DNA from: a virus | Length of the DNA: 64,000 nt | IMG/VR virus record: IMGVR_UViG_3300035695_000002 | Location: 56,725 to 120,724 of that record | Direction: 5' to 3' (one strand) | In this document: positions 1 to 64,000 of the stretch, piece after piece | Layout of the letters: each line of letters begins with the position of its first letter | Position numbering within the stretch: the first letter of the stretch is position 1 | Translations under genes and position numbers: made by a program | Notes under the pieces: model-generated | What the model was told of the DNA's origin: nothing | What the model saw: only the letters and a program-made list of their open reading frames with translations | Database searches by the model: none

Positions 1-1169
1 GCTATAATAGCAGGATTAATATCTAAATATGTGATAGATCCATTTGATCCACCTGTTTGATTTATTGCGGTTGTTATTGATACAGCAGTAAATGCTGCAG
101 TACCAGAAGCAGGGCTAAAAAATCCAGCGAAAGATGAACCTGTGATTGCTCCAGAAGTTGGAGTTACTGTATTTCCTGGGTTAATAGTAATACCGATCCC
201 ACTAGTAGCATTCCATGTACTGGGTTGATTAATAATAAACCCTGTATTTACTTGTATTTGATTTGCTACAGCGCTAGATCCGTTTAGAGTTATACCCCCA
301 ACATTACCTAATCCGGCAGCATCATTTATTTTTAATCCGTGAGCTTGAGTTAGTAATATTGCTCCATCTGATGCCAGTGTCAATCCTCCATTTGTAGAAC
401 TACCAGCAACCTTAGATTGAAATATTAAATTAGTAGTAGGGTTTGCAGATCCTTGAACCGGAAGATTATAAATTTGCCATAATGTTTGAACACTTGCTGT
501 TCCTGTTGTTTTCCACCCCTGACCCTCAAATGTTATTATAGGAGAAATCTGTTGAGCACCTGCTGCTGCTGCTGTGGAATTTGAAAACCATAAGCCAGCA
601 CCATCTACTACAGTAGTTCCTAAAGAAGCAAAGGAATATTTTATAATATTAGTTGTTGTACCTACTATTGTATTTGGTCCAGATAATGTTCCTCCAGAAG
701 CTAAAAGCCAAGAAAGTCCTGTAGATTGTTTACCATTAAATGTATTCCAATCGGCAGAGGATAAATATCCATTAGTTGATGTAGTAGCTTGAATAACTTG
801 AATAGTAGTATTTGCTAATAAAGTACTAGATCCTGTTATAGTAAGAACTGCTGAAGTAGCCTCTGTCAAATTACCAGCAGCAGTGTATGAAGGAGCAGCA
901 GATCCTCCTGTATTATTACCAAACCATGTGTGTGCTCCAGCATTAGACAATGAGAAAGATAGAGATGGAGTAGTGGTGGGAGTGCCTACAGAAGTAGTAA
1001 ATAAAGGAGATAGATTTCCACTAGAAAAAGAAGAAACTGTACCTCCTCCACCACCACCTGATATATTAGAAGCTACTTGTGTCAACCTTTCCATCTGTTT
1101 AGAGATGAAAGATAACCAATATTCTTCTGGTGCTGATTCTGCTCCTATTTGTCTATTAGGTACGGACAT
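1..1169 (-). CDS. Tail/head fibre-like protein, 5' part (runs off the left edge)
   Basis: Read by hand: ATG at 1169, MSVPNRQIGAESAPEEYWLSFISKQMERL...GGGGGTVSS...GYLSSADWNTFNGKQ. Gly/Ser/Thr-rich fibre composition. Absent from the ORF track because it has no stop in the window. Confidence 0.75.
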   Translation of the reverse strand, partial: MSVPNRQIGAESAPEEYWLSFISKQMERLTQVASNISGGGGGGTVSSFSSGNLSPLFTTSVGTPTTTPSLSFSLSNAGAHTWFGNNTGGSAAPSYTAAGNLTEATSAVLTITGSSTLLANTTIQVIQATTSTNGYLSSADWNTFNGKQSTGLSWLLASGGTLSGPNTIVGTTTNIIKYSFASLGTTVVDGAGLWFSNSTAAAAGAQQISPIITFEGQGWKTTGTASVQTLWQIYNLPVQGSANPTTNLIFQSKVAGSSTNGGLTLASDGAILLTQAHGLKINDAAGLGNVGGITLNGSSAVANQIQVNTGFIINQPSTWNATSGIGITINPGNTVTPTSGAITGSSFAGFFSPASGTAAFTAVSITTAINQTGGSNGSITYLDINPAII

Positions 1170-1191
1170 TATATTTTTTATTTAAATTTTC

Positions 1192-3711
1192 TTAAACATT
1201 TTCTATTGTTGCTATCGGTAATCTGGAACTGTTAGTTATACCTGACTGTGTAATCCTCCACTTATAAACTGTAGGATTGCCTATGAAATCGGTATTATAA
1301 ATAATATCCCCCTTTTTATAACCAATTGAGTTTGCATTACTCGCCACAAATACCCCTTGTTCTATTCCTTGCCAATCTACCCCAGTAACCTCAACAAGAC
1401 CATTATCTATTGCATTATTGCTTACAGTTATTGTTGTACTTGTCACAGATATAATATGAGTGCCTTCTGGAAAATAAGGACTGAATATCGTCATTCTTGG
1501 AGCAGCAGAACTAATAGGAGCTTCTCCTACACAATTTGTTATTACATTACTACCACTTATAGCATCTCCTATTACAAAAAATGGATAAACATTTGGTATT
1601 CTACCTATATAAAAATTGTAATTAGTTACAGCATCAATCCCCTTCCCTATATAGGAGAGGGTTATAGTGGATGTTGCGTCGTTTTTAGCTGTAACTACAC
1701 CACAACACAAGTACCTATTCGCAATTCCGTATTCATCAAGAATATTAGTTGTTCCATTAAGGAAGATAGTGTCCTGAATATATACTTTGTTGTAATCATC
1801 CCCTGCACTCATCACTATATCTGCTGTAAGATTTATAGCATCTATATTGCTAAAACTTAATGTCCCTGACTTTAAAGGGAAAAAATACCATTCTTCAGGA
1901 GTTCTTGTTGTAGAAGTGGGATTTGTTATATTTGTATTTCTTTTCCTTTTGCGTATCAAAGAACTTGTATTACCAAGTGGAGTAGATCCATTTCTCCTAT
2001 TATAACTAATAATCATATCTGATAGTAATAGATATGGAGTATTTTCTGATAATTCTTGTGGTTTAGATACTGTTATAATATCAGAACTTCCAAACGGTAA
2101 AGTACTTTGAGCACTTGAACAATTAACAAATTCTAATTGTCCTTGTAAATAATAATTAATTGGAAGTTGATTGAAATAACATTTATCGAAATAAGCACTT
2201 TGACAATCAACTGCTAAAGGTGTATAATAAATAGCTCCGTAAGTAAAGAACATCGAATCAACAACTTTGAGGTAGCCCCCTTTAAATATTGTATATGCAT
2301 TATGTATTGCCGGACTTCCGTATACAGGAGCTTGAAAATTGATTCTACAACCCTCTAATGTCATATGACCAAAAACAGTAGAACCATTGAGCATATAAAA
2401 GCTCTCCAAATGTCCTCTTTTTATAATTATTCCTTTATTTGCAAAAGATGTTAGTTTAGCTATATATCTAACACTCCCTGCCACATTAAGCCCATCTACT
2501 TCAGGATGATCCCCCGTACCGTTACCATAATCAAAAGAATTAAAGATGGTTTCGGTGTGCCCCCAACACTTAAAATTATTTATCTGGCATGACCTATTCT
2601 GTGATTGTCCAATAGATACTGCACTTCTACAACTATCTCCCCAACAATTATTGATACAGATAGCATCTCCGTTTTGAGGAGTGATGTGGGGACTTAAGCA
2701 ATATCCAACAACTAAATTAGCTACTCTACAACTATCGAAAATAATATCTGTAGAGCCTCCATTACCGTCTGCTGAATTATAATATGAAGCAAAATCAGGA
2801 TATATATCAGTTGCTGAAGAATCATTAATAAAAGGATCAACTACAAATCCTGCATGAGGAGAATAAGGAGTATCTCTACATCCTCCTGAAAAATTAGTTG
2901 CTGGATTTTCTAAAACATCATAAACCGATAAGTTAGCAATAGCTGAATTAGCACCATTTAAAAAAATACCATAAACCCTCACCCCTTTACATTTATGTAA
3001 TCCTACCATAAAAGTATTTTTATTGGTTGTAGTTAATTTTGTTTGTCCGGCAGTCCCATCATATACATTCGTCTCTCCTTCTAATCTAAAACTATTACAG
3101 AATTGATTCAGTCCTTGTCTAACCAGTATGCCAATCCCTATTTTATAATTACCAAATGGTAAATAAACATATTTTAACTTAGAAACAATAGCACTATCTA
3201 TTGTCTTTTGAATTGCGGGTTGGTCATCTTGAATACCGTCCCCTAATGCTCCAAACCATCTTACTGACCATTTTCCTAAAGATAACGCCTCTGGAACAAT
3301 TGTTAAAGTGGTGTCGAATATTTTACTTCTAAAAGGACCATCAATAATACCACCATTAATAGTTCCTATTCCTGTTAAATATGTTCCATTTTCAAAAATT
3401 AAATATTTTCCAGAAGGAACTGTCACTGTACCACTTATTGTTATTGCTCCTCCTCCTTTTATATCAAATTTAACCCCTTTTACATTTGAACTTGATAAAA
3501 TTGTATTTAATTTAGTGGTCATATCAGAGCCATTAGCATAAATACCGGCATTTCTACATGGCACTATACCATTTAATTCTAATGCAATCCATTTATTAGT
3601 ACCGTCATCATAACCAAATACTCCATCATTAGAGTATCCGGCAGGAAATGCAGCCACTTGCATCATTATATTTCCTCTATCTTGAATAAATGCTCCAGAA
3701 GCTACTGACAT
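1192..3711 (-). CDS. Tailspike / pectate-lyase-like beta-helix receptor-binding protein (839 aa)
   Basis: SVRWFGALGDGIQDDQPAIQKTID...VYLPFGNYKI is the Pectate_lyase_3-type N-terminal motif. Confidence 0.8.
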   Translation of the reverse strand: MSVASGAFIQDRGNIMMQVAAFPAGYSNDGVFGYDDGTNKWIALELNGIVPCRNAGIYANGSDMTTKLNTILSSSNVKGVKFDIKGGGAITISGTVTVPSGKYLIFENGTYLTGIGTINGGIIDGPFRSKIFDTTLTIVPEALSLGKWSVRWFGALGDGIQDDQPAIQKTIDSAIVSKLKYVYLPFGNYKIGIGILVRQGLNQFCNSFRLEGETNVYDGTAGQTKLTTTNKNTFMVGLHKCKGVRVYGIFLNGANSAIANLSVYDVLENPATNFSGGCRDTPYSPHAGFVVDPFINDSSATDIYPDFASYYNSADGNGGSTDIIFDSCRVANLVVGYCLSPHITPQNGDAICINNCWGDSCRSAVSIGQSQNRSCQINNFKCWGHTETIFNSFDYGNGTGDHPEVDGLNVAGSVRYIAKLTSFANKGIIIKRGHLESFYMLNGSTVFGHMTLEGCRINFQAPVYGSPAIHNAYTIFKGGYLKVVDSMFFTYGAIYYTPLAVDCQSAYFDKCYFNQLPINYYLQGQLEFVNCSSAQSTLPFGSSDIITVSKPQELSENTPYLLLSDMIISYNRRNGSTPLGNTSSLIRKRKRNTNITNPTSTTRTPEEWYFFPLKSGTLSFSNIDAINLTADIVMSAGDDYNKVYIQDTIFLNGTTNILDEYGIANRYLCCGVVTAKNDATSTITLSYIGKGIDAVTNYNFYIGRIPNVYPFFVIGDAISGSNVITNCVGEAPISSAAPRMTIFSPYFPEGTHIISVTSTTITVSNNAIDNGLVEVTGVDWQGIEQGVFVASNANSIGYKKGDIIYNTDFIGNPTVYKWRITQSGITNSSRLPIATIENV

Positions 3712-3714
3712 AGA

Positions 3715-3930
3715 TTAATTTAAATTAAATACTGTGAAAGCACTTCCTCCTGAAAATCCTACAACATTTATAGTGAGATCAGGATAAATCCCTGTGATAG
3801 ATATATTTGCTCCAGGAAGAATATTAGGAAGAGGACCTATAGTAGATGTAATAAGCCTATCTAAATCAAGATAATCATTATATTTCTTCGCAGAAGTTAT
3901 CCAAAAACCCGTTTTTATATAATGAGGCAT
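3715..3930 (-). CDS. Small hypothetical virion-associated protein (71 aa)
   Basis: Tightly packed in the operon. Contains the PGANISITGIYPDLTI motif, also seen in 43910..45310 (QGANITITGSYPNFTI). Confidence 0.65.
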   Translation of the reverse strand: MPHYIKTGFWITSAKKYNDYLDLDRLITSTIGPLPNILPGANISITGIYPDLTINVVGFSGGSAFTVFNLN

Positions 3931-3933
3931 ATT

Positions 3934-4566
3934 TTATTTTTTACCCACTTTTAACTCTAATATTTGAGGAATATGTACATGAGGATTAGAAGAGGTCATT
4001 TCTGAGAAATATTTCTTCTTTCCTAAAAACCATTTCCTTTTCCAATATAATACTCCATCTATAGGAGCATCTACTTCGTACTTTAGTACTGCACTGTCTG
4101 GAGAAACTTGTTTATAATCGAATTTTGACCATTTGTCTTGTTTTTTCCAATCTTTAGCTACAAATTTGATAGTGTCTCCTTTTTTATCTATATATGTGAT
4201 AGTTGTGTCTTTTGGATGGATACGTAAACTATCTATAGATTGAGATTGGACTTGGAAAGCATACTCTAGATTTTTATAACTTTTCTTTAATCCTTGGAAT
4301 TCCTTTAGAAAGGAGAGATTTCCATCTTTTACAAGTTGTTTGATTGTGTTATTTTCAAGAACAACAGCTTGGTTTTTAGCTACTTCTTCCCCTGACTTAT
4401 TTTTATAATATTGAGTTTTCATTTGCTCTTTACTAAAAAGCTGTTCTACACCCTGTTTTTGAGCCTTTTCTTCTCTATATTTGTTGTAAAATGTATAAAG
4501 TAGAACACCAGTTATGATTAGCAATAATACTAACCCTGCTTCTATTTTAAGTCTTAAAGATAACAT
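3934..4566 (-). CDS. Putative spanin-like lysis protein (N-terminal TM helix plus coiled coil)
   Basis: N-terminal hydrophobic helix, coiled-coil region, position in the lysis cassette. Confidence 0.5.
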   Translation of the reverse strand: MLSLRLKIEAGLVLLLIITGVLLYTFYNKYREEKAQKQGVEQLFSKEQMKTQYYKNKSGEEVAKNQAVVLENNTIKQLVKDGNLSFLKEFQGLKKSYKNLEYAFQVQSQSIDSLRIHPKDTTITYIDKKGDTIKFVAKDWKKQDKWSKFDYKQVSPDSAVLKYEVDAPIDGVLYWKRKWFLGKKKYFSEMTSSNPHVHIPQILELKVGKK

Positions 4567-4568
4567 AA

Positions 4569-4766
4569 TTACTCGTCTATTTTTTCTCCTGATTGTAATT
4601 TGAAATATAGAGCTGTTTCATGCCCCACCCATGTAAGAAATAATGATAGAAATACCCACCATTTGTTATCTTGGAATAGTAATACAGCACTCATAGCTGA
4701 TCCCAGTCTACTAACACTGGCTCCTAGGAAAGAATATTCTTTAGGTGTATCAGGAAGATATTTCAT
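4569..4766 (-). CDS. Putative holin (65 aa, two hydrophobic segments)
   Basis: Small membrane protein near the endolysin. Confidence 0.5.
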   Translation of the reverse strand: MKYLPDTPKEYSFLGASVSRLGSAMSAVLLFQDNKWWVFLSLFLTWVGHETALYFKLQSGEKIDE

Positions 4767-5095
4767 TACTTTACTATAAACTTATCTATTATATATATAA
4801 TAAGTCCCAATGTCATTACAATACCTTGCCAATTACCTTTTAAAGTGTTCATGAAGGATTTATTTTCTTCTACTTTTGGAGAAATGTCGTCCAAATCTCT
4901 ATCCAATACTCTAATTTTCTCTCCTACAGTGGCTCTAAGGACAGCTAAGTCTGTTTTTAGGTCATTGTGACTGGTTTCCAACCCTGTAACTCTACCATTG
5001 GTTTTTCTACATTCTGTTAGAGTGTTTTCTCCTGTAATTTTTATTACAGCCAACTGTTCTCTTATTGTTGATAATTCTTCAGCAATATCTGCCAT
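4766..5095 (-). CDS. Coiled-coil protein with C-terminal TM helix (holin/antiholin-like)
   Basis: Coiled coil followed by GIVMTLGLIIYII. Lies directly downstream of the endolysin. Confidence 0.5.
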   Translation of the reverse strand: MADIAEELSTIREQLAVIKITGENTLTECRKTNGRVTGLETSHNDLKTDLAVLRATVGEKIRVLDRDLDDISPKVEENKSFMNTLKGNWQGIVMTLGLIIYIIDKFIVK

Positions 5096-5120
5096 TATTA
5101 TAATAATTAAGGGATTTATA

Positions 5121-5151
5121 CAAAAGTATGACTAAAAAAGCAAATTTCCAA
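5121..5151 (-). promoter_or_regulatory. Bacteroidota housekeeping-sigma-type promoter
   Basis: Minus-strand TACTTTTG (-7 element TAnnTTTG) with TTGG about 19 nt upstream. Confidence 0.55.
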
Positions 5152-5198
5152 GGATTTACTTGGAAATTAATGCTATAGAGAAATTGAATTATATGGAA

Positions 5199-5705
5199 TT
5201 AAACTAATCCATCCCAAGTGGGATCTGTGGATTTAACTATTGAAAATTTATCTAAATTTGGGAGATATTGCCAATGCCATCTCTCTGATAGTACTGTTCT
5301 TACAAAACCGTAAGTTTTAGCATTATGAAACATCCATTTATAGACATCTGGAGGAACATTGAAATCATAAGCATCTCCGTTTTGATGATTGGAATATCCA
5401 GGTTTAGCTGTTCTAGGACTAAATAGTCCATTATCTGCATTTATTAGATATGTCCTATCGTTTATTTTAGTCTTATCTATTACATTCCTTTGACGAAATC
5501 CATATTGCTCTTCCCAAGTTCTGAATCCTTCATTTAAATGGAGAGTGATATTGTCCTTTTTAGCACCGTTAATGATTGATTGTACAAAAGAAAGATAAGA
5601 ATTAACGACCTTTTTACCATCAATTAAGGAAATCCCCTCATATCTTAGGAGTTTTCCATTGTCATATAAGGCATATTCTCCTTTTCCGTTTTGAGATTCT
5701 ATCAT
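5199..5705 (-). CDS. Endolysin, M15 (VanY / D,D-carboxypeptidase-like) peptidase
   Basis: GFRTWEEQ...PGYSNHQNGDAYD...SERWHWQY zinc-peptidase motifs. Confidence 0.85.
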   Translation of the reverse strand: MIESQNGKGEYALYDNGKLLRYEGISLIDGKKVVNSYLSFVQSIINGAKKDNITLHLNEGFRTWEEQYGFRQRNVIDKTKINDRTYLINADNGLFSPRTAKPGYSNHQNGDAYDFNVPPDVYKWMFHNAKTYGFVRTVLSERWHWQYLPNLDKFSIVKSTDPTWDGLV

Positions 5706-6154
5706 TAATAATTTAAAAATAATCGTTCAAATAGATAGATATAATTATAACTTAAGTTTTGTTTGGTTTCTTCTAATCTTTTATTCATTATTTCCCAATC
5801 TGGGAGTTCTTCAAAAACAATAGTCACTTCACTATCTAACAATTCTTTAGTTTTAGATTGCTTTAAAATACCTAATTTTAGATTGTCTTCATCATTTTCC
5901 TTATAATCTTCAGGAAGAGTTCCATTATATAATTCAGCAAACCCCAGAAGATTAATAGCTTGAAATTGTTCCCTAGACACATTCTCTCCAACTTTCTTAA
6001 GGGTTTTATTGGCTATTCTCCTCACTCCTTCACTTATAGATTTTTCATTACAAAACCCTAAAATCTTAACATCTTCCTTACCATTATTGAAAGATACTCC
6101 AGCTAGGAGATTTAAGCATTCATATAATTCTTCTACCTTTAACTTTTTTTCCAT
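5705..6154 (-). CDS. Hypothetical protein (probable start MEKKLK at 6154)
   Basis: ORF track gives 5705..6178, but a promoter overlaps the longer start. Confidence 0.7.
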   Translation of the reverse strand: MEKKLKVEELYECLNLLAGVSFNNGKEDVKILGFCNEKSISEGVRRIANKTLKKVGENVSREQFQAINLLGFAELYNGTLPEDYKENDEDNLKLGILKQSKTKELLDSEVTIVFEELPDWEIMNKRLEETKQNLSYNYIYLFERLFLNY

Positions 6155-6175
6155 ATTTAATTGGTTTAATTTTCG

Positions 6176-6206
6176 CAAATATAGTAAAATAATTCAATAA
6201 TACAAA
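6176..6206 (-). promoter_or_regulatory. Bacteroidota-type promoter
   Basis: TTTG-N19-TATATTTG on the minus strand, a full match to the -33/-7 consensus. Confidence 0.75.
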
Positions 6207-6209
6207 TAG

Positions 6210-7574
6210 TTAGCTCCAATTTCCCACATTTGTTACAGAATTAGTACCTACAGGCCAAATTCTGAAATAAGAATTCACTCCCACTATGGCTGCTGAGGCT
6301 ACACCTAAGCTAACTTGAGGAATTAGTGTTCCTCCTGCATTGATTCTCACAATTCCCCATATTCTAGCATGACCTGTAGTAGTGGTATTAGCTGCACTTA
6401 TAGCAACATTGGCTGCCGTATTAAATGATATTAAAGGAGCACTAGCTGTAGCTAAAGTACTTTTAGTAGCTGAAGATTGCCAAGTTTGTGAGGTAAATGT
6501 AGCCGTTCCTCCAAAAGAAAAACCAAAAGCCCCTGACGTAGAGGACATGGAAGTTAAGGAGAAAAAACACTCAAAATAGTAAGATTTTGAACTTGATACT
6601 GTTAAAGCCCCATTAGTGGAAGAATTAAACAGTTTTTGTGCTGCTGTTTGAGATGTAAGAGTATATGCTCCTGTTAAGGATATGAATTGTTCACTGTCTA
6701 CTACAGATCTTTCACTGGTAGCATGAGTCCAATATCGGATACCGTTAGCATCCACTTCTCCTACACCTGCTATTGCTGATGTTAATAAAGCAGCACTTGT
6801 TAATATAAAAGTTTCTGCTCCAAAAGAAGCAGTTCCAGCAGCATGTATTAATACACCAGGATTAAATGTCTTATTTCCTGTAACTGTTTGTACAGAGGCT
6901 AATACCATATCTCCACTACCACTAGGAGACCCCCAACTTACATTAGATCCATCTGTAGTGAGATATTTTCCTGTATTTCCTATTTGAGAAGGTAGAAGAT
7001 TGGTTATAGCTCCTGCACCGAAAGATGTAAGAGAAGAAGCAGTGACTCCTGATGCTAATGTGATTCCTGTTAATGTTCCTGCTGCTGCTGCGATAGTAAT
7101 ATTTCCACTACCATCAAAACTTACACCATTAATAGTTCTTGCAGTCTGTAACACTGTAGCACTACCAGCGTTTCCTGTAATTGTAGTGATTGTTATATTT
7201 GATGATAGAGCACTTCCATTAATAGTCCTGGAAGAAGGAACAGCATCTGTAATACCATATCCTCCTAATGTAGTTGGAATAGAAGTTAAACTACCAAAAG
7301 CTAGTGAACTTATAGTTGCGAAAGTTCCAAGTCCTAAATTGCTTCTAGCTGTTGTATAATTACTGAGTCCTGATAAATTATCAGTTTTCATCATATCTCC
7401 ATATGTAGGAGTTGATACAAAAACTGACCCATTCCAATATCTTACAGCATTTAAATCTGTATTATATATCACTACATCATGAGAATCTAGAAGCAATTGT
7501 TGGGCAAAAGCATCCTCTTGAGATTGTGTATAATCTGTTATTAATTGTAACGCTTTTGTTAATCTTACAGACAT
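6210..7574 (-). CDS. Tail fibre protein (probable start MSVRLTK at 7574)
   Basis: Fibre repeats ARSNLGLG, PTTLGGYGITDA and TARTINGVSFDGSGNITI. The upstream part of the track ORF overlaps the neighbouring gene. Confidence 0.8.
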   Translation of the reverse strand: MSVRLTKALQLITDYTQSQEDAFAQQLLLDSHDVVIYNTDLNAVRYWNGSVFVSTPTYGDMMKTDNLSGLSNYTTARSNLGLGTFATISSLAFGSLTSIPTTLGGYGITDAVPSSRTINGSALSSNITITTITGNAGSATVLQTARTINGVSFDGSGNITIAAAAGTLTGITLASGVTASSLTSFGAGAITNLLPSQIGNTGKYLTTDGSNVSWGSPSGSGDMVLASVQTVTGNKTFNPGVLIHAAGTASFGAETFILTSAALLTSAIAGVGEVDANGIRYWTHATSERSVVDSEQFISLTGAYTLTSQTAAQKLFNSSTNGALTVSSSKSYYFECFFSLTSMSSTSGAFGFSFGGTATFTSQTWQSSATKSTLATASAPLISFNTAANVAISAANTTTTGHARIWGIVRINAGGTLIPQVSLGVASAAIVGVNSYFRIWPVGTNSVTNVGNWS

Positions 7575-7576
7575 TG

Positions 7577-7888
7577 TTATGGATGTGTCGTAGTAGTGGT
7601 AGTTGTGGAAATAATATCTACAATTCCCCAATCTGGAGAGGTAATAGAAAGTCCTACATAAAGTATAGGAATACAAGTATCTAGGTAGAATTCCCCTACA
7701 TAGGTTGGTACAAATGTGGGAGCACCGCAACCCGTATCTGGGGGGATAGCATTATTAATCTTCCCCAAAATTACATCTAAGGCATCTAAAGGAGCTACTC
7801 CTAAGTTAGTCAGGTAGTCTCCATCATATATAATGCATTTAGCATTAATATATGTAGCACATGTGTCACAAATAGCAGCAGTTCTCAT
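7577..7888 (-). CDS. Small Cys-rich fibre-adaptor-like protein with a poly-Thr C terminus
   Basis: CDTC...KCIIYDG module shared with 43910..45310 and 45314..46432. Ends STTTTTTTHP. Confidence 0.7.
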   Translation of the reverse strand: MRTAAICDTCATYINAKCIIYDGDYLTNLGVAPLDALDVILGKINNAIPPDTGCGAPTFVPTYVGEFYLDTCIPILYVGLSITSPDWGIVDIISTTTTTTTHP

Positions 7889-7894
7889 AATGTA

Positions 7895-7924
7895 CAAAAA
7901 TAGGTTAAATTAATGAAATTTCAA
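7895..7924 (-). promoter_or_regulatory. Bacteroidota-type promoter
   Basis: Minus-strand TATTTTTG with TTG about 19 nt upstream, just before the ATG at 7888. Confidence 0.55.
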
Positions 7925-7964
7925 GGATTATTTTTACTTTTTGGTTATAATATAGCAATTGTTC

Positions 7965-10900
7965 TTACTTTCTACTACTACTCTTACTTACAGTCACATC
8001 GAAATCCTTAGCAAATTGAGAATTTAGTATTGAGGCATAAGTTAAAGCTGACTTAGTAATCGGAAACATTTTCATTCCATATTTAATAGGTTGAGCCTTC
8101 TTTCTAACATCTTCATAGGAAGTATTAGGATCAAAATCCAATCCTGTAGTTTCTTTGAAGAAATGAACAACAAATTTCTGCATATCTTCAATTATACCTA
8201 CAGCAGGGAATATTCCTCCAGATAAGAGAGATTCCCAATCAGCAGGATTATAGAAGAACGAAAGTTCATTTACGAACTTATCTAGCACTTTTTGACTATA
8301 TCTGAAGAAATTCTTTGTAGCCTTATCTTCATCATCATCTGGAGCCATATATCCTAAGCTTATAGCTGATGCTATTAATCCTACAAAAATGGCTAATTCT
8401 CGCATTTGATTGGATAGATTAGTTCTTATAAGGTCTATGAAGTCTTCCCTAGTCATATTTAAGGTTTCTCCTGTCTCAGATTCATATTTTTGCTTGAAAT
8501 GCTCAAAAGCTTCATCTAGTCTAGCAATTCCTTGCTGATTCAAATAAAGAATATTTTTGAGGTTTGCTACCCCCTTAAATATACCATCTGATAGAATATA
8601 AGCTAAAAGCCTAATTCTACCAATATCATACTTTTGACCTTCAGCAATACCATCTTCGTTCACTCGTACAGAGAAATCATCGCTCACTTTTCTGAATTCA
8701 GAGAACCTAGTATCTGCCAGTTTAGGTATCCATCCCTTGAATATCATCATAGATTTAGTCCAAATAGACATAGACATTCTATTAATATCTCCATCTGTCA
8801 TACCTCCAGTGGCATTTCTAGATAGTCTTCTGGATAGGTTTGTTAGCCTTTGGAGTTCGTTTCTATCCTGTAAGTTTAATCCAGGTATGACCAATTTACC
8901 ATCTTCTAGCTTTTTAGTAGTGTCTATAGAGGAGGATTTCTTCAATTGTTCTGTTTCTGCATCAATTTTAGCCTTTATATCTCTATATGAGGAAGCATCG
9001 TTATATCTATCTTTATACTTGTTTTTAACGAATTCTTTAATATTCACTATCTTTCCATCCACCACCATTGTATTCTGTAATAGGGATAAGAATACGGATT
9101 TTTCAATGAGTTGTTCAGGCTTACGCATAAACACCATTAAATCATCTCCTATGTTTCTCCTTGTAAGAGATGTCATTCCTGCTTCCTTATACAATTCATA
9201 AGAAGGATCATCCTTTAAAGGCATGAAAGTGTTTATAAGCTGAATGAATATTTCCTTATCTTCTTGATTAGCGAAGTTATGGAGCATCAATTTATTCTCA
9301 TTCTTCCAGAATTCTCCAGCATTGAAGTAATTTCCTGCTTGTGTAATAGCCTGTAGATTTCCACCAAACATGTTTACAGCCCCAGATATAAACTCAAGTC
9401 CAAGGGTTTTCAATTGAAACCCTCTATTAGCTGCATCTATGGTCTTTATTAGAGATGTAGCTGTAGGATTTTCATTCTCTTTCCATATTTCCCTTCCAGC
9501 TACAGAATTAACTCCTTTTTTAACAAAATTCAATACTTTACCTACATTAAGAGGAGTGTCACTATCGGAAAGAACATATCTCTGATCATAAAGCAACACC
9601 CTAAGAAAATCATCAAACATTTTAGTGTTTTCTGCATTACCTGGAAGCTCTTCAGGTTTACCATCTTTTACTATTACATCCCCTGTTCTACCTGTATTTA
9701 AGTGGTTTTTGAACTCTTCTATAGTTTTAACAAGTTTTAATTGTCCTTCTATTTCGGACATATACTTGTATTTCTCCACTTGTTGGATGTATAAAATGAG
9801 GTTTTTAAACAAATCTTCACTCACTTGAGAATAGTCATTTACACCATCAGTTTTAGTAAAATCATGGGTGTAGTATTTAGGAATGCTATTTTCAAGCTCT
9901 CCTGTCACCTCATTTATATTACCATATCCTACATCATCTATGTTGATTTGTACACTCTTCTGGAAATTGGCTATGGGAGAGAATTCTCCATCAAAAGAGA
10001 GTTGTTCAGCCATAGATTTCCTTACAAAAGGAAGGAAGCTACTAGCCACTTTATTATCCAGATAACCTATATCTTTGGCCTTTTCATTGAAATTTACAAC
10101 AAAGTTGTATAATTCCAATAAATCATTGTCTTTTAAAATGTTCTTATATTCATCAGAATACCACTTTTCAAGAGGATGTCTTTTAAGAATATAGTTGTTC
10201 CAACCATTAAAATCTTCTCTATCTATATCATAGAGTTTCTTCACCCTAGCTTTTTCAGCATCTCTTATAAGCTCTTCTTCCTCTTCAGATCCATTATATC
10301 TGGTTTTATTGATATTTTCTATCTGCCTGTCTATGGCTTTTTGAGCTTCTTTCTTGTATTCTTCTACATTAATATTCTCTTTGAGCCATTGTAAATCCCC
10401 CCCTTCATTGGCTTTTTTGTCTATTTCTTTAAAGAATTCAGGACTGTATTTGAATATTAAATTATTTACTATTTTTCCTTCTTTGTCTTTTTGGTAGATT
10501 TGAGAAACAAGTGCTCTTAAATCCCCCCCTTTAACAGAGAGTTTCTTTCTAATGTCTGTAAGAGTGGTTATTTCTTTTAAAGCATCTGTAGAGGCTTTTC
10601 CTTGAGCTGCTCTAGTGAGTTTGTGTAATATCTCCAGAGAGCGTAGGGGTAATTCACTCACTCCTCTGAATAAGCTTCCTAGTCCTTTTACTATTTTCTC
10701 TGGTTTTAATAGCCCAGTTACAAGATTACGTTCTCCTATATGTTTATCTGCAAAAGCTAAAGCAGCTTTTTTTATCTCTTTTTGAGACTTTCTAATAAGT
10801 CTAGATTCTGTCTCTAAAAGATCTAAATATTGTTTTCTAATAAGCACCTCTTCAGAAGGAGCTTCTTCTTTCATCTCCTCTGTATATATCAAACTACCTA

Positions 10901-13559
10901 AATCATCCCCTATATCAGTGAATATTTCTGATAATTTGATGTAATCTCTCATCTCCTCTGCAAAATCTGAAAGTTCCTCATTAGTACTATCAGCTAATGT
11001 AGCAGGTCTATTCTTGTAAGAAAGAGAATAATCATCCAATATTCTATCTCCTTCTTTCCTCATCACCTCAATTACACTAATAAGAGGAACTACATTATGT
11101 GTAATGTGAGCTTGTCTAATGGCTTTATTAAGGGTATTTAACCTTTCTAATTTGAATTGTCTATCTTCTTCTGTAGTGGTTTTTTCTTTCCCTACTTGTC
11201 TTAAATGAGCATTCAGTTTCTTTATAATGTTGTCCAAAGCCTCATATCCTGTAGATTCTGATTCTTCTGCTATAGGAAGCAATGTAAGAGGTTCTAATGC
11301 TGAGGGACTAACACTCCCTATACCAATAGACTTTAGAATTAAAGGGGATTTTCTATCCTTTACATTCTTATTCTCAAAGTTCATTGTAATAGGAATAGCC
11401 CTCAACATACCAAATTCCTTGATATTATATTGTTTTTGGAGGATTTCTTTATATCTCCCTATTTGGACATTATAAGCTCCTTGTTTATACCATGCTACAT
11501 CATCTTGATTTTTACCAAAATTCATGAATTTCCAATCAAAAATAGAGGTTTTACCAGAAGGTTCTACAGCTAAAAAGTCTATAGTGCCAGCTTCTTTTTG
11601 TTTATCATCATAAATAATCACCTCTGAAAATATAAGAGTGTCCTTAGGAAAACTATCTACAAGTCCTACATAATACTTCTCTAGTTTGTTATACATCTCC
11701 TGAGAAGGGAGATTAAATTTAGATGGTCTTTCTTTGGGGGTTTCTCTTTTTGTTCCATCCTCATTGTAGTATCTGGAGTGAATTTCTTCAAAATCCTTAT
11801 GTCCCTCCACTCCATATTTCCTCTTAAGTTCATTGAATTCCTTTTCTTGTTCTGTAAATACCTTATTGCCAAATCTTTCTTTATACCAACGTTTCACTCT
11901 ATCTGTCACTCTTTTGGTGATTTTTTCCCATGTGCCATCTTCTTTCTGAATTCTGTAGAAATTATTGGCTTCTTCACTATCTAATAATAAAGGATCAGTT
12001 TTTCCTTCCTCCACTACCTTTTCCACTTTATTCCTTGTTTCAGCCAGCTTATCCTGTATACTCTTCTGTTTATCAGATAGTTGGAAGAAGGTTCCTTCTG
12101 TCTTAATATCTCCCACTGTTCCAATATCTTTGTTAAGAATATCAGAAGCAGCTTCTTTAAATATATCAATATTAGCCTTTTTATACAGTCCTCTTATCCA
12201 ATCAAGGATAGAATTCCACCATCCTTTTACTAAGGATTGATTGATCTCTTCTCTCAATTCAGGATTTTGCTCTAAATTCTCATTGTTATTTACAATGATT
12301 TCTGCTATAAGCTTATCTACAGCTTCTTTCTTAATCTTACGTATATCAGGCTTACCACTAGGAAGCTGATAATTCCTATCAGTTTTATAAGCATCAAATG
12401 TTTGTTTATAGATTTTGAACCTATCTATTTTGGCAATCATTTCTGTCACCATTTTAGGATTGGTTTGCTCTAAAATGGCTGTAGCCATGTGTACAGTTTC
12501 CTCTGTAATAGCTTCAGATTCCTTTCCTTCAGCAATAGATATAATACCAGCTAATAAATCAGCCTTCCCATTTACTCCTTCTGCTCCCTCAAGTGATTGA
12601 ATATCTATTCCCATCCTTTTAGCTGCTTCCTTCACCTTTTTAACAGTGTCTTCTGTAGCTAATGATTTAGGAGTTTTTTGTTTAGAAAGAATGATGTTAG
12701 CTGTCTCAAGTGTTCTAGGAAGAGGGGAGGGGATAAGTTTACTTATCTTAATAGAAGAGAGGTCATTAGCTAAGTCTTCTGCTTGTTTTCTGCCTTTTTC
12801 TGTTAATTCTGTGTTCTTTCCTCTAAACTTCTTATCTACATTGTCTTGAGTTTCCCCATGTCTAGCAATGATAATATCACCATTATCTCCTTTTATGACA
12901 AAGTGTTCCCCTGTATCAAATGTGTTATCTTGTTCTGTATACTTAATTCTCTGCTCCCTATCAAATTCATTAGGTCTACCTTCCTTATCCCAAAGCTTTA
13001 TAACTCCAAATACGGAGTTATGGGTCACCACTACAGTGTTATTTGGGGTTGTTTTTACTATTTCTTTGATTTCATTAATAACACGTTTTTCAGCTTGTTG
13101 AAAGGTTTCTCCTTCTTCTGACATTAACTCATCAGGAGTGTTAATAATGTTATTATGAATAGCTTTGTTTTTAGCTTCTGTTTGTGGTTGTCCTTCTAAG
13201 GAACCAAAATCAAATGTTCTAAATGCTGGTGTAGGAATTATAGGAGCATTAGATTTCTGAAATAACACTTCTTGTTTTATGTTTGCCAACGGTAACACGT
13301 TCACAGATAAGTAGTGCTGACCAGGAGACTTAGTGTTAATTCTTGCTATAGGGAGAGAATGTTCTTTATTTATACTAGCTACAAATTGTACACCTTTATT
13401 ATACTCGTTTTTTAGAGTGTAGAGCTTTCCTTCAAATTGTCTGAAATCTCCACTTTCCTTAGCTTTAGTGAAAACTTGGACATGAATATTTTCCAACCTA
13501 GATTTCTCAGAGTCTGATAATTGTGCTTGTTGAATGTAAGAAATTTTACAAATAGACAT
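7965..13559 (-). CDS. Large virion cargo (ejected) protein with histidine-phosphatase and PD-(D/E)XK nuclease domains (1864 aa)
   Basis: IARHGET...SPLPRTLETA (histidine phosphatase) and AGTIDFL...IFDWKF...YNVQIGRY (PD-(D/E)XK). Lies downstream of the virion RNAP, as cargo genes do in crAss-like phages. Confidence 0.75.
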   Translation of the reverse strand: MSICKISYIQQAQLSDSEKSRLENIHVQVFTKAKESGDFRQFEGKLYTLKNEYNKGVQFVASINKEHSLPIARINTKSPGQHYLSVNVLPLANIKQEVLFQKSNAPIIPTPAFRTFDFGSLEGQPQTEAKNKAIHNNIINTPDELMSEEGETFQQAEKRVINEIKEIVKTTPNNTVVVTHNSVFGVIKLWDKEGRPNEFDREQRIKYTEQDNTFDTGEHFVIKGDNGDIIIARHGETQDNVDKKFRGKNTELTEKGRKQAEDLANDLSSIKISKLIPSPLPRTLETANIILSKQKTPKSLATEDTVKKVKEAAKRMGIDIQSLEGAEGVNGKADLLAGIISIAEGKESEAITEETVHMATAILEQTNPKMVTEMIAKIDRFKIYKQTFDAYKTDRNYQLPSGKPDIRKIKKEAVDKLIAEIIVNNNENLEQNPELREEINQSLVKGWWNSILDWIRGLYKKANIDIFKEAASDILNKDIGTVGDIKTEGTFFQLSDKQKSIQDKLAETRNKVEKVVEEGKTDPLLLDSEEANNFYRIQKEDGTWEKITKRVTDRVKRWYKERFGNKVFTEQEKEFNELKRKYGVEGHKDFEEIHSRYYNEDGTKRETPKERPSKFNLPSQEMYNKLEKYYVGLVDSFPKDTLIFSEVIIYDDKQKEAGTIDFLAVEPSGKTSIFDWKFMNFGKNQDDVAWYKQGAYNVQIGRYKEILQKQYNIKEFGMLRAIPITMNFENKNVKDRKSPLILKSIGIGSVSPSALEPLTLLPIAEESESTGYEALDNIIKKLNAHLRQVGKEKTTTEEDRQFKLERLNTLNKAIRQAHITHNVVPLISVIEVMRKEGDRILDDYSLSYKNRPATLADSTNEELSDFAEEMRDYIKLSEIFTDIGDDLGSLIYTEEMKEEAPSEEVLIRKQYLDLLETESRLIRKSQKEIKKAALAFADKHIGERNLVTGLLKPEKIVKGLGSLFRGVSELPLRSLEILHKLTRAAQGKASTDALKEITTLTDIRKKLSVKGGDLRALVSQIYQKDKEGKIVNNLIFKYSPEFFKEIDKKANEGGDLQWLKENINVEEYKKEAQKAIDRQIENINKTRYNGSEEEEELIRDAEKARVKKLYDIDREDFNGWNNYILKRHPLEKWYSDEYKNILKDNDLLELYNFVVNFNEKAKDIGYLDNKVASSFLPFVRKSMAEQLSFDGEFSPIANFQKSVQINIDDVGYGNINEVTGELENSIPKYYTHDFTKTDGVNDYSQVSEDLFKNLILYIQQVEKYKYMSEIEGQLKLVKTIEEFKNHLNTGRTGDVIVKDGKPEELPGNAENTKMFDDFLRVLLYDQRYVLSDSDTPLNVGKVLNFVKKGVNSVAGREIWKENENPTATSLIKTIDAANRGFQLKTLGLEFISGAVNMFGGNLQAITQAGNYFNAGEFWKNENKLMLHNFANQEDKEIFIQLINTFMPLKDDPSYELYKEAGMTSLTRRNIGDDLMVFMRKPEQLIEKSVFLSLLQNTMVVDGKIVNIKEFVKNKYKDRYNDASSYRDIKAKIDAETEQLKKSSSIDTTKKLEDGKLVIPGLNLQDRNELQRLTNLSRRLSRNATGGMTDGDINRMSMSIWTKSMMIFKGWIPKLADTRFSEFRKVSDDFSVRVNEDGIAEGQKYDIGRIRLLAYILSDGIFKGVANLKNILYLNQQGIARLDEAFEHFKQKYESETGETLNMTREDFIDLIRTNLSNQMRELAIFVGLIASAISLGYMAPDDDEDKATKNFFRYSQKVLDKFVNELSFFYNPADWESLLSGGIFPAVGIIEDMQKFVVHFFKETTGLDFDPNTSYEDVRKKAQPIKYGMKMFPITKSALTYASILNSQFAKDFDVTVSKSSSRK

Positions 13560-13562
13560 TTA

Positions 13563-14018
13563 TTAATTGGTTACAACTGGAAAAATAATATAAATCATGA
13601 AATTATAGAGAAAATGAGCACTTACAGCAGACCAATAGGACATACCATTCTTAACATACACCCAACCAAAAGCAAAACCTGCCACTCCTTGTATGAGAAT
13701 ATTGTAAAATCCTCCATGTATTGCTCCAAATAATATGGCTAATATGGCTACAAAATACATGGATTTTTCTTTAAACAATTGTGTATCTTTCAATAGTGTT
13801 AGAGGGATAAATCGGAATACTAATTCTTCAAAAATCGGAGCTACAGTAAGCCCCCTAAGAATTTGATACCAAGGAATTGTTTTAAGCCCTAGTTTCATAT
13901 CATACCCTGGAATTAATGTATTTAATATAGATGAGTTTATAATTATGATAAGTAATGATAACCCTACGGCTACTAGAATATTAAGTCCTTTTGATGTTAA
14001 TGATTGGTTTGTTTCCAT
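13563..14018 (-). CDS. CPBP/Abi (CAAX protease-like) intramembrane glutamic protease
   Basis: APIFEELVFR, FGAIH and AHFLYN motifs, with several TM helices. Confidence 0.85.
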   Translation of the reverse strand: METNQSLTSKGLNILVAVGLSLLIIIINSSILNTLIPGYDMKLGLKTIPWYQILRGLTVAPIFEELVFRFIPLTLLKDTQLFKEKSMYFVAILAILFGAIHGGFYNILIQGVAGFAFGWVYVKNGMSYWSAVSAHFLYNFMIYIIFPVVTN

Positions 14019-14021
14019 GTT

Positions 14022-17000
14022 TTAACTGCAATTTGGCAGGTTTGAATTTGAGTCATCTTCATCCTCTACTACTTCCTTTGTGGGACTTTCAAAATATGAA
14101 AGAATAGACTCATCAGAAGCCTCTTTTTCCACCTTTATAAATCCATTATCAATTATAGAAGGTTTTGCTACATTGTAGAACTCATTAGCAGAGAAATATA
14201 CACCATCAGAAGAATGAGAGTCCCCCCATGCATTTATGGCCTTGTATACATAATCACTTATAAGTGTGTCTCCTATAGAGAAATCTATTGTGTAAGGGGT
14301 TCCATATTGTTTAACTTTTTTAAACAATCCTCTCTTAATATAAGAATAATCCCCTTGTTTTTTAAGTTTATCTTTTTCTGCTTTAGTACCAGTTTCCCAT
14401 GTATAGACAATAACATCATTTTCAGCTTCCCTAGACTTAGTGTTAATTTTCACTAATTGAGGAATTTCCTTTTTAGCTATGGCTGCACTCACTCTCTTAT
14501 ATCCAATAAACTTCATGTTATTGTTGTATTTCCATTCACCATTCTTATTTTGCTTCCATTTAGCCTTTCTTTGTGGCACTAAATCATCATTATTCCAGTT
14601 GTTTCTCTGGAATACATCTAGAACTTTAAAGTCTGCTAAGTTAGGATATTCTTCTAATATAGACAAGGTTTTATTGTAAATATTTTTGAAATCCTCATAA
14701 GGCAGTAAGGAAGTGAAAGAAATAGGGGAATTTGACAGTCCTGATTGTAATACTGCCAATCTAACTAATGATCCATATAAAGGACTATCTTGAACTTTAA
14801 GATATTGTCTCAGCTCAGAGAATGCATATATCATCTGATTTTGATCATACACCTTATTATCCTTATTCTTGATTTTAAGATTATTCACACCTTCATTCTT
14901 TTCAGAGAAATGAGGGGTTACTAGTTTTACAATCTGATTGTTATACAAAGGATGATTTTCATCTTTTCTTACCTTAGTAACAAAATCTGACACTTCTTTA
15001 GCTGTATTATCGTCAGAAAGTAATATTTTCTGTATCTGGTTGTTCAGTTTTCTATCATTTTGCACAGCCCAATCAAACAAATCATTTACTGCTTTTTGAG
15101 CTAATTTCACAAAATCCCTATCATTCATGTCCACATAAGGACGTAGAACATCTTCTATCACCTCTCTTACATTAGGTTTATCAGAGGTAAGAATAGTGGA
15201 GAAAGCATCTCTTACATCATATATTTTCTCACTTAATTTCCCTATAAACGATCCTTTAACTAAATCGTTCACTGAGGAAATAATAGTAGATTGAGCTTTT
15301 TTAAATTGCTCATTCTTTTTAAATACTAGATAAGGATCATTAAAATTGGCAGTATCCCAGTTAGCTCCTTGGGTTACAAGGAATTGGTGGTTGGCCATTT
15401 TAGCATATTTCAAGAATTCATTAAGTATGAACTGTTGTTGAGCTTTCTCTTGAGGAGATAGTTTTTCCTTTCCTACAGTTTCTCCAAGATTTGAAGGAAT
15501 TTCTTTGATTTTATTGAATTCTGAAGGAGCCACTTTATATTTAGGAGAATCTTTTATATCTTCTACAAAATCCTCTATGAAAAGCCATACATATCCTGCA
15601 TTCTCAATACTATCTAGATAATCCCTAATAATAGGTTGATTCATGAAATAGGCTACATCTTTAATAGGTACACCTAATTTAACTAAAAATAACCATGTAG
15701 AGGCTACATTAGGAGAAGCTCCAAGTTCCATAATCCAAGGACCTTTGGAAATATCTACATATCCATCAATAAACTGTCCTATAATATCAGATATATTTTC
15801 TCCTTTAGCATTCTTTATCATGGAAAGCGTAGGGACAGATTTATCATTTACATCTATCTTGTTGTAGTTTTTGAACTTTATAGCTACATCTTCTTTCTTG
15901 AAAGTTCCTCCAGATAGCCAGAACTTATCCTCCTCTGATACCAATCCCCATCTTTCTTGATCTATGTATATAGGTTGTCTTTGGTTTAAAGAGTGATTTG
16001 TTTGATTAACAGCAGCTATACCAATGGCATATTTACCAGACACAAACGCCTGTCTAAGCCTAGACATAAAATGCCTGTTAAGCATGTTTTTAGGATCATC
16101 ATATGTAAATTCTGCAAACCCAAGCTTTTTAGTAATATCCTTAGCTAGAGCTTTTAATTGATCAGCAGAGTTAGGTTTTACAAGATTCTCAAAATTATCA
16201 GGATGTGATATAAGATTCTGTAGAGATTGAATATATTCATTCTCCAGGGACTTCTTATATATCTGATTGACAATTCTCTCTTTAAGATTTTCATCTGAAT
16301 TTGCTTCTAAAAAGTCATCTATCACCTCTTGATCAAAAGCTCCTTGTCCGAATATAGCTGTAGCTAGTTTATTTACTACATCCTGTCTTTCATCTAAAGC
16401 TCTTGTTTTTATCCAATTATTAACCCTGTTTCTATCTTCTTTCTTTAAGAATTCTCCTTGGTCATATAATTCACCAAGTTTAGCTTTAGCTGCTTCCCCA
16501 TATCCATAGAATGGAATTTGTTTAATATTGCCTTTTAAGCTAGTGTATGTGTTTTTGAAATAGATGAAGAGTTTATCAATATCAAAGTCAGACCCCACCT
16601 TTCTTACAAGTTCTGAAGGAATGACTACAGAATCTCCAAATTCTTTAGGAAGGAACTGCTTTATTACAAAACTATCAATAGAGTTCTGTTTCTGTGTAGG
16701 AATTCTATACGCTACACCAGATAATAAAGATTGCCCTTCTTTGGTTTTATTCAAATAGTTCAATAATTCACTGTCAGAAAGAGGGCTATTAAACCATCTT
16801 CCCACCATTATTTCACATGTTCTCTTACCATCTTCATCTTTATAAAATCTGAGAAAATCAGAAGTATAAGCCCCTTTTTCTTTCTTAGCTTTTACAGATT
16901 CCAATAATGTAGAAGGAATTTGTACCTTTTGTCCTCCTGAAATCTTAGGAGAAATAACATTCCTATCAGCTATAGAATATAGGATATTTCTTATTTGTTG

Positions 17001-20000
17001 ATAAGCAGGGGTAGCTTCTAATACAACATCACCGTTCTTAAATCCTTCAAAAGCATCTACGATATTGTCATTCACCTCTCTTTTCAACACCTCATCCCTA
17101 AGAGTATCACTCACTTTATCAAAATCCTTAATAATGAAATCACCATCTTTGGTTTGTTCAATACCCATCTTTGTTAATAGGGAATTATATCCATTATCAA
17201 TAATGGCTTCCAATAAATGCTGATTGTTCTTTATTTCCTTATATAGCTCAGATTTGGCTAATTTCTGGGTTTCTGAAAGTTTATTCCATTCATTGAGCCT
17301 TTGTGTGAAATTAGCTCCTTTACTGAAGTCTACAGGAACTCCAGCCTCCATATAGTCCATTGTAACTAATTTGGTGATTTGAGATCCTCTAGTAACCAAA
17401 GGTTCATCCTTGGAAGGAACCTCTGATTGTATGGAAATAATACCATGAGAGACGTTTACAAGAGCCTCATAAGGAGATTCATTGAATGTTCCATCTTCAT
17501 TATAAATAGGATTAAGTCCTTCAGAACCCACTTTTCTACCGGAAGCAAATACTGTATAATCAATGTTCTCTTTCTGCATTTTATTATAATGCTTAATAGC
17601 ATTACTCTCAGGATTGAGAGAATGAACTATTCTAAAGGAAAGAGGATAGAGAGCAAACTTATCTAATACAACATCATTATAAGGTTTCCCGTTGAGTTTA
17701 TTTCCAAACACAATAGGTTTAATAGGAGTGTATGCACTCTTTACTTCAGGATTGATTCCGTCTAAAAGTGTTCTTTCTTCTTTAGATAGATCAATTCCTT
17801 TAATATCTTTCTCATAAGCAATGTCATATCTGTATTGCTTTTCTTCATCATCATTCCATTCTCCAGCTTTGATTCTAAACCACCTGTAGGCTTTATGTGA
17901 GATTATACCTCCACCGTCAGTTTCTTCAAAGTTCCCATAATCCTTTAAATCGGAGGTAGAAACAACATCTTCAGATGTAACTGTTCTGAAATAATCCCTA
18001 GTCATATCTGTATATCCCACATCCCCTTTATCATACCCCTTATTCCATATCTTATTAAGAGCTTTGTTGAAATTAGGAGAATTGTTAATTATAGCCTGTC
18101 TAGGAGAAAGAGCATTCTTAATACGCTTTAATTCATCAGAATATTGATAGGGGTCAGAATATAAGAGCTTATGAAACTCTATGTTATTGACAATATAATT
18201 GATTGTAATAGCACTTAATTGTCTATTTAATACAGGTTCTGTAATAACTTCTCCATCAGAGAAAGACAGATTTTGCACTTTGATTCCCTCACTATCCTTT
18301 TTAATAATGTCATATTTGGAGAGAAGTTCTCTTAAATTAACAGTTTCCTGCTTAATAAAAGCGTCAACTGCCTTATTTATCTGGGACTGATATTTTGCAT
18401 ACACTTCCTCAGTAGACAATTTTTCCTTTAATATAGACTTCTGTAACTCTTCTCCAAGTATGGACTTTAAGAACCTTAGATCTTCACTATCCCTCTTTTT
18501 AGCTACAGGTCTATCCTCCCTAGAAAGCTCTAATTCTGACAGAAAATACCCTTTGAATATATCATGTACTTTAGACATTCCTGATAATAGACTATCTGAA
18601 GATATATGATTTCCCATATAGGTCATCCATTCCATAGAAGCATCTCCAGGTACAAGATTGTAATAATATCCTTTAGAATTAAGATTGATTTCCTGTACAA
18701 GTCTTTCTTTGTATGTCAATTTGGCAGATTGTTTCTTCTTACCATTAGACGTATTGACAGTACCATCAGCATACCCAGGATGCATTAATTGCTCTCCTCC
18801 TTTGATTCTGTTTCCTGTAACAGGATTAAATATCTTATCCAAAATCACACTTCCTTGTGCAAAACTATCCGTAAGAAGATATTCGTAAGGAGTGTTGACT
18901 AGTTCGTTTTTATTGTTTATCTGGGAAAGAACATCAAATAAATCACTTGTAGGATTGGTTCCTATGAAAGTTTGTGTACGTTCTCCTTTTACATTAAAGA
19001 ATGTACTATCGAACTCTGGATTGTCAATAGAAGCCCTAATCAATGAAAGCTGCATAAGCCTTCCTTTGATGTTAAGCACTTTTCTACTCACTGTGGCTAT
19101 TTTCTCAGCTTCTTGAATACTCTTCTTTATACCAGCAACTGCTTCTATAAAGGATTGTTTTTTATCAGCAGAAAGTTTAGAAAGCTCTGAAGTCTTAAAC
19201 TCTATACCTAGGGATTTAAGGAAATTTATCCTATTTTGATCAGTAGATAGGGACACAGATTTTACACCAGAAGGTTTCCCTATATAAGCTTTCTCCTTGT
19301 TAGAATACTCAAAATAAGGATTTTTACTCTTTACTGTCTTTATAATAGAATTACCATAATCTGCACTCACTTGTCTAGCAGCACTAGATAGATTGCTATC
19401 TCCTACTTCTACATCTCCATTATCAAATATGTAAACATTCTTTACATCAGGAGACTGTTTTTTGAATGTTCTCCAGAAAGCAGCTAGAAGCTGTCCATCA
19501 TGTACTTCTGATATTTCCGATAGGTCAGAGGTGTTTTTTGTAAGTCTATTATATAGAGTTTTATAGTTATTATCATCCTCTGACATTTCCTTAATTCTAT
19601 CCATCATCTCATCGATGCTTCTGGAAGTATGGACATTATTCATAATAGCCATAAACACTTGACTAGAAGGAAGGAGTCTCACTCCTCCTATAGAAGACCT
19701 AACTAAATGATTTTTACTATCAACTATCGGAATAGTGGAAAGAAGAAGTTTTACAGCACTATTGGCTTTCTTGAATACATCTATTTTAGTAGCCTCCTGA
19801 TAATCCCCTTTCTTGGAAGCATCTTCGTCCTTAAGTACTAAATCATCATTTTCATCAAATTCAATAGAATAGGTTTTAAGGTATTCTTGGTGTTTTTTCA
19901 CCAATTCATCCCATTCACCAGATTGTTCAGCTATCTTTGTAAACCTAGTTTTAAGTCTATCGTACAGTTCTTTCTTATGTATATCAGGAATAGAGAATAA

Positions 20001-23000
20001 GCTCTTATTATCCTTAATAAGATCTGTAAGTGTTAAATAGGTCATATGCTGCATAATGTCATTCACCTTATCAGCAGGAATGTTTTTTATGCGAAATTCA
20101 CTGAAATTATCAGTGTATGCTTGTTCTACATCAATAAACCCTTCTTTAGCAAAGGAGAGCTGTTGTTCATGAGGAATGAATTGTTTATAGTATCCTCTAC
20201 CTATTTTATCAAATAACTTGTCTGTATTAGAAACAGCAGTATTTCCAGTGAAAAATGACTTTATAAAGTCTACTAAGTCACGGAATAGTTTTATAATAAA
20301 ATGTGTATTTTTAGCTTTTGGAGGAGATTTCTTATTAAGAACATAGTCTCTAAATTCTTCAGCCAATTGTTCTTTTATTTGAAAATCTGTAGCTTCAGAA
20401 TAATTAACAGTTTTGCCTGTAGGTCTGTCTACAAAACTACCTTCCCTGTCTTTGAATTCTTTTATTACATTAGCTTGTTCCTGAGGATCGGAGAACATTT
20501 TCCACACAGCTTCAAATACTTCATGGTAGATGGTTCCTAATTCTGCATCCTTAGATATGTAAATAGCTCCATTTTTTAACATACCCCAAGCTTGCTGGCC
20601 ATTAGTAGCCTGAATTACATTCTTCACTCTATATACAGGAAGGTTAGGGAAGTTAGCTTTTAACCACTTCTGCATCTCTTCCCAATTCTCAGGTTCAAAA
20701 TACTTAAGAGGTTCTTCAAGTTTAACTCTTAAGGCTACTTCCTCCCCATCTAAATCATCTATAGACCATTCCATTTTCTCCTCTATAGGAGATGTTGTTA
20801 TAATGGCTGGTTTCCTTTCAGGAGAAGGTGTTTCTGTTGATTTGTTAAATATAGACTTCTTAGGAGCCTTTTCCTCTGTTATTTGTGGAGCTATTGCTTG
20901 TTTAATTTTGCCTTCTATAGATGCTTTAGCTACATCTTTGTCATATTTCTCTGTAAGAGATTTGCGTATTTCTTCTACATCCCCTCCTGTTAATATGGTG
21001 ATTTTACCTTCAGAGGTGGCTTTGAAGTTTATATTTTTCCCTTCTGGGGAGGTATAAGTGTTAACTGTTTTACCATCCAGAATATAACCTTTCTGAGAAA
21101 CCTCCTTTTTAGCACTAGGAGCAACAACAGCTTTCTTGGGAGCATTTTCATAATTATCAGCACTATCTGTTAATGTGAAATATATACCATGTCTATTAAC
21201 GGCTCCTTCACCCACAGGTTTCATATTGGTGGAAAGAGGGAGTTCTGAAGATTTTCTTCCTTCCTTGGACAATAGATAGGTTTGATAATTAGGCCATGAT
21301 TTAGCCTCTATAACTCCTTCTCTGGAAATAGAGGTTATTTCCTCATAAGGAGTATTCCATAACTCAGGCTTATCAGTAAGCCCTGAATTAATATTATTAT
21401 ACATCCCTTCTAATAAGGAGATGATTTCCTCTTTACTCCCTTCTATAGAAGAAGGTGTGAAAGGATAAGTTTTATCTTTTCCTGATATAGATAGAGAGAA
21501 TTCCCCATTAATAGTACTAAACCATACACTGTTAAATCCTGCTGCATTCTTAGGAGATCCCCAATAAATGATGGATTTAAGCCAATTCATCAATCTTTTA
21601 GATTGTTCTGATTGAGCATCTTGGTTATTAAATATATCAATAGCTAATTGATGAATAGCTTCATATATTGTATTTACTTCATTCTTAGTAAGTTTTCTAT
21701 TGTCAAGCTTTACATATCCATTAGGAAGATTAAGGAAAGGACGTCCTAGAGGACTAGTGAAAGATACACTTCCTTTCTCTACAGTGGTGTCTGTGGTAGG
21801 AATGAATATTACAGGTTTTTCAGATAGGTCAGAAGACTTTATTAGTCCAGCTTCCTCTACACTAGTTTTAGCTGTATAGTCTCTTTTATTATTCCCTTTC
21901 TCATCTAAATTGGTAACATATTCAGGTATGCCGAAAGAAGCAGAAACAGGATGTTCATTTAAAGAAGGTTTCTCTAAAGCATTCTTTACCCATTCTGCGT
22001 AACGCATTTTGTAGTATTCTATCTGTTCAGGAGTAGTGTCCTTTCTAAACATAGTACCACCACCAAATTCCTTACTCCATTCTAATTTAGGATCAGGCAT
22101 CACTTGAACAATAATATTATCGAATGATGGGAATTCTAACTTTTTACCATCTTCTCCTACAGGAACACCATTCTCCACCATTACCAAAGCAATGATTTTA
22201 GAAGCATCTGCATCAGAATCTCCTTTTAAGAAATTAGTGAGTCCTTTAAGTCCTAATTCCTCTTCATTTTTAGATGTCAATAAAACACCTTTGATTTTCT
22301 GTCTATTAGGAAAACTATCTAAATTAGCTCCAAACTTATTACTTCTTATATGATGAGGAAGTGTAGAACTACCAGCAGGTTTTGTAGAAGTTACTACAGC
22401 CACATCAGTTTTCTTTGGTTTTGGTTCATAGGAAGATTCAGAATTCACTGTCTGAACTCCAGGATCTGCACTTCCTAATATCTCTTTTTGAAGCTTTTTA
22501 CTATTCTTTATTTTCTCTTCTTCTTCCTTTTGTCTAATAAATTTATCTGCTACTTCTTGAAATTTAGCAAGAATTAAATCTTTTGCTTTCAGTTCTTTTT
22601 CAGCATCACTTAGTTTAGTTTGAAGTCCTTTTAATTCTGTAACAAGTTCGTTTAATGTACGCTCATTAGGAGTAATGTCCAAGTCCTCTACTTGAGATAC
22701 AAGTTCTTCCACCTTAGAAAGCATATCCTTATAATCAGGATTTTTCTTAAGGAAGTTAGGATTTGACTTTAAAAAGTCCACCCACTCTTGTCCAATAGCT
22801 AAAGGAGCTTTAGGATAGAGAGTTTTGAAATCACTAATTATATCTCTTAAATATGCTACAGCAGAATCTAATGCTCCTTTTACCCCATCTACAAGTTTGG
22901 AAAGAGTATTTATTTCCTTACCTGTTTCCAAAATAAGAGATTCTAAGTTGTTTCTCTGTTCCTTTAATTCTTCTAAAAAGTCTTTAGTGTTAGTAGGAAG

Positions 23001-26000
23001 TTCATCTATATTCTGAGCCAAATCTGCTATATAGGCAGAGTTTAATTCAGTCTCATCTCTCTCTGCTTCTAATGCTGATATTTCTTCTTTTATTTGATCT
23101 TGAAGTCTAGAAAGCTTCATAGCAGCTTCTAAAGCTCTTCTACTAGAAGCTTTAAATCTGTTCTTTTTAGTAAATTGACTATCTTTTATTTTATCTTGTA
23201 AAGCAGATAAATCTTTTGTAATATTCTCTAATTGAGCCTGTTTCTCAGAAATAAGCTCTTTTGTTTTTTCATGTCTCTTGCTTACTTCATCAAATAGTTC
23301 TGTAAGAATCTTAAGTCTGCCTGTTCTTTTTTCAGTAATTCTATTATCTTGTTCTGTAGAAAATTCATCTAAAGATTTTTGTTGAGCAGGAGAAAGCTCC
23401 CCCACCTTACTTATCATAGGAAGAGAATATCCTTTTTTAGGGACAAATTGATCACCTGTTACTTCAATGGACTTTATTCTACCTTTAGCATCTTTATATA
23501 CAAAATTAAGGGTTTTATCTTTAGAGGAGTATTCCAGTCTACCCTTCTGTTTCTTCCCCTTACCAAAGTTGAATTCAAATATGGAGTTTATATTATCCAT
23601 ATAGAACTTAGCCTTCTTGTTATTTACAGTATCACTTACCTTACCAAGTTTATAGTCTTCTAATACAGCCTTGGATACATTTTTAACATTACCTTTCCCA
23701 TCACTAACTTTTATAGTACCGTCTTCATTTTCTCCAAGTATAGTAATACGAGGGAACCTATATACCTCTTTCCCAGATTTATCATATTCTACAGTTTTAC
23801 CCAAGAAATATTCTTCTCCAACAATTACCTCTTCCTCACCATCTTTGGTTTTAACTAATATTTTCTCTGGTTCTACCCCTGGAGTTGCAGTAGGAATCTG
23901 AACATCTTTATATGATTCTGGAGTTTTCTTAATATCATTATAGTCTTTAAGAAAAGACTGTCTCCTTAAAGCTAATTCTGATATATCATCTAAATCTCTT
24001 ACAAGTTCTTCTTTCTCATCATCGTTTATATCAAAAGATTCTATTTGAGAAAGGGCTTCATTGTATTTTTCAGACCTACCTTTTGCTACATCATTAATAA
24101 CATCAGAGGTTACAACACCTTTTAAAGCTAAAGAATTAGCTATTTGAGGAATACGCTTATCATAATCAGCCACTTTAGAGGCAGCATACACCATCTTATC
24201 TATCACCTCTGGAGAATAGACAGGTTTTCCATCCTTTACAAGATTACCATATCTTATTTGAAGAGATTCATAAAGCCCTTTTACATGTTTAGCTACTTCT
24301 TCTAAATTAGAAAGTCTTTGTAAATATGCCAATCTGGAGTCCCCCTGTAGCACTTTACCATCTGCTTGTAATTGAGAAAATCCTTCATTTGTAGAAGCTA
24401 GATGTTTATATTCATTTATATCACTTTGAACTAAATCAAATCTACCATACTTTATCCTAGGAGATAGATAGTTGATAATATAGTCTTGTTCCTTGTCTTT
24501 AGCTTCAAGAACATCACCTCTTCTTAAAGAAGCTTCTCTTTCTTCTTGAAGAACAGTACCTCTATTAACAGCATCTACTGTAGCTTTGGTAAAATCAGAA
24601 AGGTTATATCCATTGAATTTAGCAATAGCGTCTGCTGTATTTGCTTTTATTTGTCTATTCTCTTGGAACTTCCCTCTACCTAACATAAGAGCACCAGAGA
24701 GTCCTCCTATAAGAACATTCTCCATTCCCTCATTAGTACCAATAGTTTGTTTAGCTCCTTGAAATAAGGATTCTAACCAATCAGTGGACTTATTATCATA
24801 CTTCTTATTGTAATAATCGTTAGTTCCTTGGGAAATAGCATATTGAGCACCTTCTTCAAATCCTTCAGATGTGGAGAAAGTGTATGGTCTGATACCATTT
24901 ATAGAGGATAGTATTCTACCTGTTCTAGTGGAAGCTTCTTGTTTAATGAACTTACCTGTAGCATCTTTAGTAATATCTCCTATTTCCTTAGTGGTGGTGG
25001 AAGCAATTAAGCTTCTCTCTGCTTTATCAGAAGATCCTAGGATTTTAGGGAATTGTATATAATTTGTAGCTGTTAAAAGAGCTGTGTTTAATAAAAAAGA
25101 ACTGTTTCCTACACCATCAGAAGCAGCGTTTATAGCATCTAAATCTGAACCTATAGGTCCCCATCCATCATGGGAGTCTTTATATTCTTGAATTTTTGTA
25201 TTCCTGAAATCATTAAGATTGTAATAGGCTTCAAATCCGGCTTCCCCTGTTGTAGCCAATCCAGCTACTAATACTCTTTGTCCTTTGTTAAGAGTATTAT
25301 ATGTACCAAGGAACTTGTTGGACAAACTCTCTACTTTTCCATAAGTTTCAGCGGCCTTATCAGCAGCCATTAAGGCTTCTTCTGTAGCAGCTAATGTTTC
25401 ACCAGCCTTTCCTACAGAGAACAATTTAGCCATTCCTGGGAGAGCTGATAGAGATTTTAATCCAGAAGCATATACACCTCCTGAAAGGTAGGCTCCTGCT
25501 GCAAATCCCATATTCTTAATAATACCATCCCATAAGAAATTAGCTGTTAAAAGCTTTTTAGGAGAATACCAATTAGCATTCTTTTCTCCGTCTGTATAGT
25601 AATTAGGAAGAGTGTTTTCTAAGTTTTTATTGAATTCGTCTAAGGCTCTATTGAACTCATTATCATAAAATGAGGCTGCTCTACCATCCGTTAGAGCTTT
25701 TCCTAGCCCTATAACAGTACCTGCTGTAGATTGAAGGAATGTAGTTCCTGTTAAAGAAAGACCTTTCCCTACAGCATTTACCATTTTAGAAGGCCATCCC
25801 TGACCTAAAGCATAAGCATCTTCATTATTATAGTCTCCAGGTACATATTGATCGAATCTATTAGAGGATACTTCTTTAAGACTTCTAGGAATAGAACCAC
25901 CTGTAATCTTTCCATCTCCACCACTAGAAATAGAAAATAACTTATTCTCCAATGCACTTAGTGCAGAGGGTGTAGGATTTCCTCCTTCACTTGGAAGCAA

Positions 26001-26114
26001 AGAAGTATCAAATCCTTTATAAGGAAGATTTGGGAGATTTACGTCTGTAGGAGGAGAATATGTCTGAGAAGCATCTTGTAATGCTTGTTCATTCAATAAT
26101 GGTGTATCAGTCAT
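14022..26114 (-). CDS. Virion-packaged DNA-dependent RNA polymerase polyprotein (4030 aa), crAss/phi14:2 type
   Basis: RIPTQKQNSI...GSDFDIDKLF catalytic loop at about 16571-16595. Zincin-like YHEVFE at about 20515. Size and position fit the family. Confidence 0.88.
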   Translation of the reverse strand: MTDTPLLNEQALQDASQTYSPPTDVNLPNLPYKGFDTSLLPSEGGNPTPSALSALENKLFSISSGGDGKITGGSIPRSLKEVSSNRFDQYVPGDYNNEDAYALGQGWPSKMVNAVGKGLSLTGTTFLQSTAGTVIGLGKALTDGRAASFYDNEFNRALDEFNKNLENTLPNYYTDGEKNANWYSPKKLLTANFLWDGIIKNMGFAAGAYLSGGVYASGLKSLSALPGMAKLFSVGKAGETLAATEEALMAADKAAETYGKVESLSNKFLGTYNTLNKGQRVLVAGLATTGEAGFEAYYNLNDFRNTKIQEYKDSHDGWGPIGSDLDAINAASDGVGNSSFLLNTALLTATNYIQFPKILGSSDKAERSLIASTTTKEIGDITKDATGKFIKQEASTRTGRILSSINGIRPYTFSTSEGFEEGAQYAISQGTNDYYNKKYDNKSTDWLESLFQGAKQTIGTNEGMENVLIGGLSGALMLGRGKFQENRQIKANTADAIAKFNGYNLSDFTKATVDAVNRGTVLQEEREASLRRGDVLEAKDKEQDYIINYLSPRIKYGRFDLVQSDINEYKHLASTNEGFSQLQADGKVLQGDSRLAYLQRLSNLEEVAKHVKGLYESLQIRYGNLVKDGKPVYSPEVIDKMVYAASKVADYDKRIPQIANSLALKGVVTSDVINDVAKGRSEKYNEALSQIESFDINDDEKEELVRDLDDISELALRRQSFLKDYNDIKKTPESYKDVQIPTATPGVEPEKILVKTKDGEEEVIVGEEYFLGKTVEYDKSGKEVYRFPRITILGENEDGTIKVSDGKGNVKNVSKAVLEDYKLGKVSDTVNNKKAKFYMDNINSIFEFNFGKGKKQKGRLEYSSKDKTLNFVYKDAKGRIKSIEVTGDQFVPKKGYSLPMISKVGELSPAQQKSLDEFSTEQDNRITEKRTGRLKILTELFDEVSKRHEKTKELISEKQAQLENITKDLSALQDKIKDSQFTKKNRFKASSRRALEAAMKLSRLQDQIKEEISALEAERDETELNSAYIADLAQNIDELPTNTKDFLEELKEQRNNLESLILETGKEINTLSKLVDGVKGALDSAVAYLRDIISDFKTLYPKAPLAIGQEWVDFLKSNPNFLKKNPDYKDMLSKVEELVSQVEDLDITPNERTLNELVTELKGLQTKLSDAEKELKAKDLILAKFQEVADKFIRQKEEEEKIKNSKKLQKEILGSADPGVQTVNSESSYEPKPKKTDVAVVTSTKPAGSSTLPHHIRSNKFGANLDSFPNRQKIKGVLLTSKNEEELGLKGLTNFLKGDSDADASKIIALVMVENGVPVGEDGKKLEFPSFDNIIVQVMPDPKLEWSKEFGGGTMFRKDTTPEQIEYYKMRYAEWVKNALEKPSLNEHPVSASFGIPEYVTNLDEKGNNKRDYTAKTSVEEAGLIKSSDLSEKPVIFIPTTDTTVEKGSVSFTSPLGRPFLNLPNGYVKLDNRKLTKNEVNTIYEAIHQLAIDIFNNQDAQSEQSKRLMNWLKSIIYWGSPKNAAGFNSVWFSTINGEFSLSISGKDKTYPFTPSSIEGSKEEIISLLEGMYNNINSGLTDKPELWNTPYEEITSISREGVIEAKSWPNYQTYLLSKEGRKSSELPLSTNMKPVGEGAVNRHGIYFTLTDSADNYENAPKKAVVAPSAKKEVSQKGYILDGKTVNTYTSPEGKNINFKATSEGKITILTGGDVEEIRKSLTEKYDKDVAKASIEGKIKQAIAPQITEEKAPKKSIFNKSTETPSPERKPAIITTSPIEEKMEWSIDDLDGEEVALRVKLEEPLKYFEPENWEEMQKWLKANFPNLPVYRVKNVIQATNGQQAWGMLKNGAIYISKDAELGTIYHEVFEAVWKMFSDPQEQANVIKEFKDREGSFVDRPTGKTVNYSEATDFQIKEQLAEEFRDYVLNKKSPPKAKNTHFIIKLFRDLVDFIKSFFTGNTAVSNTDKLFDKIGRGYYKQFIPHEQQLSFAKEGFIDVEQAYTDNFSEFRIKNIPADKVNDIMQHMTYLTLTDLIKDNKSLFSIPDIHKKELYDRLKTRFTKIAEQSGEWDELVKKHQEYLKTYSIEFDENDDLVLKDEDASKKGDYQEATKIDVFKKANSAVKLLLSTIPIVDSKNHLVRSSIGGVRLLPSSQVFMAIMNNVHTSRSIDEMMDRIKEMSEDDNNYKTLYNRLTKNTSDLSEISEVHDGQLLAAFWRTFKKQSPDVKNVYIFDNGDVEVGDSNLSSAARQVSADYGNSIIKTVKSKNPYFEYSNKEKAYIGKPSGVKSVSLSTDQNRINFLKSLGIEFKTSELSKLSADKKQSFIEAVAGIKKSIQEAEKIATVSRKVLNIKGRLMQLSLIRASIDNPEFDSTFFNVKGERTQTFIGTNPTSDLFDVLSQINNKNELVNTPYEYLLTDSFAQGSVILDKIFNPVTGNRIKGGEQLMHPGYADGTVNTSNGKKKQSAKLTYKERLVQEINLNSKGYYYNLVPGDASMEWMTYMGNHISSDSLLSGMSKVHDIFKGYFLSELELSREDRPVAKKRDSEDLRFLKSILGEELQKSILKEKLSTEEVYAKYQSQINKAVDAFIKQETVNLRELLSKYDIIKKDSEGIKVQNLSFSDGEVITEPVLNRQLSAITINYIVNNIEFHKLLYSDPYQYSDELKRIKNALSPRQAIINNSPNFNKALNKIWNKGYDKGDVGYTDMTRDYFRTVTSEDVVSTSDLKDYGNFEETDGGGIISHKAYRWFRIKAGEWNDDEEKQYRYDIAYEKDIKGIDLSKEERTLLDGINPEVKSAYTPIKPIVFGNKLNGKPYNDVVLDKFALYPLSFRIVHSLNPESNAIKHYNKMQKENIDYTVFASGRKVGSEGLNPIYNEDGTFNESPYEALVNVSHGIISIQSEVPSKDEPLVTRGSQITKLVTMDYMEAGVPVDFSKGANFTQRLNEWNKLSETQKLAKSELYKEIKNNQHLLEAIIDNGYNSLLTKMGIEQTKDGDFIIKDFDKVSDTLRDEVLKREVNDNIVDAFEGFKNGDVVLEATPAYQQIRNILYSIADRNVISPKISGGQKVQIPSTLLESVKAKKEKGAYTSDFLRFYKDEDGKRTCEIMVGRWFNSPLSDSELLNYLNKTKEGQSLLSGVAYRIPTQKQNSIDSFVIKQFLPKEFGDSVVIPSELVRKVGSDFDIDKLFIYFKNTYTSLKGNIKQIPFYGYGEAAKAKLGELYDQGEFLKKEDRNRVNNWIKTRALDERQDVVNKLATAIFGQGAFDQEVIDDFLEANSDENLKERIVNQIYKKSLENEYIQSLQNLISHPDNFENLVKPNSADQLKALAKDITKKLGFAEFTYDDPKNMLNRHFMSRLRQAFVSGKYAIGIAAVNQTNHSLNQRQPIYIDQERWGLVSEEDKFWLSGGTFKKEDVAIKFKNYNKIDVNDKSVPTLSMIKNAKGENISDIIGQFIDGYVDISKGPWIMELGASPNVASTWLFLVKLGVPIKDVAYFMNQPIIRDYLDSIENAGYVWLFIEDFVEDIKDSPKYKVAPSEFNKIKEIPSNLGETVGKEKLSPQEKAQQQFILNEFLKYAKMANHQFLVTQGANWDTANFNDPYLVFKKNEQFKKAQSTIISSVNDLVKGSFIGKLSEKIYDVRDAFSTILTSDKPNVREVIEDVLRPYVDMNDRDFVKLAQKAVNDLFDWAVQNDRKLNNQIQKILLSDDNTAKEVSDFVTKVRKDENHPLYNNQIVKLVTPHFSEKNEGVNNLKIKNKDNKVYDQNQMIYAFSELRQYLKVQDSPLYGSLVRLAVLQSGLSNSPISFTSLLPYEDFKNIYNKTLSILEEYPNLADFKVLDVFQRNNWNNDDLVPQRKAKWKQNKNGEWKYNNNMKFIGYKRVSAAIAKKEIPQLVKINTKSREAENDVIVYTWETGTKAEKDKLKKQGDYSYIKRGLFKKVKQYGTPYTIDFSIGDTLISDYVYKAINAWGDSHSSDGVYFSANEFYNVAKPSIIDNGFIKVEKEASDESILSYFESPTKEVVEDEDDSNSNLPNCS

Positions 26115-28663
26115 TAAAAAGGTTTTTTGGAAGCAAGTTTAACTTGTTTTAAATCATTCTCTGTAGAAGGAGTTTCATTCAATAGTTCATATATTGCACT
26201 GTCATTAAGTCCTATTAGGGCATCATATAGTGCTTTTTCACTTATCATCTTTGAAGGATAGGATATATTTTCATGCCATACTTTCTGTGTAGGATCAAAT
26301 ATACTAAGTTTAATTTGATATAAATCTCCAGCAGGTTGTATGATGTTGGCTTTTACGCCATAAGTTCCTACATTAGGAAAATCTACACTTGATAGAAAAC
26401 TGTTATTGTGAGTTGATTCTCCAGGTGATAGAGCTGTACTATATCCTCCCATCTTTCTTATTTGCTCTTGATAAGGTCTAATAGCTTGTACTCTAGGATC
26501 AGCTTCAAATCTTTGACCAAACATTGATAGTTTGTGTTCTGGAGTGATAAGAGCTTTAGTTACCAAATCTTTATCCCCCACCTTTCCACTAGCTGTTAAT
26601 TCATACATTGCTGGTTGAAATTCACTACCTTCTACAACATTCAATCTGTATTGTGTGTTAGGAGAAGAGGATAATTTTCTAGCAACATCAACATCAAAAT
26701 CAGGAGATCCTGGAAGTTTACCATTTGTCTTTTCTGCTAAATTAGCCAATCCTGCAAGATTACCCCCCATTGATCTAATTTGAGCTTCGTTCTCTGTAGG
26801 AACTGTATATTCCATCCCTTGAGGAGATGTTATTCTATTCTTTAATTCTTCTTGAGAGAGGTCATTTATTTTTCCTATCATCTCTCTATTTGGATTATTT
26901 ACTATTTGATTATAATGTTGAACATTATTTAATAATATTTTATTAGCTTCATTTAAAGGTTTTTTACTAGCTTGTACTTCTAATAAATGATATTCTTTAG
27001 GGGAAAGTTCTTGTTTAGCTTTGTTAAAATCAAAAGCTACTCCTCCAGTATTTAAAGAAGATATATATTTAGACAAATTATTATTATAATTAACAAAATC
27101 TTTAGGAGAATAAATATACTGATTCACACCATCATTATACTGTATATCTGGAGCATTCTTAGGAATAAGTTTATTAATATATTCTGAAGGATCTCCTATT
27201 CCTAAAGCCTTTCCTGCTTCTTTTTGAGTACTTATTAACATGGCTTTATTAGCCTCTGTTATTCTTCTAAGAGGTTCTGTGGAAGCTAAATGATAAGCTA
27301 CTTCACTTTCCACACCATTAGGACTTCTAGTCCAAGCTTCTCTTTGCTGATTAAGCCATTCTTCATTTTTACCCTTTTTACCAAGGAAACCATTATCTAA
27401 GGAAGATAAGGAATTTGCATATTCCTGTGTTTTATCTACTACAGAAGCTATATTTACTTTTGGAAGATTTTCCTGATTTGAAGGTTGAGGAAGCCCTCCA
27501 TATCCACTATCTAATTTTAGTTTAGATGCTTGAATATCTACTTCTCTCTTTCTTAATTCATATGTTTTTTGAAATTTATCCCAGTCTCTTGCTTGTTCTT
27601 CTCTCCATTGTTGAGCTTTAGCAAAAGGATTGGTTTCATATGTATTAGAGGTTTCTGTGTAAGAGAAGGCTTTTGAGAAGTTATTAAGGAAATTGCTTGT
27701 ATGTAATTGAGCTTTAACACCTTCTATATTTCCATGAGCTAAAGCATCGTCCATTTGCTTCTGTTCTCCTGATATACCTCCTAATACTTTCTCCAAAGAA
27801 GCAATCTGTTCATCCAGCTTGCTCTTTTGTAACACAGAAGTTGTGGAGCTTTTAGCATTCTCCAGTATTCTCTTTTGTTCATTATAGAAATCCACCTTTG
27901 TTCTATAGGAAGATTTGAGATTTTGAGAGAATTGTTCTGGTGAAACATTAGAATAAGTATATCTACCATCTATCTCCATTTGCTTAAAATCAGCAGGGGA
28001 AAGGGTAGCCATTAGAGCTTGTTGTATTTTCCCTGGATCTATACCAGCTAGTTTCTTCCTTACAATAGCATCAGCTATTACAAGATTCCCTTTAGAGTCT
28101 AATGTGAAAGCGTCATCTGTAATAGATTCATCCTTTGTAAGAGCTTTAATGGTATCTAAAGCATTTTTTTTATAATTGGTATATGGGTTATATCCCCCAG
28201 AGAAGCCCGATTTTATATCCTTGTTATTAAGCCAATTTGAGGCTTGAGTTTGAAAATCCCATTCATTAGAAGGAGAAGACTTCCCTTCCTTTTTAGCAGA
28301 TTCCATGTCTGCTAACCCTTTCCTATACTTCATTGTAGAGGCTACAGCATTCTGTATATTAGGATCTTTAACTATTTGCTTAGTCATTCCTCCTACAGAA
28401 TTTACTAATTGAAAATTAGAGAAATCTCCAGCAGCCACCTTTTTAAGATTGCTTCCTAGCTCATTTAACCTAGATTGAAGATATTGTTTATCCACATCCC
28501 TCACTACATCCAATCCAGCAATATCGTCAACTTGGGATTGGATTTTCTGTACACCCTCATTGTATTGTTGCTGCTTGTACATACCCACCTCCTTCATTGC
28601 ATTTACAGGCAATTGAGCTACATAAGGAGTATATGGTAATAATTGATCGGTGAACGAAGCCAT
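26114..28663 (-). CDS. Virion cargo protein (849 aa)
   Basis: Helical protein between the Gly-rich cargo gene and the RNAP, as in crAss-like synteny. Confidence 0.65.
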   Translation of the reverse strand: MASFTDQLLPYTPYVAQLPVNAMKEVGMYKQQQYNEGVQKIQSQVDDIAGLDVVRDVDKQYLQSRLNELGSNLKKVAAGDFSNFQLVNSVGGMTKQIVKDPNIQNAVASTMKYRKGLADMESAKKEGKSSPSNEWDFQTQASNWLNNKDIKSGFSGGYNPYTNYKKNALDTIKALTKDESITDDAFTLDSKGNLVIADAIVRKKLAGIDPGKIQQALMATLSPADFKQMEIDGRYTYSNVSPEQFSQNLKSSYRTKVDFYNEQKRILENAKSSTTSVLQKSKLDEQIASLEKVLGGISGEQKQMDDALAHGNIEGVKAQLHTSNFLNNFSKAFSYTETSNTYETNPFAKAQQWREEQARDWDKFQKTYELRKREVDIQASKLKLDSGYGGLPQPSNQENLPKVNIASVVDKTQEYANSLSSLDNGFLGKKGKNEEWLNQQREAWTRSPNGVESEVAYHLASTEPLRRITEANKAMLISTQKEAGKALGIGDPSEYINKLIPKNAPDIQYNDGVNQYIYSPKDFVNYNNNLSKYISSLNTGGVAFDFNKAKQELSPKEYHLLEVQASKKPLNEANKILLNNVQHYNQIVNNPNREMIGKINDLSQEELKNRITSPQGMEYTVPTENEAQIRSMGGNLAGLANLAEKTNGKLPGSPDFDVDVARKLSSSPNTQYRLNVVEGSEFQPAMYELTASGKVGDKDLVTKALITPEHKLSMFGQRFEADPRVQAIRPYQEQIRKMGGYSTALSPGESTHNNSFLSSVDFPNVGTYGVKANIIQPAGDLYQIKLSIFDPTQKVWHENISYPSKMISEKALYDALIGLNDSAIYELLNETPSTENDLKQVKLASKKPF

Positions 28664-28668
28664 GAGTG

Positions 28669-28700
28669 CAAATTTAACTTAAGAAATTATTATATCCAAA
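28669..28700 (-). promoter_or_regulatory. Bacteroidota-type promoter, probably giving a leaderless mRNA
   Basis: TTTG-N20-TAAATTTG, then CACTC and the ATG at 28663. Confidence 0.7.
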
Positions 28701-28740
28701 TTGGATAACGAATATTATTAATCTTGTATAACTAGAATGA

Positions 28741-31700
28741 TTATTTAAGAGCCTTTACTAGATAGCCATTTTTAGCCTTATTTTTCTTCTTTTGATCTAT
28801 AAGGCTTTGTAATTGGTCAACAGATAAGTCCTTTCCTACCTCAGGAATATTGAATTGTGCCAATCCATTGAGATTATAAGCTCTTCCTTGATCGTCATAT
28901 CTATATCCATAAAGGTTCTCGTATACACCTAATGTTCTATTTTCAAGCTTATTTTGCTGTATTTTAGAAGCAATAGAAGAAAGAGCCATTTGAGCAGTTG
29001 CTTTAGTATTACTCTTAGCTTGAGCTTGTCTTACATATTGTTGGTCTAATAAAGCCAAGTTCTTCAAACTAGCATCATTTACAGTATCTCTGTTCTTAGA
29101 GTATATTCCAGCCTTGTTAGCCTGATTAGCCCTAAATTGTGCTCCTAGGACATTTGAATTTGCAGCATATTTCTGACCAGCTAATATTGATTGAGCTGCT
29201 GGATTGTAAGCTGTTTGTCTCTGGAGGGCATTAAAGTCACTTTGATTAGCATTCAATTGGTCCTGAAAGGATATATCATAAGGTTGATCTAATAGAGGGC
29301 TGTATTTTTGAGCATTTACAGGATCTAATGTATTATTACTTAAAGCATAGTATTCCCCTGCTAATTGATTAGGATCTAAACCTATTTGATTTGTGGGTCT
29401 GAAATAAGGCCACAATGAGTTAAAAGCATCTCCTGCATTAAATCCTTTAAATTTGAAATCTTTTGCAGTTTTTGAAGATGGGTTATTTTCTAATTGTACT
29501 TTTGAGGAACCAGAAGGACCGATTTCATCCATAGTAAATGGGTGATATGCTGGAGCAGAATCCATATTAGGAGCTACTTCTCCACCTTTTATTCCTACAT
29601 ATTTTTCTGAACCAGATGGTTTAGCTAATTCCATTAGCTGCTTTCCCCAAGGAGAGTCTATTACCTTACCTTTATTTTTAGAATATTTTTCTTTAAACCA
29701 CTCATTATAATTTTTACTTCCTTTAGTAGAAACTTGATTATAAAAAGCTTTCTTTAGAACATTAGGATTTTCTGTAGGTATATGTCCTGTTTTTATATAT
29801 TCATCTTTTTGTTCAGGTGTAATATATTCTGATATTTTATTCTTATAGTCACCAAATATATTAAGTAAATTCAAGTCTGCTGCCGCAGAATTAGATTTAC
29901 CAGTATCTCCACTTTGCGCATACCTCATATTTGCACCATTTTTGGCCTTTTTAATCTTTCCTTTAGCTAAAGCATCACTATCTAAGTTATGCTCATGGGC
30001 TGTTTCTAGAATGGCATTTTGAACATTCCCTGCTGCTTGTTTTTGTTCTGCTAATAATTTCAGTTTCATATTTCCTCCTTCTAAAAGAGCTTTCCCAGAG
30101 GCTATTTTAAGTTGATCGAAGGCATCCCTATCATCGGTGTCATTGATAAGTTTAAGTCCTTTATTCACCACCTTATTTTGCTTTTCTTCTCTTTCGCTCA
30201 ATTTAGCTATATAATTCTTGAATTTCATACCTTTAGCATCTTTATCTCCTATTTCATTCACCCCATAAGAAGGAATTTTCATATTCCCAAATACCACCAA
30301 ATTGTCTTCCCCTGTACCACCATCTTGTAATTTGACAGCAGGTTCCCCTCCTTCTACCTCCACAGGTTGTTTACCAAAAGAAATAGGCATACCTCCATCA
30401 GCATGAGATTTCCCCCTGAACATTACAGTTTCCCCATTATCTGGTAGATAGGGATTTGAAGATATAGATTCAGCATGACCTCCTCCATGTACCTTCAATT
30501 CTCCTCCCATAGCCATTGTATTCTGTCTGATATTTCCCCCTGTTCTTAGGGAATGAAGACCTTCATGAGCTACATCATACACTTCTTTGGCTGTATAGTC
30601 ACCAAATTTAGTAATCACCTGAGGATTCCAATTATGAGATAGGAAACCACCATTTTCCATAAATGAAGAATTCTGAGTTTGCATATTTCTAACCCCTTGC
30701 TGTAGTCCTATTTTATTAAGATTTACATTACTTAAATCATTAAATCTATTGATTCTCTTCCCATTCTTATCTATTGCTCCTCCAGCTATAGCTCCTACAG
30801 CAGTACCTACAAGTCCTCCTACAGGTCCAAAGAAGGAACCAACAGCCCCTCCTAATGTAGATCCTATTTGACTTCCTGCATTACCTGCTGCTTGAAGACG
30901 ACCGCTTCCTATAGAAGCTCCTATAGCTTGTCCATATTGATTAACTTGTCCTTGTACATAAGAATTAGCAGCAGATTGAGCTATTCCACTAGCAATAGCC
31001 CCCCATTGAGCTTTTTTACCACCATTTTTGAACTGTTTCTTTTTACCACTTTCATTCAATGGTTCATATCCCAAATCATCATAGAGTGTATGAGGAGCAT
31101 ATGTATTCTGGATTTCTCCTATTACAGATACTCCATTTTTTCCAGATAGATAGTTTGTTCCTACACCTGTAGAAGGGAACATTTGATCTGGTTGTATAAC
31201 CATATCTTCTGGTCTCACATATTTACGTTTAACTGCTTCCGGTCTAGTTTCTGAAGCTTTAGCAGCTAAACTAGAAAGTTGGAAATTTTGCTCTGCTGCT
31301 TGCTTTTGTTTCTTTTCAGCTTTCAACATCTTCAATCCTCTCACTACACCTCCTATAACACTGACCCCATTAATTATATTTCCAGCAACAGTTTTCTTAG
31401 GTAGAGAATAATCTGTTTGATCTAAGTTAAGTTGAGGAGCTTGATAATTTCCATAGCTACCTTGAGATTGAGGTTGTTGTCCTAGATTTAAAGGTTGATA
31501 AGCCATTCCTTGAGGAGGGCCAAAATTAGGAGCTGTTGTATTATATTGAGAAAGATCAAGAGTTTGATAACCGTTTTGACCATAAGGGACTGTTCCTCCG
31601 TCTTTGTGAAAACCATGATGTTTTTTCATGGTTTTAGCAAATGCTTTTCTTCTTGGAGTGCAAGTAGATTTTGTCATAGGAGTACAATATCCTTTATGTT

Positions 31701-32835
31701 TTGGATTTACAGCCCCCTGTATCCAGTTACCCCCATTCTTGGCTTGTTCCATATTGTTATTATTTGAAAAATCTGTCAACTGCTTCAGTTTCTTCAACTG
31801 TCCTTTATCTTGTTTTCCCATAGGATATTCTGTTACATTACTACCTTGAAATTTATATTGTCCTTCTGGTTGCATTAATTGAGTATGACCAGTGTTACTT
31901 ACTCCTAATACAGGGTAGGGCACATTACTCATTGTTATATCAGGGGAGTTGATTTTTGTTACTTTCCCAGGATGTGCCCATTGACCTCTATTATCATTAA
32001 TTGGTTGTTCTTGTTGAAAATAATCCAACATTCCATTGTTAACCTTCTGATAATCATGAGGATATTTATCATAAAGTGTTTGTCTAACACTATCTCTTTT
32101 CTGATTTCTTTTCTTTAATGCTTTTACATCAAACATTCCACCATCCTGCATCCCCTTAGTTTTGAAATCCTGCCCATGTTGATAATAAACCATTCCTCCA
32201 TCTTGTAATTCCATTCCATTTATATGAGAGGTCTTCTTTACTCCACTATATGTGGTGTCAGAAGAGAAGGATTGAGGAAGAGAAAAACGTCTTCTAAGTA
32301 AATCATTAGGACTTTCTTGTCCTAATTTAGTAGTCATATACCCTATATCATTAGGATTTACCCCTTTAGGGATAGGAGTATTATATAATTTTTGTTGATC
32401 TATATAAGGCATTCTATACATAGTTCCTCTTTGTAGGGTGTCTGCTGTATTATATCCTTGTTTTCTCCATGATTCTACAGGAAATATAGAAGCTCCTTTT
32501 TGAGCAGAAGCTTTAGTTTTCTTAGAATATTTACCATTAGAAGGTGTACTACCTGTTCTAGCATATGTAAAACCTACAGATCCAGGCATACTTCCTCCCA
32601 TTTGAAACTGTCCTCCCCAAGCTGGAGATTTCCAGTTTTTACTATTGTATCCGCTTCCTACAAATCCACTAGGTAAATGAGTGAAATTGTTATTCTCATT
32701 CTGCATTGTTATACCTAAATTAGCATTAGCCACATAACCAAAATAACGTCTCTGTTTATCTGTTATAGGTTTTCCATGAGCAGTGCCATCGTGTAATATT
32801 TCTGCTGCCTTAGCTTTGGAGAGTTTCTTTGCCAT
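28741..32835 (-). CDS. Virion cargo/ejection protein with Gly-rich TM segments (1364 aa)
   Basis: GSTLGGAVGSFFGPVGGLVGTAVGAIAGG segment, GKSHADGG...VEVEGGE motif, repeated xxGG motifs. Confidence 0.7.
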   Translation of the reverse strand: MAKKLSKAKAAEILHDGTAHGKPITDKQRRYFGYVANANLGITMQNENNNFTHLPSGFVGSGYNSKNWKSPAWGGQFQMGGSMPGSVGFTYARTGSTPSNGKYSKKTKASAQKGASIFPVESWRKQGYNTADTLQRGTMYRMPYIDQQKLYNTPIPKGVNPNDIGYMTTKLGQESPNDLLRRRFSLPQSFSSDTTYSGVKKTSHINGMELQDGGMVYYQHGQDFKTKGMQDGGMFDVKALKKRNQKRDSVRQTLYDKYPHDYQKVNNGMLDYFQQEQPINDNRGQWAHPGKVTKINSPDITMSNVPYPVLGVSNTGHTQLMQPEGQYKFQGSNVTEYPMGKQDKGQLKKLKQLTDFSNNNNMEQAKNGGNWIQGAVNPKHKGYCTPMTKSTCTPRRKAFAKTMKKHHGFHKDGGTVPYGQNGYQTLDLSQYNTTAPNFGPPQGMAYQPLNLGQQPQSQGSYGNYQAPQLNLDQTDYSLPKKTVAGNIINGVSVIGGVVRGLKMLKAEKKQKQAAEQNFQLSSLAAKASETRPEAVKRKYVRPEDMVIQPDQMFPSTGVGTNYLSGKNGVSVIGEIQNTYAPHTLYDDLGYEPLNESGKKKQFKNGGKKAQWGAIASGIAQSAANSYVQGQVNQYGQAIGASIGSGRLQAAGNAGSQIGSTLGGAVGSFFGPVGGLVGTAVGAIAGGAIDKNGKRINRFNDLSNVNLNKIGLQQGVRNMQTQNSSFMENGGFLSHNWNPQVITKFGDYTAKEVYDVAHEGLHSLRTGGNIRQNTMAMGGELKVHGGGHAESISSNPYLPDNGETVMFRGKSHADGGMPISFGKQPVEVEGGEPAVKLQDGGTGEDNLVVFGNMKIPSYGVNEIGDKDAKGMKFKNYIAKLSEREEKQNKVVNKGLKLINDTDDRDAFDQLKIASGKALLEGGNMKLKLLAEQKQAAGNVQNAILETAHEHNLDSDALAKGKIKKAKNGANMRYAQSGDTGKSNSAAADLNLLNIFGDYKNKISEYITPEQKDEYIKTGHIPTENPNVLKKAFYNQVSTKGSKNYNEWFKEKYSKNKGKVIDSPWGKQLMELAKPSGSEKYVGIKGGEVAPNMDSAPAYHPFTMDEIGPSGSSKVQLENNPSSKTAKDFKFKGFNAGDAFNSLWPYFRPTNQIGLDPNQLAGEYYALSNNTLDPVNAQKYSPLLDQPYDISFQDQLNANQSDFNALQRQTAYNPAAQSILAGQKYAANSNVLGAQFRANQANKAGIYSKNRDTVNDASLKNLALLDQQYVRQAQAKSNTKATAQMALSSIASKIQQNKLENRTLGVYENLYGYRYDDQGRAYNLNGLAQFNIPEVGKDLSVDQLQSLIDQKKKNKAKNGYLVKALK

Positions 32836-32836
32836 A

Positions 32837-33715
32837 TTATAAATAACTTATTTGTGCAGGTGCTACAAGGAATTGACTAACTACGTGAATGTCACTACGA
32901 TTATCCAAAATTTGTCTAACTTTCAAATCTTTAGCTCTAATTGTAAATTTCTTAAATGATTGAGATGTATATATCATATTACTCTGATTCAGTTCTTTAT
33001 CTATAGAAAGAGACTGACAAGAATTTATAAATAAAGGAATAGTTTTATCTTTTACAACATCCCAAAATGTATTATATTGATAGAAGTTGTCTCTTTTAGA
33101 GAACAGGATGGTTTTACTATCTGTGTTATATTTGGGATAGGAAAGATAAGCTTTCAGGTTATTTTGAGGTTTATCAACTAATTGTAATACACCTGAAGAC
33201 TGTTGATCGTTGTAAATGATGCTTTTGTTAAAGTAATCACTATCAGTTTCTATCTTTCTATTGTAATTAAATACTCCATCGTCTGTAGAAAGGTATTTAT
33301 ACACCTTGGTGTAATCCTTTACATTTTGTACAATTTCATCATGATATTGATAAGCAAAAGGATATTCTATTATATAAGGAGCAATACATCCATAGAAGTT
33401 GTTATACAACACAGGATTGGTAAGATGTCTCCATAATGAAGAAGTATTAGCTTCCTGAAACTTCATGGCTGCTAAGTCTATCTGTGTTATTGTAGATACC
33501 GGAATATTCCATGTTTTAGAACAGCAATTTATTCCTGTAGAACTAAGAATTATTACATTAACGGAAGCATCTATTATAAACGCTACTCCTGAAATAAGGT
33601 CAGCTTTGGACACATTGGTGGCTAGTACATTCCCCAAATCATCAGAGATGGAGAATGTAGATAGCCTGTTTCCAGCTTTTTTTAGCTTTATAATAATTCT
33701 ATTAGTCATTAGCAA
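32837..33715 (-). CDS. C-terminal part of the muzzle/stabilisation protein as a separate gene, with an N-terminal Ig-like module
   Basis: SLWRH...NNFYG...YIIEY...FNKSIIYNDQQSSGVL resembles the distal part of crAss-like muzzle proteins (recalled, not searched). Confidence 0.55.
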   Translation of the reverse strand: MLMTNRIIIKLKKAGNRLSTFSISDDLGNVLATNVSKADLISGVAFIIDASVNVIILSSTGINCCSKTWNIPVSTITQIDLAAMKFQEANTSSLWRHLTNPVLYNNFYGCIAPYIIEYPFAYQYHDEIVQNVKDYTKVYKYLSTDDGVFNYNRKIETDSDYFNKSIIYNDQQSSGVLQLVDKPQNNLKAYLSYPKYNTDSKTILFSKRDNFYQYNTFWDVVKDKTIPLFINSCQSLSIDKELNQSNMIYTSQSFKKFTIRAKDLKVRQILDNRSDIHVVSQFLVAPAQISYL

Positions 33716-34371
33716 GCATATGGGTTAACACAAGCAGTAGAAAGCACAATCGTTACCGTTGTACCGCCTATTACAATTGTATCCCCGTTATGTTTAGTAG
33801 AACCATTTACTACAATTGAATTAAATCTTCTATATGAAAGAGTTCCGCAAGTCATAGGACTAGAACCACTACCCATTCCTGAAGTAGAACCAGCAGGTAT
33901 TGTTAATGTTCCAACTAACGCATCGCTCTCATTAAAAGGAGAACAAGCTCCTAAATCAGATCCATTAACCGTAGCAGAGGTTATATTTACCGCAGTAGAA
34001 GGAATGGCTGCTGACAAATCAAAGAAGAAATTGCCACTTTGATAACTAGTAAATGTCAAATTAGCAGTTCCTGGATCAGGAGGAATTGTTGTAGTAGTTG
34101 TAGTAGTGCTTGTACTAGAAGTAGATGTTGTGGTGGTAGTAGTCAAAGAAATTGGTAAATCTACATAATTAGTACATAATGCACTAGTCGATTTAACCCT
34201 TATTGTAGTAGCTGCATCAGGAACTAATACAGAAGTATATCCTGCTAAAAGAGAAGCTTTTGAAACTCCTGCTTCAAAAGCAGACAAATATCCGTCCACA
34301 TTTGAATATAGATCAAAGGGACCTGTATCAGTTCCTGCTACTGTTAATGTTATTAATACTGTTTGTGCCAT
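33709..34371 (-). CDS. Two-domain virion protein with a long Thr/Ser linker (220 aa)
   Basis: Beta-rich domains joined by TTTTTTSTSSTSTTTTTTT. Confidence 0.65.
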   Translation of the reverse strand: MAQTVLITLTVAGTDTGPFDLYSNVDGYLSAFEAGVSKASLLAGYTSVLVPDAATTIRVKSTSALCTNYVDLPISLTTTTTTSTSSTSTTTTTTTIPPDPGTANLTFTSYQSGNFFFDLSAAIPSTAVNITSATVNGSDLGACSPFNESDALVGTLTIPAGSTSGMGSGSSPMTCGTLSYRRFNSIVVNGSTKHNGDTIVIGGTTVTIVLSTACVNPYAC

Positions 34372-34383
34372 ATTTTTATATTT

Positions 34384-37300
34384 TTATAAACAAGCCATTG
34401 ATGCACATGAATCGTGCGGTGTATAATTAAAGATGTTATTATCAGCAGGAGCATTTGTAATTGCTACTATTGAACATACATTCCCATCATCCAGATAATA
34501 GAATTTTCCAATAACCACAGGGTTGACTGCTGTTATAACTCCTGCCCCCAAAGGATTGCAAATAGAACAAGCAAATATATTCACTGAATATTTTGCTTCT
34601 TGTAAAGCTGTTCCCTCTAACCCACAATCTGGAGCTATTGTAGTAGTGGTAGACGTTGTTGTTGTAGTTCCTAATGCAAATCCTTCTACATCACAATTGG
34701 GTGTATAAGCAGATCCAGCTAATCCACAATTGTATACAACTGTGGTTGTAGTGGTTGTAGTAGGAGATTGTACTTCTATAGCAGCTATTGCTTCTAAATC
34801 ACATCCTTCATTTAATCCAGAATAGAAGAAATTATTCTCTGCTATATAGAAATTAGGAATATAACTATGGAAACTTGTCCAACTTTGTGTATTTACATTA
34901 TATGAAAGAGTCCATGATTTATTACAGAAATACGTAATATCCGTTAAATCTACTTTTTTCCTGATTATAATAGGAGATAAGGTGGTAGTAGAAGTAGTGG
35001 TAGCAGGATGAATTAATGTTGTTGTAGTGGATGTGGTTGGAGATTCTTGAGGATAGATTAAATCTATATAAAACTCCTGTAATACACTATCATACTTTAT
35101 ATCCTTACTTAATGGAATATAGTCTAATTTTGATATTATTACTCTATCAAACTTACTATCATATACCCCATGTAACCCTATTCCATTGAAATGATTATCT
35201 GTATTTACATTAGGGAAATATCTTAATATTTCAAATGCTAGATGGTCTGTGAAAAATCTATTCATTCCACTACCAAAAGCAGACAAATCACTAACTCCAT
35301 TTCCTGATACAAGAAATACTTGTCCTCTTTTGGCATCTATGGTTATCTGTCCTTGGGGGATTTTTAACAAAAGTTTATTCTGACTCCCCACATATCCTAA
35401 GTCTGTCTCTGCAAAATCTATAGGAGGACTACTTCTAAATAATGTACTATTTCCCAGATAAGCAGCTTGGGGGTTGCTTGTATCAATTGTGAGTAAAGTA
35501 TTGTATAACAAGCTCTTGTTCTCAAATCTAGCTAAAATGGCCTTATTTTGTATACCATCTAAAGATGTTAATTTTCCATAATTCTGAGGAAAATCAAAAT
35601 AAGAAGATGCTCTATATATTAACCAACTATTTATCCTATTATCTGTAAAAGACTGTTGAGGATCTGAATATACTGTTCTAAATGGAAAATGTGTAAAACA
35701 CAATTGTTGTGTCCAATTTAAAGGAAGATGTGTAAACAAATTTTCCTTATTCTGCTTGGAATAAGACACATTGTAGTAATATGTATTATCGAATATAATA
35801 GGAACAAAGCTCTCTTGTACCCAATCATCAGGAATATCAGTACTTACATGAGGAAAGAAATCTCCTTCTCTATTATTAAACGCTTGTCTTAAATCCACAT
35901 TCACACTGGATTCGCAATAAAATGTAGGAATTCCATAAGCAAACATGTACATTTTACCATCGTAATAAGTTCTTCCAGGGTTTACCACTGGAGGAGTAAT
36001 GGTAGGATTTGGTGCAGGAAGTTGATTATTTGGACAATCTAAATAATGAGCTTTTATAGATATTAGATTTTTACCATAAATACCTGCAAACTTGTAATCA
36101 TATAGAACAGACCTAGCAGAATGCCAATATTGAGGATAGGCCACATTCCCTATTTCATCATAGAAAATATCACTATCATCAGGAGCACCCACTCTATTAT
36201 CTATAAAGAATGGAAGCTTTGTTTTGAATGAAAATCTATTAATAAAGGTATCTCCTCCAAATATAGTAACATCTGTAGGAGCACCGTTCAATATATCTTG
36301 TGTATTTACAAGAGTTTGAAATCCTGTATCAATAGTATCATAAGAGTACATTTGACCCCATTGATTGAGAATAATATCCTTAAGTGATCCATAGTAAGAA
36401 ACTACACTTATATCAAACTGTTTTTGAGGATTTGAACAGTCTTGTTGAGAGTTTACATATCTAGACTTATCTTCTATAGCACTTGTACTGTCTGGAAGGG
36501 TTAAAGAAGGAGTTTGGCTAGCAAATGGTAATGGAGTAGTAGTTCCTTTAGTTTTTAGATATAAAGAGGATTCTCTATTGTAATTATTGATAATATGAGT
36601 ATCTCCAAGAGACTCTACAACAGGAATAAGATATTGGCATATATCTAGTTCTCTTTGCTTAATTCCCAGATTATTGTCTATTTCAGCATTATAATTATAA
36701 CTTGCTATTGAATTATAACTCCATCCATAATTTCTTCTAGTTATTCCATTTACATAAATGGTAAGGTATGCCTGATAAGCAGTGAACATTGCTGTAGCAT
36801 TGAAAGGAGCTGTTATATTTGCTATGTTATAACTAGAATTTAAAGCATCTTCTTGAGCCTCCTTTGTAAGAAGTTTATACAATGCATTTTTCTTCACTTC
36901 TACAAAATGTCCTTTTCCTGCTCCAAATACAACATCTTCTAATTTTAAGACTGTTCCTAGAAAAGGTTGTCCAAATGATGTTTCTGGAGAATTTAATACA
37001 TATCTATATTTACTATCATCAGTGGTAAAAGCTGAAAGATTATTAGGATAGCAAAGAATATTCTTAAATGTGTTTACTTGTTGTATTGTTCCAAAACTAA
37101 ACGGCCATAATGTAGGAACTGTTCCTTCTTTTACTAATATAGTGGCAGGAGAATTTAGATACACAAGTATAGTTTGTGGATTATTGTCTACATCAATATA
37201 AGCAAATGTAGAATAACCTATACTAGATGTAAGAAGATATGTATCTGAGCTTATTACAACTATTGGAGCTGTATAAGTTCCTGTCAATATTACAGGAAGA

Positions 37301-39267
37301 GTTAAAGAACATACTGTTATAGTAGTACCAGCAGTCATTGTTGCTACAGTAGTAGTATTGGTAAAACAGTCAGTGTATTGATATGTTCCATCTCCTGTAA
37401 CTGCAAACTTATAAGTATAACATAATGCATTAAAAGCATTAGGTTTTTCTAATAAGAAAGGATCTTCTCTTAAGTCATTATAAGGATAGTTAGCGAAAAA
37501 ATAATCTGTTCCTTCTCTTGTGTATTTTCCTACATTCCTTAATATACCTTTTGCTATTATGGATTTGTTAGTACTTCTATCTCCTCTTACTATCTTAAAT
37601 CCTGCAATACTATCCTTTTGGTCTTGTGTTAGATTGGAAGCAATTATAAATTGCCATACTTGCTCTATATTAAGTTTTACCCCTATAGGGAAAATAGCAG
37701 ATTTCTCCATCACTGGAGTAATAGGAGATCCTGAAGTGTATAAAGAGCTTTCGAATATAGGACTAACTAAAACATCTGGAAACTTGTGATGTCTTATAGG
37801 TTGACCAGCCAATTCTCCCCATACATCACTGTTACATGGGTAGGTCTCTGTGGATTCCCAGTATGAGAATTTTCCATACTGATATGGACCTTTATAAGAA
37901 GGATCAGAAGTAAAACCTCCATCAGTAGCTATAACACTTCCTGTATTATATATCTGCCAATATGGCAAACTATTAGTTAATGGATTAGGAGTCCCTATAA
38001 AATCAGGATTGGTAGAAGGAACGTCTAATAAATCAAGAGCTTCTGCCACTCTACCTGGAATATGAAAACCATCTGTTTGCTTACCGTTCTTTAAAAGGAA
38101 AACAATCTCAAATGGATAGATTTCGTCTCTTAAGTATCCTCTTAAATTAGTAGCATTTAACTCATCTGCATAGTTTTCCGTAGAAGGAATTCTATAAGTT
38201 TCCCAGAATAGTGTAATTTTACTAGCAATTTGTTGGTAATTTATCCTATCTATAGATGTAAGTTGATCCCACACTAATATATCTTGTACATTAGTCACAT
38301 CTTGAGCAACATCATAAAAAGGAAACTTCTCAAATATATCTGCTATAGTTAACTGTACTTGTGTCTGATTCTGACCACTATATATGATTTGTTTTCTTAT
38401 ATTATCTATAGTGTAAGTTCCTATAAGTTGAACAGATGGTACACCATTAATAGTCTTTATTACAGCTACATTGAAATATTGAAAGTATCCTGTAGCATCT
38501 ATATTCGAAATATCCAGCACAATAGACTTGTTTACATTATAATTGAAATTTAATGTATCTATTTGAGGATTTGCTAAAGGAACAGGATTTGTAACAGAAT
38601 AATAGGATGTATAAGCATCTCCTGCTACATCACAGTATTGAATAGCAAACTGATAAGTTCCTGCCAAATTGTCACCTCCATTTATAACATCTACTACTTG
38701 TAGATTAGGAATAGCAAAATTAGGCTGTATTTTAAGCTTATTACAATCTATTTGTTTAAAAGTCTTTACATCACAAATAGTACTTTCTATTAACGTTCTA
38801 TAAGGAATCTTGTTTAGATCAAGAAATCTTCTAGGATTTATACCATCTGTCCAATATATCTCTGTAGAACAGTTAGTTATTTTATGTACTATTTTATGAA
38901 TAGGATGATTGATGTCAAAATTTAAACAATTATCCTCTATATAAGTATGATAGAGACAATCATTGTTATCCATGTATCCTATCTGAGAATCTCCTGTATT
39001 AGGATTTACTAAGAAGAATATGTGTTTATTTTGTTCCTGAATGAAATGATTACCTATAAGTTTGAAATCTTCAGGAAATTGTAAACATAAGTTATTTCCT
39101 TGTTCATTTTGATAGGATATACTATTAGCATCAAAGTTTTCAACTGCTCCATTTAAAGAGTACGTAGTTTGTCCTTTAGGGATTTGATTCATAGAACTAT
39201 CCATGTTCATTCCTGTTCTAAGAGCATTGTTCTCTTGTCTTATATTAGATTCTTGTTGATCAGCCAC
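34384..39267 (-). CDS. Tail muzzle / stabilisation protein (P22 gp10-like), 1627 aa
   Basis: GMNMD...NEQGN start, WTDGINPRR, IRHHKFPD, SWTLSY...SFHSYIP. Follows the ring-protein genes. Confidence 0.75.
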   Translation of the reverse strand: MADQQESNIRQENNALRTGMNMDSSMNQIPKGQTTYSLNGAVENFDANSISYQNEQGNNLCLQFPEDFKLIGNHFIQEQNKHIFFLVNPNTGDSQIGYMDNNDCLYHTYIEDNCLNFDINHPIHKIVHKITNCSTEIYWTDGINPRRFLDLNKIPYRTLIESTICDVKTFKQIDCNKLKIQPNFAIPNLQVVDVINGGDNLAGTYQFAIQYCDVAGDAYTSYYSVTNPVPLANPQIDTLNFNYNVNKSIVLDISNIDATGYFQYFNVAVIKTINGVPSVQLIGTYTIDNIRKQIIYSGQNQTQVQLTIADIFEKFPFYDVAQDVTNVQDILVWDQLTSIDRINYQQIASKITLFWETYRIPSTENYADELNATNLRGYLRDEIYPFEIVFLLKNGKQTDGFHIPGRVAEALDLLDVPSTNPDFIGTPNPLTNSLPYWQIYNTGSVIATDGGFTSDPSYKGPYQYGKFSYWESTETYPCNSDVWGELAGQPIRHHKFPDVLVSPIFESSLYTSGSPITPVMEKSAIFPIGVKLNIEQVWQFIIASNLTQDQKDSIAGFKIVRGDRSTNKSIIAKGILRNVGKYTREGTDYFFANYPYNDLREDPFLLEKPNAFNALCYTYKFAVTGDGTYQYTDCFTNTTTVATMTAGTTITVCSLTLPVILTGTYTAPIVVISSDTYLLTSSIGYSTFAYIDVDNNPQTILVYLNSPATILVKEGTVPTLWPFSFGTIQQVNTFKNILCYPNNLSAFTTDDSKYRYVLNSPETSFGQPFLGTVLKLEDVVFGAGKGHFVEVKKNALYKLLTKEAQEDALNSSYNIANITAPFNATAMFTAYQAYLTIYVNGITRRNYGWSYNSIASYNYNAEIDNNLGIKQRELDICQYLIPVVESLGDTHIINNYNRESSLYLKTKGTTTPLPFASQTPSLTLPDSTSAIEDKSRYVNSQQDCSNPQKQFDISVVSYYGSLKDIILNQWGQMYSYDTIDTGFQTLVNTQDILNGAPTDVTIFGGDTFINRFSFKTKLPFFIDNRVGAPDDSDIFYDEIGNVAYPQYWHSARSVLYDYKFAGIYGKNLISIKAHYLDCPNNQLPAPNPTITPPVVNPGRTYYDGKMYMFAYGIPTFYCESSVNVDLRQAFNNREGDFFPHVSTDIPDDWVQESFVPIIFDNTYYYNVSYSKQNKENLFTHLPLNWTQQLCFTHFPFRTVYSDPQQSFTDNRINSWLIYRASSYFDFPQNYGKLTSLDGIQNKAILARFENKSLLYNTLLTIDTSNPQAAYLGNSTLFRSSPPIDFAETDLGYVGSQNKLLLKIPQGQITIDAKRGQVFLVSGNGVSDLSAFGSGMNRFFTDHLAFEILRYFPNVNTDNHFNGIGLHGVYDSKFDRVIISKLDYIPLSKDIKYDSVLQEFYIDLIYPQESPTTSTTTTLIHPATTTSTTTLSPIIIRKKVDLTDITYFCNKSWTLSYNVNTQSWTSFHSYIPNFYIAENNFFYSGLNEGCDLEAIAAIEVQSPTTTTTTTVVYNCGLAGSAYTPNCDVEGFALGTTTTTSTTTTIAPDCGLEGTALQEAKYSVNIFACSICNPLGAGVITAVNPVVIGKFYYLDDGNVCSIVAITNAPADNNIFNYTPHDSCASMACL

Positions 39268-39270
39268 TTG

Positions 39271-40020
39271 TTATGCCTCTAGATATGTTAAATGAGTTAA
39301 CTTTCTTCTATTATTTTTATGAGCAATTCTGAGAGATCTGGTTAATATTCCGTAATTTATATTTAACTTTTCAGATGCATCTTTAGCAGACAAATAAATT
39401 TCCTTTGTTAAACTATTAATGACTTTTTTAGCAAAAGGACTATTTCCCTTAGTTTTACCAAACATTGGATGTTTATTTCCTGTTCTACCAAAACAGGGAG
39501 ATAATTCTCCTACCTTTCCTAAATTAGGATGTTTTAATCCTTTCTCTTTCCAATTCTTCCAATACCCTTCGTTTCCAAAAGCTCCATGATCTTTTCCAAA
39601 TTTACTATACATTACATTCTTTTCGCCAGATCTAGACATGCTCATTTTTTTCTTACTTTCTTCAGAATGTTTTCCATTAGATCCAGGGAACTTAATATTC
39701 AACATTTCAAACCCTAAATCTTTATAATATTGCCAAAAATAAACTTCATAAAAATCTAAAATATTTTGAGATATAGAAAGTGGTAAATGTAATAATATTT
39801 CTATTTTATGATTATCTATTCCGTATTTCTTTAAAGATCTGTATAAATATATTTGACTTTCGCATTCTAATTTCTTATATTTACTCTTTCTACTTATCCA
39901 ATCCCAACTTTGTCCAATATAAATTTTTCCAGCAGGGGAAGTTATCTTATAAATTAGAGGTAAATTAAAATCTCCCATTCCTACGCCAGAGACCTCTGAT
40001 TGTTCCACTCGGTAATTCAT
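39271..40020 (-). mobile_element. GIY-YIG homing endonuclease with NUMOD3/NUMOD1 repeats
   Basis: LIYKITSPAGKIYIGQS, HSEESKKKMS, GEKNVMY/HPMFGK repeats. The exact start is uncertain because it overlaps the upstream gene. Confidence 0.85.
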
Positions 40021-40897
40021 ATTTGTTAAAACTATTAAGTTGACTCTTTATTGCTCTAAACTTTTGATAACTTGTATTTTTTTGTATTTCTAGTTGTGCC
40101 ATTATATAGGCTTCATCAGCTAATTGTTTAGCTTCTTGCTTCTTCTGAGAAAGCTGATTGAAGGTTTCATCGTTCACTTGATTACACAAGGTTTCAAACA
40201 TCTTGTACTTAATGAATAGTTCAATAAACTCCTTAATCCTGTAATTATCAGGAATAAGTTGATTATCACAACTATCGTATTCTGTAGCATAGAATATCAG
40301 ATGAACATGTCCGTTCCTAAAATTAGTAAAAAATTTATTGTCTCTAATGTCAAAACTATCTGGTCCAGAAGCACCGAAGTTAGCACAATGTAAAGAACAG
40401 TGCTTTTTAGTTGATATATTTCCAGGCTTTAAAAGATATTCTCTTTTAAATGTGTGATTGAATGTATTGTTAGTTTTATATACAGCTTGTATGAATTCAG
40501 GCATACATCCAGGACAATTACTATCCTGACACTCTACATTAGTACAGGCTTTTCCTCCTGATATAACAGGGGAAACTTGGATGGTTTGTAAGGAAGCAGC
40601 TTGAGAATAAAAAGAATTTGCTGATTGTACAGGGAATCCGTTCACTACTGTACATAACCACGCTTCTCTTACAGCATAGAAATTATCGGGCAGTCTAGCT
40701 TCAAAATCCTCCATATGAAGAATTTCTTCTTCTATTACATAAGATGACTTTCCAAGCTTATTTAAGCATTTGTTTGTATAAATTGGAAACAATAAATCAT
40801 CTATAGCCCCCGTATCATAATACGACTTCATTTCCTCTTTTATTATGGCATAAATTGGCTCTGGAGACACAAAGTTATATTTGTAAAAATAGCTCAT
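39965..40897 (-). CDS. Tail ring/tubular protein (310 aa)
   Basis: Position upstream of the muzzle gene; FFTNFRNGHVHLIFYA...LIPD motif typical of crAss-like tubular proteins. Confidence 0.6.
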   Translation of the reverse strand: MSYFYKYNFVSPEPIYAIIKEEMKSYYDTGAIDDLLFPIYTNKCLNKLGKSSYVIEEEILHMEDFEARLPDNFYAVREAWLCTVVNGFPVQSANSFYSQAASLQTIQVSPVISGGKACTNVECQDSNCPGCMPEFIQAVYKTNNTFNHTFKREYLLKPGNISTKKHCSLHCANFGASGPDSFDIRDNKFFTNFRNGHVHLIFYATEYDSCDNQLIPDNYRIKEFIELFIKYKMFETLCNQVNDETFNQLSQKKQEAKQLADEAYIMAQLEIQKNTSYQKFRAIKSQLNSFNKYELPSGTIRGLWRRNGRF

Positions 40898-41331
40898 TAT
40901 ATTTTCTTTTTATTGTATTTATATTCCATAGTTAGTGCCTTCTCTATAGGAATTCCTTTCGATAATCTTTCTTTCAATGTCTGATAGTGCAAATCAAATT
41001 TATTTGCTAAATCTTTTAATATAAATTTTTCACCATTATATTCTATATAGATATTAGTTCTCTTGTTTCTATCTTGAGTGTATCTATTTGACCACTTACA
41101 ATTTTCCTTACAATAATTTCCATTAACCTCTATTCTATCTATAGATGCTTTCTCGAATGGTTTAAATCCCATGTCTTCAAAGAAACCTTCAAACTTCAAC
41201 CATTTTTCACATATTGTTATCCCTCTAGCTCCGTAATTCTTATAGTGCTTATTATTAGGATTTAAACATCTTTGTTTCATTGATTCCCAAGAACTATATT
41301 CTGAGGAATTATGCATATTATGAATTGTCAT
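40897..41331 (-). mobile_element. HNH-type homing endonuclease (144 aa)
   Basis: SWESMKQRCLNPN...YGARGITICEKW...SIDRIEVNGNYCKENCKW. Confidence 0.8.
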
Positions 41332-41334
41332 ATG

Positions 41335-41814
41335 TTAAGGCTTCCAACATTGGTAGAGATGTTGATATTTAGGGTCTGCTTTAATATAGTGGTTTATAAG
41401 TCTTGATGTAATTCTGGATGGTTTAAACCACCATAAGTCTACATTCTTTATTCTTGTTGATTTCTTGAACCACATCCATCCAAAGAAATATCCTTCTGTA
41501 TGAAAGTTGAAATTATAGATTTTCTTACCTTTTTCTTTAGACTTCTTCCAATCTACAGGAAGATTGATATGTTCTTTACCATCTGGATCTATGGTTATTC
41601 TTTTTCTCTTCTTTTTTGTTATTGAAAATTCTCCAAATCCAGAAGGAATTCTTGCTTTAAGTCCTGTTTCCAGAATATAAGTCTTGAAAGACTCATTAAA
41701 TCCATATATAATATTTCTCCATTGGTCAAATGATACCTTTATATTAGGATGCTTTTTACAAAAAGCTATGTAATTATCTCTACTTCCAGATCTATAATCT
41801 ACACTTACGCGCAT
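41335..41814 (-). CDS. IHF/HU-like DNA-binding protein
   Basis: IPSGFGEFSITKKK; crAss-like conserved position among the tail genes. Confidence 0.6.
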   Translation of the reverse strand: MRVSVDYRSGSRDNYIAFCKKHPNIKVSFDQWRNIIYGFNESFKTYILETGLKARIPSGFGEFSITKKKRKRITIDPDGKEHINLPVDWKKSKEKGKKIYNFNFHTEGYFFGWMWFKKSTRIKNVDLWWFKPSRITSRLINHYIKADPKYQHLYQCWKP

Positions 41815-42539
41815 TAATTTGCATTTGTTGAGTTAGGAGCTTGACCATCTACGTTATCTGATGTCTTATCTGTCTTCAAGCGATAGTACGTATTAAGAAG
41901 CTTTTGAGATGTTAACTCTAAAACAGGTTTTTCTAAATATCCAGGAAGGTGAAATTCTTTATCTAGGGGATTTTTACATAAATCATCTAGTGTATATTCT
42001 ATTCCACAATCACAATCTGGGAAAGCTATTTCGTTAGGAATATCTTCTTCAAAGAAAGCTGCCATTCTGACAGTTTGTAAAAGAGGATTGGTTGCATATA
42101 AATAATCATTCACTATAAAGTAATATACGTCTTTCTTTATAATTTGTAACTTTAAAAGATTAATATAACGATTTACTGTTATTTCTTTAAGTTTCTTTCC
42201 TCTACCTCCTAGAGCATTTATACTCCATACTCCCTGTATGGTGTATTGATAATTTCCTTCTGATATTCTAGGAAGTTTATGTTTACTTCTAGCTATTGTA
42301 TGTTCATCTACATAATCACAACATTCTGAAACAGGAACTTCTATCATCTCTAAACAAGGAATATTATCAAAAAGAGTATCTGTCGCCCACAATTTCCTAA
42401 GATTTGTTTCTCTCTTTACCAAAAATATAGTATTATTTCTAATTTCTGACAAAATGGCACGGTCTGTAATATTATTATCTATTGATAATAGCTTGTGCAT
42501 ACTACGAACGTCTGAAACTATTTTCCTTGCTGTTGCCAT
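41814..42539 (-). CDS. Tail ring protein (241 aa)
   Basis: Synteny, plus IPCLEMIEV...C and C-terminal DKTSD motifs. Confidence 0.55.
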   Translation of the reverse strand: MATARKIVSDVRSMHKLLSIDNNITDRAILSEIRNNTIFLVKRETNLRKLWATDTLFDNIPCLEMIEVPVSECCDYVDEHTIARSKHKLPRISEGNYQYTIQGVWSINALGGRGKKLKEITVNRYINLLKLQIIKKDVYYFIVNDYLYATNPLLQTVRMAAFFEEDIPNEIAFPDCDCGIEYTLDDLCKNPLDKEFHLPGYLEKPVLELTSQKLLNTYYRLKTDKTSDNVDGQAPNSTNAN

Positions 42540-42543
42540 ATTA

Positions 42544-43737
42544 TTATAATCTTACTTCAAATTCTGCTATTTTCCCTTGCTCTGGATGATATACAAGAGC
42601 TAAAGCAGCGTGTATTTTATTCTCAAAATTATTGTCTCTATGCCATCTATCTGTCTTTGATAGAGAAGGCATCTGTTGAATTCTTACTCCCTGTACTTCT
42701 TTAGCCATATAGTGGTGTTTATCCCCTGTATGAATTTCTCTATATTTGGCATTACCAAAATTAGAGGCATCCTTTCCTGTAGCAAAGACTAATGGGAGGT
42801 TTTCTAATTTAACTGAATTACCATGATGGTAACCAATAAAGGTATTTCCTAAGACCACAGATTTTGTAACAGAATGCTCTCTCTGGAACTTCACTTTCTT
42901 ATATCCTTTGAAGAATATCTCTAAAGCATGAGCTACGTAGAAACCCTTAGTTCTATCATGATTTCCTTGCACCAGAACTACCTCCACCTCCTCTGCTTGT
43001 GTCACTAGATAATTAATACTATTGGCTAATATATCAAATCCTTTCTCATATTCCTCATCATACCAAGCAGTTACATCTTGAGGAGTACCATTTGTAGTTG
43101 TATTCTGAATATTGTCAGTATGAAAGAAGTCGTTACTTATAGGAAATACAAGTTTTCTTATATTATAATTAGCTCTTATTTTAGAAATCAAATCGTTCAC
43201 AACTGAGTAATAATCAAACTCTTTTGAATATAAATCATCTCCTTCAAATGTTCTTTTAGCTAAGTGAAAATCTGCTATATTTAACTCTACATCTACCTTA
43301 TCTAAGGTATTATTAGTTACTTTAACATAACTTTCTAGTTTTGGTTTCCAATTACTAAGAAACTTAACAAAATCCTCTGGAGTGTAATCTACTGGCCTTT
43401 TAAGAGTGGCAAATACTGAAGATGTGAATTTACCATTGGATTTAAGCTTTGACCAATAAGAGCTTATTTTATACTTGGTTTTATCTATCTTGTGTAGTTT
43501 ATAAAGATCTTCATCTGATTTAGGCTCAAAATCAAGTTCTATTGAGCTTTCTAAGGTTCCTTTATCATTATTGATCTTTTTAGAGGTTTCTGAGGGTTCT
43601 TCTTCTTTATTTAGTTGTTTTATCAATTCTTCTAATTCGTCTTCTGTTACTCCTAGTTTACCTGCCACAAAAGCCTTGGATTTCTTCCACCCTAAGAGTT
43701 TCTGTAGCTGTTCTAATATCTCTGGATTTTCAGCCAT
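42544..43737 (-). CDS. Calcineurin-like metallophosphoesterase with N-terminal HTH-like region
   Basis: IADFH, NDFFH, GNHD, HHG and HTGDKHH motifs. Confidence 0.8.
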   Translation of the reverse strand: MAENPEILEQLQKLLGWKKSKAFVAGKLGVTEDELEELIKQLNKEEEPSETSKKINNDKGTLESSIELDFEPKSDEDLYKLHKIDKTKYKISSYWSKLKSNGKFTSSVFATLKRPVDYTPEDFVKFLSNWKPKLESYVKVTNNTLDKVDVELNIADFHLAKRTFEGDDLYSKEFDYYSVVNDLISKIRANYNIRKLVFPISNDFFHTDNIQNTTTNGTPQDVTAWYDEEYEKGFDILANSINYLVTQAEEVEVVLVQGNHDRTKGFYVAHALEIFFKGYKKVKFQREHSVTKSVVLGNTFIGYHHGNSVKLENLPLVFATGKDASNFGNAKYREIHTGDKHHYMAKEVQGVRIQQMPSLSKTDRWHRDNNFENKIHAALALVYHPEQGKIAEFEVRL

Positions 43738-43845
43738 TTTATGATTGTTTAGTTAAATCAAAGGTAAAGGTACATAAATAGTTTTATATTTCCCAAACTT
43801 ATTTAACTATTTTAATTAGAAAGAATAACGAAACTAATTAGAATT

Positions 43846-43874
43846 AAAAAGCCCTCTCCTTTTGAGAGAAGGCT
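43846..43874 (-). terminator. Intrinsic terminator
   Basis: Minus strand AGCCTTCTCTC-AAAA-GGAGAGGGCT-TTTT, downstream of 43910..45310. Confidence 0.75.
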
Positions 43875-43909
43875 ATAAATTAGTCACTAAACCAATAAAA
43901 GTGCTAATT

Positions 43910-45310
43910 TTAAGTCAAAGCTACTTTTTTCCAAGATCCATTATATATATAAAAATTGTTATTAGTTTTATCATAATACATAGGGACCACATTAGATCCT
44001 CCTGTAGGAACTCCTGTTGGAATCCCTGCTGCTGATGGAATATATATAAATCCATCTGTCATACCTGTTGTTCCTGAGCTAGGATAAATATTTAATAATC
44101 TATCAATAGATAGAGCTGCTACATGGTTTATGGATAATATCACTGCACCAGGAGTTCCTCCTCCTATTCCTGCTCCTGATGTTATACTTATATTTCCTCC
44201 ATTCGCTACTCCTACACTTGCGTCTCCTCCATCAATAATAACATCTCCTCCAGCTACTCCTGTTACAGAGCTTTGTCCTCCTATGATAACTGCTCTTCCT
44301 GCTGCAAGAGCTGCTCCTGTAGCATTATTTCCTTTAAAATTATTATCCAGAGGAGTACCAGAGGTAACACTTACTCCTCCCACATTAGTTTGTACTACTC
44401 CAGAAAAACTTGCTGTACCTGAAGTTGCAAAATTTAACGTACCTGTACCTTTTGCGAAAATATTTATTCCTACATTAGATGCACTTCCATCTGCTTGAAT
44501 AGTTCTTGATGCACCAGCAAAGGTTGGCCCTCCTAATGTCATAGTTCCTGATGGACCATCAAACTTAAAAAGTACTGTATTTGTAGGGTATTCGAAGGTA
44601 AAAGTAGTTGGGGTGAGTCTAGCTGTAAAAGTATTTGTATCAGCATTAGAGTTTTGACTCCAGAAAGACTGTGTAGAACTTACCTGAAAATATCCTCCGT
44701 GATTTGTGGCATCATTCATTCTGATACCAAGTATATTATCCTGAATACTAGATATAGTTGTTAATGTGCCTCCCGTTAATGTGCCTCCTAGTTGAACATC
44801 TGTTCCAACTGCTGTCAATCCTTGGGATGCTGTAATTAATCCTCCTCCTCCCCCACCACTAGCAGCAATTGTAAAATTAGGATAGGAACCTGTAATAGTA
44901 ATATTGGCTCCCTGTGTAAGTGTTACTGTTTGATCTGGGGCACTATTAGTAATTACTCCTGTAACATTATTATAATTAATACCTGTTCCTCCAGATAAGC
45001 TGGCTAGGGTTATGGTATTCCAAGTCCTGTTTGCTGATAAATCTTGTGTAACTCCATTAATTGTAATAGTTCGTGTATTAGGAACTGCTCCGCTAACTGT
45101 TATAATAGCAGCATCTAATTTAGCTAAAGCTAATGTTAGATTGTCATTAGTGTTTATTTCAGAATTAACTAAGTCTACACCAGTATATATTACATCTGCA
45201 CTATTGATTTTCACAGGAGAACATCCACATGGGAACCATGTAAAAGTTAATCCTTTATTACAATCTAAAGGGGAAGGAGCTTCCCATCCTGGCATTCCTG
45301 GTATATTCAT
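43910..45310 (-). CDS. Fibre protein (466 aa)
   Basis: Gly-rich; TRTITINGVTQDLSANRTW; C-terminal MYYDKTNNNFYIYNGSWK. Confidence 0.75.
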   Translation of the reverse strand: MNIPGMPGWEAPSPLDCNKGLTFTWFPCGCSPVKINSADVIYTGVDLVNSEINTNDNLTLALAKLDAAIITVSGAVPNTRTITINGVTQDLSANRTWNTITLASLSGGTGINYNNVTGVITNSAPDQTVTLTQGANITITGSYPNFTIAASGGGGGGLITASQGLTAVGTDVQLGGTLTGGTLTTISSIQDNILGIRMNDATNHGGYFQVSSTQSFWSQNSNADTNTFTARLTPTTFTFEYPTNTVLFKFDGPSGTMTLGGPTFAGASRTIQADGSASNVGINIFAKGTGTLNFATSGTASFSGVVQTNVGGVSVTSGTPLDNNFKGNNATGAALAAGRAVIIGGQSSVTGVAGGDVIIDGGDASVGVANGGNISITSGAGIGGGTPGAVILSINHVAALSIDRLLNIYPSSGTTGMTDGFIYIPSAAGIPTGVPTGGSNVVPMYYDKTNNNFYIYNGSWKKVALT

Positions 45311-45313
45311 TAA

Positions 45314-46432
45314 CTAGGGTAAATAAATGATGTAGTAACAAGCCAAAGAAGGTTGTTTATTATCATGAGCTAATCCTCCTCCTGTATTTTGAGCACTTAC
45401 TCCTGATACAACAGTGGATGTTTGCATTGTATTATCGGGAGTGGTCTGTCCTCCAAAAGCATCTGCTCCACCACCGGCATCAAATCTAGTACCATACGTT
45501 CCTCCGCTTCTAGAGAGATATAAAGCAGCAGGACCTCCTGTTATAGTACCAGCAGCATGCATTGTATGTACGTGACCAGGATCTGTAATAGAGTGAGTGT
45601 GGGAAGGTATTTCTGTAGCATCTAGAGTTATCTTATTAACCCCATATATAATGTCTCCTAGGGCATAATTAGGATTGAATGTAGGATCTGAGGCAGGATT
45701 AACTGTTGCAGCCAAAGCTCCTCCAGGAACTCCTTGAATAGCTCCTACAGGCACTCTACCCCTTTTATCAGGGGTTCCATTTAATCCGTTACATAAATAG
45801 ATATTTTCCCAATCTCCAAGTCCAGCTCCTGTAGCATCAAAATTGGCTAATGTGCCGTAATACTCCACTGCTGTATAAGGAACCATTTTGGTAGAAAACT
45901 TAGTACTTGTACCAATATTATCTAAATAAGCCTGAATAAGGGTATTTAAATCAGAAAGTTTTACATAATTAGTAAGAACATTTAATGCTAGTGCTGATAA
46001 TGTTGTATCTAAGGCACATAGTTTAGTTATAACTGCCTGTAAAACATCATGAGTATCAGAACTGTTTGTTACTCCTGATAAGCAATCTATATCATAGTCT
46101 GCATTCAATGTGGTTAGTGTAGCGTTTATTACATCTATTTGCTCTTGTAAATCACAAGTTGCTTTAATTAATGCTTCAAATAGATTTAAGGCTGTCAAAT
46201 CCTCACATGTAGGAATATATTTCTTAACTACATCACATATGATAGAAGAATCAATAGTGAGTTTTATACCTGTTCCGTCTAATGTAGATGTTAAAAAGGT
46301 AATGAGAGCCTGTTCTATATAAGAAAGACTATCTCCTGTTTTTATACCTAATACAGGAACATCTATTCCTGTATATCTAACACATTTATCTGAGGTGATG
46401 TCCGTACATCCGTTATAACAATTAGAGCACAT
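45314..46432 (-). CDS. Fibre/baseplate protein with a tail-collar domain (372 aa)
   Basis: LCNGLNGTPDKRGRVPVG...TEIPSHTHS...GGGLAHDNKQP collar motifs. Confidence 0.75.
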   Translation of the reverse strand: MCSNCYNGCTDITSDKCVRYTGIDVPVLGIKTGDSLSYIEQALITFLTSTLDGTGIKLTIDSSIICDVVKKYIPTCEDLTALNLFEALIKATCDLQEQIDVINATLTTLNADYDIDCLSGVTNSSDTHDVLQAVITKLCALDTTLSALALNVLTNYVKLSDLNTLIQAYLDNIGTSTKFSTKMVPYTAVEYYGTLANFDATGAGLGDWENIYLCNGLNGTPDKRGRVPVGAIQGVPGGALAATVNPASDPTFNPNYALGDIIYGVNKITLDATEIPSHTHSITDPGHVHTMHAAGTITGGPAALYLSRSGGTYGTRFDAGGGADAFGGQTTPDNTMQTSTVVSGVSAQNTGGGLAHDNKQPSLACYYIIYLP

Positions 46433-46445
46433 TCTTTATATTGAT

Positions 46446-46712
46446 TTATTTGTTGATTAATATTTTTATCCTCGATGCTATTTTCTTCACTGTATATTTA
46501 CAAGCATAGTTGGGATTGTAAAGTTTATATGTAAGAATCCTTTTATAGTTTAATAGGTCCCAAAAAGCACCTCTATCTATACATTTATTTAAGTCAAATA
46601 TAGTGTTATTATATTCACTTTTAGCTAATGAGAATATCTTACAGTTAATCTCTGATAAGAGAATAGGGATTGTTGTACAATCTACACAATTATTTAGTCT
46701 GTGGTGAAGCAT
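46446..46712 (-). CDS. Small Cys-containing structural protein (tail-hub-like, 88 aa)
   Basis: ORF track and operon packing. Confidence 0.6.
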   Translation of the reverse strand: MLHHRLNNCVDCTTIPILLSEINCKIFSLAKSEYNNTIFDLNKCIDRGAFWDLLNYKRILTYKLYNPNYACKYTVKKIASRIKILINK

Positions 46713-46839
46713 TTACTTGAGGTGGTTGAGTATTTGGATTGGTAGCCTGTAAGGAAGCTGAATAACATCCTGGACAAAGTCCATTAGTTAATTGACAGGA
46801 ACATCCTTGCTCTGCACCACATTTAGCGCATTTTGCCAT
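46690..46839 (-). CDS. 49-aa Cys-rich (zinc-finger-like) protein missed by the ORF track
   Basis: MAKCAKCGAEQGCSCQLTNGLCPGC...TK*. Fills the gap between two genes and has an AT-rich initiation context. Confidence 0.7.
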   Translation of the reverse strand: MAKCAKCGAEQGCSCQLTNGLCPGCYSASLQATNPNTQPPQVNASPQTK

Positions 46840-46845
46840 ATTATA

Positions 46846-47415
46846 TTATACGAAATTGGTTATAAAATTATTAGCTCTGGAGCATCCACAATTATTAGCA
46901 ATGAAATTACAAAGTTGTTTATCTGCTTGTCTATAAAGAGTATTGGCTGTATCTATAGCACATTCGTTAGCAGCAGCTTTAGATCCTTGTATAAAGAAGT
47001 AAATTGTGGTTAAATCTACTTTAGATTGAGTTTTGATAGCTAAATCACATTGCATCATATCTAGTTTCATGAAAGCATTATCAAACTTCTCTTGTATCAC
47101 TTCTGTTCTTTGGAATGTTTTTGTAACAAAGTTCTCAAAAGACGGTGTTACAGAATAAGTGAGTGTATAAGTTCCATCAGGAAGAGGAGTTAAATCATCT
47201 CCTGGAGCACTAAGTCCTAAAGAGAGAGAATTAAATACATTAAAGTCACTAGGAGTAAAAGGAAGAGACACTGTACCAAAGCCATTAGGAATCTCTATAG
47301 TAATAGTAGGAGAAGAAACAGGAGGACTATCTGGATATGTAGAAATATCAGCTATACCAAGAGTGTTCTTATCGTAGGTTTCTATTACTAATATGTCTAG
47401 TTTTAAATCTGCCAT
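46846..47415 (-). CDS. Structural protein (tail-hub-like, 189 aa)
   Basis: LPDGTYTLTYSV motif; crAss-like synteny. Confidence 0.55.
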   Translation of the reverse strand: MADLKLDILVIETYDKNTLGIADISTYPDSPPVSSPTITIEIPNGFGTVSLPFTPSDFNVFNSLSLGLSAPGDDLTPLPDGTYTLTYSVTPSFENFVTKTFQRTEVIQEKFDNAFMKLDMMQCDLAIKTQSKVDLTTIYFFIQGSKAAANECAIDTANTLYRQADKQLCNFIANNCGCSRANNFITNFV

Positions 47416-47432
47416 TATTTATTAGTTTAAAT

Positions 47433-47470
47433 AAAAAAAGGAGGAAAGCTTTTTACTTTCTCTCCTTTTT
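47433..47470 (-). terminator. Intrinsic terminator, possibly bidirectional
   Basis: AAAAAGGAGAGAAAG...CTTTCCTCCTTTTTTT after the 385-aa gene. Confidence 0.7.
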
Positions 47471-47494
47471 CAAGTTTATTATTGAGTTATCCTA

Positions 47495-48652
47495 TTAAGG
47501 AGTCAATGTAGACGTTGTGCTAGTAGTAGGCCATACAGTTGTCGTAGTAGACGTTGTAGTGATACAAGAGTTGTCATTTGCAACAGTTCCAAGAGCAGCT
47601 TCAAGAACAGCTTGAATACCTGCTGTAAGAGCTGTAGGAACAGCTACAATCACCAAACTATCTTCTTCAATATAATCACCCCACTGGTAAGCTGATTTGC
47701 TGAATTCATTGAATCTGATATAGAAGGTATCATATGTTGTGCCTGTAGTTACCCAAGACTCAAAGTTCTCGTTATAACCATTCATTCTATAAAGACTCTT
47801 CAAATATCCAGCTTGGTAGCTATAAAAGTTCTTTTCAAGTTGAGCAATCTCATCAGAAGTACCTGTAGCATAAGACGCACGTTGAGTTATAAGTGCTGTA
47901 GCTACAATATTACAACTGTCTGGTACAATAAAGTCAGCAGTGGTAGCAGGGCCTGAATATACGAATGTTCTAAACCACATTCTATCATATTCAAAAGGAA
48001 AAGCTGCAATATCGCAAGGTTGACCGTATTTAGTAAGAGGCTTACCAGAAATACGAAGAATTGCATTTGCGTCATTTCCTATACGTTGGAACTGATAGAA
48101 CTGAATTAGTTCAATATTATCAGAGTTAATTCCTGGAGCATGTTGACTAAGAGCTATAATTAGCTTGTCAATCAATGCTGGAACATCTGTGTTAGTACAA
48201 GGATCAGCACCGCAATTACAGCAAGGAGCTTGTACAGTTACACTACGAGTGAAACCATTGAAATAGAGAGTTGAAAGATAAGAAGATTGGGCACGTAAAG
48301 TAAGAGTGATAATATCACCGCATTTTACATTCCATCCACTTACATCTGTCACTTGTGTTGCAGGAGTAGGACATCCTATCACCTTACGCCATTCTGTAAC
48401 ATTGGAAGTACAATTTGCTGTTGCACAACCTTTGATTTTATCAGAACGTTTACTACCTTGTAAGTAGGTATTTGTTCTACCTTGGGCAAGATAGAAATAA
48501 TTAGAAGCAGCAATATTACCAGCGTTAGCCACTGTATAATCGCTTCTAAAAATACCAAACTGACCAGCAGTTAAGTCTTGTGTACTACCAGAGCTAGGGA
48601 GTGTATTCCCTACTGGAACCACGAAGACGGTGGTTAATGAGAAATCTGACAT
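47495..48652 (-). CDS. Abundant structural protein (auxiliary capsid protein-like, 385 aa)
   Basis: Codon bias typical of highly expressed genes, a terminator downstream, crAss-like synteny, Thr-rich C terminus. Confidence 0.6.
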   Translation of the reverse strand: MSDFSLTTVFVVPVGNTLPSSGSTQDLTAGQFGIFRSDYTVANAGNIAASNYFYLAQGRTNTYLQGSKRSDKIKGCATANCTSNVTEWRKVIGCPTPATQVTDVSGWNVKCGDIITLTLRAQSSYLSTLYFNGFTRSVTVQAPCCNCGADPCTNTDVPALIDKLIIALSQHAPGINSDNIELIQFYQFQRIGNDANAILRISGKPLTKYGQPCDIAAFPFEYDRMWFRTFVYSGPATTADFIVPDSCNIVATALITQRASYATGTSDEIAQLEKNFYSYQAGYLKSLYRMNGYNENFESWVTTGTTYDTFYIRFNEFSKSAYQWGDYIEEDSLVIVAVPTALTAGIQAVLEAALGTVANDNSCITTTSTTTTVWPTTSTTSTLTP

Positions 48653-48678
48653 TGTTTATTTAATTTAAATTGTTTAAG

Positions 48679-49410
48679 TTATTCGTCCGTTTTTATCCTA
48701 AATTCAGAGTTTTGAGCAGCAGCAGTATTTTCTGTATACATTGCTAAGTTCTCCACTGTTAAATCTATTAATTCATCCTCTAGATAGTTCTTTAGTTCAC
48801 AATCTACATCTGTAGAATTAGTACCATCAAACTTTACATATCCTGTTTTATCTATATACTTAGGATAGCGTATATATGAAAGATAGAGTTTAGAGGGGGT
48901 AAAAGTACCATCTGTAAATATTGATATTTCATCAGATGATATAATATTGAAAGTCTCCTGATATTCAAAAGAAGGCTTTGTATGATCGTTAGCTAGGAGA
49001 ATTTGTATATCTCCATGTCTTGCTAAATCTGGGTTTATTTTTACCCTTCTATCCTTACATTTCCCTTTACTTGCTAAAATGTAGCTATCTACATAGAACA
49101 TATAAGCAGGACTTACTTCAGATAGGGAGGCTGTCCATTTATTTAAAACAGTGTTGGTTTCTTCTAAATCAAGCGGATGATCTTCATAAGACTCTATGAG
49201 CTTTTCTAAATCCTCATATCTCTTCTTAAAAGCATCAAGTCCTAAACCACTAACTGTATTTTGACCATCAAGCTTTTGCTTTATCAGCTTTATTTGAGCC
49301 TCATTTAAAGCTAAAATCTTGTCTTCTAATTGAATTCTCTGATGTTCGTTACTTGATAGTTTATTTAGTTTTTGGTCTATTTTGTATAATAAACTATCTA
49401 CTGGGATCAT
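48679..49410 (-). CDS. Head-tail ring protein (243 aa)
   Basis: LNEAQIKLIK...YLSYIRYP...DCEL...LIDLTV pattern; synteny. Confidence 0.6.
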   Translation of the reverse strand: MIPVDSLLYKIDQKLNKLSSNEHQRIQLEDKILALNEAQIKLIKQKLDGQNTVSGLGLDAFKKRYEDLEKLIESYEDHPLDLEETNTVLNKWTASLSEVSPAYMFYVDSYILASKGKCKDRRVKINPDLARHGDIQILLANDHTKPSFEYQETFNIISSDEISIFTDGTFTPSKLYLSYIRYPKYIDKTGYVKFDGTNSTDVDCELKNYLEDELIDLTVENLAMYTENTAAAQNSEFRIKTDE

Positions 49411-50372
49411 ACAGACATTAATTTTTTAGATTGTAATTTTTGTTGTAACATTATCAAATCTTCTTGGTGATCTTCATTAAGAAGGAATTTAACCAAGTCA
49501 TCCTCATCTTTTGCTATTTCAGCCTCTCCTTCATAGATTTTACCATTAGGTTTCATTCTGTAAATGGAGTGTGTAATTGCTTGTTTTACCAAGTCTTTAG
49601 CATGAAGAATATCTTCTTTCATATCAGCAAACCTAGTGAATACCTCTATAGGATTGAGTCCTTGGAAACTACCAGATTTAAATTCACTCTTTTTAAAGAC
49701 ATCATCTATTAAGTTATAAACAATCTCTTCTTTTGTATCTTCTGTTACAGGAAGTCCTAATTGTCTTGCCACCTTTCTCTTAGTCTCAGGAGACATCTTA
49801 TCAAGGGTTATAATTGCCTTGTTAACAGCTTTTTTCTTGTTATATGCTATTGTATTTTCAATTTCATCATCCACTACATACCATTGTGTATCTGCTGCAT
49901 ATTCTCCTCTTTCCCATGCTTGAAAAGAAGAAGCAATAGTTGGATGTACTCTAAGCCATGCAAATGCTAGTTCCTGATAGGGGATTCCTAAATCGAAGTA
50001 ATTGTCTCCATCTACCAATTTTACAGGTTGAACATGAGATTGATCTTCTGCTGAAAGAGATTTACTATGATCCCAGAAAGATGACTTAGGACCTAAGTCC
50101 ACACCTAATTCTTCTTCTAATTTCTTTCGAAGTTTTGAAACCCTTTCGATTTCTACATCTTTTGCCACCTTATCTTGGATTCTCCCGATATAGGAAGCTT
50201 GTGGATCTAAGCCTGTTCTGTACTTACCTGTTAATTCCTTATAAGGAAACTTTGTAGCACTTGTTCCAGGAACTCTTGTCATTCCATGTTTTGCAAGTTC
50301 ACTTTGCATTGTTTGCAATTGTGAACCAGAATAATTCCTTTTAATAGAGGAAATTTTAGCAGATCTGCCCAT
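49407..50372 (-). CDS. Conserved crAss-like capsid-region protein (321 aa)
   Basis: Long ORF directly downstream of the major capsid gene region. Confidence 0.65.
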   Translation of the reverse strand: MGRSAKISSIKRNYSGSQLQTMQSELAKHGMTRVPGTSATKFPYKELTGKYRTGLDPQASYIGRIQDKVAKDVEIERVSKLRKKLEEELGVDLGPKSSFWDHSKSLSAEDQSHVQPVKLVDGDNYFDLGIPYQELAFAWLRVHPTIASSFQAWERGEYAADTQWYVVDDEIENTIAYNKKKAVNKAIITLDKMSPETKRKVARQLGLPVTEDTKEEIVYNLIDDVFKKSEFKSGSFQGLNPIEVFTRFADMKEDILHAKDLVKQAITHSIYRMKPNGKIYEGEAEIAKDEDDLVKFLLNEDHQEDLIMLQQKLQSKKLMSV

Positions 50373-50406
50373 ATGTAGTTAATTTGTTGTTTGGTTTATT
50401 TTATTG

Positions 50407-50481
50407 TAGCGTTGTCTTGGATTCGAACCAAGGATTTCAAGCTTATGAGGCTTGCGAGATAGTCCACTTCTCTAACCCGCT
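50407..50481 (-). tRNA. tRNA-Met (CAT), isolated
   Basis: AGCGGGTTAGAGAAGTGG...CAAGC-CTCATAA-GCTTG...GGTTCGAATCC cloverleaf. Confidence 0.85.
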
Positions 50482-50608
50482 ATTTGTAACTACTCTCGCC
50501 CAGTCACCAAGCGCTTATTCATGTTTTATACTAGTAAATAAGAACTAGTTTTTATTTTTGAAGACCCTCTTCGTACTCAGCACTACGAAGAGGTTGGGTC
50601 TTCTGTAA

Positions 50609-51109
50609 TTATTGTAAATTTTTAATACTTCCTTTTTTCAAATATTCTAATTCTAGTACTCTCTTTACATGTGATTTATCTAAATAAGGATTATGAAGTT
50701 CTCTATGACAATTTGAACATAACAGTATACATTTCAAGGCTTCATTTAAAATTTCATCATCTGTCTTTGATTTTATATTTTGAACCTTTACTTCAAAACT
50801 TTTATCATATGGATTTTTGTGATGAAAGTCAAATGCTGATATATTTTTGTCATATCCACATTTTTCACATTTACCTCCAAAAAGCTCAATTAATTCTAGT
50901 TTCTTTTGAATTCCTCGTAAGGTGTACTTATTTAAACCATATTCATCTTTAAACTTTTTATGTTGTTTAGATGAGTTTATATATTTCGCCTTATCGTGAC
51001 ACTTCTGATTACAAAACCTTTTATCTCTTTTGAACTTTCTCTTTCCTATTTTACTTTTAAGTTCCTTACCACAATATTCACAATTCTTTATTTCGTTGTC
51101 AATATCCAC
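50609..51109 (-). mobile_element. HNH endonuclease with zinc ribbons
   Basis: CEKCGY...FDFHH...KCILLCSNCHRELH. Start overlaps the major capsid stop codon. Confidence 0.85.
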
Positions 51110-52662
51110 TAAAATTGCGGAATTTCCTCTATGAGAACTGTACGAGATAGATCTTCGATGAAGACATCACAACGATCTTGCATCCAAAGTTCGTATCCTG
51201 GGAACTTGTTAGCAGAACTCATACCTTGTGATTTTGCAAATCCTAAGTGGTGACGTCTACCATCAATATATCCCCAAGTCATAGAAGGTTCACCTTCCAT
51301 ACGCACTTCACGAATATTGTTTACAAGAGAACCATCTGACATAGGAGATACATCAAATACAAAGAATACTGGTGTAGACTTCTTATTTTGACCGAATTCC
51401 AAGTTAGATTGAGGAAGATCAAGTTCTTTTAAGTGAACTAATTCCACCCTACCTGTTTCCCTTGTAACCATGCTGTCGAAGGCAAAGTTATAAGTGATGT
51501 GTTGACCTTCTCCTTGCATATAACGATTACCGCTATCTGCCATGAATGTCAATCCAGAGTTCAAAGCATCTGTTTTCAAAGCTTGCTGGAAGGTATCAAA
51601 TCCAGCTTCATTAGTGTACATTTTAACCCTACGGTCTTTAACATCCACCCTACGATAGAACAAGTCTCCAAATACACTACGGATTAAGTTAGCAGAGAAT
51701 TCTCCACGATTGTATTGTACAAGGTTTCCGTTATTACGCATTCTGTGATAAACACCAGCAGTAGTACGCTTAAGCTCTTGTTTAGAACCTTTGCTCTTCA
51801 CTGTTCCAGGCTTACCCCAAATCATCTTTTTCACCTTCAATTCCAGCATTGCTTTACGCATCCAGAATTCAATGAAAGGTTCCCATTTAATATCATTACG
51901 TGTAAGAGGGAGTTGGTTTCTACGTTGTGGAAGATATACAAGAATATCCAAAGGTTTTCCTGAGCTATCTTTCAACATTTTAGTATCTGCCCATGCTGTG
52001 ATTTTGTGTTCGAAACCATATCCTGAACCCAAAGATTCAAACATTGTGATTTTTTCACCCAAACGAGGAAGTCCTAGTAAATCTTGGTCAAATTCACCAA
52101 TTGATGCATCTACCAATTCTAGTTCCAAACCAATCTCCAAGAATACAGGAGCCACAAAATCCACTGTAGGATTGTCCGTTACTAATGTAAACGAATAAAG
52201 GTATCCCATGTTCCAAGGTTGAGGATCTCTAATTACATAGAAACGAGGACCGTATTGACGGCTACCTACAGAAACTATTGAATTTGCAGAAAATTCATTA
52301 GTATCAAGTACTAATGAAAATTCTTGTCCATCAATTCCTGGCTTACTAAGAGCCTGTGTTGTAACAGGAACATCTATAATTTTAGGGAATTTGTAAGGAA
52401 CGTTAACATCCCATTTCCATGCATCACTGTTTGTATCAATGTAGAATGGAGTGGATTTGTTAATCATGTCCAAAAAGTCATTGCTATACAACGAACTTTG
52501 GGTATACAAACTTATGATTTTTTTGTCATAGTTTGCAGGATCTGTAGAGTGAAAACTCTCCAAGTGATTAGCGTCTGTAAGCTTACCTACAGCACGTTTG
52601 TCCATAGAAGCTACCCTAGCATAGGTAAAACCAGTTAGTCCTGGGATTGTTTGAATTGCCAT
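51109..52662 (-). CDS. Major capsid protein (517 aa)
   Basis: Follows portal and scaffold; size and strong codon bias fit a crAss-like MCP. Confidence 0.8.
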   Translation of the reverse strand: MAIQTIPGLTGFTYARVASMDKRAVGKLTDANHLESFHSTDPANYDKKIISLYTQSSLYSNDFLDMINKSTPFYIDTNSDAWKWDVNVPYKFPKIIDVPVTTQALSKPGIDGQEFSLVLDTNEFSANSIVSVGSRQYGPRFYVIRDPQPWNMGYLYSFTLVTDNPTVDFVAPVFLEIGLELELVDASIGEFDQDLLGLPRLGEKITMFESLGSGYGFEHKITAWADTKMLKDSSGKPLDILVYLPQRRNQLPLTRNDIKWEPFIEFWMRKAMLELKVKKMIWGKPGTVKSKGSKQELKRTTAGVYHRMRNNGNLVQYNRGEFSANLIRSVFGDLFYRRVDVKDRRVKMYTNEAGFDTFQQALKTDALNSGLTFMADSGNRYMQGEGQHITYNFAFDSMVTRETGRVELVHLKELDLPQSNLEFGQNKKSTPVFFVFDVSPMSDGSLVNNIREVRMEGEPSMTWGYIDGRRHHLGFAKSQGMSSANKFPGYELWMQDRCDVFIEDLSRTVLIEEIPQF

Positions 52663-52686
52663 TTGTTATTTAGATTTTAAATTTAT

Positions 52687-54012
52687 TTATAAGTATTCAG
52701 AAAACAATGATTTTGAGTCTCCTGACTGCTTACTAGATTTCACCGAAGTTTTGCTGGATTGCTTCACCAGTTCACCAAATAAAGTGTTAGACTTTTTAGT
52801 GACACCTGATTTCTGAATTGTGGAGAGAGTAGGATCTTTTTCTAAGATTTTTAGAAGAAGGGCTATTTTCACCTTTGTTTCATGATTTTCAGGTCTTTTT
52901 AGTTCAAGTATTGTTCTATCGAAATCTGTTAAGGTTTCTCCAGAAGGAGTTTTCCACTTGTCTACTAAAAGGAAATCTTGTAGTTCGCCAGCCAACTTAG
53001 GATTGATGGGAATACCATCAAATTCTTTGTCTTTTAATTTATTTTGAAGAACTGTATTGACGTTCTTAACATACTGATTCTTTACTTCAGCTTGTTGTCT
53101 TAATTTAAGTTCACTTTCTTGTTCTAACTGAGAGAGTTTTTCTGCTTCCTTTTTAACTAGGATTTTCTGATATTTCTGAGACATATCCTCCAAATCCCCA
53201 TAATCTTTCAATTTTTGAATTTGACCTTCTACATCTGCTGGTTCAAAACCTTGTGTGACTAACCCTGCTCTGACAACCACTACTTGATTCTCTTCTTTAG
53301 TTAAATCTATTTCTGATAGATTTTCAATTTTATTGTATGTAGAGAAATATTCTTTTGGGTCTACTCCTTTTTCAAATATAGCTGAAAACGCATGTCTCCT
53401 ATCCTCTCCAAATTGGCTGATGAAATTGTTAACCATCTCCCTAGCTCCTTTTTCCTTTTCAAAATTGAACCTTTCAAGGAACTGTTCTGGGGTTTTAGCG
53501 ATTACATCATCCTCTTCGTCTTCTTTGGAAAATACTCCTAGGTTAAGCAATTCCTGGGATAGGACTTCAAACTGGTTCTTTTCACCACCCTCTTCTTGAC
53601 TATCCTCCTCCTTAGGAGCTTCTTCTGAAGTTTTGCTTTTGGTGGGTTTTTGTTTCTCTTCCTCATCACCTTCTTCAGAAGGTTCTTCCTCCTCTTCTTC
53701 TGTCTCTTTTCCTTCAAGAAGATTATTAAGTTTCCTGTCAGCTTCTTGTTTAGCCTTTACTCTTGCTTCCTCAGCAAGTTCTTTAGAAGACTTTTTATCA
53801 TCTGTTTTAGGAACTTCCTTTGTTTTTGAGATGGGTTTAGTCTTTTCTCCTTCTTCAATCTTCTCCAGTTCATCAGGAGAACCTGTTGCAGAGTCTGAAG
53901 CATAGAGTTCTTCAAGAAGTTCTTGATTTCCTGCCATCTCTATAGTATCGGAAATATTGAAATTTCCAAATAAGTCCTTAGAGGACTCAAGATTAGGTGC
54001 TTTCTCAGCCAT
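52687..54012 (-). CDS. Acidic scaffolding-like protein (441 aa)
   Basis: Highly acidic, coiled-coil, immediately upstream of the MCP. Confidence 0.65.
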   Translation of the reverse strand: MAEKAPNLESSKDLFGNFNISDTIEMAGNQELLEELYASDSATGSPDELEKIEEGEKTKPISKTKEVPKTDDKKSSKELAEEARVKAKQEADRKLNNLLEGKETEEEEEEPSEEGDEEEKQKPTKSKTSEEAPKEEDSQEEGGEKNQFEVLSQELLNLGVFSKEDEEDDVIAKTPEQFLERFNFEKEKGAREMVNNFISQFGEDRRHAFSAIFEKGVDPKEYFSTYNKIENLSEIDLTKEENQVVVVRAGLVTQGFEPADVEGQIQKLKDYGDLEDMSQKYQKILVKKEAEKLSQLEQESELKLRQQAEVKNQYVKNVNTVLQNKLKDKEFDGIPINPKLAGELQDFLLVDKWKTPSGETLTDFDRTILELKRPENHETKVKIALLLKILEKDPTLSTIQKSGVTKKSNTLFGELVKQSSKTSVKSSKQSGDSKSLFSEYL

Positions 54013-54137
54013 AAAATTTAGTTGTTTTCTGTTGGTTTTATATGTAAAAGTATGATAGATTTATGAAATAACAAAGAGAATATCCTCAGAATCAATGAAT
54101 TTACAAGATAATATAGCATTAAGGAAATTTACTCTAA

Positions 54138-54542
54138 TCAAATTTGTTTAGTTTTTCTATATAGTTTTTTATACCTAGCTATTGTAGAATGAACTTTGTT
54201 AACCACATCCTCTAAATAATAACATTCCATTTCATCATTCGTTATAGAAAGCTTATATCCATGCCAATTAAATAGAATATTTATAAGATGTTTCACTTCA
54301 TGGGCTATTTCCCCAGGTTTAGCCGAATATTTAAAGAAAAGCATATATTTCTTCTTTCCATCTTCTGCTTCATAAGCATAAGTGTATGCCTTAATGTTCT
54401 TCTTTTCTTCTTCTACAGCTATTTTTTCCGAAGTTTTATCTTCAGCATAGTCTATTGCTTGCCTTACAGTATTTCCTATTAACACCCATATAGTGACCTT
54501 GAACACAGGAAGCTTGAACTTGTGTAATAGGATTGGTTTCAT
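54138..54542 (-). CDS. Small zincin-like metallopeptidase (134 aa)
   Basis: IAHEVKH...NDEMECY (HExxH...E). Confidence 0.65.
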   Translation of the reverse strand: MKPILLHKFKLPVFKVTIWVLIGNTVRQAIDYAEDKTSEKIAVEEEKKNIKAYTYAYEAEDGKKKYMLFFKYSAKPGEIAHEVKHLINILFNWHGYKLSITNDEMECYYLEDVVNKVHSTIARYKKLYRKTKQI

Positions 54543-54551
54543 GTATTTATA

Positions 54552-57155
54552 TTACTTCTTAGGTTTCTTGGAAGCTGCTTGTTTTTTAGCTTTTAAGTTT
54601 AATTTCGCTATTGTTAAGTCATTTTCCATCTTCTTAGTCTCTACACCAAGCTTCTTCTCCTCTAAGGCTTTCTGGTCAGCAGCCTGTTTATTCTTGGAAG
54701 CCATATCAGAAAGCTTTAAATTATAGTCTTTTAAAGCACTTTCTTGGTCATGTATAAGTCTGGAAGCTTCTAAAACATCAGGAATATTATTTTGGTTCAA
54801 GTCTTCAGACTCTACCTTTCCAAACCCTGTAGCTTGAATAATAGCAATTTTCTCTTTAGACTCTCTATCCAGTTGTTTTTGATAGTCATCATGAGCAACT
54901 TGCTTATCATGTTGCTCTGCTGCCTGTTGTAATTGAGCTTGAGAAATACCAGCTTGTTGCTCAATTTCCTGTTGTTTCTGTTGTAATTGTTGATTTTGGA
55001 ATTCTTCTTGTCTTTCTTTAAGAACCTTGAAAGATTTTTGCATCTGTCTAATACTGTCTGTAGAATACAATTCTACAATATCGTATAAAGAAGCCCCATT
55101 CTGCATAGCAGGTTGAGCCAACATTCTGATTTCTTTAAATAACTCTCTGTCTTCAGCTCTGTTAGTAGGGAACACTTTTAAGTCCCTAAGTTTCAAATCT
55201 GTACCATTTACCTGTACAAAGGCAGATTCTCCTTTATTGGTAATATAGGACAATGTAGATTGTGGTTTCTGAGACTCCACATACAGGGAAGCGTCCATTA
55301 TGGCCTGATATACTTGTCTTATTACATACTCATGGGCTACAAATACAGGCTCTGTTTGAGAATAAGACTGTGTGATGGCAGCATTAGTGCCTGTAGCAGA
55401 TTCTGAAGCTGATACTGTACCAAGTCTTTGTTTAGACATACCTATGAGTTCCCAACACTCGTTCTTCATTTGTACAGCTAAATTGTATCTAGCTTGTATT
55501 TCATTAGTTCTTGTTAGATCTATATTTCCAGCTACAGATTGATTGGTGACAGGACCTTTGGTATTTTCTGGACTATCGTCATCAAACATTATACCTCTAC
55601 GTCTAGCCTCTAATTCCCACATATCAATATCATCTTGAGCATCTCCATCCTTCACCCTAGGAACTCTTCTTAAACTAACCCTGGCTACATTACCAATTTC
55701 CTTCTTTAAAAGCTCAAACATCTGATTCATACAGACGTTATATATTACTTGGAAAGGTTTCATCATATCCACTAAGGACTTAGCCTCAGTATTCTTCACC
55801 TCATAGTTTATCCCTATAATAGGACAATAATCTAAGAGTTTGTAAGGCTTAATATGATAGATGTCTGGACCAATTTTAACACCTTGATACCATTGATTCA
55901 CCCATCCCCATTCTAGTGATATTTGTGTGGGAATTGTCTTGTTTTTATAGTTTTCGTCTACGAGAATAGATTGTTCGTTCCCTAATTCATCCTCATATAT
56001 AACCTTTCCTATCTTTCTTTTACTAATCCAATAAGCCCTAACTACTACATATTTATATCCGAATGAAGAAACATTAGATGTAAGTCCTAGGAAATCCTTT
56101 AAACTATCATTATTTTCCTTCATATCACTTTCTATCATCATTCTTTCTTCAAGAATAAGAGGATCAAAAGTGTCATATTTTATGGAATCTATACCTGGAG
56201 CCACACTAGAATTACCCAAATTAGACTCTCTTACATTAATAAGACCATAATCTTGAAGAGAAGATCTAAGGTGATCTATTTCATCTTTGGTAATATCTGG
56301 GAAGGTTTCTATGATTTCAGAGATTTCCATTACATGAACACCTCCAGCAGCATAAGCTCCTCTTGCTCTACCACTAGGATCTGATGTATATTTCCTATCA
56401 GGAGTGGAAAGAAACCATGTATTCTTGGGATTGAACACTTCTATATTAAACCCTGTTTTTGAGTTATCCTCATATATATGGAAATATTCCCTAGCAGAAA
56501 TACACATATCCCTATATCCATCTTCACTTAATTCCTTTATATTGAAGTCTGCTTTAGAACATGTTAATATATGATTTCCCCACTTTTCAGCAGTGGAGGT
56601 GTAACTGTCTAGTTCATCTTTTACATCATCTAAGGTCATTTGTTGAAGTTGATCATCATCAACTTCCTGTCCTTCCATAGCCAGTTTTTCTTCTATTCTT
56701 TGTTTGGCTTGTGCCACCACAAATTGCTGCAATATCTGGGTTTTAAACTCTAATTCTTCAGCTTTACTATCATCATCGAAAGCTTTTACTTTATATCCAT
56801 CTGGTCTTTTAGAGAGTTCTCCAACTAGTTCATTAATAGGAGTAGTGAGAATGGAATAGTGTTTTACGTAAGCAGGGAGGTCTAAATCTCTAGTAAGAGT
56901 TTCTGTGAAACTGCTCACTTCTGGAGTTTCATAGAAATCCTCATGTCTAAGTATACCTTTTACTAAATCGTAGTTTTTAACAAAGGTGTCCCTGTTTTTC
57001 TTATATTCTACATATGCCTTATTAGCAAAGTAGTCCATAGTGTTCTTTATCCAACTATCGTCCTTCTTCTCCTCTTCAGTTTTAAACTGATCAGGGAAGA
57101 TGTTCAGATAGGCATATCTGATTGTAGCATCCTTTGTATATCTAATAATCGCCAT
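54552..57155 (-). CDS. Portal protein (867 aa)
   Basis: Follows TerL; SLVDMMKPFQVIYN and IGMSKQRLG motifs; Gln-rich coiled-coil C terminus. Confidence 0.85.
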   Translation of the reverse strand: MAIIRYTKDATIRYAYLNIFPDQFKTEEEKKDDSWIKNTMDYFANKAYVEYKKNRDTFVKNYDLVKGILRHEDFYETPEVSSFTETLTRDLDLPAYVKHYSILTTPINELVGELSKRPDGYKVKAFDDDSKAEELEFKTQILQQFVVAQAKQRIEEKLAMEGQEVDDDQLQQMTLDDVKDELDSYTSTAEKWGNHILTCSKADFNIKELSEDGYRDMCISAREYFHIYEDNSKTGFNIEVFNPKNTWFLSTPDRKYTSDPSGRARGAYAAGGVHVMEISEIIETFPDITKDEIDHLRSSLQDYGLINVRESNLGNSSVAPGIDSIKYDTFDPLILEERMMIESDMKENNDSLKDFLGLTSNVSSFGYKYVVVRAYWISKRKIGKVIYEDELGNEQSILVDENYKNKTIPTQISLEWGWVNQWYQGVKIGPDIYHIKPYKLLDYCPIIGINYEVKNTEAKSLVDMMKPFQVIYNVCMNQMFELLKKEIGNVARVSLRRVPRVKDGDAQDDIDMWELEARRRGIMFDDDSPENTKGPVTNQSVAGNIDLTRTNEIQARYNLAVQMKNECWELIGMSKQRLGTVSASESATGTNAAITQSYSQTEPVFVAHEYVIRQVYQAIMDASLYVESQKPQSTLSYITNKGESAFVQVNGTDLKLRDLKVFPTNRAEDRELFKEIRMLAQPAMQNGASLYDIVELYSTDSIRQMQKSFKVLKERQEEFQNQQLQQKQQEIEQQAGISQAQLQQAAEQHDKQVAHDDYQKQLDRESKEKIAIIQATGFGKVESEDLNQNNIPDVLEASRLIHDQESALKDYNLKLSDMASKNKQAADQKALEEKKLGVETKKMENDLTIAKLNLKAKKQAASKKPKK

Positions 57156-59185
57156 TATCCAAATAATTTAATTTTTCTTCTTTGTGTAAATAAGCTTGGA
57201 GTTTCTCCAAATAGTGTGGGTGCTTGTTTCCTTTCCTTTGAATACAGTTGTTTCACCATATCGTTACTCTGGGTAGCTTTCCCATATATAGGGTCCATTT
57301 TCATAGCTTGTGCTATAGCCAATTCTGCTGCTACAATCCTGTCAAAGTTCCCCTCATCATTATATTGTATCATTTCTTCAAGAAGCATAGGATCTAATAT
57401 CTTATGCATTCCTGTTACTTGTTTTATAATGTTTCCTTCTTTATCCTTTTCCTCATATATCACTTCTTCTGTATACTTCTTAAGACATCCATGTAGGAAG
57501 TCTATGAACTTGTCTGAGGATCTGGAAACTCCAAAATCCCTACTTTGAGTGGTATTAGGTATGATTTCTTTTATCCATTCAGGTTGCTTCTCCAGATAAT
57601 GAGCATCCCCTTTGGCTTTCATATATTCTATAAACGATATATCATCATTCTCACATAACGTTCTAGCATTATAATACTTTATAAGAAGTCTAGCTTGTTC
57701 TTCCCATGTTTCTTTTTTATCAGGTCTAGCTACATAAGAAGCTACAAACATATCCTGGTACTTTTCTCCAGTGATGTCATGCATCCTTTTGTATATATAA
57801 ATGGCCCCTAGAGACGTACTATAAGCTGCTTTCCCTTGTCTATAAGGGTCAGCTCCTGCTGTACAAAGTCCATAGATAGCTCCTAATACAGGGAACTCAT
57901 ATATAACTATAGGAGCATCTTTATCGTCTGAAGGTTTTAAAGGGAAGTTAGTGATAGGTTGCTTGTCTGTAAAACTGTGCTCTATACCGTTCTCCCCTGC
58001 AAATAATATAACAGGAGTGCCTGTTCTTTCCTGTTGTAACAGTCTGGCTTTCTGCCTTTTAGCTGCCTCTATATCAAATATATTGGTATTTTCATTTAAG
58101 AAAATGTCATCCACTGTTTTAGGATAGTACATTTTCTCCTTAAGATAGGCTATTCTATCTCCAGCTTTCTTAGCTCTTTTTAGATTGTCATCTGTAATTT
58201 TTTCAGCTATTTCCTCATCACTTACCAACATCTCCATTTTCTTTAGTTCTGGAGAATCTATCTGTAAGTAGTCTGCTAGCGTGGAAGGTCTTTTAGCTTC
58301 CATTCTATATTTGTGTCCAAGGAACAATCCGTGAACCCTTTTATCATCTTCTTTATTATTGTAGGATAGGAAATTGAAAGCTTCTACATCAAACATTAAA
58401 AGTTTAGCATCTGCAAACTTTGTCATATCCCCTCCTGTGAAGGTGACTATTGGCGAGCATCCCCATCCATAAGGGGTGGTAAATCCAGGAATAGCAGCCT
58501 GAAGACCTCTTAAGAAAGAGCCTTTTCCTCCTTCATCTATAATTAGTTTTCTGGGTTTTGTACCAGCAATAGCTTCCTCATTATTACCTTCATCTAAGTT
58601 CCTTATAAGGATGGCTGAGAAAGGTATCCGTTCTCCTGCTTTAGTTTTAACTCCTAGAGTTACTTGATTCTTCCAATTATCCTCAATTCTTTGCCATCTC
58701 CAAGCCTCAGGAATGAAATTAAGTCCTTTGTCTATCTTATCTGTAACTAGCTTTATATCTGGGGAATTTAATCCTGATATAACATTCTGAGAGTTTTCAT
58801 CAAATGTGGCTCCCCATCCTATGTAAGAGGCTTCTATTACAGACTTAGCTAAACGTCTAATACCTCCTATAGCAAGTCCTTTCTTTTCTACATGAGCTTT
58901 CTCAATAGCCTCTGTAACTATCCATTCATTGTCCCTAAGATAGGGGTTGGCATACTTCTGGGATATTTTTCCTTTCTCGTCTATAATATCTACCTCTGTA
59001 TGCCATATGTTCAAGTGCCAATACAAAAAGGGGTTGAAATAAACCCCTCCCACTATACATCCATTTAAACATAGTTCCTTATGAAAATTAAAGAACTCTT
59101 TATACTCCATAGATCCCTTATCAGGAATGCGTTTCTGGTTAATAAACCAGTCTTTGTAGTCTATGGATTTTACGTCATTGTTCAT
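57155..59185 (-). CDS. terL: Terminase large subunit
   Basis: RRLAKS (Walker A-like), LIIDEGGK (Walker B), TGG, GADPY and NFDRI nuclease motifs. Confidence 0.9.
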   Translation of the reverse strand: MNNDVKSIDYKDWFINQKRIPDKGSMEYKEFFNFHKELCLNGCIVGGVYFNPFLYWHLNIWHTEVDIIDEKGKISQKYANPYLRDNEWIVTEAIEKAHVEKKGLAIGGIRRLAKSVIEASYIGWGATFDENSQNVISGLNSPDIKLVTDKIDKGLNFIPEAWRWQRIEDNWKNQVTLGVKTKAGERIPFSAILIRNLDEGNNEEAIAGTKPRKLIIDEGGKGSFLRGLQAAIPGFTTPYGWGCSPIVTFTGGDMTKFADAKLLMFDVEAFNFLSYNNKEDDKRVHGLFLGHKYRMEAKRPSTLADYLQIDSPELKKMEMLVSDEEIAEKITDDNLKRAKKAGDRIAYLKEKMYYPKTVDDIFLNENTNIFDIEAAKRQKARLLQQERTGTPVILFAGENGIEHSFTDKQPITNFPLKPSDDKDAPIVIYEFPVLGAIYGLCTAGADPYRQGKAAYSTSLGAIYIYKRMHDITGEKYQDMFVASYVARPDKKETWEEQARLLIKYYNARTLCENDDISFIEYMKAKGDAHYLEKQPEWIKEIIPNTTQSRDFGVSRSSDKFIDFLHGCLKKYTEEVIYEEKDKEGNIIKQVTGMHKILDPMLLEEMIQYNDEGNFDRIVAAELAIAQAMKMDPIYGKATQSNDMVKQLYSKERKQAPTLFGETPSLFTQRRKIKLFG

Positions 59186-59514
59186 CCTCTTCCTTTAAGA
59201 AACTCACTAGCTTGTGTAGAAAGCTCTCCTTTTCCTCTAATTTCAATCTTTTGTTCTTCCTTCTCCCTCATACTGTCTACTGTACGTAAGATTTCAGCAT
59301 AGTCTTTTAAAGCTTGGGAAAGATCTTTCCTTTGAGCTTCTTTGTTAGCTACACAAATAGGAATAACTCCTCCTCCTTTAGTTTCCTTGTAAGCCATCCT
59401 ATCCTTAAGTTCTGAGAGAGGATTGGCTTCTATATACTTCTTTAATTCCTTTAGTTGAGTTTCAAGGAATTCAAGTTCATATTCAATAAGTAGTTCAGCT
59501 TTCTTTTTAGCCAT
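59182..59514 (-). CDS. Terminase small subunit candidate (110 aa)
   Basis: Helical, directly upstream of terL, C-terminal IRGKGE. Confidence 0.5.
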   Translation of the reverse strand: MAKKKAELLIEYELEFLETQLKELKKYIEANPLSELKDRMAYKETKGGGVIPICVANKEAQRKDLSQALKDYAEILRTVDSMREKEEQKIEIRGKGELSTQASEFLKGRG

Positions 59515-59828
59515 TATTCGTATATATTCTGTTCTCTAATATCTTCATCCTCCTCGTCTTCTCCTAATACATTAGATAGGGATAGGTCCATACCGTCTTT
59601 TATTATCTTATCTAGTTCCTCAGGAGCAGCTAAAGGGGCTTCTAGTTCTAATTGCACTTTGTATTTTTCTAAGGCAAATAAGAACTCCTTATCTGTTATC
59701 CCCCAAAAATCCCTATAGTCTCCTAGAGCTGTAGCAATATGCATACCCATTGTGTATGTGGGATATTTAGTTTGTAGCTCCTGCAGAGTGTGAATTATGT
59801 GATTGTAGTGTTTTGGTTTCCTTCCCAT
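59514..59828 (-). CDS. Hypothetical protein (104 aa)
   Basis: ORF track and operon packing. Confidence 0.7.
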   Translation of the reverse strand: MGRKPKHYNHIIHTLQELQTKYPTYTMGMHIATALGDYRDFWGITDKEFLFALEKYKVQLELEAPLAAPEELDKIIKDGMDLSLSNVLGEDEEDEDIREQNIYE

Positions 59829-59830
59829 AC

Positions 59831-60118
59831 CTATAAAATTAAATCGTTTATATCTTTGTCTGTTAGTTTGAATGTCACTCTAGGAGCTGGTTTGGAAATA
59901 ATTTCTTCCTCTTCCTCTTGTACAAATCCTGTTTCAAATGTCTCCTTATATTCTTCATCCATATATGATTTACAGAAAGAGAAGCATATTTCATCCTGCT
60001 CATCTCCTTGTTTCCCAGAAATGTCAACATAATCCACACCCTTGTCATAAAGCATTGTTAATGTCTCTATCATAGACATCACATTTATCATTCTAAATTC
60101 ATGCTTTTGCTCTTCCAT
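59831..60118 (-). CDS. Hypothetical acidic protein (95 aa)
   Basis: ORF track and operon packing. Confidence 0.7.
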   Translation of the reverse strand: MEEQKHEFRMINVMSMIETLTMLYDKGVDYVDISGKQGDEQDEICFSFCKSYMDEEYKETFETGFVQEEEEEIISKPAPRVTFKLTDKDINDLIL

Positions 60119-60121
60119 ATA

Positions 60122-60445
60122 TCACTTGTTTAGTTTGTTATTTAATAGTTCTTCCTGTTGTGGTGTAGAAACTGCAAGCCATTTATTGGCTGGGCAACTA
60201 CAAGAAAGACATTTGGTTTTCTTTTGTAAAGGACATCCACACCCTTGAAATCCGTCTATTTTAACATGCTTATTACAGCACGGAGCTGTCAAAGGTAGAG
60301 CGCACCCTTCTCCTTTTTCATCATAAGCTATACAGGTTTTACATATAGCTAGTCTGTCTTCACTAGTTTGATTAATTAGTTCTCTTAGTTTTTCCGAAGG
60401 AAGAATGTCATTTTTCCACCCTTCAAATATCTCACTCCACTTCAT
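60122..60445 (-). CDS. Cys-rich zinc-binding protein (107 aa)
   Basis: RLAICKTC...CC...GCGCPLQKKTKCLSCSCPANKW. Confidence 0.7.
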   Translation of the reverse strand: MKWSEIFEGWKNDILPSEKLRELINQTSEDRLAICKTCIAYDEKGEGCALPLTAPCCNKHVKIDGFQGCGCPLQKKTKCLSCSCPANKWLAVSTPQQEELLNNKLNK

Positions 60446-60791
60446 TTAGTTTCAACTTGGTTTTTAATACTTCTATATCCTTTAACGTATTATTTAGTTT
60501 GTTTGTATAGGATTGCCTTTTCTGCTCTGTTAGAGACATGTCTTTAGACAGAGTTTCAAAGAATATCTTTTTAGAATATGCCTTTTCTAGCTTCCTTGTA
60601 GCTGCTTTGGTTTTAAATACAAACTTCCCAAACCCTGAAAGCTCCACACTATAGTTGTTTTTCAAAGCCTCATTGGCTTTCTCAAACTGATGAGACACAA
60701 TAGCATCTATTGTAGCTAAAGGTGTGTTGGTCTTTATACTCAACATCCTACATAAATAGTCCTTGTCGGACATCGAAATAGGCTTATCCAT
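60432..60791 (-). CDS. HU/IHF-like DNA-binding protein (probable start MDKPIS)
   Basis: ALKNNYSVELSGFGKF HU-like signature. Confidence 0.65.
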   Translation of the reverse strand: MDKPISMSDKDYLCRMLSIKTNTPLATIDAIVSHQFEKANEALKNNYSVELSGFGKFVFKTKAATRKLEKAYSKKIFFETLSKDMSLTEQKRQSYTNKLNNTLKDIEVLKTKLKLNEVE

Positions 60792-61143
60792 GTAGGATGG
60801 AGATTTGTAACACAACATCCTTATCAAAATCTAGGAGAAATTGAGGATTCACCTTTATCTTTCCACTTTCCTTTACAAGGATGTTCACCTTCTTAAGCTT
60901 AGAAATGATGTTATTAATTGTAGGGGAAGATGACTTATAGAGGGAACAAAACTCTTCTCTATTGGTAGAATATGATATATTCCCTTTAATAGCTGTAAAG
61001 GCTATTAATTGTATCTCCCTTTCTGTCAATTTTGTATTACTAATAGCCGACAATAAACTGTAATATCTCTGGGCTATTGATAAACTATCCTTCTCTGAAA
61101 GCTTAATTTTCTGTAAAAGTGTTTTTCTATCCTTGGTTTCCAT
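60784..61143 (-). CDS. Winged-helix-like DNA-binding protein (probable start METKDRK)
   Basis: LTEREIQL...SSPTINNIISKLKKVNILVK...KVNP. Confidence 0.6.
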   Translation of the reverse strand: METKDRKTLLQKIKLSEKDSLSIAQRYYSLLSAISNTKLTEREIQLIAFTAIKGNISYSTNREEFCSLYKSSSPTINNIISKLKKVNILVKESGKIKVNPQFLLDFDKDVVLQISILHG

Positions 61144-61157
61144 ACGTAATTCTAATA

Positions 61158-61188
61158 CAAATGTAGGAGGAATTATTCTAACTAACAA
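61158..61188 (-). promoter_or_regulatory. Bacteroidota-type promoter for the packaging/head operon
   Basis: TTG-N20-TACATTTG upstream of the ATG at 61143. Confidence 0.65.
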
Positions 61189-61227
61189 GAATAATTATAA
61201 ATAAATGCCATATTATGTCAAGAATTC

Positions 61228-61332
61228 CTATTTGAATAACTCAGCTATTGTATTTATTACCACTGCTGCTATAAGGAATACTATCCTATACATGACCAAT
61301 CCTATCATTATTACTATAATTGCTCCTACCAT
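61228..61332 (-). CDS. 34-aa hydrophobic membrane peptide missed by the ORF track
   Basis: MVGAIIVIMIGLVMYRIVFLIAAVVINTIAELFK*, directly downstream of tRNA-Cys. Confidence 0.5.
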   Translation of the reverse strand: MVGAIIVIMIGLVMYRIVFLIAAVVINTIAELFK

Positions 61333-61347
61333 ATTGTTTAAATTTAG

Positions 61348-61418
61348 AATCAGGAGTGAGGTTCGAACTCACGTAATAGGTTTTGCAGACCTATGTTTAA
61401 CCACTCAACCATCCTGAT
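61348..61418 (-). tRNA. tRNA-Cys (GCA)
   Basis: Anticodon arm TAGGT-CTGCAAA-ACCTA; T-loop TTCGAAC. Confidence 0.9.
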
Positions 61419-61579
61419 ATTGCTTATCTGGAATTTCAAAGCCCTATATATTCCCAAGACCCTGCCACCCATCCCCAAAGTTACTGCCTTTTATGGGAGG
61501 ATTGCAAATAACATTCTAAGTTATTTTCTAACTATTTGATAATGAGGAGGAATAATTTCAAGTGAACACTTGACAAAAG

Positions 61580-61651
61580 TGCAGTAAGTGAGACTTGAAC
61601 TCACAGCCCTTGGTTTGGAAGACCAATGCTCTACCTTGGAGCTATTACTGC
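61580..61651 (-). tRNA. tRNA-Gly (TCC)
   Basis: TTGGT-CTTCCAA-ACCAA. Confidence 0.9.
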
Positions 61652-61656
61652 ATATG

Positions 61657-61727
61657 TACCCAATGATGGAATCAAACCACCGCTACATGGATGTAAACCA
61701 AGTGCGCTATCATTACGCCAATTGGGC
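61657..61727 (-). tRNA. tRNA-Val (TAC)
   Basis: CTTGG-TTTACAT-CCATG. Confidence 0.85.
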
Positions 61728-61731
61728 ATTG

Positions 61732-61804
61732 TGGAACCATCTAGTAACGATCTAGAATTTCTCCCTCTTCAGGGGAGCACATATACCATATATGTTATAG
61801 TTCC
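61732..61804 (-). tRNA. tRNA-Phe (GAA), atypical T-loop
   Basis: CTCCC-CTGAAGA-GGGAG; T-loop ATCGTTA. Confidence 0.85.
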
Positions 61805-61863
61805 TGATATGGAGCCAAGGGGCAGTGCTCCCACTGTAAGTTCCCTTTCAACTTGGCATTTAG

Positions 61864-61934
61864 ATGCGAAGAGGGGAGTCGAACCCCTACGGTGAGGATA
61901 TGAGCCTCATGATCTACCATTAATCTACCTCGCA
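61864..61934 (-). tRNA. tRNA-Met (CAT), initiator-like
   Basis: TGCGAGG acceptor stem; TGAGG-CTCATAT-CCTCA. Confidence 0.85.
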
Positions 61935-61940
61935 ATATTG

Positions 61941-62013
61941 TTGTGATATTAGGAATCGAACCTAAAACCTCCACCTTATCAGAGTGTTGCGCTGCCAGTT
62001 GCGCCATATCACA
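61941..62013 (-). tRNA. tRNA-Ile (GAT)
   Basis: CACT-CTGATAA-GGTG. Confidence 0.9.
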
Positions 62014-62018
62014 ATAAG

Positions 62019-62089
62019 TTCTGCCACAGGGAATCGAACCCTGGTCTGAAAGTTAAAAGCTTCCAGCTCTACCATTGAGCTATGACAGA
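62019..62089 (-). tRNA. tRNA-Lys (TTT)
   Basis: GGAAG-CTTTTAA-CTTTC. Confidence 0.9.
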
Positions 62090-62166
62090 ATAAATCTTGT
62101 CATAGTCTTTCTTATCTGTTTCCATAATATTTTAACTGAGTGACATCAATGTCCTTCAGTTGATAG

Positions 62167-62238
62167 TTGACCCTAGCAGTACCGATCTGCTGACCATCTC
62201 ATTATGAGTGAGGTGCTCCACCATTGAGCTAAGGGTCG
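62167..62238 (-). tRNA. tRNA with CAT anticodon, probably Ile2 (lysidine, reads ATA); Met not excluded
   Basis: GACCCTTAGCTCAATGG...CTCA-CTCATAA-TGAG resembles bacterial Ile2; T-loop ATCGGTA. Confidence 0.75.
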
Positions 62239-62241
62239 ATG

Positions 62242-62313
62242 TAGTCCTACTGAGATTCGAACTCAGACCAAAAGATTAGAAGTCTCTTATTCTTCCAATT
62301 AAACTATAGAACC
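62242..62313 (-). tRNA. tRNA-Arg (TCT)
   Basis: AGAGA-CTTCTAA-TCTTT. Confidence 0.9.
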
Positions 62314-62350
62314 TTGTTCTACAGTTGTCTCCTTATGTTTACTTTCATAG

Positions 62351-62424
62351 ATCCCTAGGTCAGAGTTGAACTGACAGCCTCCAGTTTACAAAACTATTGC
62401 TCCACCAATTGAGCTACGTAGGGA
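62351..62424 (-). tRNA. tRNA-Thr (TGT)
   Basis: TAGT-TTTGTAA-ACTG; irregular acceptor stem. Confidence 0.85.
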
Positions 62425-62430
62425 ATATTG

Positions 62431-62499
62431 CACGCCCCCATAGAATCGAACTATGTCCTACGGTTTTGGAGACCGTCTGGCTACCTTAGCCTGAAGCAT
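62431..62499 (-). tRNA. tRNA-Trp (CCA)
   Basis: ACGGT-CTCCAAA-ACCGT. Confidence 0.85.
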
Positions 62500-62506
62500 G
62501 TGTATG

Positions 62507-62577
62507 AGGGAAGTGATAGAATCGAACTACCATATAGTGATTAACAGTCACTTGTTCTGCCATTGAACTAACAACCC
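62507..62577 (-). tRNA. tRNA-Asn (GTT)
   Basis: AGTGA-CTGTTAA-TCACT. Confidence 0.9.
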
Positions 62578-62583
62578 TTTAAG

Positions 62584-62656
62584 CAGTCTTGAAGGGATTT
62601 GAACCCTCTCCGTACCCATAGACAGTGGGACATCTTAACCATTTGACCTCAAGACT
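62584..62656 (-). tRNA. tRNA-Asp (GTC)
   Basis: CCCA-CTGTCTA-TGGG. Confidence 0.88.
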
Positions 62657-62659
62657 ATG

Positions 62660-62733
62660 TGGAAAGGTTGGGGCTTCGAACCCCAGACTCCTGAATGCAA
62701 ATCAGGTGTGATAGCCAGCTTCACCAAACCCCC
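62660..62733 (-). tRNA. tRNA-Ala (TGC)
   Basis: CCTGA-TTTGCAT-TCAGG. Confidence 0.88.
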
Positions 62734-62735
62734 AT

Positions 62736-62767
62736 AAAACAAAAAAGACTCCTTTTTGGGGAGCCTT
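62736..62767 (-). terminator. Attenuator-type intrinsic terminator directly upstream of tRNA block B
   Basis: AAGGCTCC-CCAAAAA-GGAGTCTT-TTTTGTTTT, ending 2-3 nt before tRNA-Ala. Confidence 0.85.
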
Positions 62768-62790
62768 ATTAACCTATTAGGTTATATCTT

Positions 62791-62877
62791 TTATTGGCTC
62801 CAACAATACACTCCCACCTTACCACAATCTCTTGTCGCAAACATGGTGAATATAATATTAAACCAATTCCTTTTCAT
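62791..62877 (-). CDS. Leader peptide B (28 aa, MKRNWFNIIFTMFATRDCGKVGVYCWSQ)
   Basis: Translated by hand. Codons match the 14 downstream tRNAs. The 3' end carries GGAGCC, complementary to the terminator 5' arm GGCTCC. Confidence 0.85.
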   Translation of the reverse strand: MKRNWFNIIFTMFATRDCGKVGVYCWSQ

Positions 62878-62898
62878 ATTATTCTATTTAAACTTCTG

Positions 62899-62971
62899 TA
62901 CTCCCAAGGGGCTATGATCCCCTGTTTTAACATTGAAAGTGTTATGTCCTAGCCAATTAGACGATGGGAGC
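62899..62971 (-). tRNA. tRNA-Glu (TTC), atypical T-loop
   Basis: TAACA-CTTTCAA-TGTTA; T-loop ATCATAG. Confidence 0.85.
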
Positions 62972-63019
62972 ATATTGCTCCTCACTCTCTATTTCACTAT
63001 TTTGGACTATGTCTTTCAT
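62957..63019 (-). CDS. Leader peptide E (20 aa, MKDIVQNSEIESEEQYAPIV), reading into tRNA-Glu
   Basis: Translated by hand. Four Glu codons in a six-codon stretch; the stop codon lies inside the tRNA-Glu D arm. Confidence 0.65.
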   Translation of the reverse strand: MKDIVQNSEIESEEQYAPIV

Positions 63020-63026
63020 GGGAATA

Positions 63027-63058
63027 CAAACCTAGTAAATAAAATACATAATTCCTAA
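63027..63058 (-). promoter_or_regulatory. Internal Bacteroidota-type promoter for leader E, tRNA-Glu and leader B
   Basis: TAGGTTTG (-7 element) 7 nt upstream of the ATG at 63019; TTAG at the -33 spacing. Confidence 0.6.
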
Positions 63059-63079
63059 TATTTATCAAGTTATTTTTAG

Positions 63080-63160
63080 TTGTATAGGCAGGAATCGAAC
63101 CTACATAGCCTAAGCGGTGGTTTTACAGACCCTTGATTTAGCCAATTTACCATCTATACA
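63080..63160 (-). tRNA. tRNA-Tyr (GTA)
   Basis: GGT-CTGTAAA-ACC; long variable arm. Confidence 0.88.
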
Positions 63161-63166
63161 ATATAG

Positions 63167-63251
63167 AAGAGAGTAGGAGATTTGAACTTCTGGAGCTGTT
63201 ACACCCTTTTGTTTAGCAAACAAACACAATAAGCCACTCTGTCAACTCTCT
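63167..63251 (-). tRNA. tRNA-Ser (GCT)
   Basis: TTTGT-TTGCTAA-ACAAA; long variable arm. Confidence 0.88.
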
Positions 63252-63255
63252 GTAG

Positions 63256-63342
63256 AAGAGGGTGTGGGATTCAAACCCACGGAACTTTTACATCCTCTGG
63301 TTTTCAAGACCAGTGCAATAAATCAGACTCTACCAACCCTCT
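63256..63342 (-). tRNA. tRNA-Ser (TGA)
   Basis: CTGGT-CTTGAAA-ACCAG; long variable arm. Confidence 0.9.
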
Positions 63343-63347
63343 TTATG

Positions 63348-63435
63348 TATCCCTAGAAGGCATCGAACCTTCACACTACTATTATTTCGCTTTAGATTTT
63401 AAGTCTAACGTGTCTGCCAATTTCACCATAGGGAC
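63348..63435 (-). tRNA. tRNA-Leu (TAA)
   Basis: TTAGA-CTTAAAA-TCTAA; long variable arm. Confidence 0.9.
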
Positions 63436-63438
63436 ATG

Positions 63439-63513
63439 TACTTCAGGTGGAATTCGAATCCACAAGCCCCTGATTCTAAATCAGAGAGGTTTACCATTTT
63501 CCTTCACTGAAGC
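63439..63513 (-). tRNA. tRNA-Leu (TAG), short variable loop
   Basis: TCTGA-TTTAGAA-TCAGG. Confidence 0.85.
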
Positions 63514-63519
63514 ATATAG

Positions 63520-63591
63520 TCTTTTCTTAAGGATTTGAACCTTAATTGCAGAGTTCGTAGCCCTGAGTCCTTCCATTTAAACGAAGAAAAG
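63520..63591 (-). tRNA. tRNA-Arg (ACG)
   Basis: CAGGG-CTACGAA-CTCTG. Confidence 0.9.
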
Positions 63592-63596
63592 AAATA

Positions 63597-63667
63597 GGTG
63601 TCTGATGGGAATTGACCCCACACATCTTTGATTCACAGTCAAAGGCTCTACATTAAGCTACAGACAC
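63597..63667 (-). tRNA. tRNA-His (GTG)
   Basis: TTTGA-CTGTGAA-TCAAA; C73 discriminator. Confidence 0.88.
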
Positions 63668-63669
63668 AG

Positions 63670-63741
63670 TTTTAATATTGGGATTCGAACCCAAACTACC
63701 AGATTCAAAATCCGAGGTGCTAACCGTTACACCATATTAAA
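63670..63741 (-). tRNA. tRNA-Gln (TTG)
   Basis: TCGGA-TTTTGAA-TCTGG. Confidence 0.9.
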
Positions 63742-63743
63742 AG

Positions 63744-63819
63744 TCTAGATGGCAGGATTTGAACCTGCGTAATCCTGCTTCCAAGGCAGGCTAGATAAAC
63801 CTAACTCCTATACATCTAG
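63744..63819 (-). tRNA. tRNA-Pro (TGG)
   Basis: CCTGC-CTTGGAA-GCAGG. Confidence 0.9.
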
Positions 63820-63852
63820 AAAATAAAAAACCCCTCTTTTTGGGAGGGGTCT
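63820..63852 (-). terminator. Attenuator-type intrinsic terminator directly upstream of tRNA block A
   Basis: GACCCCTC-CCAAAAA-GAGGGGTT-TTTTATTTT, abutting tRNA-Pro. Confidence 0.88.
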
Positions 63853-63875
63853 ATGCTTTAAAAAGTTGTTCTGAA

Positions 63876-63962
63876 TCAACTATAATCAAACACAAATATC
63901 CCCTCACCTCCTAGATAACTAGGGAGCGAATGCTGTTGTGAAGGGCGTAAGTATTGTTTCAT
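63876..63962 (-). CDS. Leader peptide A (28 aa, MKQYLRPSQQHSLPSYLGGEGIFVFDYS)
   Basis: Translated by hand. Codons 3-17 match the nine downstream tRNAs. Contains GAGGGG, complementary to the terminator arm CCCCTC. Confidence 0.85.
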   Translation of the reverse strand: MKQYLRPSQQHSLPSYLGGEGIFVFDYS

Positions 63963-63967
63963 AAAGG

Positions 63968-63999
63968 CAAATATATGTAAAAGGATTGACATTTCCAAA
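63968..63999 (-). promoter_or_regulatory. Bacteroidota-type promoter of the tRNA array (leaderless transcript predicted)
   Basis: TTTG-N20-TATATTTG, then CCTTT and the ATG of leader A. Confidence 0.8.
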
Positions 64000-64000
64000 T

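Follow-up and report, generated by a model that had tools for sequence, protein, structure and literature searches.

The closest known scheme to the locus described here is ribosome-mediated (leader-peptide) transcription attenuation of the trp/ilv type, which in this case appears to be applied to tRNA genes; no description of attenuators controlling phage tRNA arrays was found in the literature searched. The locus lies at one end of the window, a 64,000-nucleotide stretch of an uncultured phage genome from IMG/VR, and we report its anatomy, codon statistics, conservation in relatives, and in-silico switching. We consider it likely that two blocks of tRNA genes, A and B, are controlled by such attenuation, with one or two regulatory codons per tRNA, and that tRNA-Glu and tRNA-Lys follow a second, terminator-less design. 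The phage would thus probably make its block tRNAs only when the matching codons are decoded slowly.

ARAGORN identified 22 tRNAs on the minus strand (61347-63819), of which 21 also exceeded the 29-bit cut-off of the Rfam tRNA model; tRNA-Phe was missed. On that strand the array runs from block A through tRNA-Glu to block B (Table 1). An earlier note on this DNA had counted 24 genes (9 in A, Glu, and 14 in B); 22 are confident, and the remaining two, a Trp-like and a Tyr-like gene, were found only below threshold. The Tyr-GTA-like gene is homologous to ARAGORN-called Tyr-GTA genes in the relatives L003, L004, L086, and L095, and has the same uncalled form in L091; the Trp-CCA-like gene is homologous to well-scoring Trp genes in relatives. 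The CAT tRNA of block B is probably Ile2, because L003 and L095 have, at that position, a tRNA-like sequence whose anticodon was read by eye as TAT. Within the 160-nt spacer before tRNA-Cys lie a conserved G-rich block and, at 61483-61476, a TAACTTTG box; no Cys-codon ORF belonging to tRNA-Cys was found.

Table 1. Coordinates of the tRNA genes, leader ORFs, and associated elements in the window.
Feature	Position	Strand	Basis or remark
Candidate promoter A −33 element TTTG	63996..63999	-	20 nt upstream of −7 box
Candidate Bacteroidota-type −7 box TATATTTG	63968..63975	-	5 nt before leader A ATG
Leader A ORF, 28 codons + stop, 28 aa, MKQYLRPSQQHSLPSYLGGEGIFVFDYS	63876..63962	-	Homologs in 5/5 genomes covering the region
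Leader A sensor run, codons 3-17; all codons read by block-A tRNAs, 9/9 tRNAs sampled	63912..63956	-	Codon match
Candidate leader A antiterminator segment GAGGGG (codons 20-21), complement of terminator 5' arm CCCCTC	63900..63905	-	Duplex and masked fold
Predicted terminator A, 9-bp stem, then U-tract to about 63820	63828..63852	-	Local dG −16.0
Block A: Pro-TGG, Gln-TTG, His-GTG, Arg-ACG, Leu-TAG, Leu-TAA, Ser-TGA, Ser-GCT	63166..63819	-	ARAGORN, Rfam
Tyr-GTA-like tRNA, ninth block-A member, weak anticodon stem	63081..63159	-	24.4 bits, sub-threshold (Rfam)
Candidate Glu-unit −7 box TAGGTTTG	63027..63034	-	7 nt before ATG
Glu mini-ORF, 20 aa, 4 Glu codons among codons 9-14; extends 15 nt into tRNA-Glu	62957..63019	-	
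tRNA-Glu-TTC	62898..62971	-	ARAGORN, Rfam
Leader B ORF, 28 codons + stop, 28 aa, MKRNWFNIIFTMFATRDCGKVGVYCWSQ	62791..62877	-	Starts 20 nt past tRNA-Glu
Candidate leader B antiterminator segment GGAGCC (codons 26-28), complement of terminator 5' arm GGCTCC	62796..62801	-	Duplex
Predicted terminator B, 8-bp stem, then U-tract	62745..62767	-	Hairpin search, fold
Block B: Ala, Asp, Asn, Trp-like, Thr, Arg-TCT, CAT tRNA, Lys, Ile-GAT, Met-CAT, Phe, Val, Gly	61579..62733	-	ARAGORN, Rfam
Trp-CCA-like tRNA (block B)	62431-62499	-	28.0 bits, sub-threshold (Rfam)
Lys mini-ORF, METDKKDYDKIY..., extends into tRNA-Lys	62069..62125	-	
tRNA-Cys-GCA	61347..61418	-	ARAGORN; beyond 160-nt spacer

Much of the anatomy first described in the earlier note was recovered: leader A, leader B, and the Glu leader all begin with ATG AAA, leaders A and B are of equal length, and both contain a 6-nt complement of the terminator arm. 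The terminator-like hairpins, each with a U-tract, end 8-11 nt before the first tRNA of their block (Pro for A, Ala for B). Their shared CCAAAAA loop, to which the note had drawn attention, is present in the window but not conserved in relatives, and for that reason carries no weight. The gap from terminator to first tRNA is too short to fit a further promoter, so the block tRNAs depend on read-through. The candidate −33 and −7 elements follow the Bacteroidota motif definition in PMC7366714, and the placement of the −7 box suggests that leader A mRNA may be near-leaderless. The same box-to-ATG arrangement was repeated in L003, L086, and L091, and the Glu unit has a TAnnTTTG box 4-7 nt before the ATG in all seven variants; leader B has no promoter of its own. 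The −7 motif was not enriched over the window (97 found versus 81 expected). Near-leaderless mRNAs are, however, rare in Bacteroides, where about 3.7% of 5' UTRs are <10 nt according to the same paper. SD-like cores were observed upstream of only 2 of 103 ORFs, and ORF upstream regions were A-rich at −3 to −5 and −12 to −14; such SD-poor, A-rich starts agree with the host style described in PMC7366714.

The correspondence between leader codons and block content is closer than expected by chance. In leader A, 15 of 15 consecutive codons belong to the 25-codon set read by block A; in leader B, 23 of 23 (codons 1-23, 62877-62809) belong to the 33-codon set of block B, and all 14 tRNAs are represented. 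The probability of a run of 15 set-A codons is about 5 × 10−7, and that of covering all nine tRNAs with 15 codons is 0.027; the corresponding values for leader B are about 3.5 × 10−6 for 23 codons and 0.005 for covering 14 tRNAs with 22 codons, leaving a chance probability of about 10−8 per leader. A six-frame genome scan returned set-A runs of at least 15 codons in 4 of 52,361 cases, two of them leader A itself (doubled by the end repeat), and set-B runs of at least 23 in 2 of 58,478, one of them leader B; both run lengths rank among the two to three longest in the 120.7-kb genome. The match extends to isoacceptors (CGC versus AGG/AGA, TTA versus CTN, TCN versus AGY, ATT versus ATA). Leader A indeed uses CGC for Arg and leader B AGG/AGA, as had been pointed out, and leader B is also free of L, P, H, and E. 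Weighing against a strict correspondence, the Tyr-like and Trp-like genes of the window are sub-threshold, yet the leaders keep their codons.

Further evidence came from relatives. Each leader A homolog matches 9/9 block-A tRNAs, with matched runs of 11-16 codons and coverage probabilities, given run length, of 0.003-0.04. Indels within the matched core are multiples of three; in L086 a 2-nt deletion has shifted the frame of the tail and shortened the peptide, which indicates that the tail is not conserved as protein. Leader B is present in all seven variants and has 15 variable sites, 10 of them third positions. Its ORF is 85-99% identical between variants, as compared to 64-98% for the spacer behind it; spacer identity was lower in 21 of 21 pairs (64-80% in 18). 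L091 has acquired an HNH gene past the terminator, with leader and terminator kept. G002 lacks tRNA-Val throughout its 123.9-kb record, and Val codons are likewise missing from its leader B, as compared to one or two in the other six; this leader still covers 12/12 of its own block-B tRNAs. Exceptions were also observed: G002 leader B retains ATA though the Ile2-like tRNA lies outside the block, and its off-set Ser TCA codon, like the off-set codons directly after the ATG in leader A homologs (K, LNNN, NI, or N), falls within the stall-permissive zone. These homologs are all from one clade, the array being found in two among the matches listed (80 of 456 terminase relatives). The cultured Maribacter phage Panino is unrelated and groups its tRNAs differently from the window, and its leaders follow its own grouping: block 1 (Pro, Glu, Gln, His, Leu, Leu, Arg) is preceded by the run QRLHQELEQP (7/7 tRNAs) and block 3 (Tyr, Ser, Ser, Asn, Trp, Phe) by FSWFNYSN (6/6). 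Panino leaders are not similar in sequence but obey the same codon rule. The covariation of leader and block that the earlier note had anticipated was thus found, with short ORFs and terminators kept.

The proposed sequence of events is as follows: transcription would begin only a few nucleotides upstream of the ATG, at a promoter of the Bacteroidota type (leader B RNA would come from the Glu unit), and a ribosome would translate the leader while RNA polymerase proceeds toward the terminator. With prompt decoding of every sensor codon, the ribosome would reach the ORF tail and cover the segment there (G-rich or GGAGCC), leaving the terminator 5' arm free, so that the hairpin would form and transcription would end before the first tRNA. 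If charged tRNA were scarce for any sensor codon, the ribosome would wait upstream, the tail segment would pair with the terminator 5' arm, and polymerase would continue into the tRNA genes. With these phage tRNAs made, decoding of the same codons would quicken and the block would be turned off again. We infer leader translation, the stall response, and this negative feedback on decoding capacity, which would follow OR logic over 9 (block A) or 14 (block B) tRNAs. As the trigger, a host anticodon nuclease would fit no better than a mismatch in codon supply or the loss of host tRNAs during infection.

The switch was modelled by ribosome-masked folds of a transcript ending just before the terminator 3' arm. 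In this cut transcript, the 5' arm was paired with a probability of 0.8-1.0 with the A site inside the matched run, and in leader A pairing dropped to 0.00-0.11 past the run. The drop began at the last one or two matched codons and was complete one or two codons beyond: among leader A homologs, pairing was <0.1 at codons 18, 20, 15, and 19 for runs 3-17, 6-19, 3-13, and 3-18, respectively, and leader B pairing fell at codon 23/24. Masking GAGGGG freed the leader A 5' arm, which was otherwise sequestered. In every case the arm found its best duplex partner just 3' of the matched run, in the ORF tail, at −11.4 kcal/mol for GAGGGG (0.032 of shuffles equally good) and −11.9 to −14.6 kcal/mol for leader B (shuffle fraction 0 to 0.008 in six of seven variants, 0.086 in L086), where the pairing spans 7-8 bp in relatives. 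With the ribosome placed on the stop codon, full transcripts gave P(terminator) values of 0.92-0.97 for leader A and 0.92-0.96 for leader B in six of seven variants (0.57 in L086). Folding with a ribosome footprint, as the note had suggested, thus separated antiterminator from free terminator arm at about the end of the matched run; together with the covariation in relatives, these models support its proposal that a stall on a sensor codon would lead to read-through.

Not all folds favored this mechanism. For leader A with no ribosome, the fold of the cut transcript predicted antitermination, which means that block A would open on loss of translation alone. The leaders might then sense general translation status (the supply of ribosomes, a global block of elongation, or host shut-off), with the codon match secondary; PMC8421152 describes induction of the Anabaena trn array under general translational stress. 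We consider this unlikely; such a sensor needs no isoacceptor match, no 9/9 and 14/14 coverage, and no block covariation, and in leader B of the window, L003, and L004 an internal hairpin favors termination without a ribosome. Terminator B was favored at equilibrium for most ribosome positions (in L003 for all), so the case for antitermination is a kinetic, co-transcriptional one. Antiterminator helices, moreover, are short (6-8 bp; leader A shuffle fractions 0.016-0.054), and in the full-length fold of the window the C-rich sensor segment paired with the terminator 3' arm, with no textbook 1:2 helix. Constitutive leaky terminators, or stabilizing or processing hairpins, that set tRNA levels uncoupled from the ORFs, whether or not these are translated, would account for the dominance of terminator B and the short helices; this reading, slightly less probable still, leaves unexplained why the ORFs use exactly the block codons, why the run ends at the antiterminator limit (in 4/4 leader A homologs modelled and leader B), and why the arm finds its best partner in the ORF tail. 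Finally, the ORFs might code for small functional peptides, each with a terminator of its own, and the agreement with block codons would be a by-product of composition or history. This reading would also explain the nearly invariant leader B peptide, with its mostly synonymous changes and hydrophobic core, but is very improbable given the chance estimate per leader, the dissimilar Panino leaders, the dependence of the tRNAs on read-through, and the persistence of set membership and full coverage in leader A through indels, reordering, and a frameshifted tail.

Alongside attenuation of the two blocks, the Glu and Lys units point to a different design. The leader rule had been extended to tRNA-Glu, which is indeed preceded by a cognate-codon mini-ORF but by no terminator, so the unit cannot work by read-through. 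In both units, a mini-ORF rich in cognate codons extends into the tRNA, and its 3' part pairs with the 5' acceptor strand: GGAGC (62981-62977) with GCTCC (62971-62967) in Glu, and CTATGACA (62105-62098) with TGTCATAG (62087-62080) in Lys. By estimate, the enrichment of Lys codons in the Lys mini-ORF (3/12) was not significant. In ribosome-masked folds, acceptor-stem formation rose from 0.00 to about 0.95, and did so solely over a window of 3-6 codons that holds the cognate codons (maximum 0.14 for Glu in L003). Acceptor-stem loss in silico is not unique to these units; among 15 control contexts, two were at 0.00 and one at 0.18. In the model, only a ribosome pausing in the cognate-codon window would let the cloverleaf fold and be processed, with a presumed consequence for RNase P. 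Compensatory variants were observed for both hairpins (GGAGC/GCTCC, GGAAC/GTTCC, and AGGAG/CTCCT for Glu; CTATGACA/TGTCATAG, CTATGAGA/TCTCATAG, and AGAGGC/GCCTCT for Lys). The Lys leader-acceptor hairpin also appears on the opposite strand in the hairpin search.

The two short leader ORFs of the tRNA array each contain a long unbroken run of codons read by the tRNAs encoded immediately behind them. An earlier note had claimed codon-matched leaders before the tRNA blocks, and the claim was confirmed by counting. The nine tRNAs of block A decode 25 codons (set A) and the fourteen tRNAs of block B decode 33 (set B). Codons 3-17 of leader A formed an unbroken run of set-A codons (15/15) in which all 9 tRNAs were sampled; codons 1-23 of leader B formed an unbroken run of set-B codons (23/23) in which all 14 were sampled, including ATT, read by Ile-GAT, and ATA, assigned to a tRNA with the anticodon CAT. 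At the position of the latter, two related loci carrying the array (L003 and L095) encode a tRNA with the anticodon TAT, which supports the reading of the CAT tRNA as Ile2. Based on the trinucleotide frequencies of the genome itself, the probability of a 15-codon set-A run was about 5e-7 and that of full tRNA coverage given the run was 0.027; for the 23-codon set-B run and its full coverage the values were about 3.5e-6 and 0.005. In a six-frame scan, set-A runs of at least 15 codons numbered 4/52,361, two of the four being leader A itself (doubled by the end repeat of the record), and set-B runs of at least 23 codons numbered 2/58,478, one being leader B. The match was confined to a single reading frame, that of the ATG.

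Features of the tRNA array, its relatives and the Maribacter phage Panino, with coordinates on the window or on the locus named
Feature	Sequence	Position	Strand	Remarks
Leader A	window	63962-63876	minus	
Leader B	window	62877-62791	minus	
Terminator-like hairpins with U-tracts	window	63852-63828 and 62767-62745	minus	8-11 nt lie between each hairpin and its first tRNA (tRNA-Pro, tRNA-Ala)
Tyr-like tRNA	window	63081-63159	minus	degenerate-looking, weak anticodon stem; odd form common to L091
Trp-like tRNA	window	62431-62499	minus	degenerate-looking, bulged acceptor stem
Lys mini-ORF (METDKK...)	window	62069-62125	minus	reads into tRNA-Lys; counterparts in L003, L004, L086, L091, L095
Spacer before tRNA-Cys	window	61419-61578	minus	160 nt
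34-aa ORF	window	61228-61332	minus	immediately 3' of tRNA-Cys
TTGACA-16-TATAAT	window	61221-61194		follows the 34-aa ORF
Isolated tRNA, anticodon CAT	window	50408-50480	minus	
4030-aa ORF	window	14022-26114	minus	
65-aa ORF with CxxC...CxxC	L004	4812-5009		between putative promoter and leader A; no Pfam match
40-aa extra ORF	L003	5791-5913		between tRNA-Glu and leader B; L003-type genomes only
Homing-endonuclease insertion	L091	254-655		
Homing-endonuclease insertion	L095	10527-10961	minus	
Homing-endonuclease insertion	L095	8919-9224	minus	
Homing-endonuclease insertion	L003	6895-7281		
Panino cassettes	L098	5640-6580		together with L101 covers three cassettes, each with a putative promoter, a leader starting at ATG, a terminator and a group of tRNAs
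Panino cassettes	L101	440-1640		see L098

The window is the final 64 kb of a complete virus record of 120,724 bp. A 127-bp end repeat of the record includes the putative promoter and leader A, and the DNA upstream of leader A thus resumes at the start of the record; some assemblers leave a 127-bp overlap on circular genomes. Genes for terminase, portal and major head protein adjoin the array directly downstream. ARAGORN identified 22 tRNA genes within 2.5 kb, all on the minus strand, a dense phage tRNA array; 21 of these passed the cut-off of the Rfam tRNA model, the exception being Phe. Of the 24 tRNA genes originally counted, these 22 stand, but the remaining two are doubtful: a Trp-CCA-like sequence (28.0 bits) and a Tyr-GTA-like sequence (24.4 bits) both fell under the Rfam cut-off of 29 bits. 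Well-scoring tRNA genes occupy both positions in relatives.

No close relative was found among GenBank phages, where 115 matching records gave short tRNA-Ser matches only and none covered at least 80% of the query. In a terminase synteny search, the array was carried by 2 of the best 80 of 456 IMG/VR terminase relatives, and a degenerate leader B pattern returned the same two contigs only from IMG/VR. Applied to metagenomes, the pattern returned 13 loci, 8 of them true and 5 (L088, L089, L092, L094 and L096) dismissed as chance matches with no tRNAs alongside. The comparison set comprised seven distinct array variants, five of which extend to the region of leader A. Leader A was present in all five (MKQYLRPSQQHSLPSYL.., MKQYLRSYSLQHSLPSYL.., MLNNNLRPLQHSHSLPSYL.., MNILRPSQHLQSYLSLY.. 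and MNLRPLQHSYSLL..), with matched runs of 15, 16, 14, 14 and 11 codons, each sampling 9/9 tRNAs (coverage P 0.003-0.04). All indels in the core of leader A were multiples of three and therefore in frame. In its tail, related locus L086 has a 2-nt deletion that causes a frameshift and an early stop; this part of leader A is therefore not preserved as a peptide. In related locus L091, a gene for an HNH_3/NUMOD4 endonuclease lies between the terminator and tRNA-Pro, with leader A and the terminator intact. Leader B was present in all seven variants, and third positions made up 10 of its 15 variable sites. Identity between variants was 85-99% for the leader B ORF and 64-98% for the spacer behind it, the spacer being the less identical in 21/21 pairs (64-80% in 18 of them).

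The tRNA content differed in one genome only, G002 (locus L004), which lacks tRNA-Val throughout its record and whose Ile2-like tRNA sits elsewhere in the genome. In its leader B both Val codons are gone and 12/12 of its own block-B tRNAs are still sampled, while one ATA codon is retained and one off-set Ser codon is present. For this leader, one change speaks in favour, one is neutral and one speaks against. The 65-aa ORF of the same locus starts at the putative promoter, and its stop overlaps the ATG of leader A (ATGA); leader A would there be translated by coupling. Homing-endonuclease insertions occur at differing sites of the arrays of relatives and belong by Pfam to the HNH_3/NUMOD4, LAGLIDADG_1 and HNH families; the inserted ORF of L003, 128 aa long and in a gap, had no Pfam match. 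Of the three insertions that Pfam recognised, two are in spacers. By eye, the HNH insertion of L095 is preceded by a fragment resembling the 5' part of tRNA-Cys.

The same arrangement was observed in Panino (PP540027.1, 77 kb), a phage of an unrelated lineage with a cultured Maribacter host, in which the tRNAs are grouped unlike those of the window. Two of its three leaders match their own blocks perfectly. Cassette 1 has TATATTTG, 4 nt and ATGAAA, the leader includes QRLHQELEQP, and a terminator and tRNAs Pro, Glu, Gln, His, Leu-TAG, Leu-TAA and Arg-ACG follow; ten consecutive codons cover 7/7 tRNAs (f^run 3e-6). In cassette 3 a leader with FSWFNYSN precedes a terminator and tRNAs Tyr, Ser, Ser, Asn, Trp and Phe, and eight consecutive codons cover 6/6 of them (f^run 2e-5). 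Cassette 2 was not clean: 16/24 codons were on-set, with a longest run of 4, counting the tRNAs that could be named. The Panino block that contains Glu is thus preceded by a leader with Glu codons, and the leader of the block that joins Tyr and Ser to Asn, Trp and Phe has a mixture of their codons. Covariation of leader codons with block content, which the earlier note had singled out as a check, is therefore seen in cassettes 1 and 3. In the Panino record two of the short ORFs are annotated as hypothetical proteins, and the Tyr and Ser-TGA tRNAs are missing from the annotation.

Promoters were sought as sigma-ABfr-type motifs of Bacteroidota, with TAnnTTTG at -7 and TTTG near -33. Candidate motifs were correctly placed and were conserved in relatives; the 8-mer was not enriched in the window (97 occurrences against 81 +/- 8 expected). 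The ATG of leader A lies 5 nt after TATATTTG, as it does in L003, L086 and L091, and that of leader B 20 nt past the end of tRNA-Glu. Of 103 long ORFs, only 2 have a Shine-Dalgarno-like core, and the sequence ahead of the ORFs is rich in A at -3..-5 and -12..-14; this agrees with the Bacteroidota style of start region described in PMC7366714. Hairpins equivalent to the two terminators, with different sequences, were present in all homologs. No space is left for a promoter between each terminator and the first tRNA behind it, and the blocks would therefore rely on read-through.

For each terminator 5' arm, the best partner within the ORF lay just past the matched run, at codons 19-22 in leader A of the window, 16-25 in its relatives and 25-28 in leader B. 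The predicted duplexes had energies of -10.6 to -14.6 kcal/mol, and the fractions of shuffled sequences that did as well were 0.016-0.054 for leader A and 0-0.008 for leader B in 6/7 variants (0.086 in L086). The ribosome was represented by a segment kept unpaired, reaching from 15 nt upstream to 12 nt downstream of the first A-site base, and the transcript was folded as if it ended before the terminator 3' arm (the cut-transcript model). As long as the A site was within the matched run, the pairing probability of the 5' arm was 0.8-1.0; the drop in pairing began at the last 1-2 matched codons and was complete 1-2 codons beyond the run. For leader A, P fell below 0.1 from codon 18 in the window (matched run 3-17), codon 20 in L003 (6-19), codon 15 in L004 (3-13) and codon 19 in L086 (3-18), with values of 0.00-0.11 thereafter. 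For leader B (matched run 1-23) the drop came at codon 23/24, to 0.3-0.6. Folding with a ribosome footprint, also named in the earlier note, thus yields a predicted switch at the end of the matched run, and in silico the alternation between antiterminator and terminator would be set by ribosome position.

With a ribosome placed on the stop codon of the full-length transcript, P(terminator) was 0.92-0.97 for leader A and 0.92-0.96 for leader B in 6/7 variants (0.57 in L086). When the full transcript was folded at equilibrium, leader B gave a weak switch or none, and terminator B was favoured in most states and, in L003, in all. Without a ribosome, leader A was antiterminated in the cut-transcript model. 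The predicted antiterminator helices are short. The terminator is likewise the more stable helix in the trp attenuator, and the argument for a switch is therefore a kinetic one. Every available computational test supported the proposed attenuator interpretation.

Two single-tRNA units are built otherwise and have no intrinsic terminator. In 7/7 variants the tRNA-Glu unit has a TAnnTTTG box to itself, followed 4-7 nt later by an ATG whose ORF carries four or five Glu codons and then reads into the tRNA. A stretch of six codons that stops two codons short of the tRNA includes four of the Glu codons in 6/7 variants and three in L091. The last Glu codons pair with the 5' acceptor strand of the tRNA, and this pairing is retained in variants that have changes on both sides of the helix (GGAGC/GCTCC, GGAAC/GTTCC and AGGAG/CTCCT). 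The Lys unit, which is absent from the earlier note, follows the same design and forms an 8-bp hairpin with the 5' strand of its tRNA (CTATGACA/TGTCATAG), with compensatory changes in relatives (CTATGAGA/TCTCATAG in L003 and AGAGGC/GCCTCT in L004). Enrichment of Lys codons in the Lys mini-ORF was not significant by estimate, so the case for this unit is made by the hairpin and the compensatory changes.

In the fold model, the acceptor stem formed with P 0.00-0.01 in 10/10 Glu and Lys precursors, compared with 0.70-0.97 for the tRNA alone, and P rose to about 0.95 only with the A site in a window of 3-6 codons that holds the cognate codons; Glu of L003 reached only 0.14. A control with 48 nt of upstream context gave low values for 8/22 tRNAs and was flawed by the truncation. 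A fairer control, with the whole preceding tRNA upstream, gave an acceptor stem of 0.00 in 2/15 ordinary tRNA-tRNA contexts and 0.18 in 1, and in-silico masking is therefore by itself no evidence. That the Glu and Lys mini-ORFs mask the acceptor stem until a paused ribosome releases it is, on the modelled folds, about as likely as not. A sensor specific for Cys was rejected. In the spacer before tRNA-Cys, the ORF that follows the TAACTTTG box contains no Cys codon and is probably non-coding, since L086 has CTG in place of its ATG. Folding of the Cys precursor was normal in 4/5 variants. In this spacer the TAACTTTG box is followed by a conserved block of four G-runs, G-quadruplex-like, which is kept in L003, L086 and L095 and has a variant form in L004.

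Leader attenuators that respond to more than one amino acid are known in enterobacteria (ilvGMEDA for Ile/Leu/Val and thr for Thr/Ile), alongside trpL, hisL, leuL and pheL. In common with the window they have a short ORF close to the promoter, codons with a regulatory role, an intrinsic terminator ahead of the controlled genes and an antiterminator that excludes it and depends on ribosome position; in the window, the promoter is a candidate one and the switch a predicted one. The genes regulated in amino-acid operons encode enzymes, whereas those of the window are tRNAs; enterobacterial leaders carry runs for one to three amino acids, whereas those of the window sample 9 or 14 tRNA species, once to three times each and at the level of isoacceptors. 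The leader mRNA of the window is predicted to be near-leaderless and lacks a Shine-Dalgarno sequence, unlike enterobacterial leaders. Also unlike amino-acid operons, the product tRNA is proposed to act directly on the sensor, closing a one-step feedback loop. Attenuation of phenylalanyl-tRNA synthetase in E. coli (pheST, with the pheM leader) is similar in that a leader peptide controls part of the decoding apparatus itself, but there the product is a synthetase and the sensor reads one amino acid, rather than a tRNA product and a sensor of many. T-box riboswitches act through direct binding of uncharged tRNA and work without a ribosome; as is proposed for the window, they couple tRNA status to the choice between terminator and antiterminator upstream of translation-related genes. 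Neither a T-box nor any other non-tRNA Rfam family was found in the window and six related loci (cmscan at gathering thresholds; 114/114 hits were tRNA).

The nearest published case is the trn operon (L-array) of Anabaena sp. PCC 7120, which, in the portion of PMC8421152 consulted, is silent and induced by translational stress, with control at the promoter via direct repeats and the TrcR repressor. As is proposed for the window, it supplies accessory tRNAs on demand when translation is impaired; it is cellular and promoter-controlled, with no leader ORF or terminator described in that portion, whereas the window is viral and has both leaders and predicted terminators. In PMC10272220, on the same array, none of the words leader, attenuat, terminator or stall was found. 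Designed riboswitches in E. coli, as outlined in PMC8925977, control RNase P cleavage through the pre-tRNA 5' leader. As in our proposal for Glu and Lys, the 5' leader decides whether a tRNA undergoes 5' maturation, but those devices are, in that outline, synthetic and ligand-driven, whereas the Glu and Lys units are natural and their proposed effector is a ribosome that pauses on an ORF overlapping the tRNA. Phage tRNAs offset host tRNA cleavage by PARIS AriB in the part of PMC12409363 that bears on them, which offers a reason for phage tRNAs on demand and describes no regulation of phage tRNA genes. Within the window, no link between the array and a defence system was found. Searches of openly available full texts found no description of tRNA genes controlled by a leader peptide or attenuator.

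Bacterial and phage tRNA genes are usually regarded as constitutive or controlled by growth rate, and the finding bears on why phages carry tRNA genes and how such genes are expressed. The proposed mechanism is of a known kind, ribosome-mediated attenuation, in a new use and with new sensor logic; the units in which an ORF runs into a tRNA may form a separate, new kind. In the proposed panel attenuator, one short ORF would poll every tRNA species of its block, and any slow one would open the terminator. In the Glu/Lys class, so far undescribed, a mini-ORF of cognate codons would be translated into the tRNA gene and mask its 5' acceptor strand, such that only a paused ribosome would permit the tRNA to fold and mature; such units would add a new coupling of translation to RNA maturation. 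Tentatively, and with somewhat more doubt than belief, we suggest that the array as a whole is a ribosome-read tRNA homeostat, with two sensor classes covering all 20 amino acids and an attenuator that recurs in unrelated Bacteroidota phages, a cultured one among them. If true, the homeostat would be a general viral strategy to sense and repair the host decoding pool. If confirmed, the attenuator would be the first whose product is the molecule sensed, would account for the splitting of arrays into blocks, and would give a direct read-out of the host tRNAs that a phage expects to be scarce, whether the cause is a mismatch in codon usage, decay of host tRNAs or anticodon nucleases. As the codon-match rule can be read from sequence alone, it could be used across metagenomic phages. 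The attenuator idea is testable now, since Panino, with the same cassettes, and its host are in culture.

Several further features of the window were recorded. The isolated CAT-anticodon tRNA scored 43.8 bits by the Rfam model and was missed by ARAGORN; outside the array, genomes G001 and G002 likewise carry one such isolated tRNA each. The 34-aa ORF is very hydrophobic (MVGAIIVIMIGLVMYRIVFLIAAVVINTIAELFK), and the motif behind it is a perfect sigma-70-like match; scanning for sigma-70 motifs says little about a phage of Bacteroidota style. A TACATTTG box precedes the next gene beyond this ORF. The 4030-aa ORF lies among a row of giant minus-strand ORFs (1864, 1627 and 1364 aa).

Follow-up and report, generated by a model that had tools for sequence, protein, structure and literature searches.

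The IMG/VR virus record IMGVR_UViG_3300035695_000002 comprises 120,724 bp, with a terminal repeat of 127 bp and a G+C content of 33%, and the window analyzed here (the whole stretch of 64,000 nucleotides, positions 56,725 to 120,724) forms the right part of this record. The nearest relatives of its terminase were found in Leptolyngbya phage Lbo-JY46 (40% identity) and the Cellulophaga phages phi4:1 and phi17:2 (33%), with a more remote kinship to crAss-like, Flavobacterium, and Bacteroides phages, and a DNA search for close relatives in a cultured-phage collection gave matches of tRNA size only. From IMG/VR, the best 80 of 456 confirmed terminase relatives were taken, and within the fetched locus plus-strand tRNA genes were seen only in L002 and L003, the other 78 being set aside. 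The window carries a tRNA array of 24 genes, all on the minus strand (22 called by ARAGORN and two from Rfam). The genes for tRNA-Trp-CCA (62499..62431) and tRNA-Tyr-GTA (63159..63081) score just under the Rfam cut-off, and both are called by ARAGORN at a lowered threshold. The array is organized in two blocks, each preceded by a short reading frame (leaders A and B) and a terminator, as follows (segment numbers refer to the alternative pairings described below):

63962..63876, minus strand: leader A, heading block A.
Block A, minus strand: leader A and its terminator, followed by the tRNA genes Pro, Gln, His, Arg-ACG, Leu-TAG, Leu-TAA, Ser-TGA, Ser-GCT, and Tyr, in this order.
Between tRNA-Tyr and tRNA-Glu, minus strand: 107-nt gap with a Glu-rich mini-ORF.
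62898..62971, minus strand: tRNA-Glu, with leader B 20 nt downstream on its transcript.
62877..62791, minus strand: leader B ORF, 28 codons plus TAA.
Codons 2-22 of leader B: sensing zone, every codon in a block-B box.
Codons 23-28 of leader B: tail, overlapping segment 2.
62784..62770, minus strand: small hairpin TAACCT-AAT-AGGTTA, 15 nt, between the stop codon and segment 3.
62767..62735, minus strand: intrinsic terminator, with its stem at 62767..62745 (segments 3 and 4) and its T-run at 62744..62735.
62733..61347, minus strand: block B, 14 tRNA genes starting 11 nt after the terminator.
Block B, minus strand: Ala, Asp, Asn, Trp, Thr, Arg-TCT, CAT, Lys, Ile-GAT, CAT, Phe, Val, Gly, and Cys, in this order.

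A promoter-like motif upstream of tRNA-Glu is the likely source of the leader B RNA. Genome-wide, the Bacteroidota-type consensus TT(T/A)G-17..22-TAnnTTTG matched 19 distinct sites, where mononucleotide shuffles gave 12.6 +/- 3.2, and, given that the enrichment is only mild, the promoters are treated here as putative. An independent promoter driving block B, which a preliminary description of this DNA had named as a finding that would speak against attenuation, has neither space nor a recognizable motif in the 11 nt between the terminator and tRNA-Ala.

Leader B lies 58 nt upstream of tRNA-Ala on the same strand and reads MKRNWFNIIFTMFATRDCGKVGVYCWSQ. Its codons are exactly those that the preliminary description had listed, and the observation made there is confirmed: the first 23 codons all belong to boxes served by block-B tRNAs, as do 25 of the 28 overall, and all 14 block-B boxes are sampled. 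The accompanying statement that most boxes appear twice holds for the eight that occur at least two times within codons 1-23, the remaining six being present once. Most decoders are thus sampled by one or two codons, without tandem runs, and for this reason a low sensitivity to mild tRNA shortage is to be expected. Over the leader B variants described below, off-block codons amount to three of 231 in the sensing zone versus 36 of 66 in the six-codon tail (the variants are related and these counts are not independent), in agreement with the earlier remark that such codons sit in or near the antiterminator segment.

The probability of this match had been put at (33/61)^22, about 1e-6, on the assumption of uniform codons. 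The 24 tRNAs split the 61 sense codons into 28 for block A (Glu counted in) and 33 for block B, and when the codon usage of the phage itself is taken as null model (74 long ORFs), the probability of a B codon rises to 0.64, making that estimate some 40-fold too small. Even so, simulations with the phage codon usage place the match beyond chance. Simulated 27-codon ORFs containing all 13 non-Met B boxes and at least 24 B codons out of 27 arose at a rate of 5e-5, those with a run of at least 22 B codons at 1.6e-4, and none of 100,000 random ORFs covered the 14 boxes in one uninterrupted in-block run (22 codons in leader B).

Scans by terminase and then by leader peptide yielded 11 distinct leader B variants, plus a twelfth differing downstream only, all from uncultured viral and metagenome contigs (WIN denotes the window's own sequence). 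The start codon ATG and the reading frame are kept in all 12 aligned sequences, the sole internal indel is 3 nt long (one codon), and the ORF spans 26-29 codons. Synonymous to non-synonymous changes relative to WIN stand at 6:0 in L085, 5:0 in L088, 2:0 in L086, and 1:0 in L091, and pS exceeds pN in 11 of 11 comparisons. By simple arithmetic (13.3 synonymous of 78 sites), the L085 pattern would appear by chance with a probability of about 2.5e-5. In L084 the C-terminal residues are altered and the GGAGCC motif is read in a different frame, which points to conservation of this end of the leader as RNA and not as peptide. In Rfam only tRNA families reached the cut-off, and neither Pfam nor PHROG returned a family for the leader. 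A look-up of RNA sequencing runs covering 61300-64000 of the window returned none.

The RNA of leader B, as folded here, contains the following elements in addition to the small hairpin and the terminator:

62793..62867, minus strand: 1:2 hairpin, with its 5' arm at 62867..62832 (segment 1) and its 3' arm at 62827..62793 (segment 2).
62801..62796, minus strand: segment 2 core GGAGCC, ending 2 nt before TAA and complementary to the terminator 5' arm.
62765..62760, minus strand: GGCTCC in the terminator 5' arm.

In the minimum free energy fold, codons 4-13 pair with codons 17-28 (62867..62793) through 31 base pairs, with a z-score of -5.6, and none of 200 shuffles was as stable. The preliminary description had seen no clear 1:2 protector hairpin, a view that has to be reversed, as this is a strong hairpin that covaries over 12 sequences. 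In their alignment 95.4% of the cells are paired and six pairs have changed on both sides, values that were reached by 0 of 500 shuffles, and partners slid out of register gave 36-51%. These formal pair counts concern the 1:2 hairpin (MAFFT left the small hairpin and the terminator out of register); the 2:3 and 3:4 pairings were listed by script for each sequence separately. The proposed antiterminator pairing of GGAGCC with GGCTCC was found at the positions given for it, as was the TAACCT-AAT-AGGTTA hairpin across which it would form, and segment 2 is complementary to the terminator 5' arm across 6-9 bp in each of the 11 variants. The two partners read GGAGCC/GGCUCC in the window and GUUGGAGCC/GGCUCCAAC in four variants, with compensatory changes to UGGGACC/GGUCCCA in L094 and similar ones in L096 (GGGAC(C/U) with GGUCCC(A)). 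Segment 2, in other words, copies segment 4 and covaries with segment 3. The covariation in homologues that had been suggested as a check is therefore present twice, in the 1:2 hairpin and in the joint change of segment 2 and the terminator 5' arm.

The same succession of long hairpin, small hairpin, and terminator is seen in the folds of all 11 variants. The small hairpin appears at the same place in 11 of 11 folds, with at least six unrelated stem sequences, a reading that rests on inspection of the folds by eye (the scripted pick was wrong for L084). The terminator consists of an 8-pair stem and a T-run in the window, and its stem is found in all 11 variants, with the exceptions that the T-run is interrupted in L084 and that L094 ends at the contig end. 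A cmscan of 60000..64000 at E-values up to 1 returned tRNA hits and weak chance matches only. The Rfam T-box model, with its stem I specifier loop and conserved T-box sequence, was absent from these hits.

The strongest test of the matching, made on sequence comparison, is whether the leader codons follow the tRNA content from one relative to the next. L092 lacks tRNA-Val and the first CAT tRNA, and its sensing zone is devoid of Val and ATA codons, spelling exactly its 12 tRNAs plus one stray Ser. L086 and L090 carry, according to lowered-threshold ARAGORN, a tRNA-Ile(UAU) in place of the first CAT tRNA, which argues that this slot holds the decoder of ATA. The earlier assignment of the first CAT tRNA as Ile2, for which the adjacent ATT and ATA codons in the leader had been cited, is supported by these two relatives and by the one in which both slot and zone ATA are missing. 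L096 lacks the second CAT tRNA and its leader has changed M12 to A. In L095 the tRNA-Ala gene has relocated to block A, before tRNA-Pro; Ala codons are missing from leader B of this variant, and a GCG has been added to leader A, which reads HRLPAYQHLSSL, with all 10 decoders in 12 codons. Two mismatches were also found: L084 has the ATA-slot CAT tRNA and no ATA codon, and L096 lacks tRNA-Arg-TCT yet has kept AGA at codon 2. Altogether the codon is absent for four of five absent tRNAs versus one of 94 present ones (Fisher test on [[4,1],[1,93]], p = 7e-6, for variants that are related).

The same design recurs in front of other tRNA blocks. Leader A covers its nine tRNAs, from Pro to Tyr, in a run of 15 codons, something not seen in any of 100,000 simulations. 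This arrangement is present in the window and six relatives, and all seven variants cover all nine or 10 tRNAs, with the order of the residues shuffled (in the numbers for the leader A terminator L091 is left out and L092 is represented by the inner stem only). In Cellulophaga phage phi4:1 (NC_021788.1) the tRNAs are partitioned differently, and three leaders each spell their own block. The first (QRLHLQELEQP) precedes Pro, Glu, Gln, His, Leu, Leu, and Arg, and was matched by 0 of 100,000 simulated ORFs; the second (TKTGITVIDKTKGARA) precedes Ala, Lys, Ile, Gly, CAT, Asp, Thr, Val, Arg, and CAT (39 of 100,000), requires a GTG start, and lies inside the annotated gp075; the third (NYCTYNNSNWSFSY) precedes Tyr, Ser, Ser, Asn, Trp, Phe, and a Cys-like tRNA (7 of 100,000). 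Phage Lbo-JY46, again with a different partition, has the leader TRQHTQFWFPT before Pro, Thr, Phe, Gln, His, Arg, and Trp (0 of 100,000), and its leaders before Leu-Leu and Lys-Cys fail the run statistic (89,046 and 32,139 of 100,000). Leaders from different blocks and phages have no common sequence, and what they have in common is the spelling of their own block. The small ORFs among the tRNA genes of phage T5 showed no obvious codon matching by inspection, which indicates that the design is not universal.

The effect of ribosome position was modeled by masked folds. With the full-length RNA at equilibrium, the terminator was preferred at nearly every position of the ribosome (WIN, L088, L094, and L084), the exception being codons 10-12 of WIN. 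Since equilibrium favors the 3:4 pairing, antitermination would have to be kinetic, as it is in trp. In a second model the transcript was folded up to the terminator loop, that is, before segment 4, with the ribosome masked, in 11 variants. As long as the A site lay within codons 2-22, segment 3 was mostly sequestered, typically at 0.6-0.97, with dips at codons 16-18 in WIN and L086 (0.32-0.49) and at codons 11-14 in L095 (0.36-0.48). The dip at codons 16-18 arises from arms that pair around a ribosome located in the loop, and we regard it as unphysical. When the A site was near the last codons or the stop, segment 3 became freer, with a minimum of 0.06-0.31 in 10 of the 11 variants. The earlier proposal that a ribosome at the stop codon covers segment 2 and allows termination is in line with the models of those 10 variants, L096 falling only to 0.73. 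With no ribosome on the leader, the terminator arm was free in the window, L086, and L096 only, and was sequestered at 0.62-0.85 in the other eight of 11 variants, so that termination as the outcome of no translation does not appear to be general. For leader A, the masked folds gave a textbook switching profile in L095 and L096.

All in-silico tests agree with a translated leader that switches a terminator, a model they support, and from sequence and folding models we consider it likely that leader B is a ribosome-mediated transcription attenuator of the trp/his/ilv type controlling 14 phage tRNA genes. Other explanations have to be weighed against this. The leader could sense translation and the position of the ribosome could determine how the polycistronic tRNA precursor is processed or folded, how stable it is, or whether a factor-dependent stop occurs, in place of the choice between terminator and antiterminator. 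The equilibrium folds, nearly indifferent to ribosome position, speak in favor of this, together with the mini-ORFs of tRNA-Glu and tRNA-Lys in the same array, which continue into the tRNA, base-pair with its 5' strand, and lack a terminator; because of this pairing, control at the level of processing or folding seems to exist nearby. However, leader B is followed by a canonical stem and T-run 11 nt before the first tRNA, and the sequence relations of segment 2 with segments 3 and 4 are those that a choice between terminator and antiterminator predicts. We find control through processing improbable as the explanation of leader B.

It is also conceivable that the product of the ORF is a small peptide with a function that has nothing to do with tRNA sensing, that the terminator behind it is an ordinary, leaky one, and that the codon match is a by-product. 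The peptide is indeed conserved (mean column identity of 87% over four variants, with 15 invariant positions) and shows little non-synonymous change. A functional peptide is nevertheless hard to reconcile with leaders that lack a common sequence across blocks and phages and all spell their own block, with codons that follow tRNA moves and losses, with off-block codons found only in the tail, with the frame shift at the C-terminus of L084 that leaves the GGAGCC RNA motif in place, and with the lack of any Pfam or PHROG match, which makes this explanation very unlikely. Equally slim are the chances that the region is a structured RNA without a coding role, such as a processing signal, a spacer, or an sRNA, with an open frame incidental to a conserved hairpin. 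The very stable, covarying hairpin that dominates the region would fit such an RNA, but the purely synonymous changes among close relatives, the preservation of ATG and frame with an internal indel of 3 nt, and the coverage of 14 of 14 boxes would not.

Returning to attenuation, the layout of the locus, its codon match, the coding-type substitutions, the covarying structures, and the leader codons that change with the tRNA content are all demonstrated in silico, and from them we infer the translation of the leader, its coupling to transcription, the direction of the switch, and its biological trigger in the following way. The RNA would originate further upstream, at the promoter-like site ahead of tRNA-Glu or as read-through from block A, and a ribosome would start at an A-rich site devoid of a Shine-Dalgarno sequence, 20 nt past tRNA-Glu, to translate the 28 codons. 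If all block-B codons are decoded fast, the ribosome would reach the tail or the stop and cover GGAGCC in segment 2, the 3:4 terminator would form, and the RNA polymerase would halt 11 nt short of tRNA-Ala. Scarcity or lack of charging of a single one of the 14 tRNAs would stall the ribosome within codons 2-22, occupying segment 1 and leaving segment 2 free to pair with the emerging 5' arm of the terminator, a contact for which the small hairpin may bring segments 2 and 3 together, and the resulting read-through would produce the whole of block B. The block-B tRNAs are probably made only when ribosomes read the codons of the leader slowly. The outcome would be an OR-gated negative feedback on tRNA supply, by which the phage would supply tRNAs of its own whenever those of the host are insufficient or have been destroyed.

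The mechanism class is a classical one, although no Rfam, Pfam, or PHROG family fits this locus. Multivalent leader-peptide attenuators are known from amino-acid operons of enterobacteria, such as those of ilvGMEDA (Ile/Leu/Val) and thr (Thr/Ile), besides trpL, hisL, leuL, and pheL (for pheL, PMC3082878). Synthetase genes provide a further precedent, as the pheST (pheM) attenuator and T-box riboswitches place aminoacyl-tRNA synthetase genes under the control of tRNA charging. The likeness of leader B to the enterobacterial attenuators includes a short, presumably translated leader with regulatory codons in segment 1 and more than one amino acid sensed, alternative 1:2, 2:3, and 3:4 pairings, an intrinsic terminator, and a stop codon placed so that a finishing ribosome can cover segment 2. 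The differences are that the genes regulated here would be tRNAs and not enzymes, that the carrier is a phage, that 14 decoders are sampled once or twice each versus runs of one to three amino acids, and that the leader RNA would be cut from, or continuous with, a tRNA precursor. With pheM and the T-box, leader B would share the coupling of the state of the tRNA pool to terminator read-through before a gene of the translation apparatus. A T-box, unlike leader B, binds uncharged tRNA directly without a ribosome, and no Rfam cis-regulator reaches the cut-off here, whereas pheM senses one amino acid and controls a synthetase. Attenuator-like leaders of Escherichia coli tRNA-Phe genes were not confirmed by our literature search and have been left out of this comparison.

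Among published systems, the one that comes closest is a tRNA array of Anabaena that responds to stress. This long array (the trn operon of Anabaena sp. PCC 7120) is induced under translational stress, and its promoter is controlled by the repressor TrcR, which binds to direct repeats (PMC8421152, PMC10272220). The likeness lies in an accessory set of about two dozen tRNA genes that is kept silent until translation is impaired, and the difference in that the Anabaena array is cellular, located on a plasmid, and under promoter control, versus the phage array described here. A term search of PMC8421152 for attenuat-, leader peptide, and terminator found none of these words. Likewise, no account of leader-peptide attenuation of tRNA genes was found in open-licence PMC papers and bioRxiv full text. 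If our reading is correct, leader B would be part of the first attenuator known for tRNA genes, and also of the most multivalent one.

Phage tRNA arrays are usually seen as helpers in codon usage or as counter-measures to tRNA-cleaving defences. The attenuator proposed here would let a virus gauge, for each codon, how well its host can decode it and answer with the matching tRNAs, an idea that is directly testable because phi4:1, with the same design, has a cultured host. Tentatively, and as a possibility that we rate below even chances, the array could form a layered surveillance of the tRNA pool built from RNA and tiny ORFs, in which the attenuators of blocks A and B are complemented by a second device for the single tRNAs Glu and Lys. 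For these we propose an undescribed device in which a mini-ORF enriched in cognate codons continues into the tRNA and base-pairs through its 3' part with the 5' acceptor strand, so that folding and processing of the tRNA would become possible once a ribosome stalls for want of that very tRNA. Should such a layered system exist, the tRNAs replaced by the phage would be precisely the ones missing from the host or lost to tRNA-cleaving defences.

Leaders of this kind could serve as compact, programmable sensors of tRNA availability. They would also provide a rule for the annotation of phage tRNA arrays, where a leader reveals its operon, and the design would explain small "hypothetical proteins" annotated among phage tRNA genes, of which gp075 of phi4:1 is an example.

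Units in the array place a short open reading frame next to tRNA genes, among them leader A, ahead of block A; they are listed here with other features of the window and of related contigs.

Features in and around the tRNA array (window coordinates unless a contig is named)
63828..63998, minus strand: leader A unit, promoter-like motif, ORF and terminator
63852..63828, minus strand: leader A terminator
62957..63027, minus strand: Glu unit, promoter-like motif and Glu-codon ORF running into tRNA-Glu
62069..62125, minus strand: Lys unit, mini-ORF running into tRNA-Lys, within block B
61419..61578, minus strand: Gly-to-Cys gap, promoter-like motif and ORF
61194..61221, minus strand: perfect sigma-70-type motif, TTGACA-16-TATAAT
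50408..50480, minus strand: third CAT-anticodon tRNA (Rfam, 43.8 bits)
Contigs L086 4631..4719 and L090 2065..2192: slot of the first CAT tRNA, replaced by unrelated sequence
Cellulophaga phage phi4:1, 7241..7360 and 5131..5232: regions described below

The leader A ORF has 28 codons (63962 to 63876, minus strand); each of the nine tRNAs from Pro to Tyr is represented among its codons 3-17. A promoter-like TTTG-20-TAtaTTTG lies 5 nt upstream of its ATG, which suggests a leaderless mRNA. The segments are CCCUUCAC, GUGAGGGG, CCCCUC and GAGGGG. Leader A is kept in six relatives with the order of its residues shuffled; L084 has the terminator without leader A, and leader A was not found within the 667 nt of sequence available for L088.

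The Glu unit carries the promoter-like TAGGTTTG upstream of an ORF of 20 codons (63019..62957, minus strand), four of them Glu, which extends into tRNA-Glu; the unit has no terminator. Its GAGGAGC is complementary to the 5′ acceptor strand of tRNA-Glu, a predicted pairing that covaries in L086 (GAGGAAC/GUUCCU), and an equivalent Glu-rich ORF is found in 11 of 11 variants. Similarly, the mini-ORF METDKKDYDKIYSVIAQW of the Lys unit extends into tRNA-Lys (62089..62018, minus strand), whose 5′ strand is predicted to pair with the stretch just upstream of the tRNA at -9.6 to -14.4 kcal/mol. Compensatory changes in this pairing occur in L086, L096, L092 and L084, and the unit is present in all eight variants examined; it may make the folding or processing of tRNA depend on translation.

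The Gly-to-Cys gap contains TTTG-21-TAacTTTG-GGG-ATG, and its ORF traverses tRNA-Cys yet has no Cys codon; it does not fit the rule that a leader is spelled in codons read by the tRNAs of its own block. Directly after tRNA-Cys, ahead of the first structural-arm protein gene, stands the perfect sigma-70-type motif, which would be odd if Bacteroidota-type promoters are those of the host.

Among the nearest IMG/VR terminase relatives (best 80 of 456 confirmed), only two carry tRNA genes on the plus strand of the locus retrieved, and therefore the array with its putative attenuators is rare within this group. The array-bearing relatives L086 and L090 have insertions of 280-620 nt between tRNAs. 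In these two contigs the replaced slot would be an exchange between two ways to read ATA: the L086 copy is called a tRNA-Ile with anticodon TAT (ARAGORN, lowered threshold), and the copy in L090, homologous to it in sequence, received no ARAGORN call.

The third CAT-anticodon tRNA of the window is distant from the array and close to the capsid gene; unlike Rfam, ARAGORN made no call there. A possible counterpart in the terminase relative L002 is a tRNA-Met(CAT), which lies downstream of the array there at a distance of about 11 kb.

In phi4:1, the start of annotated gp075 falls within a promoter-like repeat, and leader 2 is part of this gene; annotated gp076 overlaps a tRNA-Ser(TGA) (ARAGORN, lowered threshold). 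The two features annotated tRNA-Pseudo are unlike each other: one is tRNA-Asn(GTT) by ARAGORN, and the other has a GCA (Cys) anticodon loop by reading of the sequence, with no clear ARAGORN call.

Follow-up and report, generated by a model that had tools for sequence, protein, structure and literature searches.

A candidate ribosome-sensed folding switch on the precursor of a phage tRNA-Glu

The stretch of DNA analysed here (the window, 64,000 nt) is the terminal part of a 121-kb crAss-like phage genome. Its minus strand carries a tRNA-Glu(UUC) gene (Table 1) that has no encoded CCA and a non-canonical T-loop, AUCAUAG. The cloverleaf of this tRNA is predicted by RNAalifold, with compensatory changes in 10 of the 22 pairs across relatives. 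At the gathering threshold of Rfam, tRNA was the only family matched in the array, and no family was matched in the spacer ahead of tRNA-Glu at E-values up to 1. A micro-ORF of 20 codons runs into the gene, and its stop codon TAA (62957–62959) corresponds to nucleotides 13–15 of the tRNA, in the D-loop. A sequence-only reading of the window had pointed out both a Glu-rich micro-ORF with the run GAA ATA GAG AGT GAG GAG and the overlap of its end with tRNA nucleotides 1–15, and both were found. Glu accounts for four of the 20 codons, compared with 6.3% in the long ORFs of the phage, where just 27% of the Glu codons are GAG.

Table 1. Features of the tRNA-Glu unit, the tRNA-Lys unit, and leaders A and B in the window.
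Feature	Position	Strand	Basis or remark
tRNA-Glu(UUC)	62899–62971	−	Rfam tRNA, 53.9 bits (gathering score, 29); ARAGORN, Glu(ttc) at 62898–62971
Micro-ORF, 20 codons, MKDIVQNSEIESEEQYAPIV	62957–63019	−	ORF list; ATG 7 nt past the TAGGTTTG box
Glu-codon block, GAA (codon 9) ATA GAG (11) AGT GAG (13) GAG (14)	62978–62995	−	Sequence reading; GAA 62993–62995, GAG 62987–62989, GAG 62981–62983, GAG 62978–62980
Anti-tRNA arm of the leader, AGA (62988–62990), then GGAGCA (62976–62981)	62976–62990	−	Folds; pair test across relatives
tRNA-side partner, U(−1) with G1–C5 (TGCTCC, 62967–62972) and U11-C12-U13 (62959–62961)	62959–62972	−	Folds; pair test
−7 box, TAGGTTTG (consensus TAnnTTTG)	63027–63034	−	Present in 9/9 relatives
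−33-like element, TTAG	63055–63058	−	20 nt upstream of the −7 box; spacer 20 nt in 9/9 relatives
Lys micro-ORF, METDKKDYDKIYSVIAQW, running into tRNA-Lys(UUU) (62019–62089)	62069–62125	−	ORF, folds, alignment
Leader B ORF (62791–62877) with terminator (62745–62767)	62745–62877	−	Downstream of tRNA-Glu, same strand
Leader A ORF (63876–63962) with terminator (63828–63852)	63828–63962	−	Ahead of tRNA-Pro

The promoter-like sequence that had been noticed ahead of the micro-ORF could be identified as the TAGGTTTG box, which recurs in every relative together with a −33-like element reading TTTG in three of the nine. The sigma-A consensus of Bacteroidota has been described as TAnnTTTG near −7 combined with TTTG near −33 (PMC7366714, PMC9723704); in Flavobacterium psychrophilum, the TAnnTTTG box occupies −12 to −5 (PMC9723704). 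TAGGTTTG fits this consensus, which may not be that of the host; as the nearest cultured relative was recorded on a cyanobacterium, the sigma-A reading is not secure. With the box at −12 to −5, the transcript is predicted to start at about 63022, at the ATG of the micro-ORF or 3 nt ahead of it. The ATG follows TAnnTTTG by 4 nt in five relatives and by 7 nt in the other four. The composite promoter motif occurs six times on the coding strand versus 0.96 ± 0.88 times in shuffles. It also precedes the ATG of an 849-aa gene in the same phage by 5 nt. In the cultured relative Lbo-JY46, it lies 4 nt ahead of the ATG of an annotated homing endonuclease gene (275 aa), which occupies the place of the micro-ORF and ends within an unannotated tRNA-Glu. 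The box–ATG spacing alone predicts that the micro-ORF message is leaderless or nearly so. Leaderless transcripts make up 5.5% in F. psychrophilum (PMC9723704), 5′ UTRs shorter than 10 nt are likewise put at about 3.7% in Bacteroides thetaiotaomicron, and leaderless mRNAs are described as rare in Bacteroidota; this rarity counts against the leaderless reading of the micro-ORF.

The hairpin GGAGCA-ATA-TGCTCC, in which the leader pairs with tRNA nucleotides −1 to +5, is part of the minimum-energy fold. The sequence-only reading had described it correctly, but its 6 bp understate the pairing, for AGA of the leader also pairs with UCU at nucleotides 11–13 of the tRNA. The hairpin is followed by CAUCGUCUAAUU instead of a U tract. 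A search of the minus strand for terminator-like sites found none in 62972–63060, in agreement with the earlier statement that no terminator lies between the micro-ORF and tRNA-Glu, and the only such sites within 61000–64000 were 63852–63828 and 62767–62745. A T-box or an intrinsic terminator for the tRNA-Glu unit was rejected, neither being present according to Rfam and the terminator search.

Energy models that ignore tRNA tertiary structure and modification give the 141-nt precursor a folding energy of −52.2 kcal/mol (z = −6.83). Folding of the precursor had been put forward as a check, and its outcome is uniform: in the absence of a ribosome, the acceptor 5′ strand goes to the leader in all nine relatives, with 5.4–7.0 of its 7 nt paired with the leader and 0.0–0.07 of 7 with the 3′ strand. 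Addition of the leader contributes −18.1 kcal/mol with tRNA-Glu; for the remaining 21 tRNAs in the array, the contribution is −0.4 to −8.9 kcal/mol. When only the leader was shuffled, none of 300 shuffles matched the real energy of the window (z = −7.3); across relatives, z ranges from −7.3 to −1.2, and in five of the nine the real energy is attained by 8–44 of the 300 shuffles. The long complementarity between leader and tRNA is strong only in the group of the window and in the viral contig L002. In a pair test on ten pairs, 88.9% of the cells across relatives were paired, against 36–55% when the partner was slid. Covariation in the Glu hairpin is thin, with one pair changed on both sides and 94 of 500 shuffles reaching the score, and most of its columns are invariant among relatives. 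In L002, GGAACA/TGTTCC replaces GGAGCA/TGCTCC, and the 3′ strand of the tRNA is changed to match. Two further ideas were discarded. The leader as a retained inverted copy of the tRNA 5′ half does not hold in general, the long complementarity being confined to the window group and L002, and the ATG-AAA start pairs with the anticodon loop in the fold of the window and not in that of L002.

The tRNA-Glu unit lies between tRNA-Tyr and tRNA-Glu in all nine distinct sequences bearing this type of tRNA-Glu, namely the window, the viral contigs L002, L003, and L084, and the metagenome contigs L203, L206, L214, L219, and L220. It is carried by 10 of the 23 loci from a scan keyed solely on the anticodon arm. 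The sequence-only reading had made its proposal depend on the conservation of the ORF and the hairpin, and both are conserved in the nine distinct relatives. The predictions of that reading which lend themselves to sequence analysis were all borne out. Frame 0 is without a stop in each of them, and the other two frames have 0–3 stops over the same stretch. Between the ATG and the Glu block lie 24, 27, 33, or 36 nt, each a multiple of three, and the last Glu pair is preceded by 11, 12, 14, or 15 codons with the frame open throughout. The motif E-x-E-E, encoded as GAG-NNN-GA(G/A)-GA(G/A), is present in nine of nine, with three to five Glu codons per relative, and outside the Glu block the peptide varies freely by non-synonymous substitutions. 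The three conserved GAG codons sit in the pairing arm, where coding constraint and pairing constraint are indistinguishable for them.

A lone ORF of 20 codons is unremarkable, as 15 ORFs of at least 20 aa overlap 62700–63200, and the probability of finding no in-frame stop in shuffles is 0.23–0.50 per sequence. An ATG-ORF runs into the tRNA at 66 of the 175 spacer-preceded tRNAs in all fetched loci and is thus common by chance; these loci were fetched with Glu-unit patterns, so the count for Glu is not independent. ORFs that enter a tRNA with at least three cognate codons among the last eight upstream codons numbered 17 in all fetched loci, and these were all Glu (11) or Lys (6) and belonged to the same phage lineages. 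The joint chance of the conserved frame is about 1e-5 for the lineages that have diverged most (L002, L214, L084, L219, and L003), with a factor of 1/3 each for the frame, if these are independent; three in-frame changes of length, taken by themselves, set the floor of the estimate at about 0.04. In these comparisons it is the conservation of the micro-ORF, not the ORF itself, that exceeds chance.

The same comparisons make it quite improbable, in our judgement, that the ORF is incidental and that the element is a 5′ leader hairpin serving processing order or stability, or else a worn inverted partial duplication of the tRNA. Such an origin would agree with the resemblance of the window leader to the reverse complement of the tRNA 5′ half, with the frequency of chance ORFs into tRNAs, and with the GGAGC/GCUCC hairpin found in other lineages behind different upstream sequence. 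However, it is the frame that is conserved and not the long complementarity, the changes in length between the ATG and the Glu block all preserve the frame, stops occur only in the other frames, the ATG sits at the predicted transcript start, and the sibling tRNA-Lys unit described below has all six of its substitutions at third codon positions. An independent role for a small acidic peptide, the tRNA overlap being a matter of gene packing, appears scarcely credible: beyond an M-K start and E-x-E-E, which are conserved at the protein level, residues 3–8 are not conserved, the length varies between 19 and 25 aa, and the shared core consists of Glu codons only. A functional peptide was dropped as a candidate because the C-terminal third is in a different frame in L003 and L219.

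We modelled the geometry of a translating ribosome by footprint-masked folding, in which the size of the footprint is an assumption. Without a ribosome, the acceptor-stem probability is 0.00–0.01 in all nine relatives. Placing the A site at the block's first Glu codon, or one codon further on, raises it to 0.33–0.97 (0.62–0.97 in eight of the nine). The releasing window of A-site positions is 3–4 codons wide in seven of nine relatives and opens earlier in L220 and L219; the first and second Glu of E-x-E-E are among the releasing codons. With the last Glu codon in the A site, the footprint extends onto the tRNA, and the acceptor stem has a probability of 0.00. The additional lineages L209, L291, L311, and L299 behave alike in this model. 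In silico, the position of the ribosome would choose between mutually exclusive leader:tRNA and acceptor-stem pairings. The earlier suggestion that a stalled ribosome masks the arm and lets the cloverleaf fold would hold in the model for the first or second Glu of E-x-E-E, but not for the last.

That stalling at the last Glu codon or later covers the 5′ end of the tRNA could also be taken for the opposite polarity, in which efficient translation melts the hairpin and a stall blocks processing, so that the output of tRNA-Glu tracks translation capacity in a feed-forward manner. RNase P might, in addition, clash with a ribosome parked 5–6 nt upstream. We consider this polarity very unlikely. Termination in the D-loop would free both arms together, with the hairpin of 3-nt loop as the nearest and most stable partner, and the releasing codons are cognate in both the Glu and Lys units, whereas a feed-forward device needs no cognate codons.

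The micro-ORF, its pairing with the tRNA, their conservation, and the geometry are results of sequence analysis. We favour, with moderate confidence, an interpretation in which together they make up a folding switch, sensed by the ribosome, in the precursor of a phage tRNA; the switch would release tRNA-Glu on demand. A sigma-A-type promoter would start the transcript at or within 3 nt of the AUG, and the 20-codon frame would be read leaderless or nearly leaderless. The 3′ part of the frame, AGAG-NNN-GAGGAGC, would serve as the complement of tRNA-Glu nucleotides −1 to +5 and 11–13. This arm would be transcribed ahead of the 3′ acceptor strand, and therefore the leader would capture the acceptor 5′ strand by default; while the leader holds that strand, the cloverleaf would be absent and RNase P without a substrate. 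When Glu-tRNA-Glu is scarce, the ribosome would wait with its A site at the first or second Glu of E-x-E-E, where its footprint may cover the anti-tRNA arm and leave the tRNA uncovered. The cloverleaf could then fold, and RNase P could cut tRNA-Glu free. When Glu-tRNA-Glu is plentiful, the ribosome would enter the tRNA, stop in the D-loop, and depart, whereupon the hairpin would re-form. Hence, tRNA-Glu would probably be released only when a ribosome stalls for lack of tRNA-Glu. In this scheme, we infer translation, stalling, the dependence on RNase P, and the direction of the response.

A second tRNA of the array, tRNA-Lys, appears to carry the same device. The sequence-only reading was right in assigning Glu a separate unit, but that unit is not the sole one, as the tRNA-Lys unit had been overlooked. 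The arm of the Lys unit, GACUAUGACA, pairs with nucleotides 3–10 of tRNA-Lys and is directly preceded by the Lys codons AAG-AAA, which lie outside the arm. In the first 36 nt of the unit, all six variable columns are third codon positions. The leader–tRNA pairing shows a compensatory change in two pairs, with 98.3% of the cells paired. The acceptor-stem probability rises from 0.00–0.25 to 0.96–0.99 at Lys codons 5 and 6 in five of five units; the Lys unit of L209, in which only four acceptor pairs were located, was left out of this scoring, and its leader gives no energy gain (z = +1.16). The Lys unit shows a coding signature and shares the design of the tRNA-Glu unit.

Alternatively, translation could unfold the hairpin between leader and tRNA, or time the release of the tRNA, with no amino-acid sensing, the Glu codons being a by-product, since an arm complementary to CUCC and UCU of tRNA-Glu reads GAG in one of three frames. 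The conserved GAG codons do coincide with paired nucleotides, and the peptide is otherwise unconstrained. Moreover, L291 and L311 have an ordinary protein gene ending 17 nt before the same hairpin, and the homing endonuclease gene replaces the micro-ORF in Lbo-JY46. In L291 and L311, an in-frame ATG lies within the end of the other protein gene and may be incidental. Nevertheless, we regard translation without sensing as unlikely. The AAG-AAA codons of the Lys unit, being outside the arm, are kept by synonymous changes only; L219 retains Glu (GAA) where the pairing is thereby weakened; most relatives have extra unpaired GAA codons upstream; and each of the leaders A and B matches the tRNAs in its own block. 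In the model, a pass-through ribosome ends atop the tRNA, which leaves the acceptor stem at a probability of 0.00.

The relatives also conserve leaders A and B with their respective terminators, and the ORF of leader A starts 5 nt after TATATTTG. In L214, block A begins with a relocated tRNA-Ala, and an Ala codon is present in its leader A. The remaining tRNAs of the array would be gated by these two conventional leader-peptide and terminator attenuators. As a tentative generalization, in which we place somewhat less trust than in the folding switch, some phages might express tRNA genes on demand, each tRNA or block being coupled to a very short frame made up of its own codons. In the case of tRNA-Glu and tRNA-Lys, this frame would extend into the tRNA gene, and a ribosome short of that tRNA would unlock the precursor for RNase P.

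The leader-peptide transcription attenuators of amino-acid operons, such as trpL, hisL, pheL, leuL, and thrL, are among the closest known systems. As in the tRNA-Glu unit, their leader is a brief frame with many cognate codons, and the position of a stalled ribosome decides between 1:2 and 2:3 pairing. Unlike them, the tRNA-Glu unit has no intrinsic terminator, the tRNA acceptor stem takes the place of the 2:3 pairing, and the frame runs on into the gene under control, an RNA gene. Its output would be folding and processing instead of read-through, and it would regulate the sensed tRNA itself, whereas trpL and hisL regulate genes of amino-acid biosynthesis or transport. In the translational attenuation of erm and cat genes, a drug-induced stall in the leader uncovers the ribosome-binding site of a downstream protein gene. 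There, as proposed for tRNA-Glu, a stall in the leader frame remodels a downstream hairpin with no terminator involved, but the stall of the tRNA-Glu unit would presumably occur at hungry cognate codons, and what the hairpin hides is the acceptor 5′ strand of a tRNA. T-box riboswitches bind uncharged tRNA directly, without a ribosome, and control synthetase and amino-acid genes. They share with the tRNA-Glu unit the sensing of tRNA charging by an RNA leader in cis, but the unit has no match to a T-box leader in Rfam.

A man-made, ligand-controlled RNase P riboswitch, which sequesters a single-stranded leader (PMC7897497), resembles the tRNA-Glu unit in that hiding or exposing a 5′ leader region switches processing by RNase P, as far as its accessible description goes. 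Compared with that device, the tRNA-Glu unit is natural, presumably controlled by the ribosome, and sequesters the acceptor 5′ strand. In mycobacteria, leaderless polycysteine short ORFs have been described as Cys-responsive attenuators (bioRxiv 10.1101/834739). They share with the tRNA-Glu unit a leaderless frame of cognate codons at the head of a polycistron and the sensing of one amino acid, but they regulate downstream protein genes, and the accessible text of the preprint describes no tRNA overlap or control of tRNA folding. Our literature search, which covered the main text of freely accessible papers, found none on a leader ORF controlling or overlapping a tRNA gene.

Why phages carry tRNA genes and how they control them is an old question. 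If the proposed switch is true, this would be the first natural tRNA gene regulated by the supply of its own aminoacyl-tRNA, the first natural reading frame that overlaps a tRNA gene for its regulation, and the first natural attenuator to act on RNA folding and access of RNase P instead of termination or initiation. It would then define a novel class of cis-acting regulators, the ribosome-gated tRNA folding switches. Such a switch may help the phage to make up for host tRNAs destroyed or outcompeted in the infected cell, for example through anticodon nucleases targeting tRNA-Lys and its relatives, and would supply a compact part for demand-driven tRNA expression. Recent reports have tied phage tRNAs to the escape from tRNA-cleaving defences (eLife PMC10264068, Nature PMC11464382).

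Wider searches mostly returned chance matches or known material, and a search of sequencing runs listed no RNA run that contains the unit. One looser pattern scan of viral contigs gave at least 117 stretches, mostly by chance, among which the two relevant ones were both already known loci, and another gave at least 118, mostly chance matches. A third gave 34 stretches and three known loci, four of these 37 being tRNA-Glu. In one DNA run, we saw two joints omitting 62878–63025 and 62878–63051, at 80% likeness and with sides of 27–33 nt; they hint at relatives in which the same promoter might drive leader B directly, a hint too weak to use. Contigs from four DNA runs yielded only variants of the unit, including one with a synonymous GAC-to-GAT change together with a loop change and one similar to L206 with a net deletion of 3 nt.

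The unit ahead of tRNA-Glu(UUC) was found as the sequence-only reading had described it: a promoter-like box, a Glu-rich micro-ORF running into the tRNA gene, a hairpin between leader and tRNA, and no terminator-like site between micro-ORF and tRNA-Glu. The GGAGCA hairpin is present, but the pairing is wider than had been proposed, joining nearly the whole leader to the 5' half of the tRNA. Folded with its leader, as a 141-nt precursor, the tRNA adopts this alternative pairing (-52.2 kcal/mol, z = -6.83; 0/200 shuffles as good), whereas without it the tRNA forms a cloverleaf (-21.1 kcal/mol), in line with the earlier expectation. The leader shows specificity for the tRNA that it precedes: it gains -18.1 kcal/mol with tRNA-Glu versus -0.4 to -8.9 kcal/mol with the array's 21 remaining tRNAs.

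Features of the tRNA array and its leaders (window coordinates)
Feature	Position	Strand	Remark
Glu micro-ORF	62957-63019	-	encodes MKDIVQNSEIESEEQYAPIV
Promoter-like box TAGGTTTG	63027-63034	-	ORF start 7 nt downstream
tRNA-Glu(UUC)	62899-62971	-	ORF stop TAA = tRNA nt 13-15
Hairpin GGAGCA-ATA-TGCTCC	62967-62981	-	leader paired with tRNA nt -1 to +5
Lys micro-ORF METDKKDYDKIYSVIAQW	62069-62125	-	enters tRNA-Lys(UUU)
tRNA-Lys(UUU)	62019-62089	-	
Leader A ORF	63876-63962	-	conserved in relatives; terminator 63828-63852
Leader B ORF	62791-62877	-	conserved in relatives; terminator 62745-62767
Sub-threshold tRNA	62431-62499	-	Rfam 28.0 bits, just under gathering score; missed by ARAGORN; Trp(CCA) per relatives
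Sub-threshold tRNA	63081-63159	-	Rfam 24.4 bits, just under gathering score; missed by ARAGORN; Tyr(GTA) per relatives

The array is present in only 2 of the 80 loci retained from 456 terminase relatives. Two further scans, keyed on the tRNA-Glu anticodon arm alone, returned one additional viral contig and 23 metagenome loci, 10 of which carry the unit; distinct Glu-unit sequences, including the window's, number nine. All nine share TT(T/A)G, a 20-nt spacer, TAnnTTTG, a gap of 4 or 7 nt and ATG, followed by a frame open through GAG-NNN-GA(G/A)-GA(G/A) with its stop within the tRNA D-loop. The ORF and the hairpin onto the tRNA start, whose conservation the sequence-only reading had made a test, are both kept in every one. 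The Glu-unit observation is real and conserved.

Frames entering tRNAs are not unusual in themselves, as they occur at 66 of the 175 tRNAs with a preceding spacer of at least 40 nt in all loci fetched. The stretch from the ATG to the Glu block measures 24, 27, 33 or 36 nt, a multiple of three every time, and frame 0 is free of stops in all nine sequences, while the other two frames hold 0-3. By shuffling, the probability of no stop is 0.23-0.50 per sequence; the joint chance for the five most diverged lineages would be about 1e-5 if these were independent, which they are not fully, and the three in-frame length changes taken alone have a probability of about 0.04. Residues 3-8 vary freely across relatives. 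In the viral contig L003 and the metagenome contig L219, deletion of one nucleotide from the hairpin loop shifts the frame past the Glu pair, and the C-terminal residues are therefore unimportant. Judged from these comparisons, it seems to be translation of the frame, together with its Glu codons, that is kept, rather than a peptide.

RNAalifold on the nine sequences gives the cloverleaf, and tRNA-Glu is a living gene because 10 of its 22 pairs show compensatory change. The leader-tRNA helix, specified by hand, is paired in 88.9% of cells versus 36-55% with the partner slid. Only one of its pairs has changed on both sides (GGAACA/TGTTCC in viral contig L002, where the tRNA 3' strand changed too), and its covariation score was reached by 94/500 shuffles. 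In partition-function folds of all nine, the acceptor 5' strand places 5.4-7.0 of its 7 nt with the leader and at most 0.07 with its 3' partner, and the energy gain relative to shuffled leaders has z from -7.3 to -1.2. Across these sequences, the predicted core arm, the leader stretch complementary to the tRNA start, is general and the window's long complementarity is not.

A waiting ribosome was modelled by masking, at each codon, a footprint reaching from -12 to +15 nt relative to the P site's first base, a crude model that takes footprint size as an assumption and disregards tertiary structure. With no footprint masked, the seven acceptor pairs have a mean probability of 0.00-0.01 in all nine sequences. 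In the window, this becomes 0.14 when GAA(9) occupies the A site, 0.97 at AUA(10), GAG(11) and AGU(12), and 0.82 at GAG(13), and is 0.00 from GAG(14) on because the footprint reaches the tRNA. Release is limited to 3-4 codons around the first two E-x-E-E glutamates in seven of nine sequences; in two metagenome contigs, L220 and L219, its range opens earlier. By this model, the positions at which a paused ribosome would release the tRNA are cognate codons. The best-supported reading, which we consider moderately probable from the conserved sequences and the footprint model, is that a ribosome stalled on Glu codons would free tRNA-Glu for folding and RNase P processing, as first suggested. The logic is that of trpL/hisL-type attenuation, although the Glu unit lacks two features that define this family, a terminator and an amino-acid gene as the target of regulation. 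As in erm/cat translational attenuation, a hairpin would be remodelled without a terminator, and the target step resembles that of a synthetic RNase P riboswitch (PMC7897497). A natural leader frame controlling or overlapping a tRNA gene was not found in the freely accessible article texts searched. The Glu unit would be a form of ribosome-mediated attenuation whose output has no precedent.

When every fetched locus was surveyed, the same array proved to hold a sibling Lys unit, absent from the sequence-only reading, whose micro-ORF ends in the D-loop of tRNA-Lys(UUU). Its arm GACUAUGACA pairs with tRNA-Lys nt 3-10, complementarity to the tRNA start spans 10-12 bp, and AAG-AAA Lys codons lie immediately 5' of the arm, outside it. 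The Lys unit allows cognate codons and pairing arm to be told apart; the Glu unit does not. The Lys unit is kept in L002, L206, L219 and L222, and bears a clear coding signature: in the first 36 nt of the ORF in five relatives, all six variable columns are third codon positions, five synonymous and one Asp to Glu. The hairpin is 98.3% paired, with compensatory change at two pairs (GAC to GAG with tRNA G4 to C4 in L002; TAT to TAC with A7 to G7 in L219), a score attained by 14/500 shuffles. In 5/5 units put through the footprint model, placing Lys codon 5 or 6 in the A site lifts the probability of the acceptor stem to 0.96-0.99, compared with 0.00-0.25 before.

In Bacteroidota, TAnnTTTG serves as the -7 element of sigma-A promoters (PMC7366714), and it lies at -12 to -5 in Flavobacterium psychrophilum (PMC9723704); only a small share of mRNAs is leaderless in the two species of this group that were studied (PMC9723704, PMC7366714). 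From that placement, +1 is predicted to coincide with the first base of the ATG in the five relatives whose gap is 4 nt and to lie three nt 5' of the ATG in the window group, by a Bacteroidota consensus that may not be the host's. The composite promoter motif occurs six times on the coding strand versus 0.96 +/- 0.88 in shuffles. One copy (28664-28700, minus strand) ends 5 nt before the ATG of an 849-aa gene (26114-28663), which predicts a nearly leaderless message for one or more ordinary protein genes of the phage; another copy lies 5 nt 5' of leader A. In Leptolyngbya phage Lbo-JY46 (GenBank PP438436.1, 3520-4443), TTTG-N20-TAnnTTTG-N4-ATG starts an annotated homing endonuclease gene, whose stop falls inside an unannotated tRNA-Glu(UUC) (37.6 bits against the Rfam tRNA model). 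The endonuclease appears to occupy the micro-ORF's place, and here the matching promoter, start codon and frame ending in tRNA-Glu hold a real protein gene.

Within the Glu-unit promoter, the spacer that separates the -33 and -7 elements contains a GGAAnn...nnTTCC inverted repeat in L003, L084, L214, L219 and L220 and, weakly, in the window (63035-63054, minus strand); the repeat may act as an operator or mark where transcription of the upstream block ends. Separately, in run X6 (62878-63051), two contig joints omit the Glu unit and place the promoter region beside the leader B ATG; with 80% likeness and short sides, they weakly hint at relatives without the Glu unit.

Among distant lineages, the unit of L299, identical there to L363, has MKNKIEDEELCS... 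beginning 2 nt past tRNA-Ile. L209 carries both Lys and Glu units of different sequence, and the leader of its Glu unit includes 8 nt, GACGAACC, that are perfectly complementary to tRNA nt 5-12. In L291 and L311, a GGAGC-UAU-GCUCC hairpin lies 17 nt past the stop of a ~74-aa protein gene, and the in-frame ATG may be incidental. ORFs with at least three cognate codons in the last eight upstream codons number 17 in all loci, and 17/17 are Glu or Lys units, of which only the Lys cases are unselected because the loci were fetched with Glu-unit patterns.

Leaders A and B, the short ORFs ahead of tRNA blocks of the same array, each contain an ORF-end segment complementary to the terminator's 5' arm (assigned partly by eye) and look like classical attenuators. 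In L214, tRNA-Ala has been relocated to first place in block A, and that relative's leader A contains an Ala codon. Taken with the Glu and Lys units, these leaders suggest that codon-matched leader frames gate the array along its whole length. The Gly-Cys spacer (61419-61578, minus strand) holds a leader of a different kind, in which a promoter-like motif (61476-61508) is followed 3 nt later by an ATG and by a G-rich sequence, GGGGATGGGTGGCAGGG, that is conserved; its frame runs into tRNA-Cys without Cys codons.

The virus record is 120,724 bp long and has direct terminal repeats; the window is its final 64 kb, and all long ORFs of the window are on the minus strand. Terminase, portal protein and major head protein match crAss-type PHROG families; the nearest cultured relatives by terminase are Lbo-JY46 (40% identity), with Cellulophaga phages phi17:2 and phi4:1 (33%) and gut crAss-like phages also among the nearest. 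The array lies on the minus strand at the genome end, and its total is 24 tRNAs because the 22 counted by ARAGORN are joined by Trp(CCA) and Tyr(GTA), as called in relatives. A solitary tRNA match amid structural genes (50408-50480, minus strand) scores 43.8 bits with Rfam and has no ARAGORN call. The tRNA-Glu T-loop is AUCAUAG, not the usual UUCGAAU type; it is AGCAUUA in L003 and canonical in L084. In the arrays of L002, L219 and L222, HNH/homing endonuclease-type ORFs with CxxCH motifs lie between tRNA genes, at sites differing by relative.
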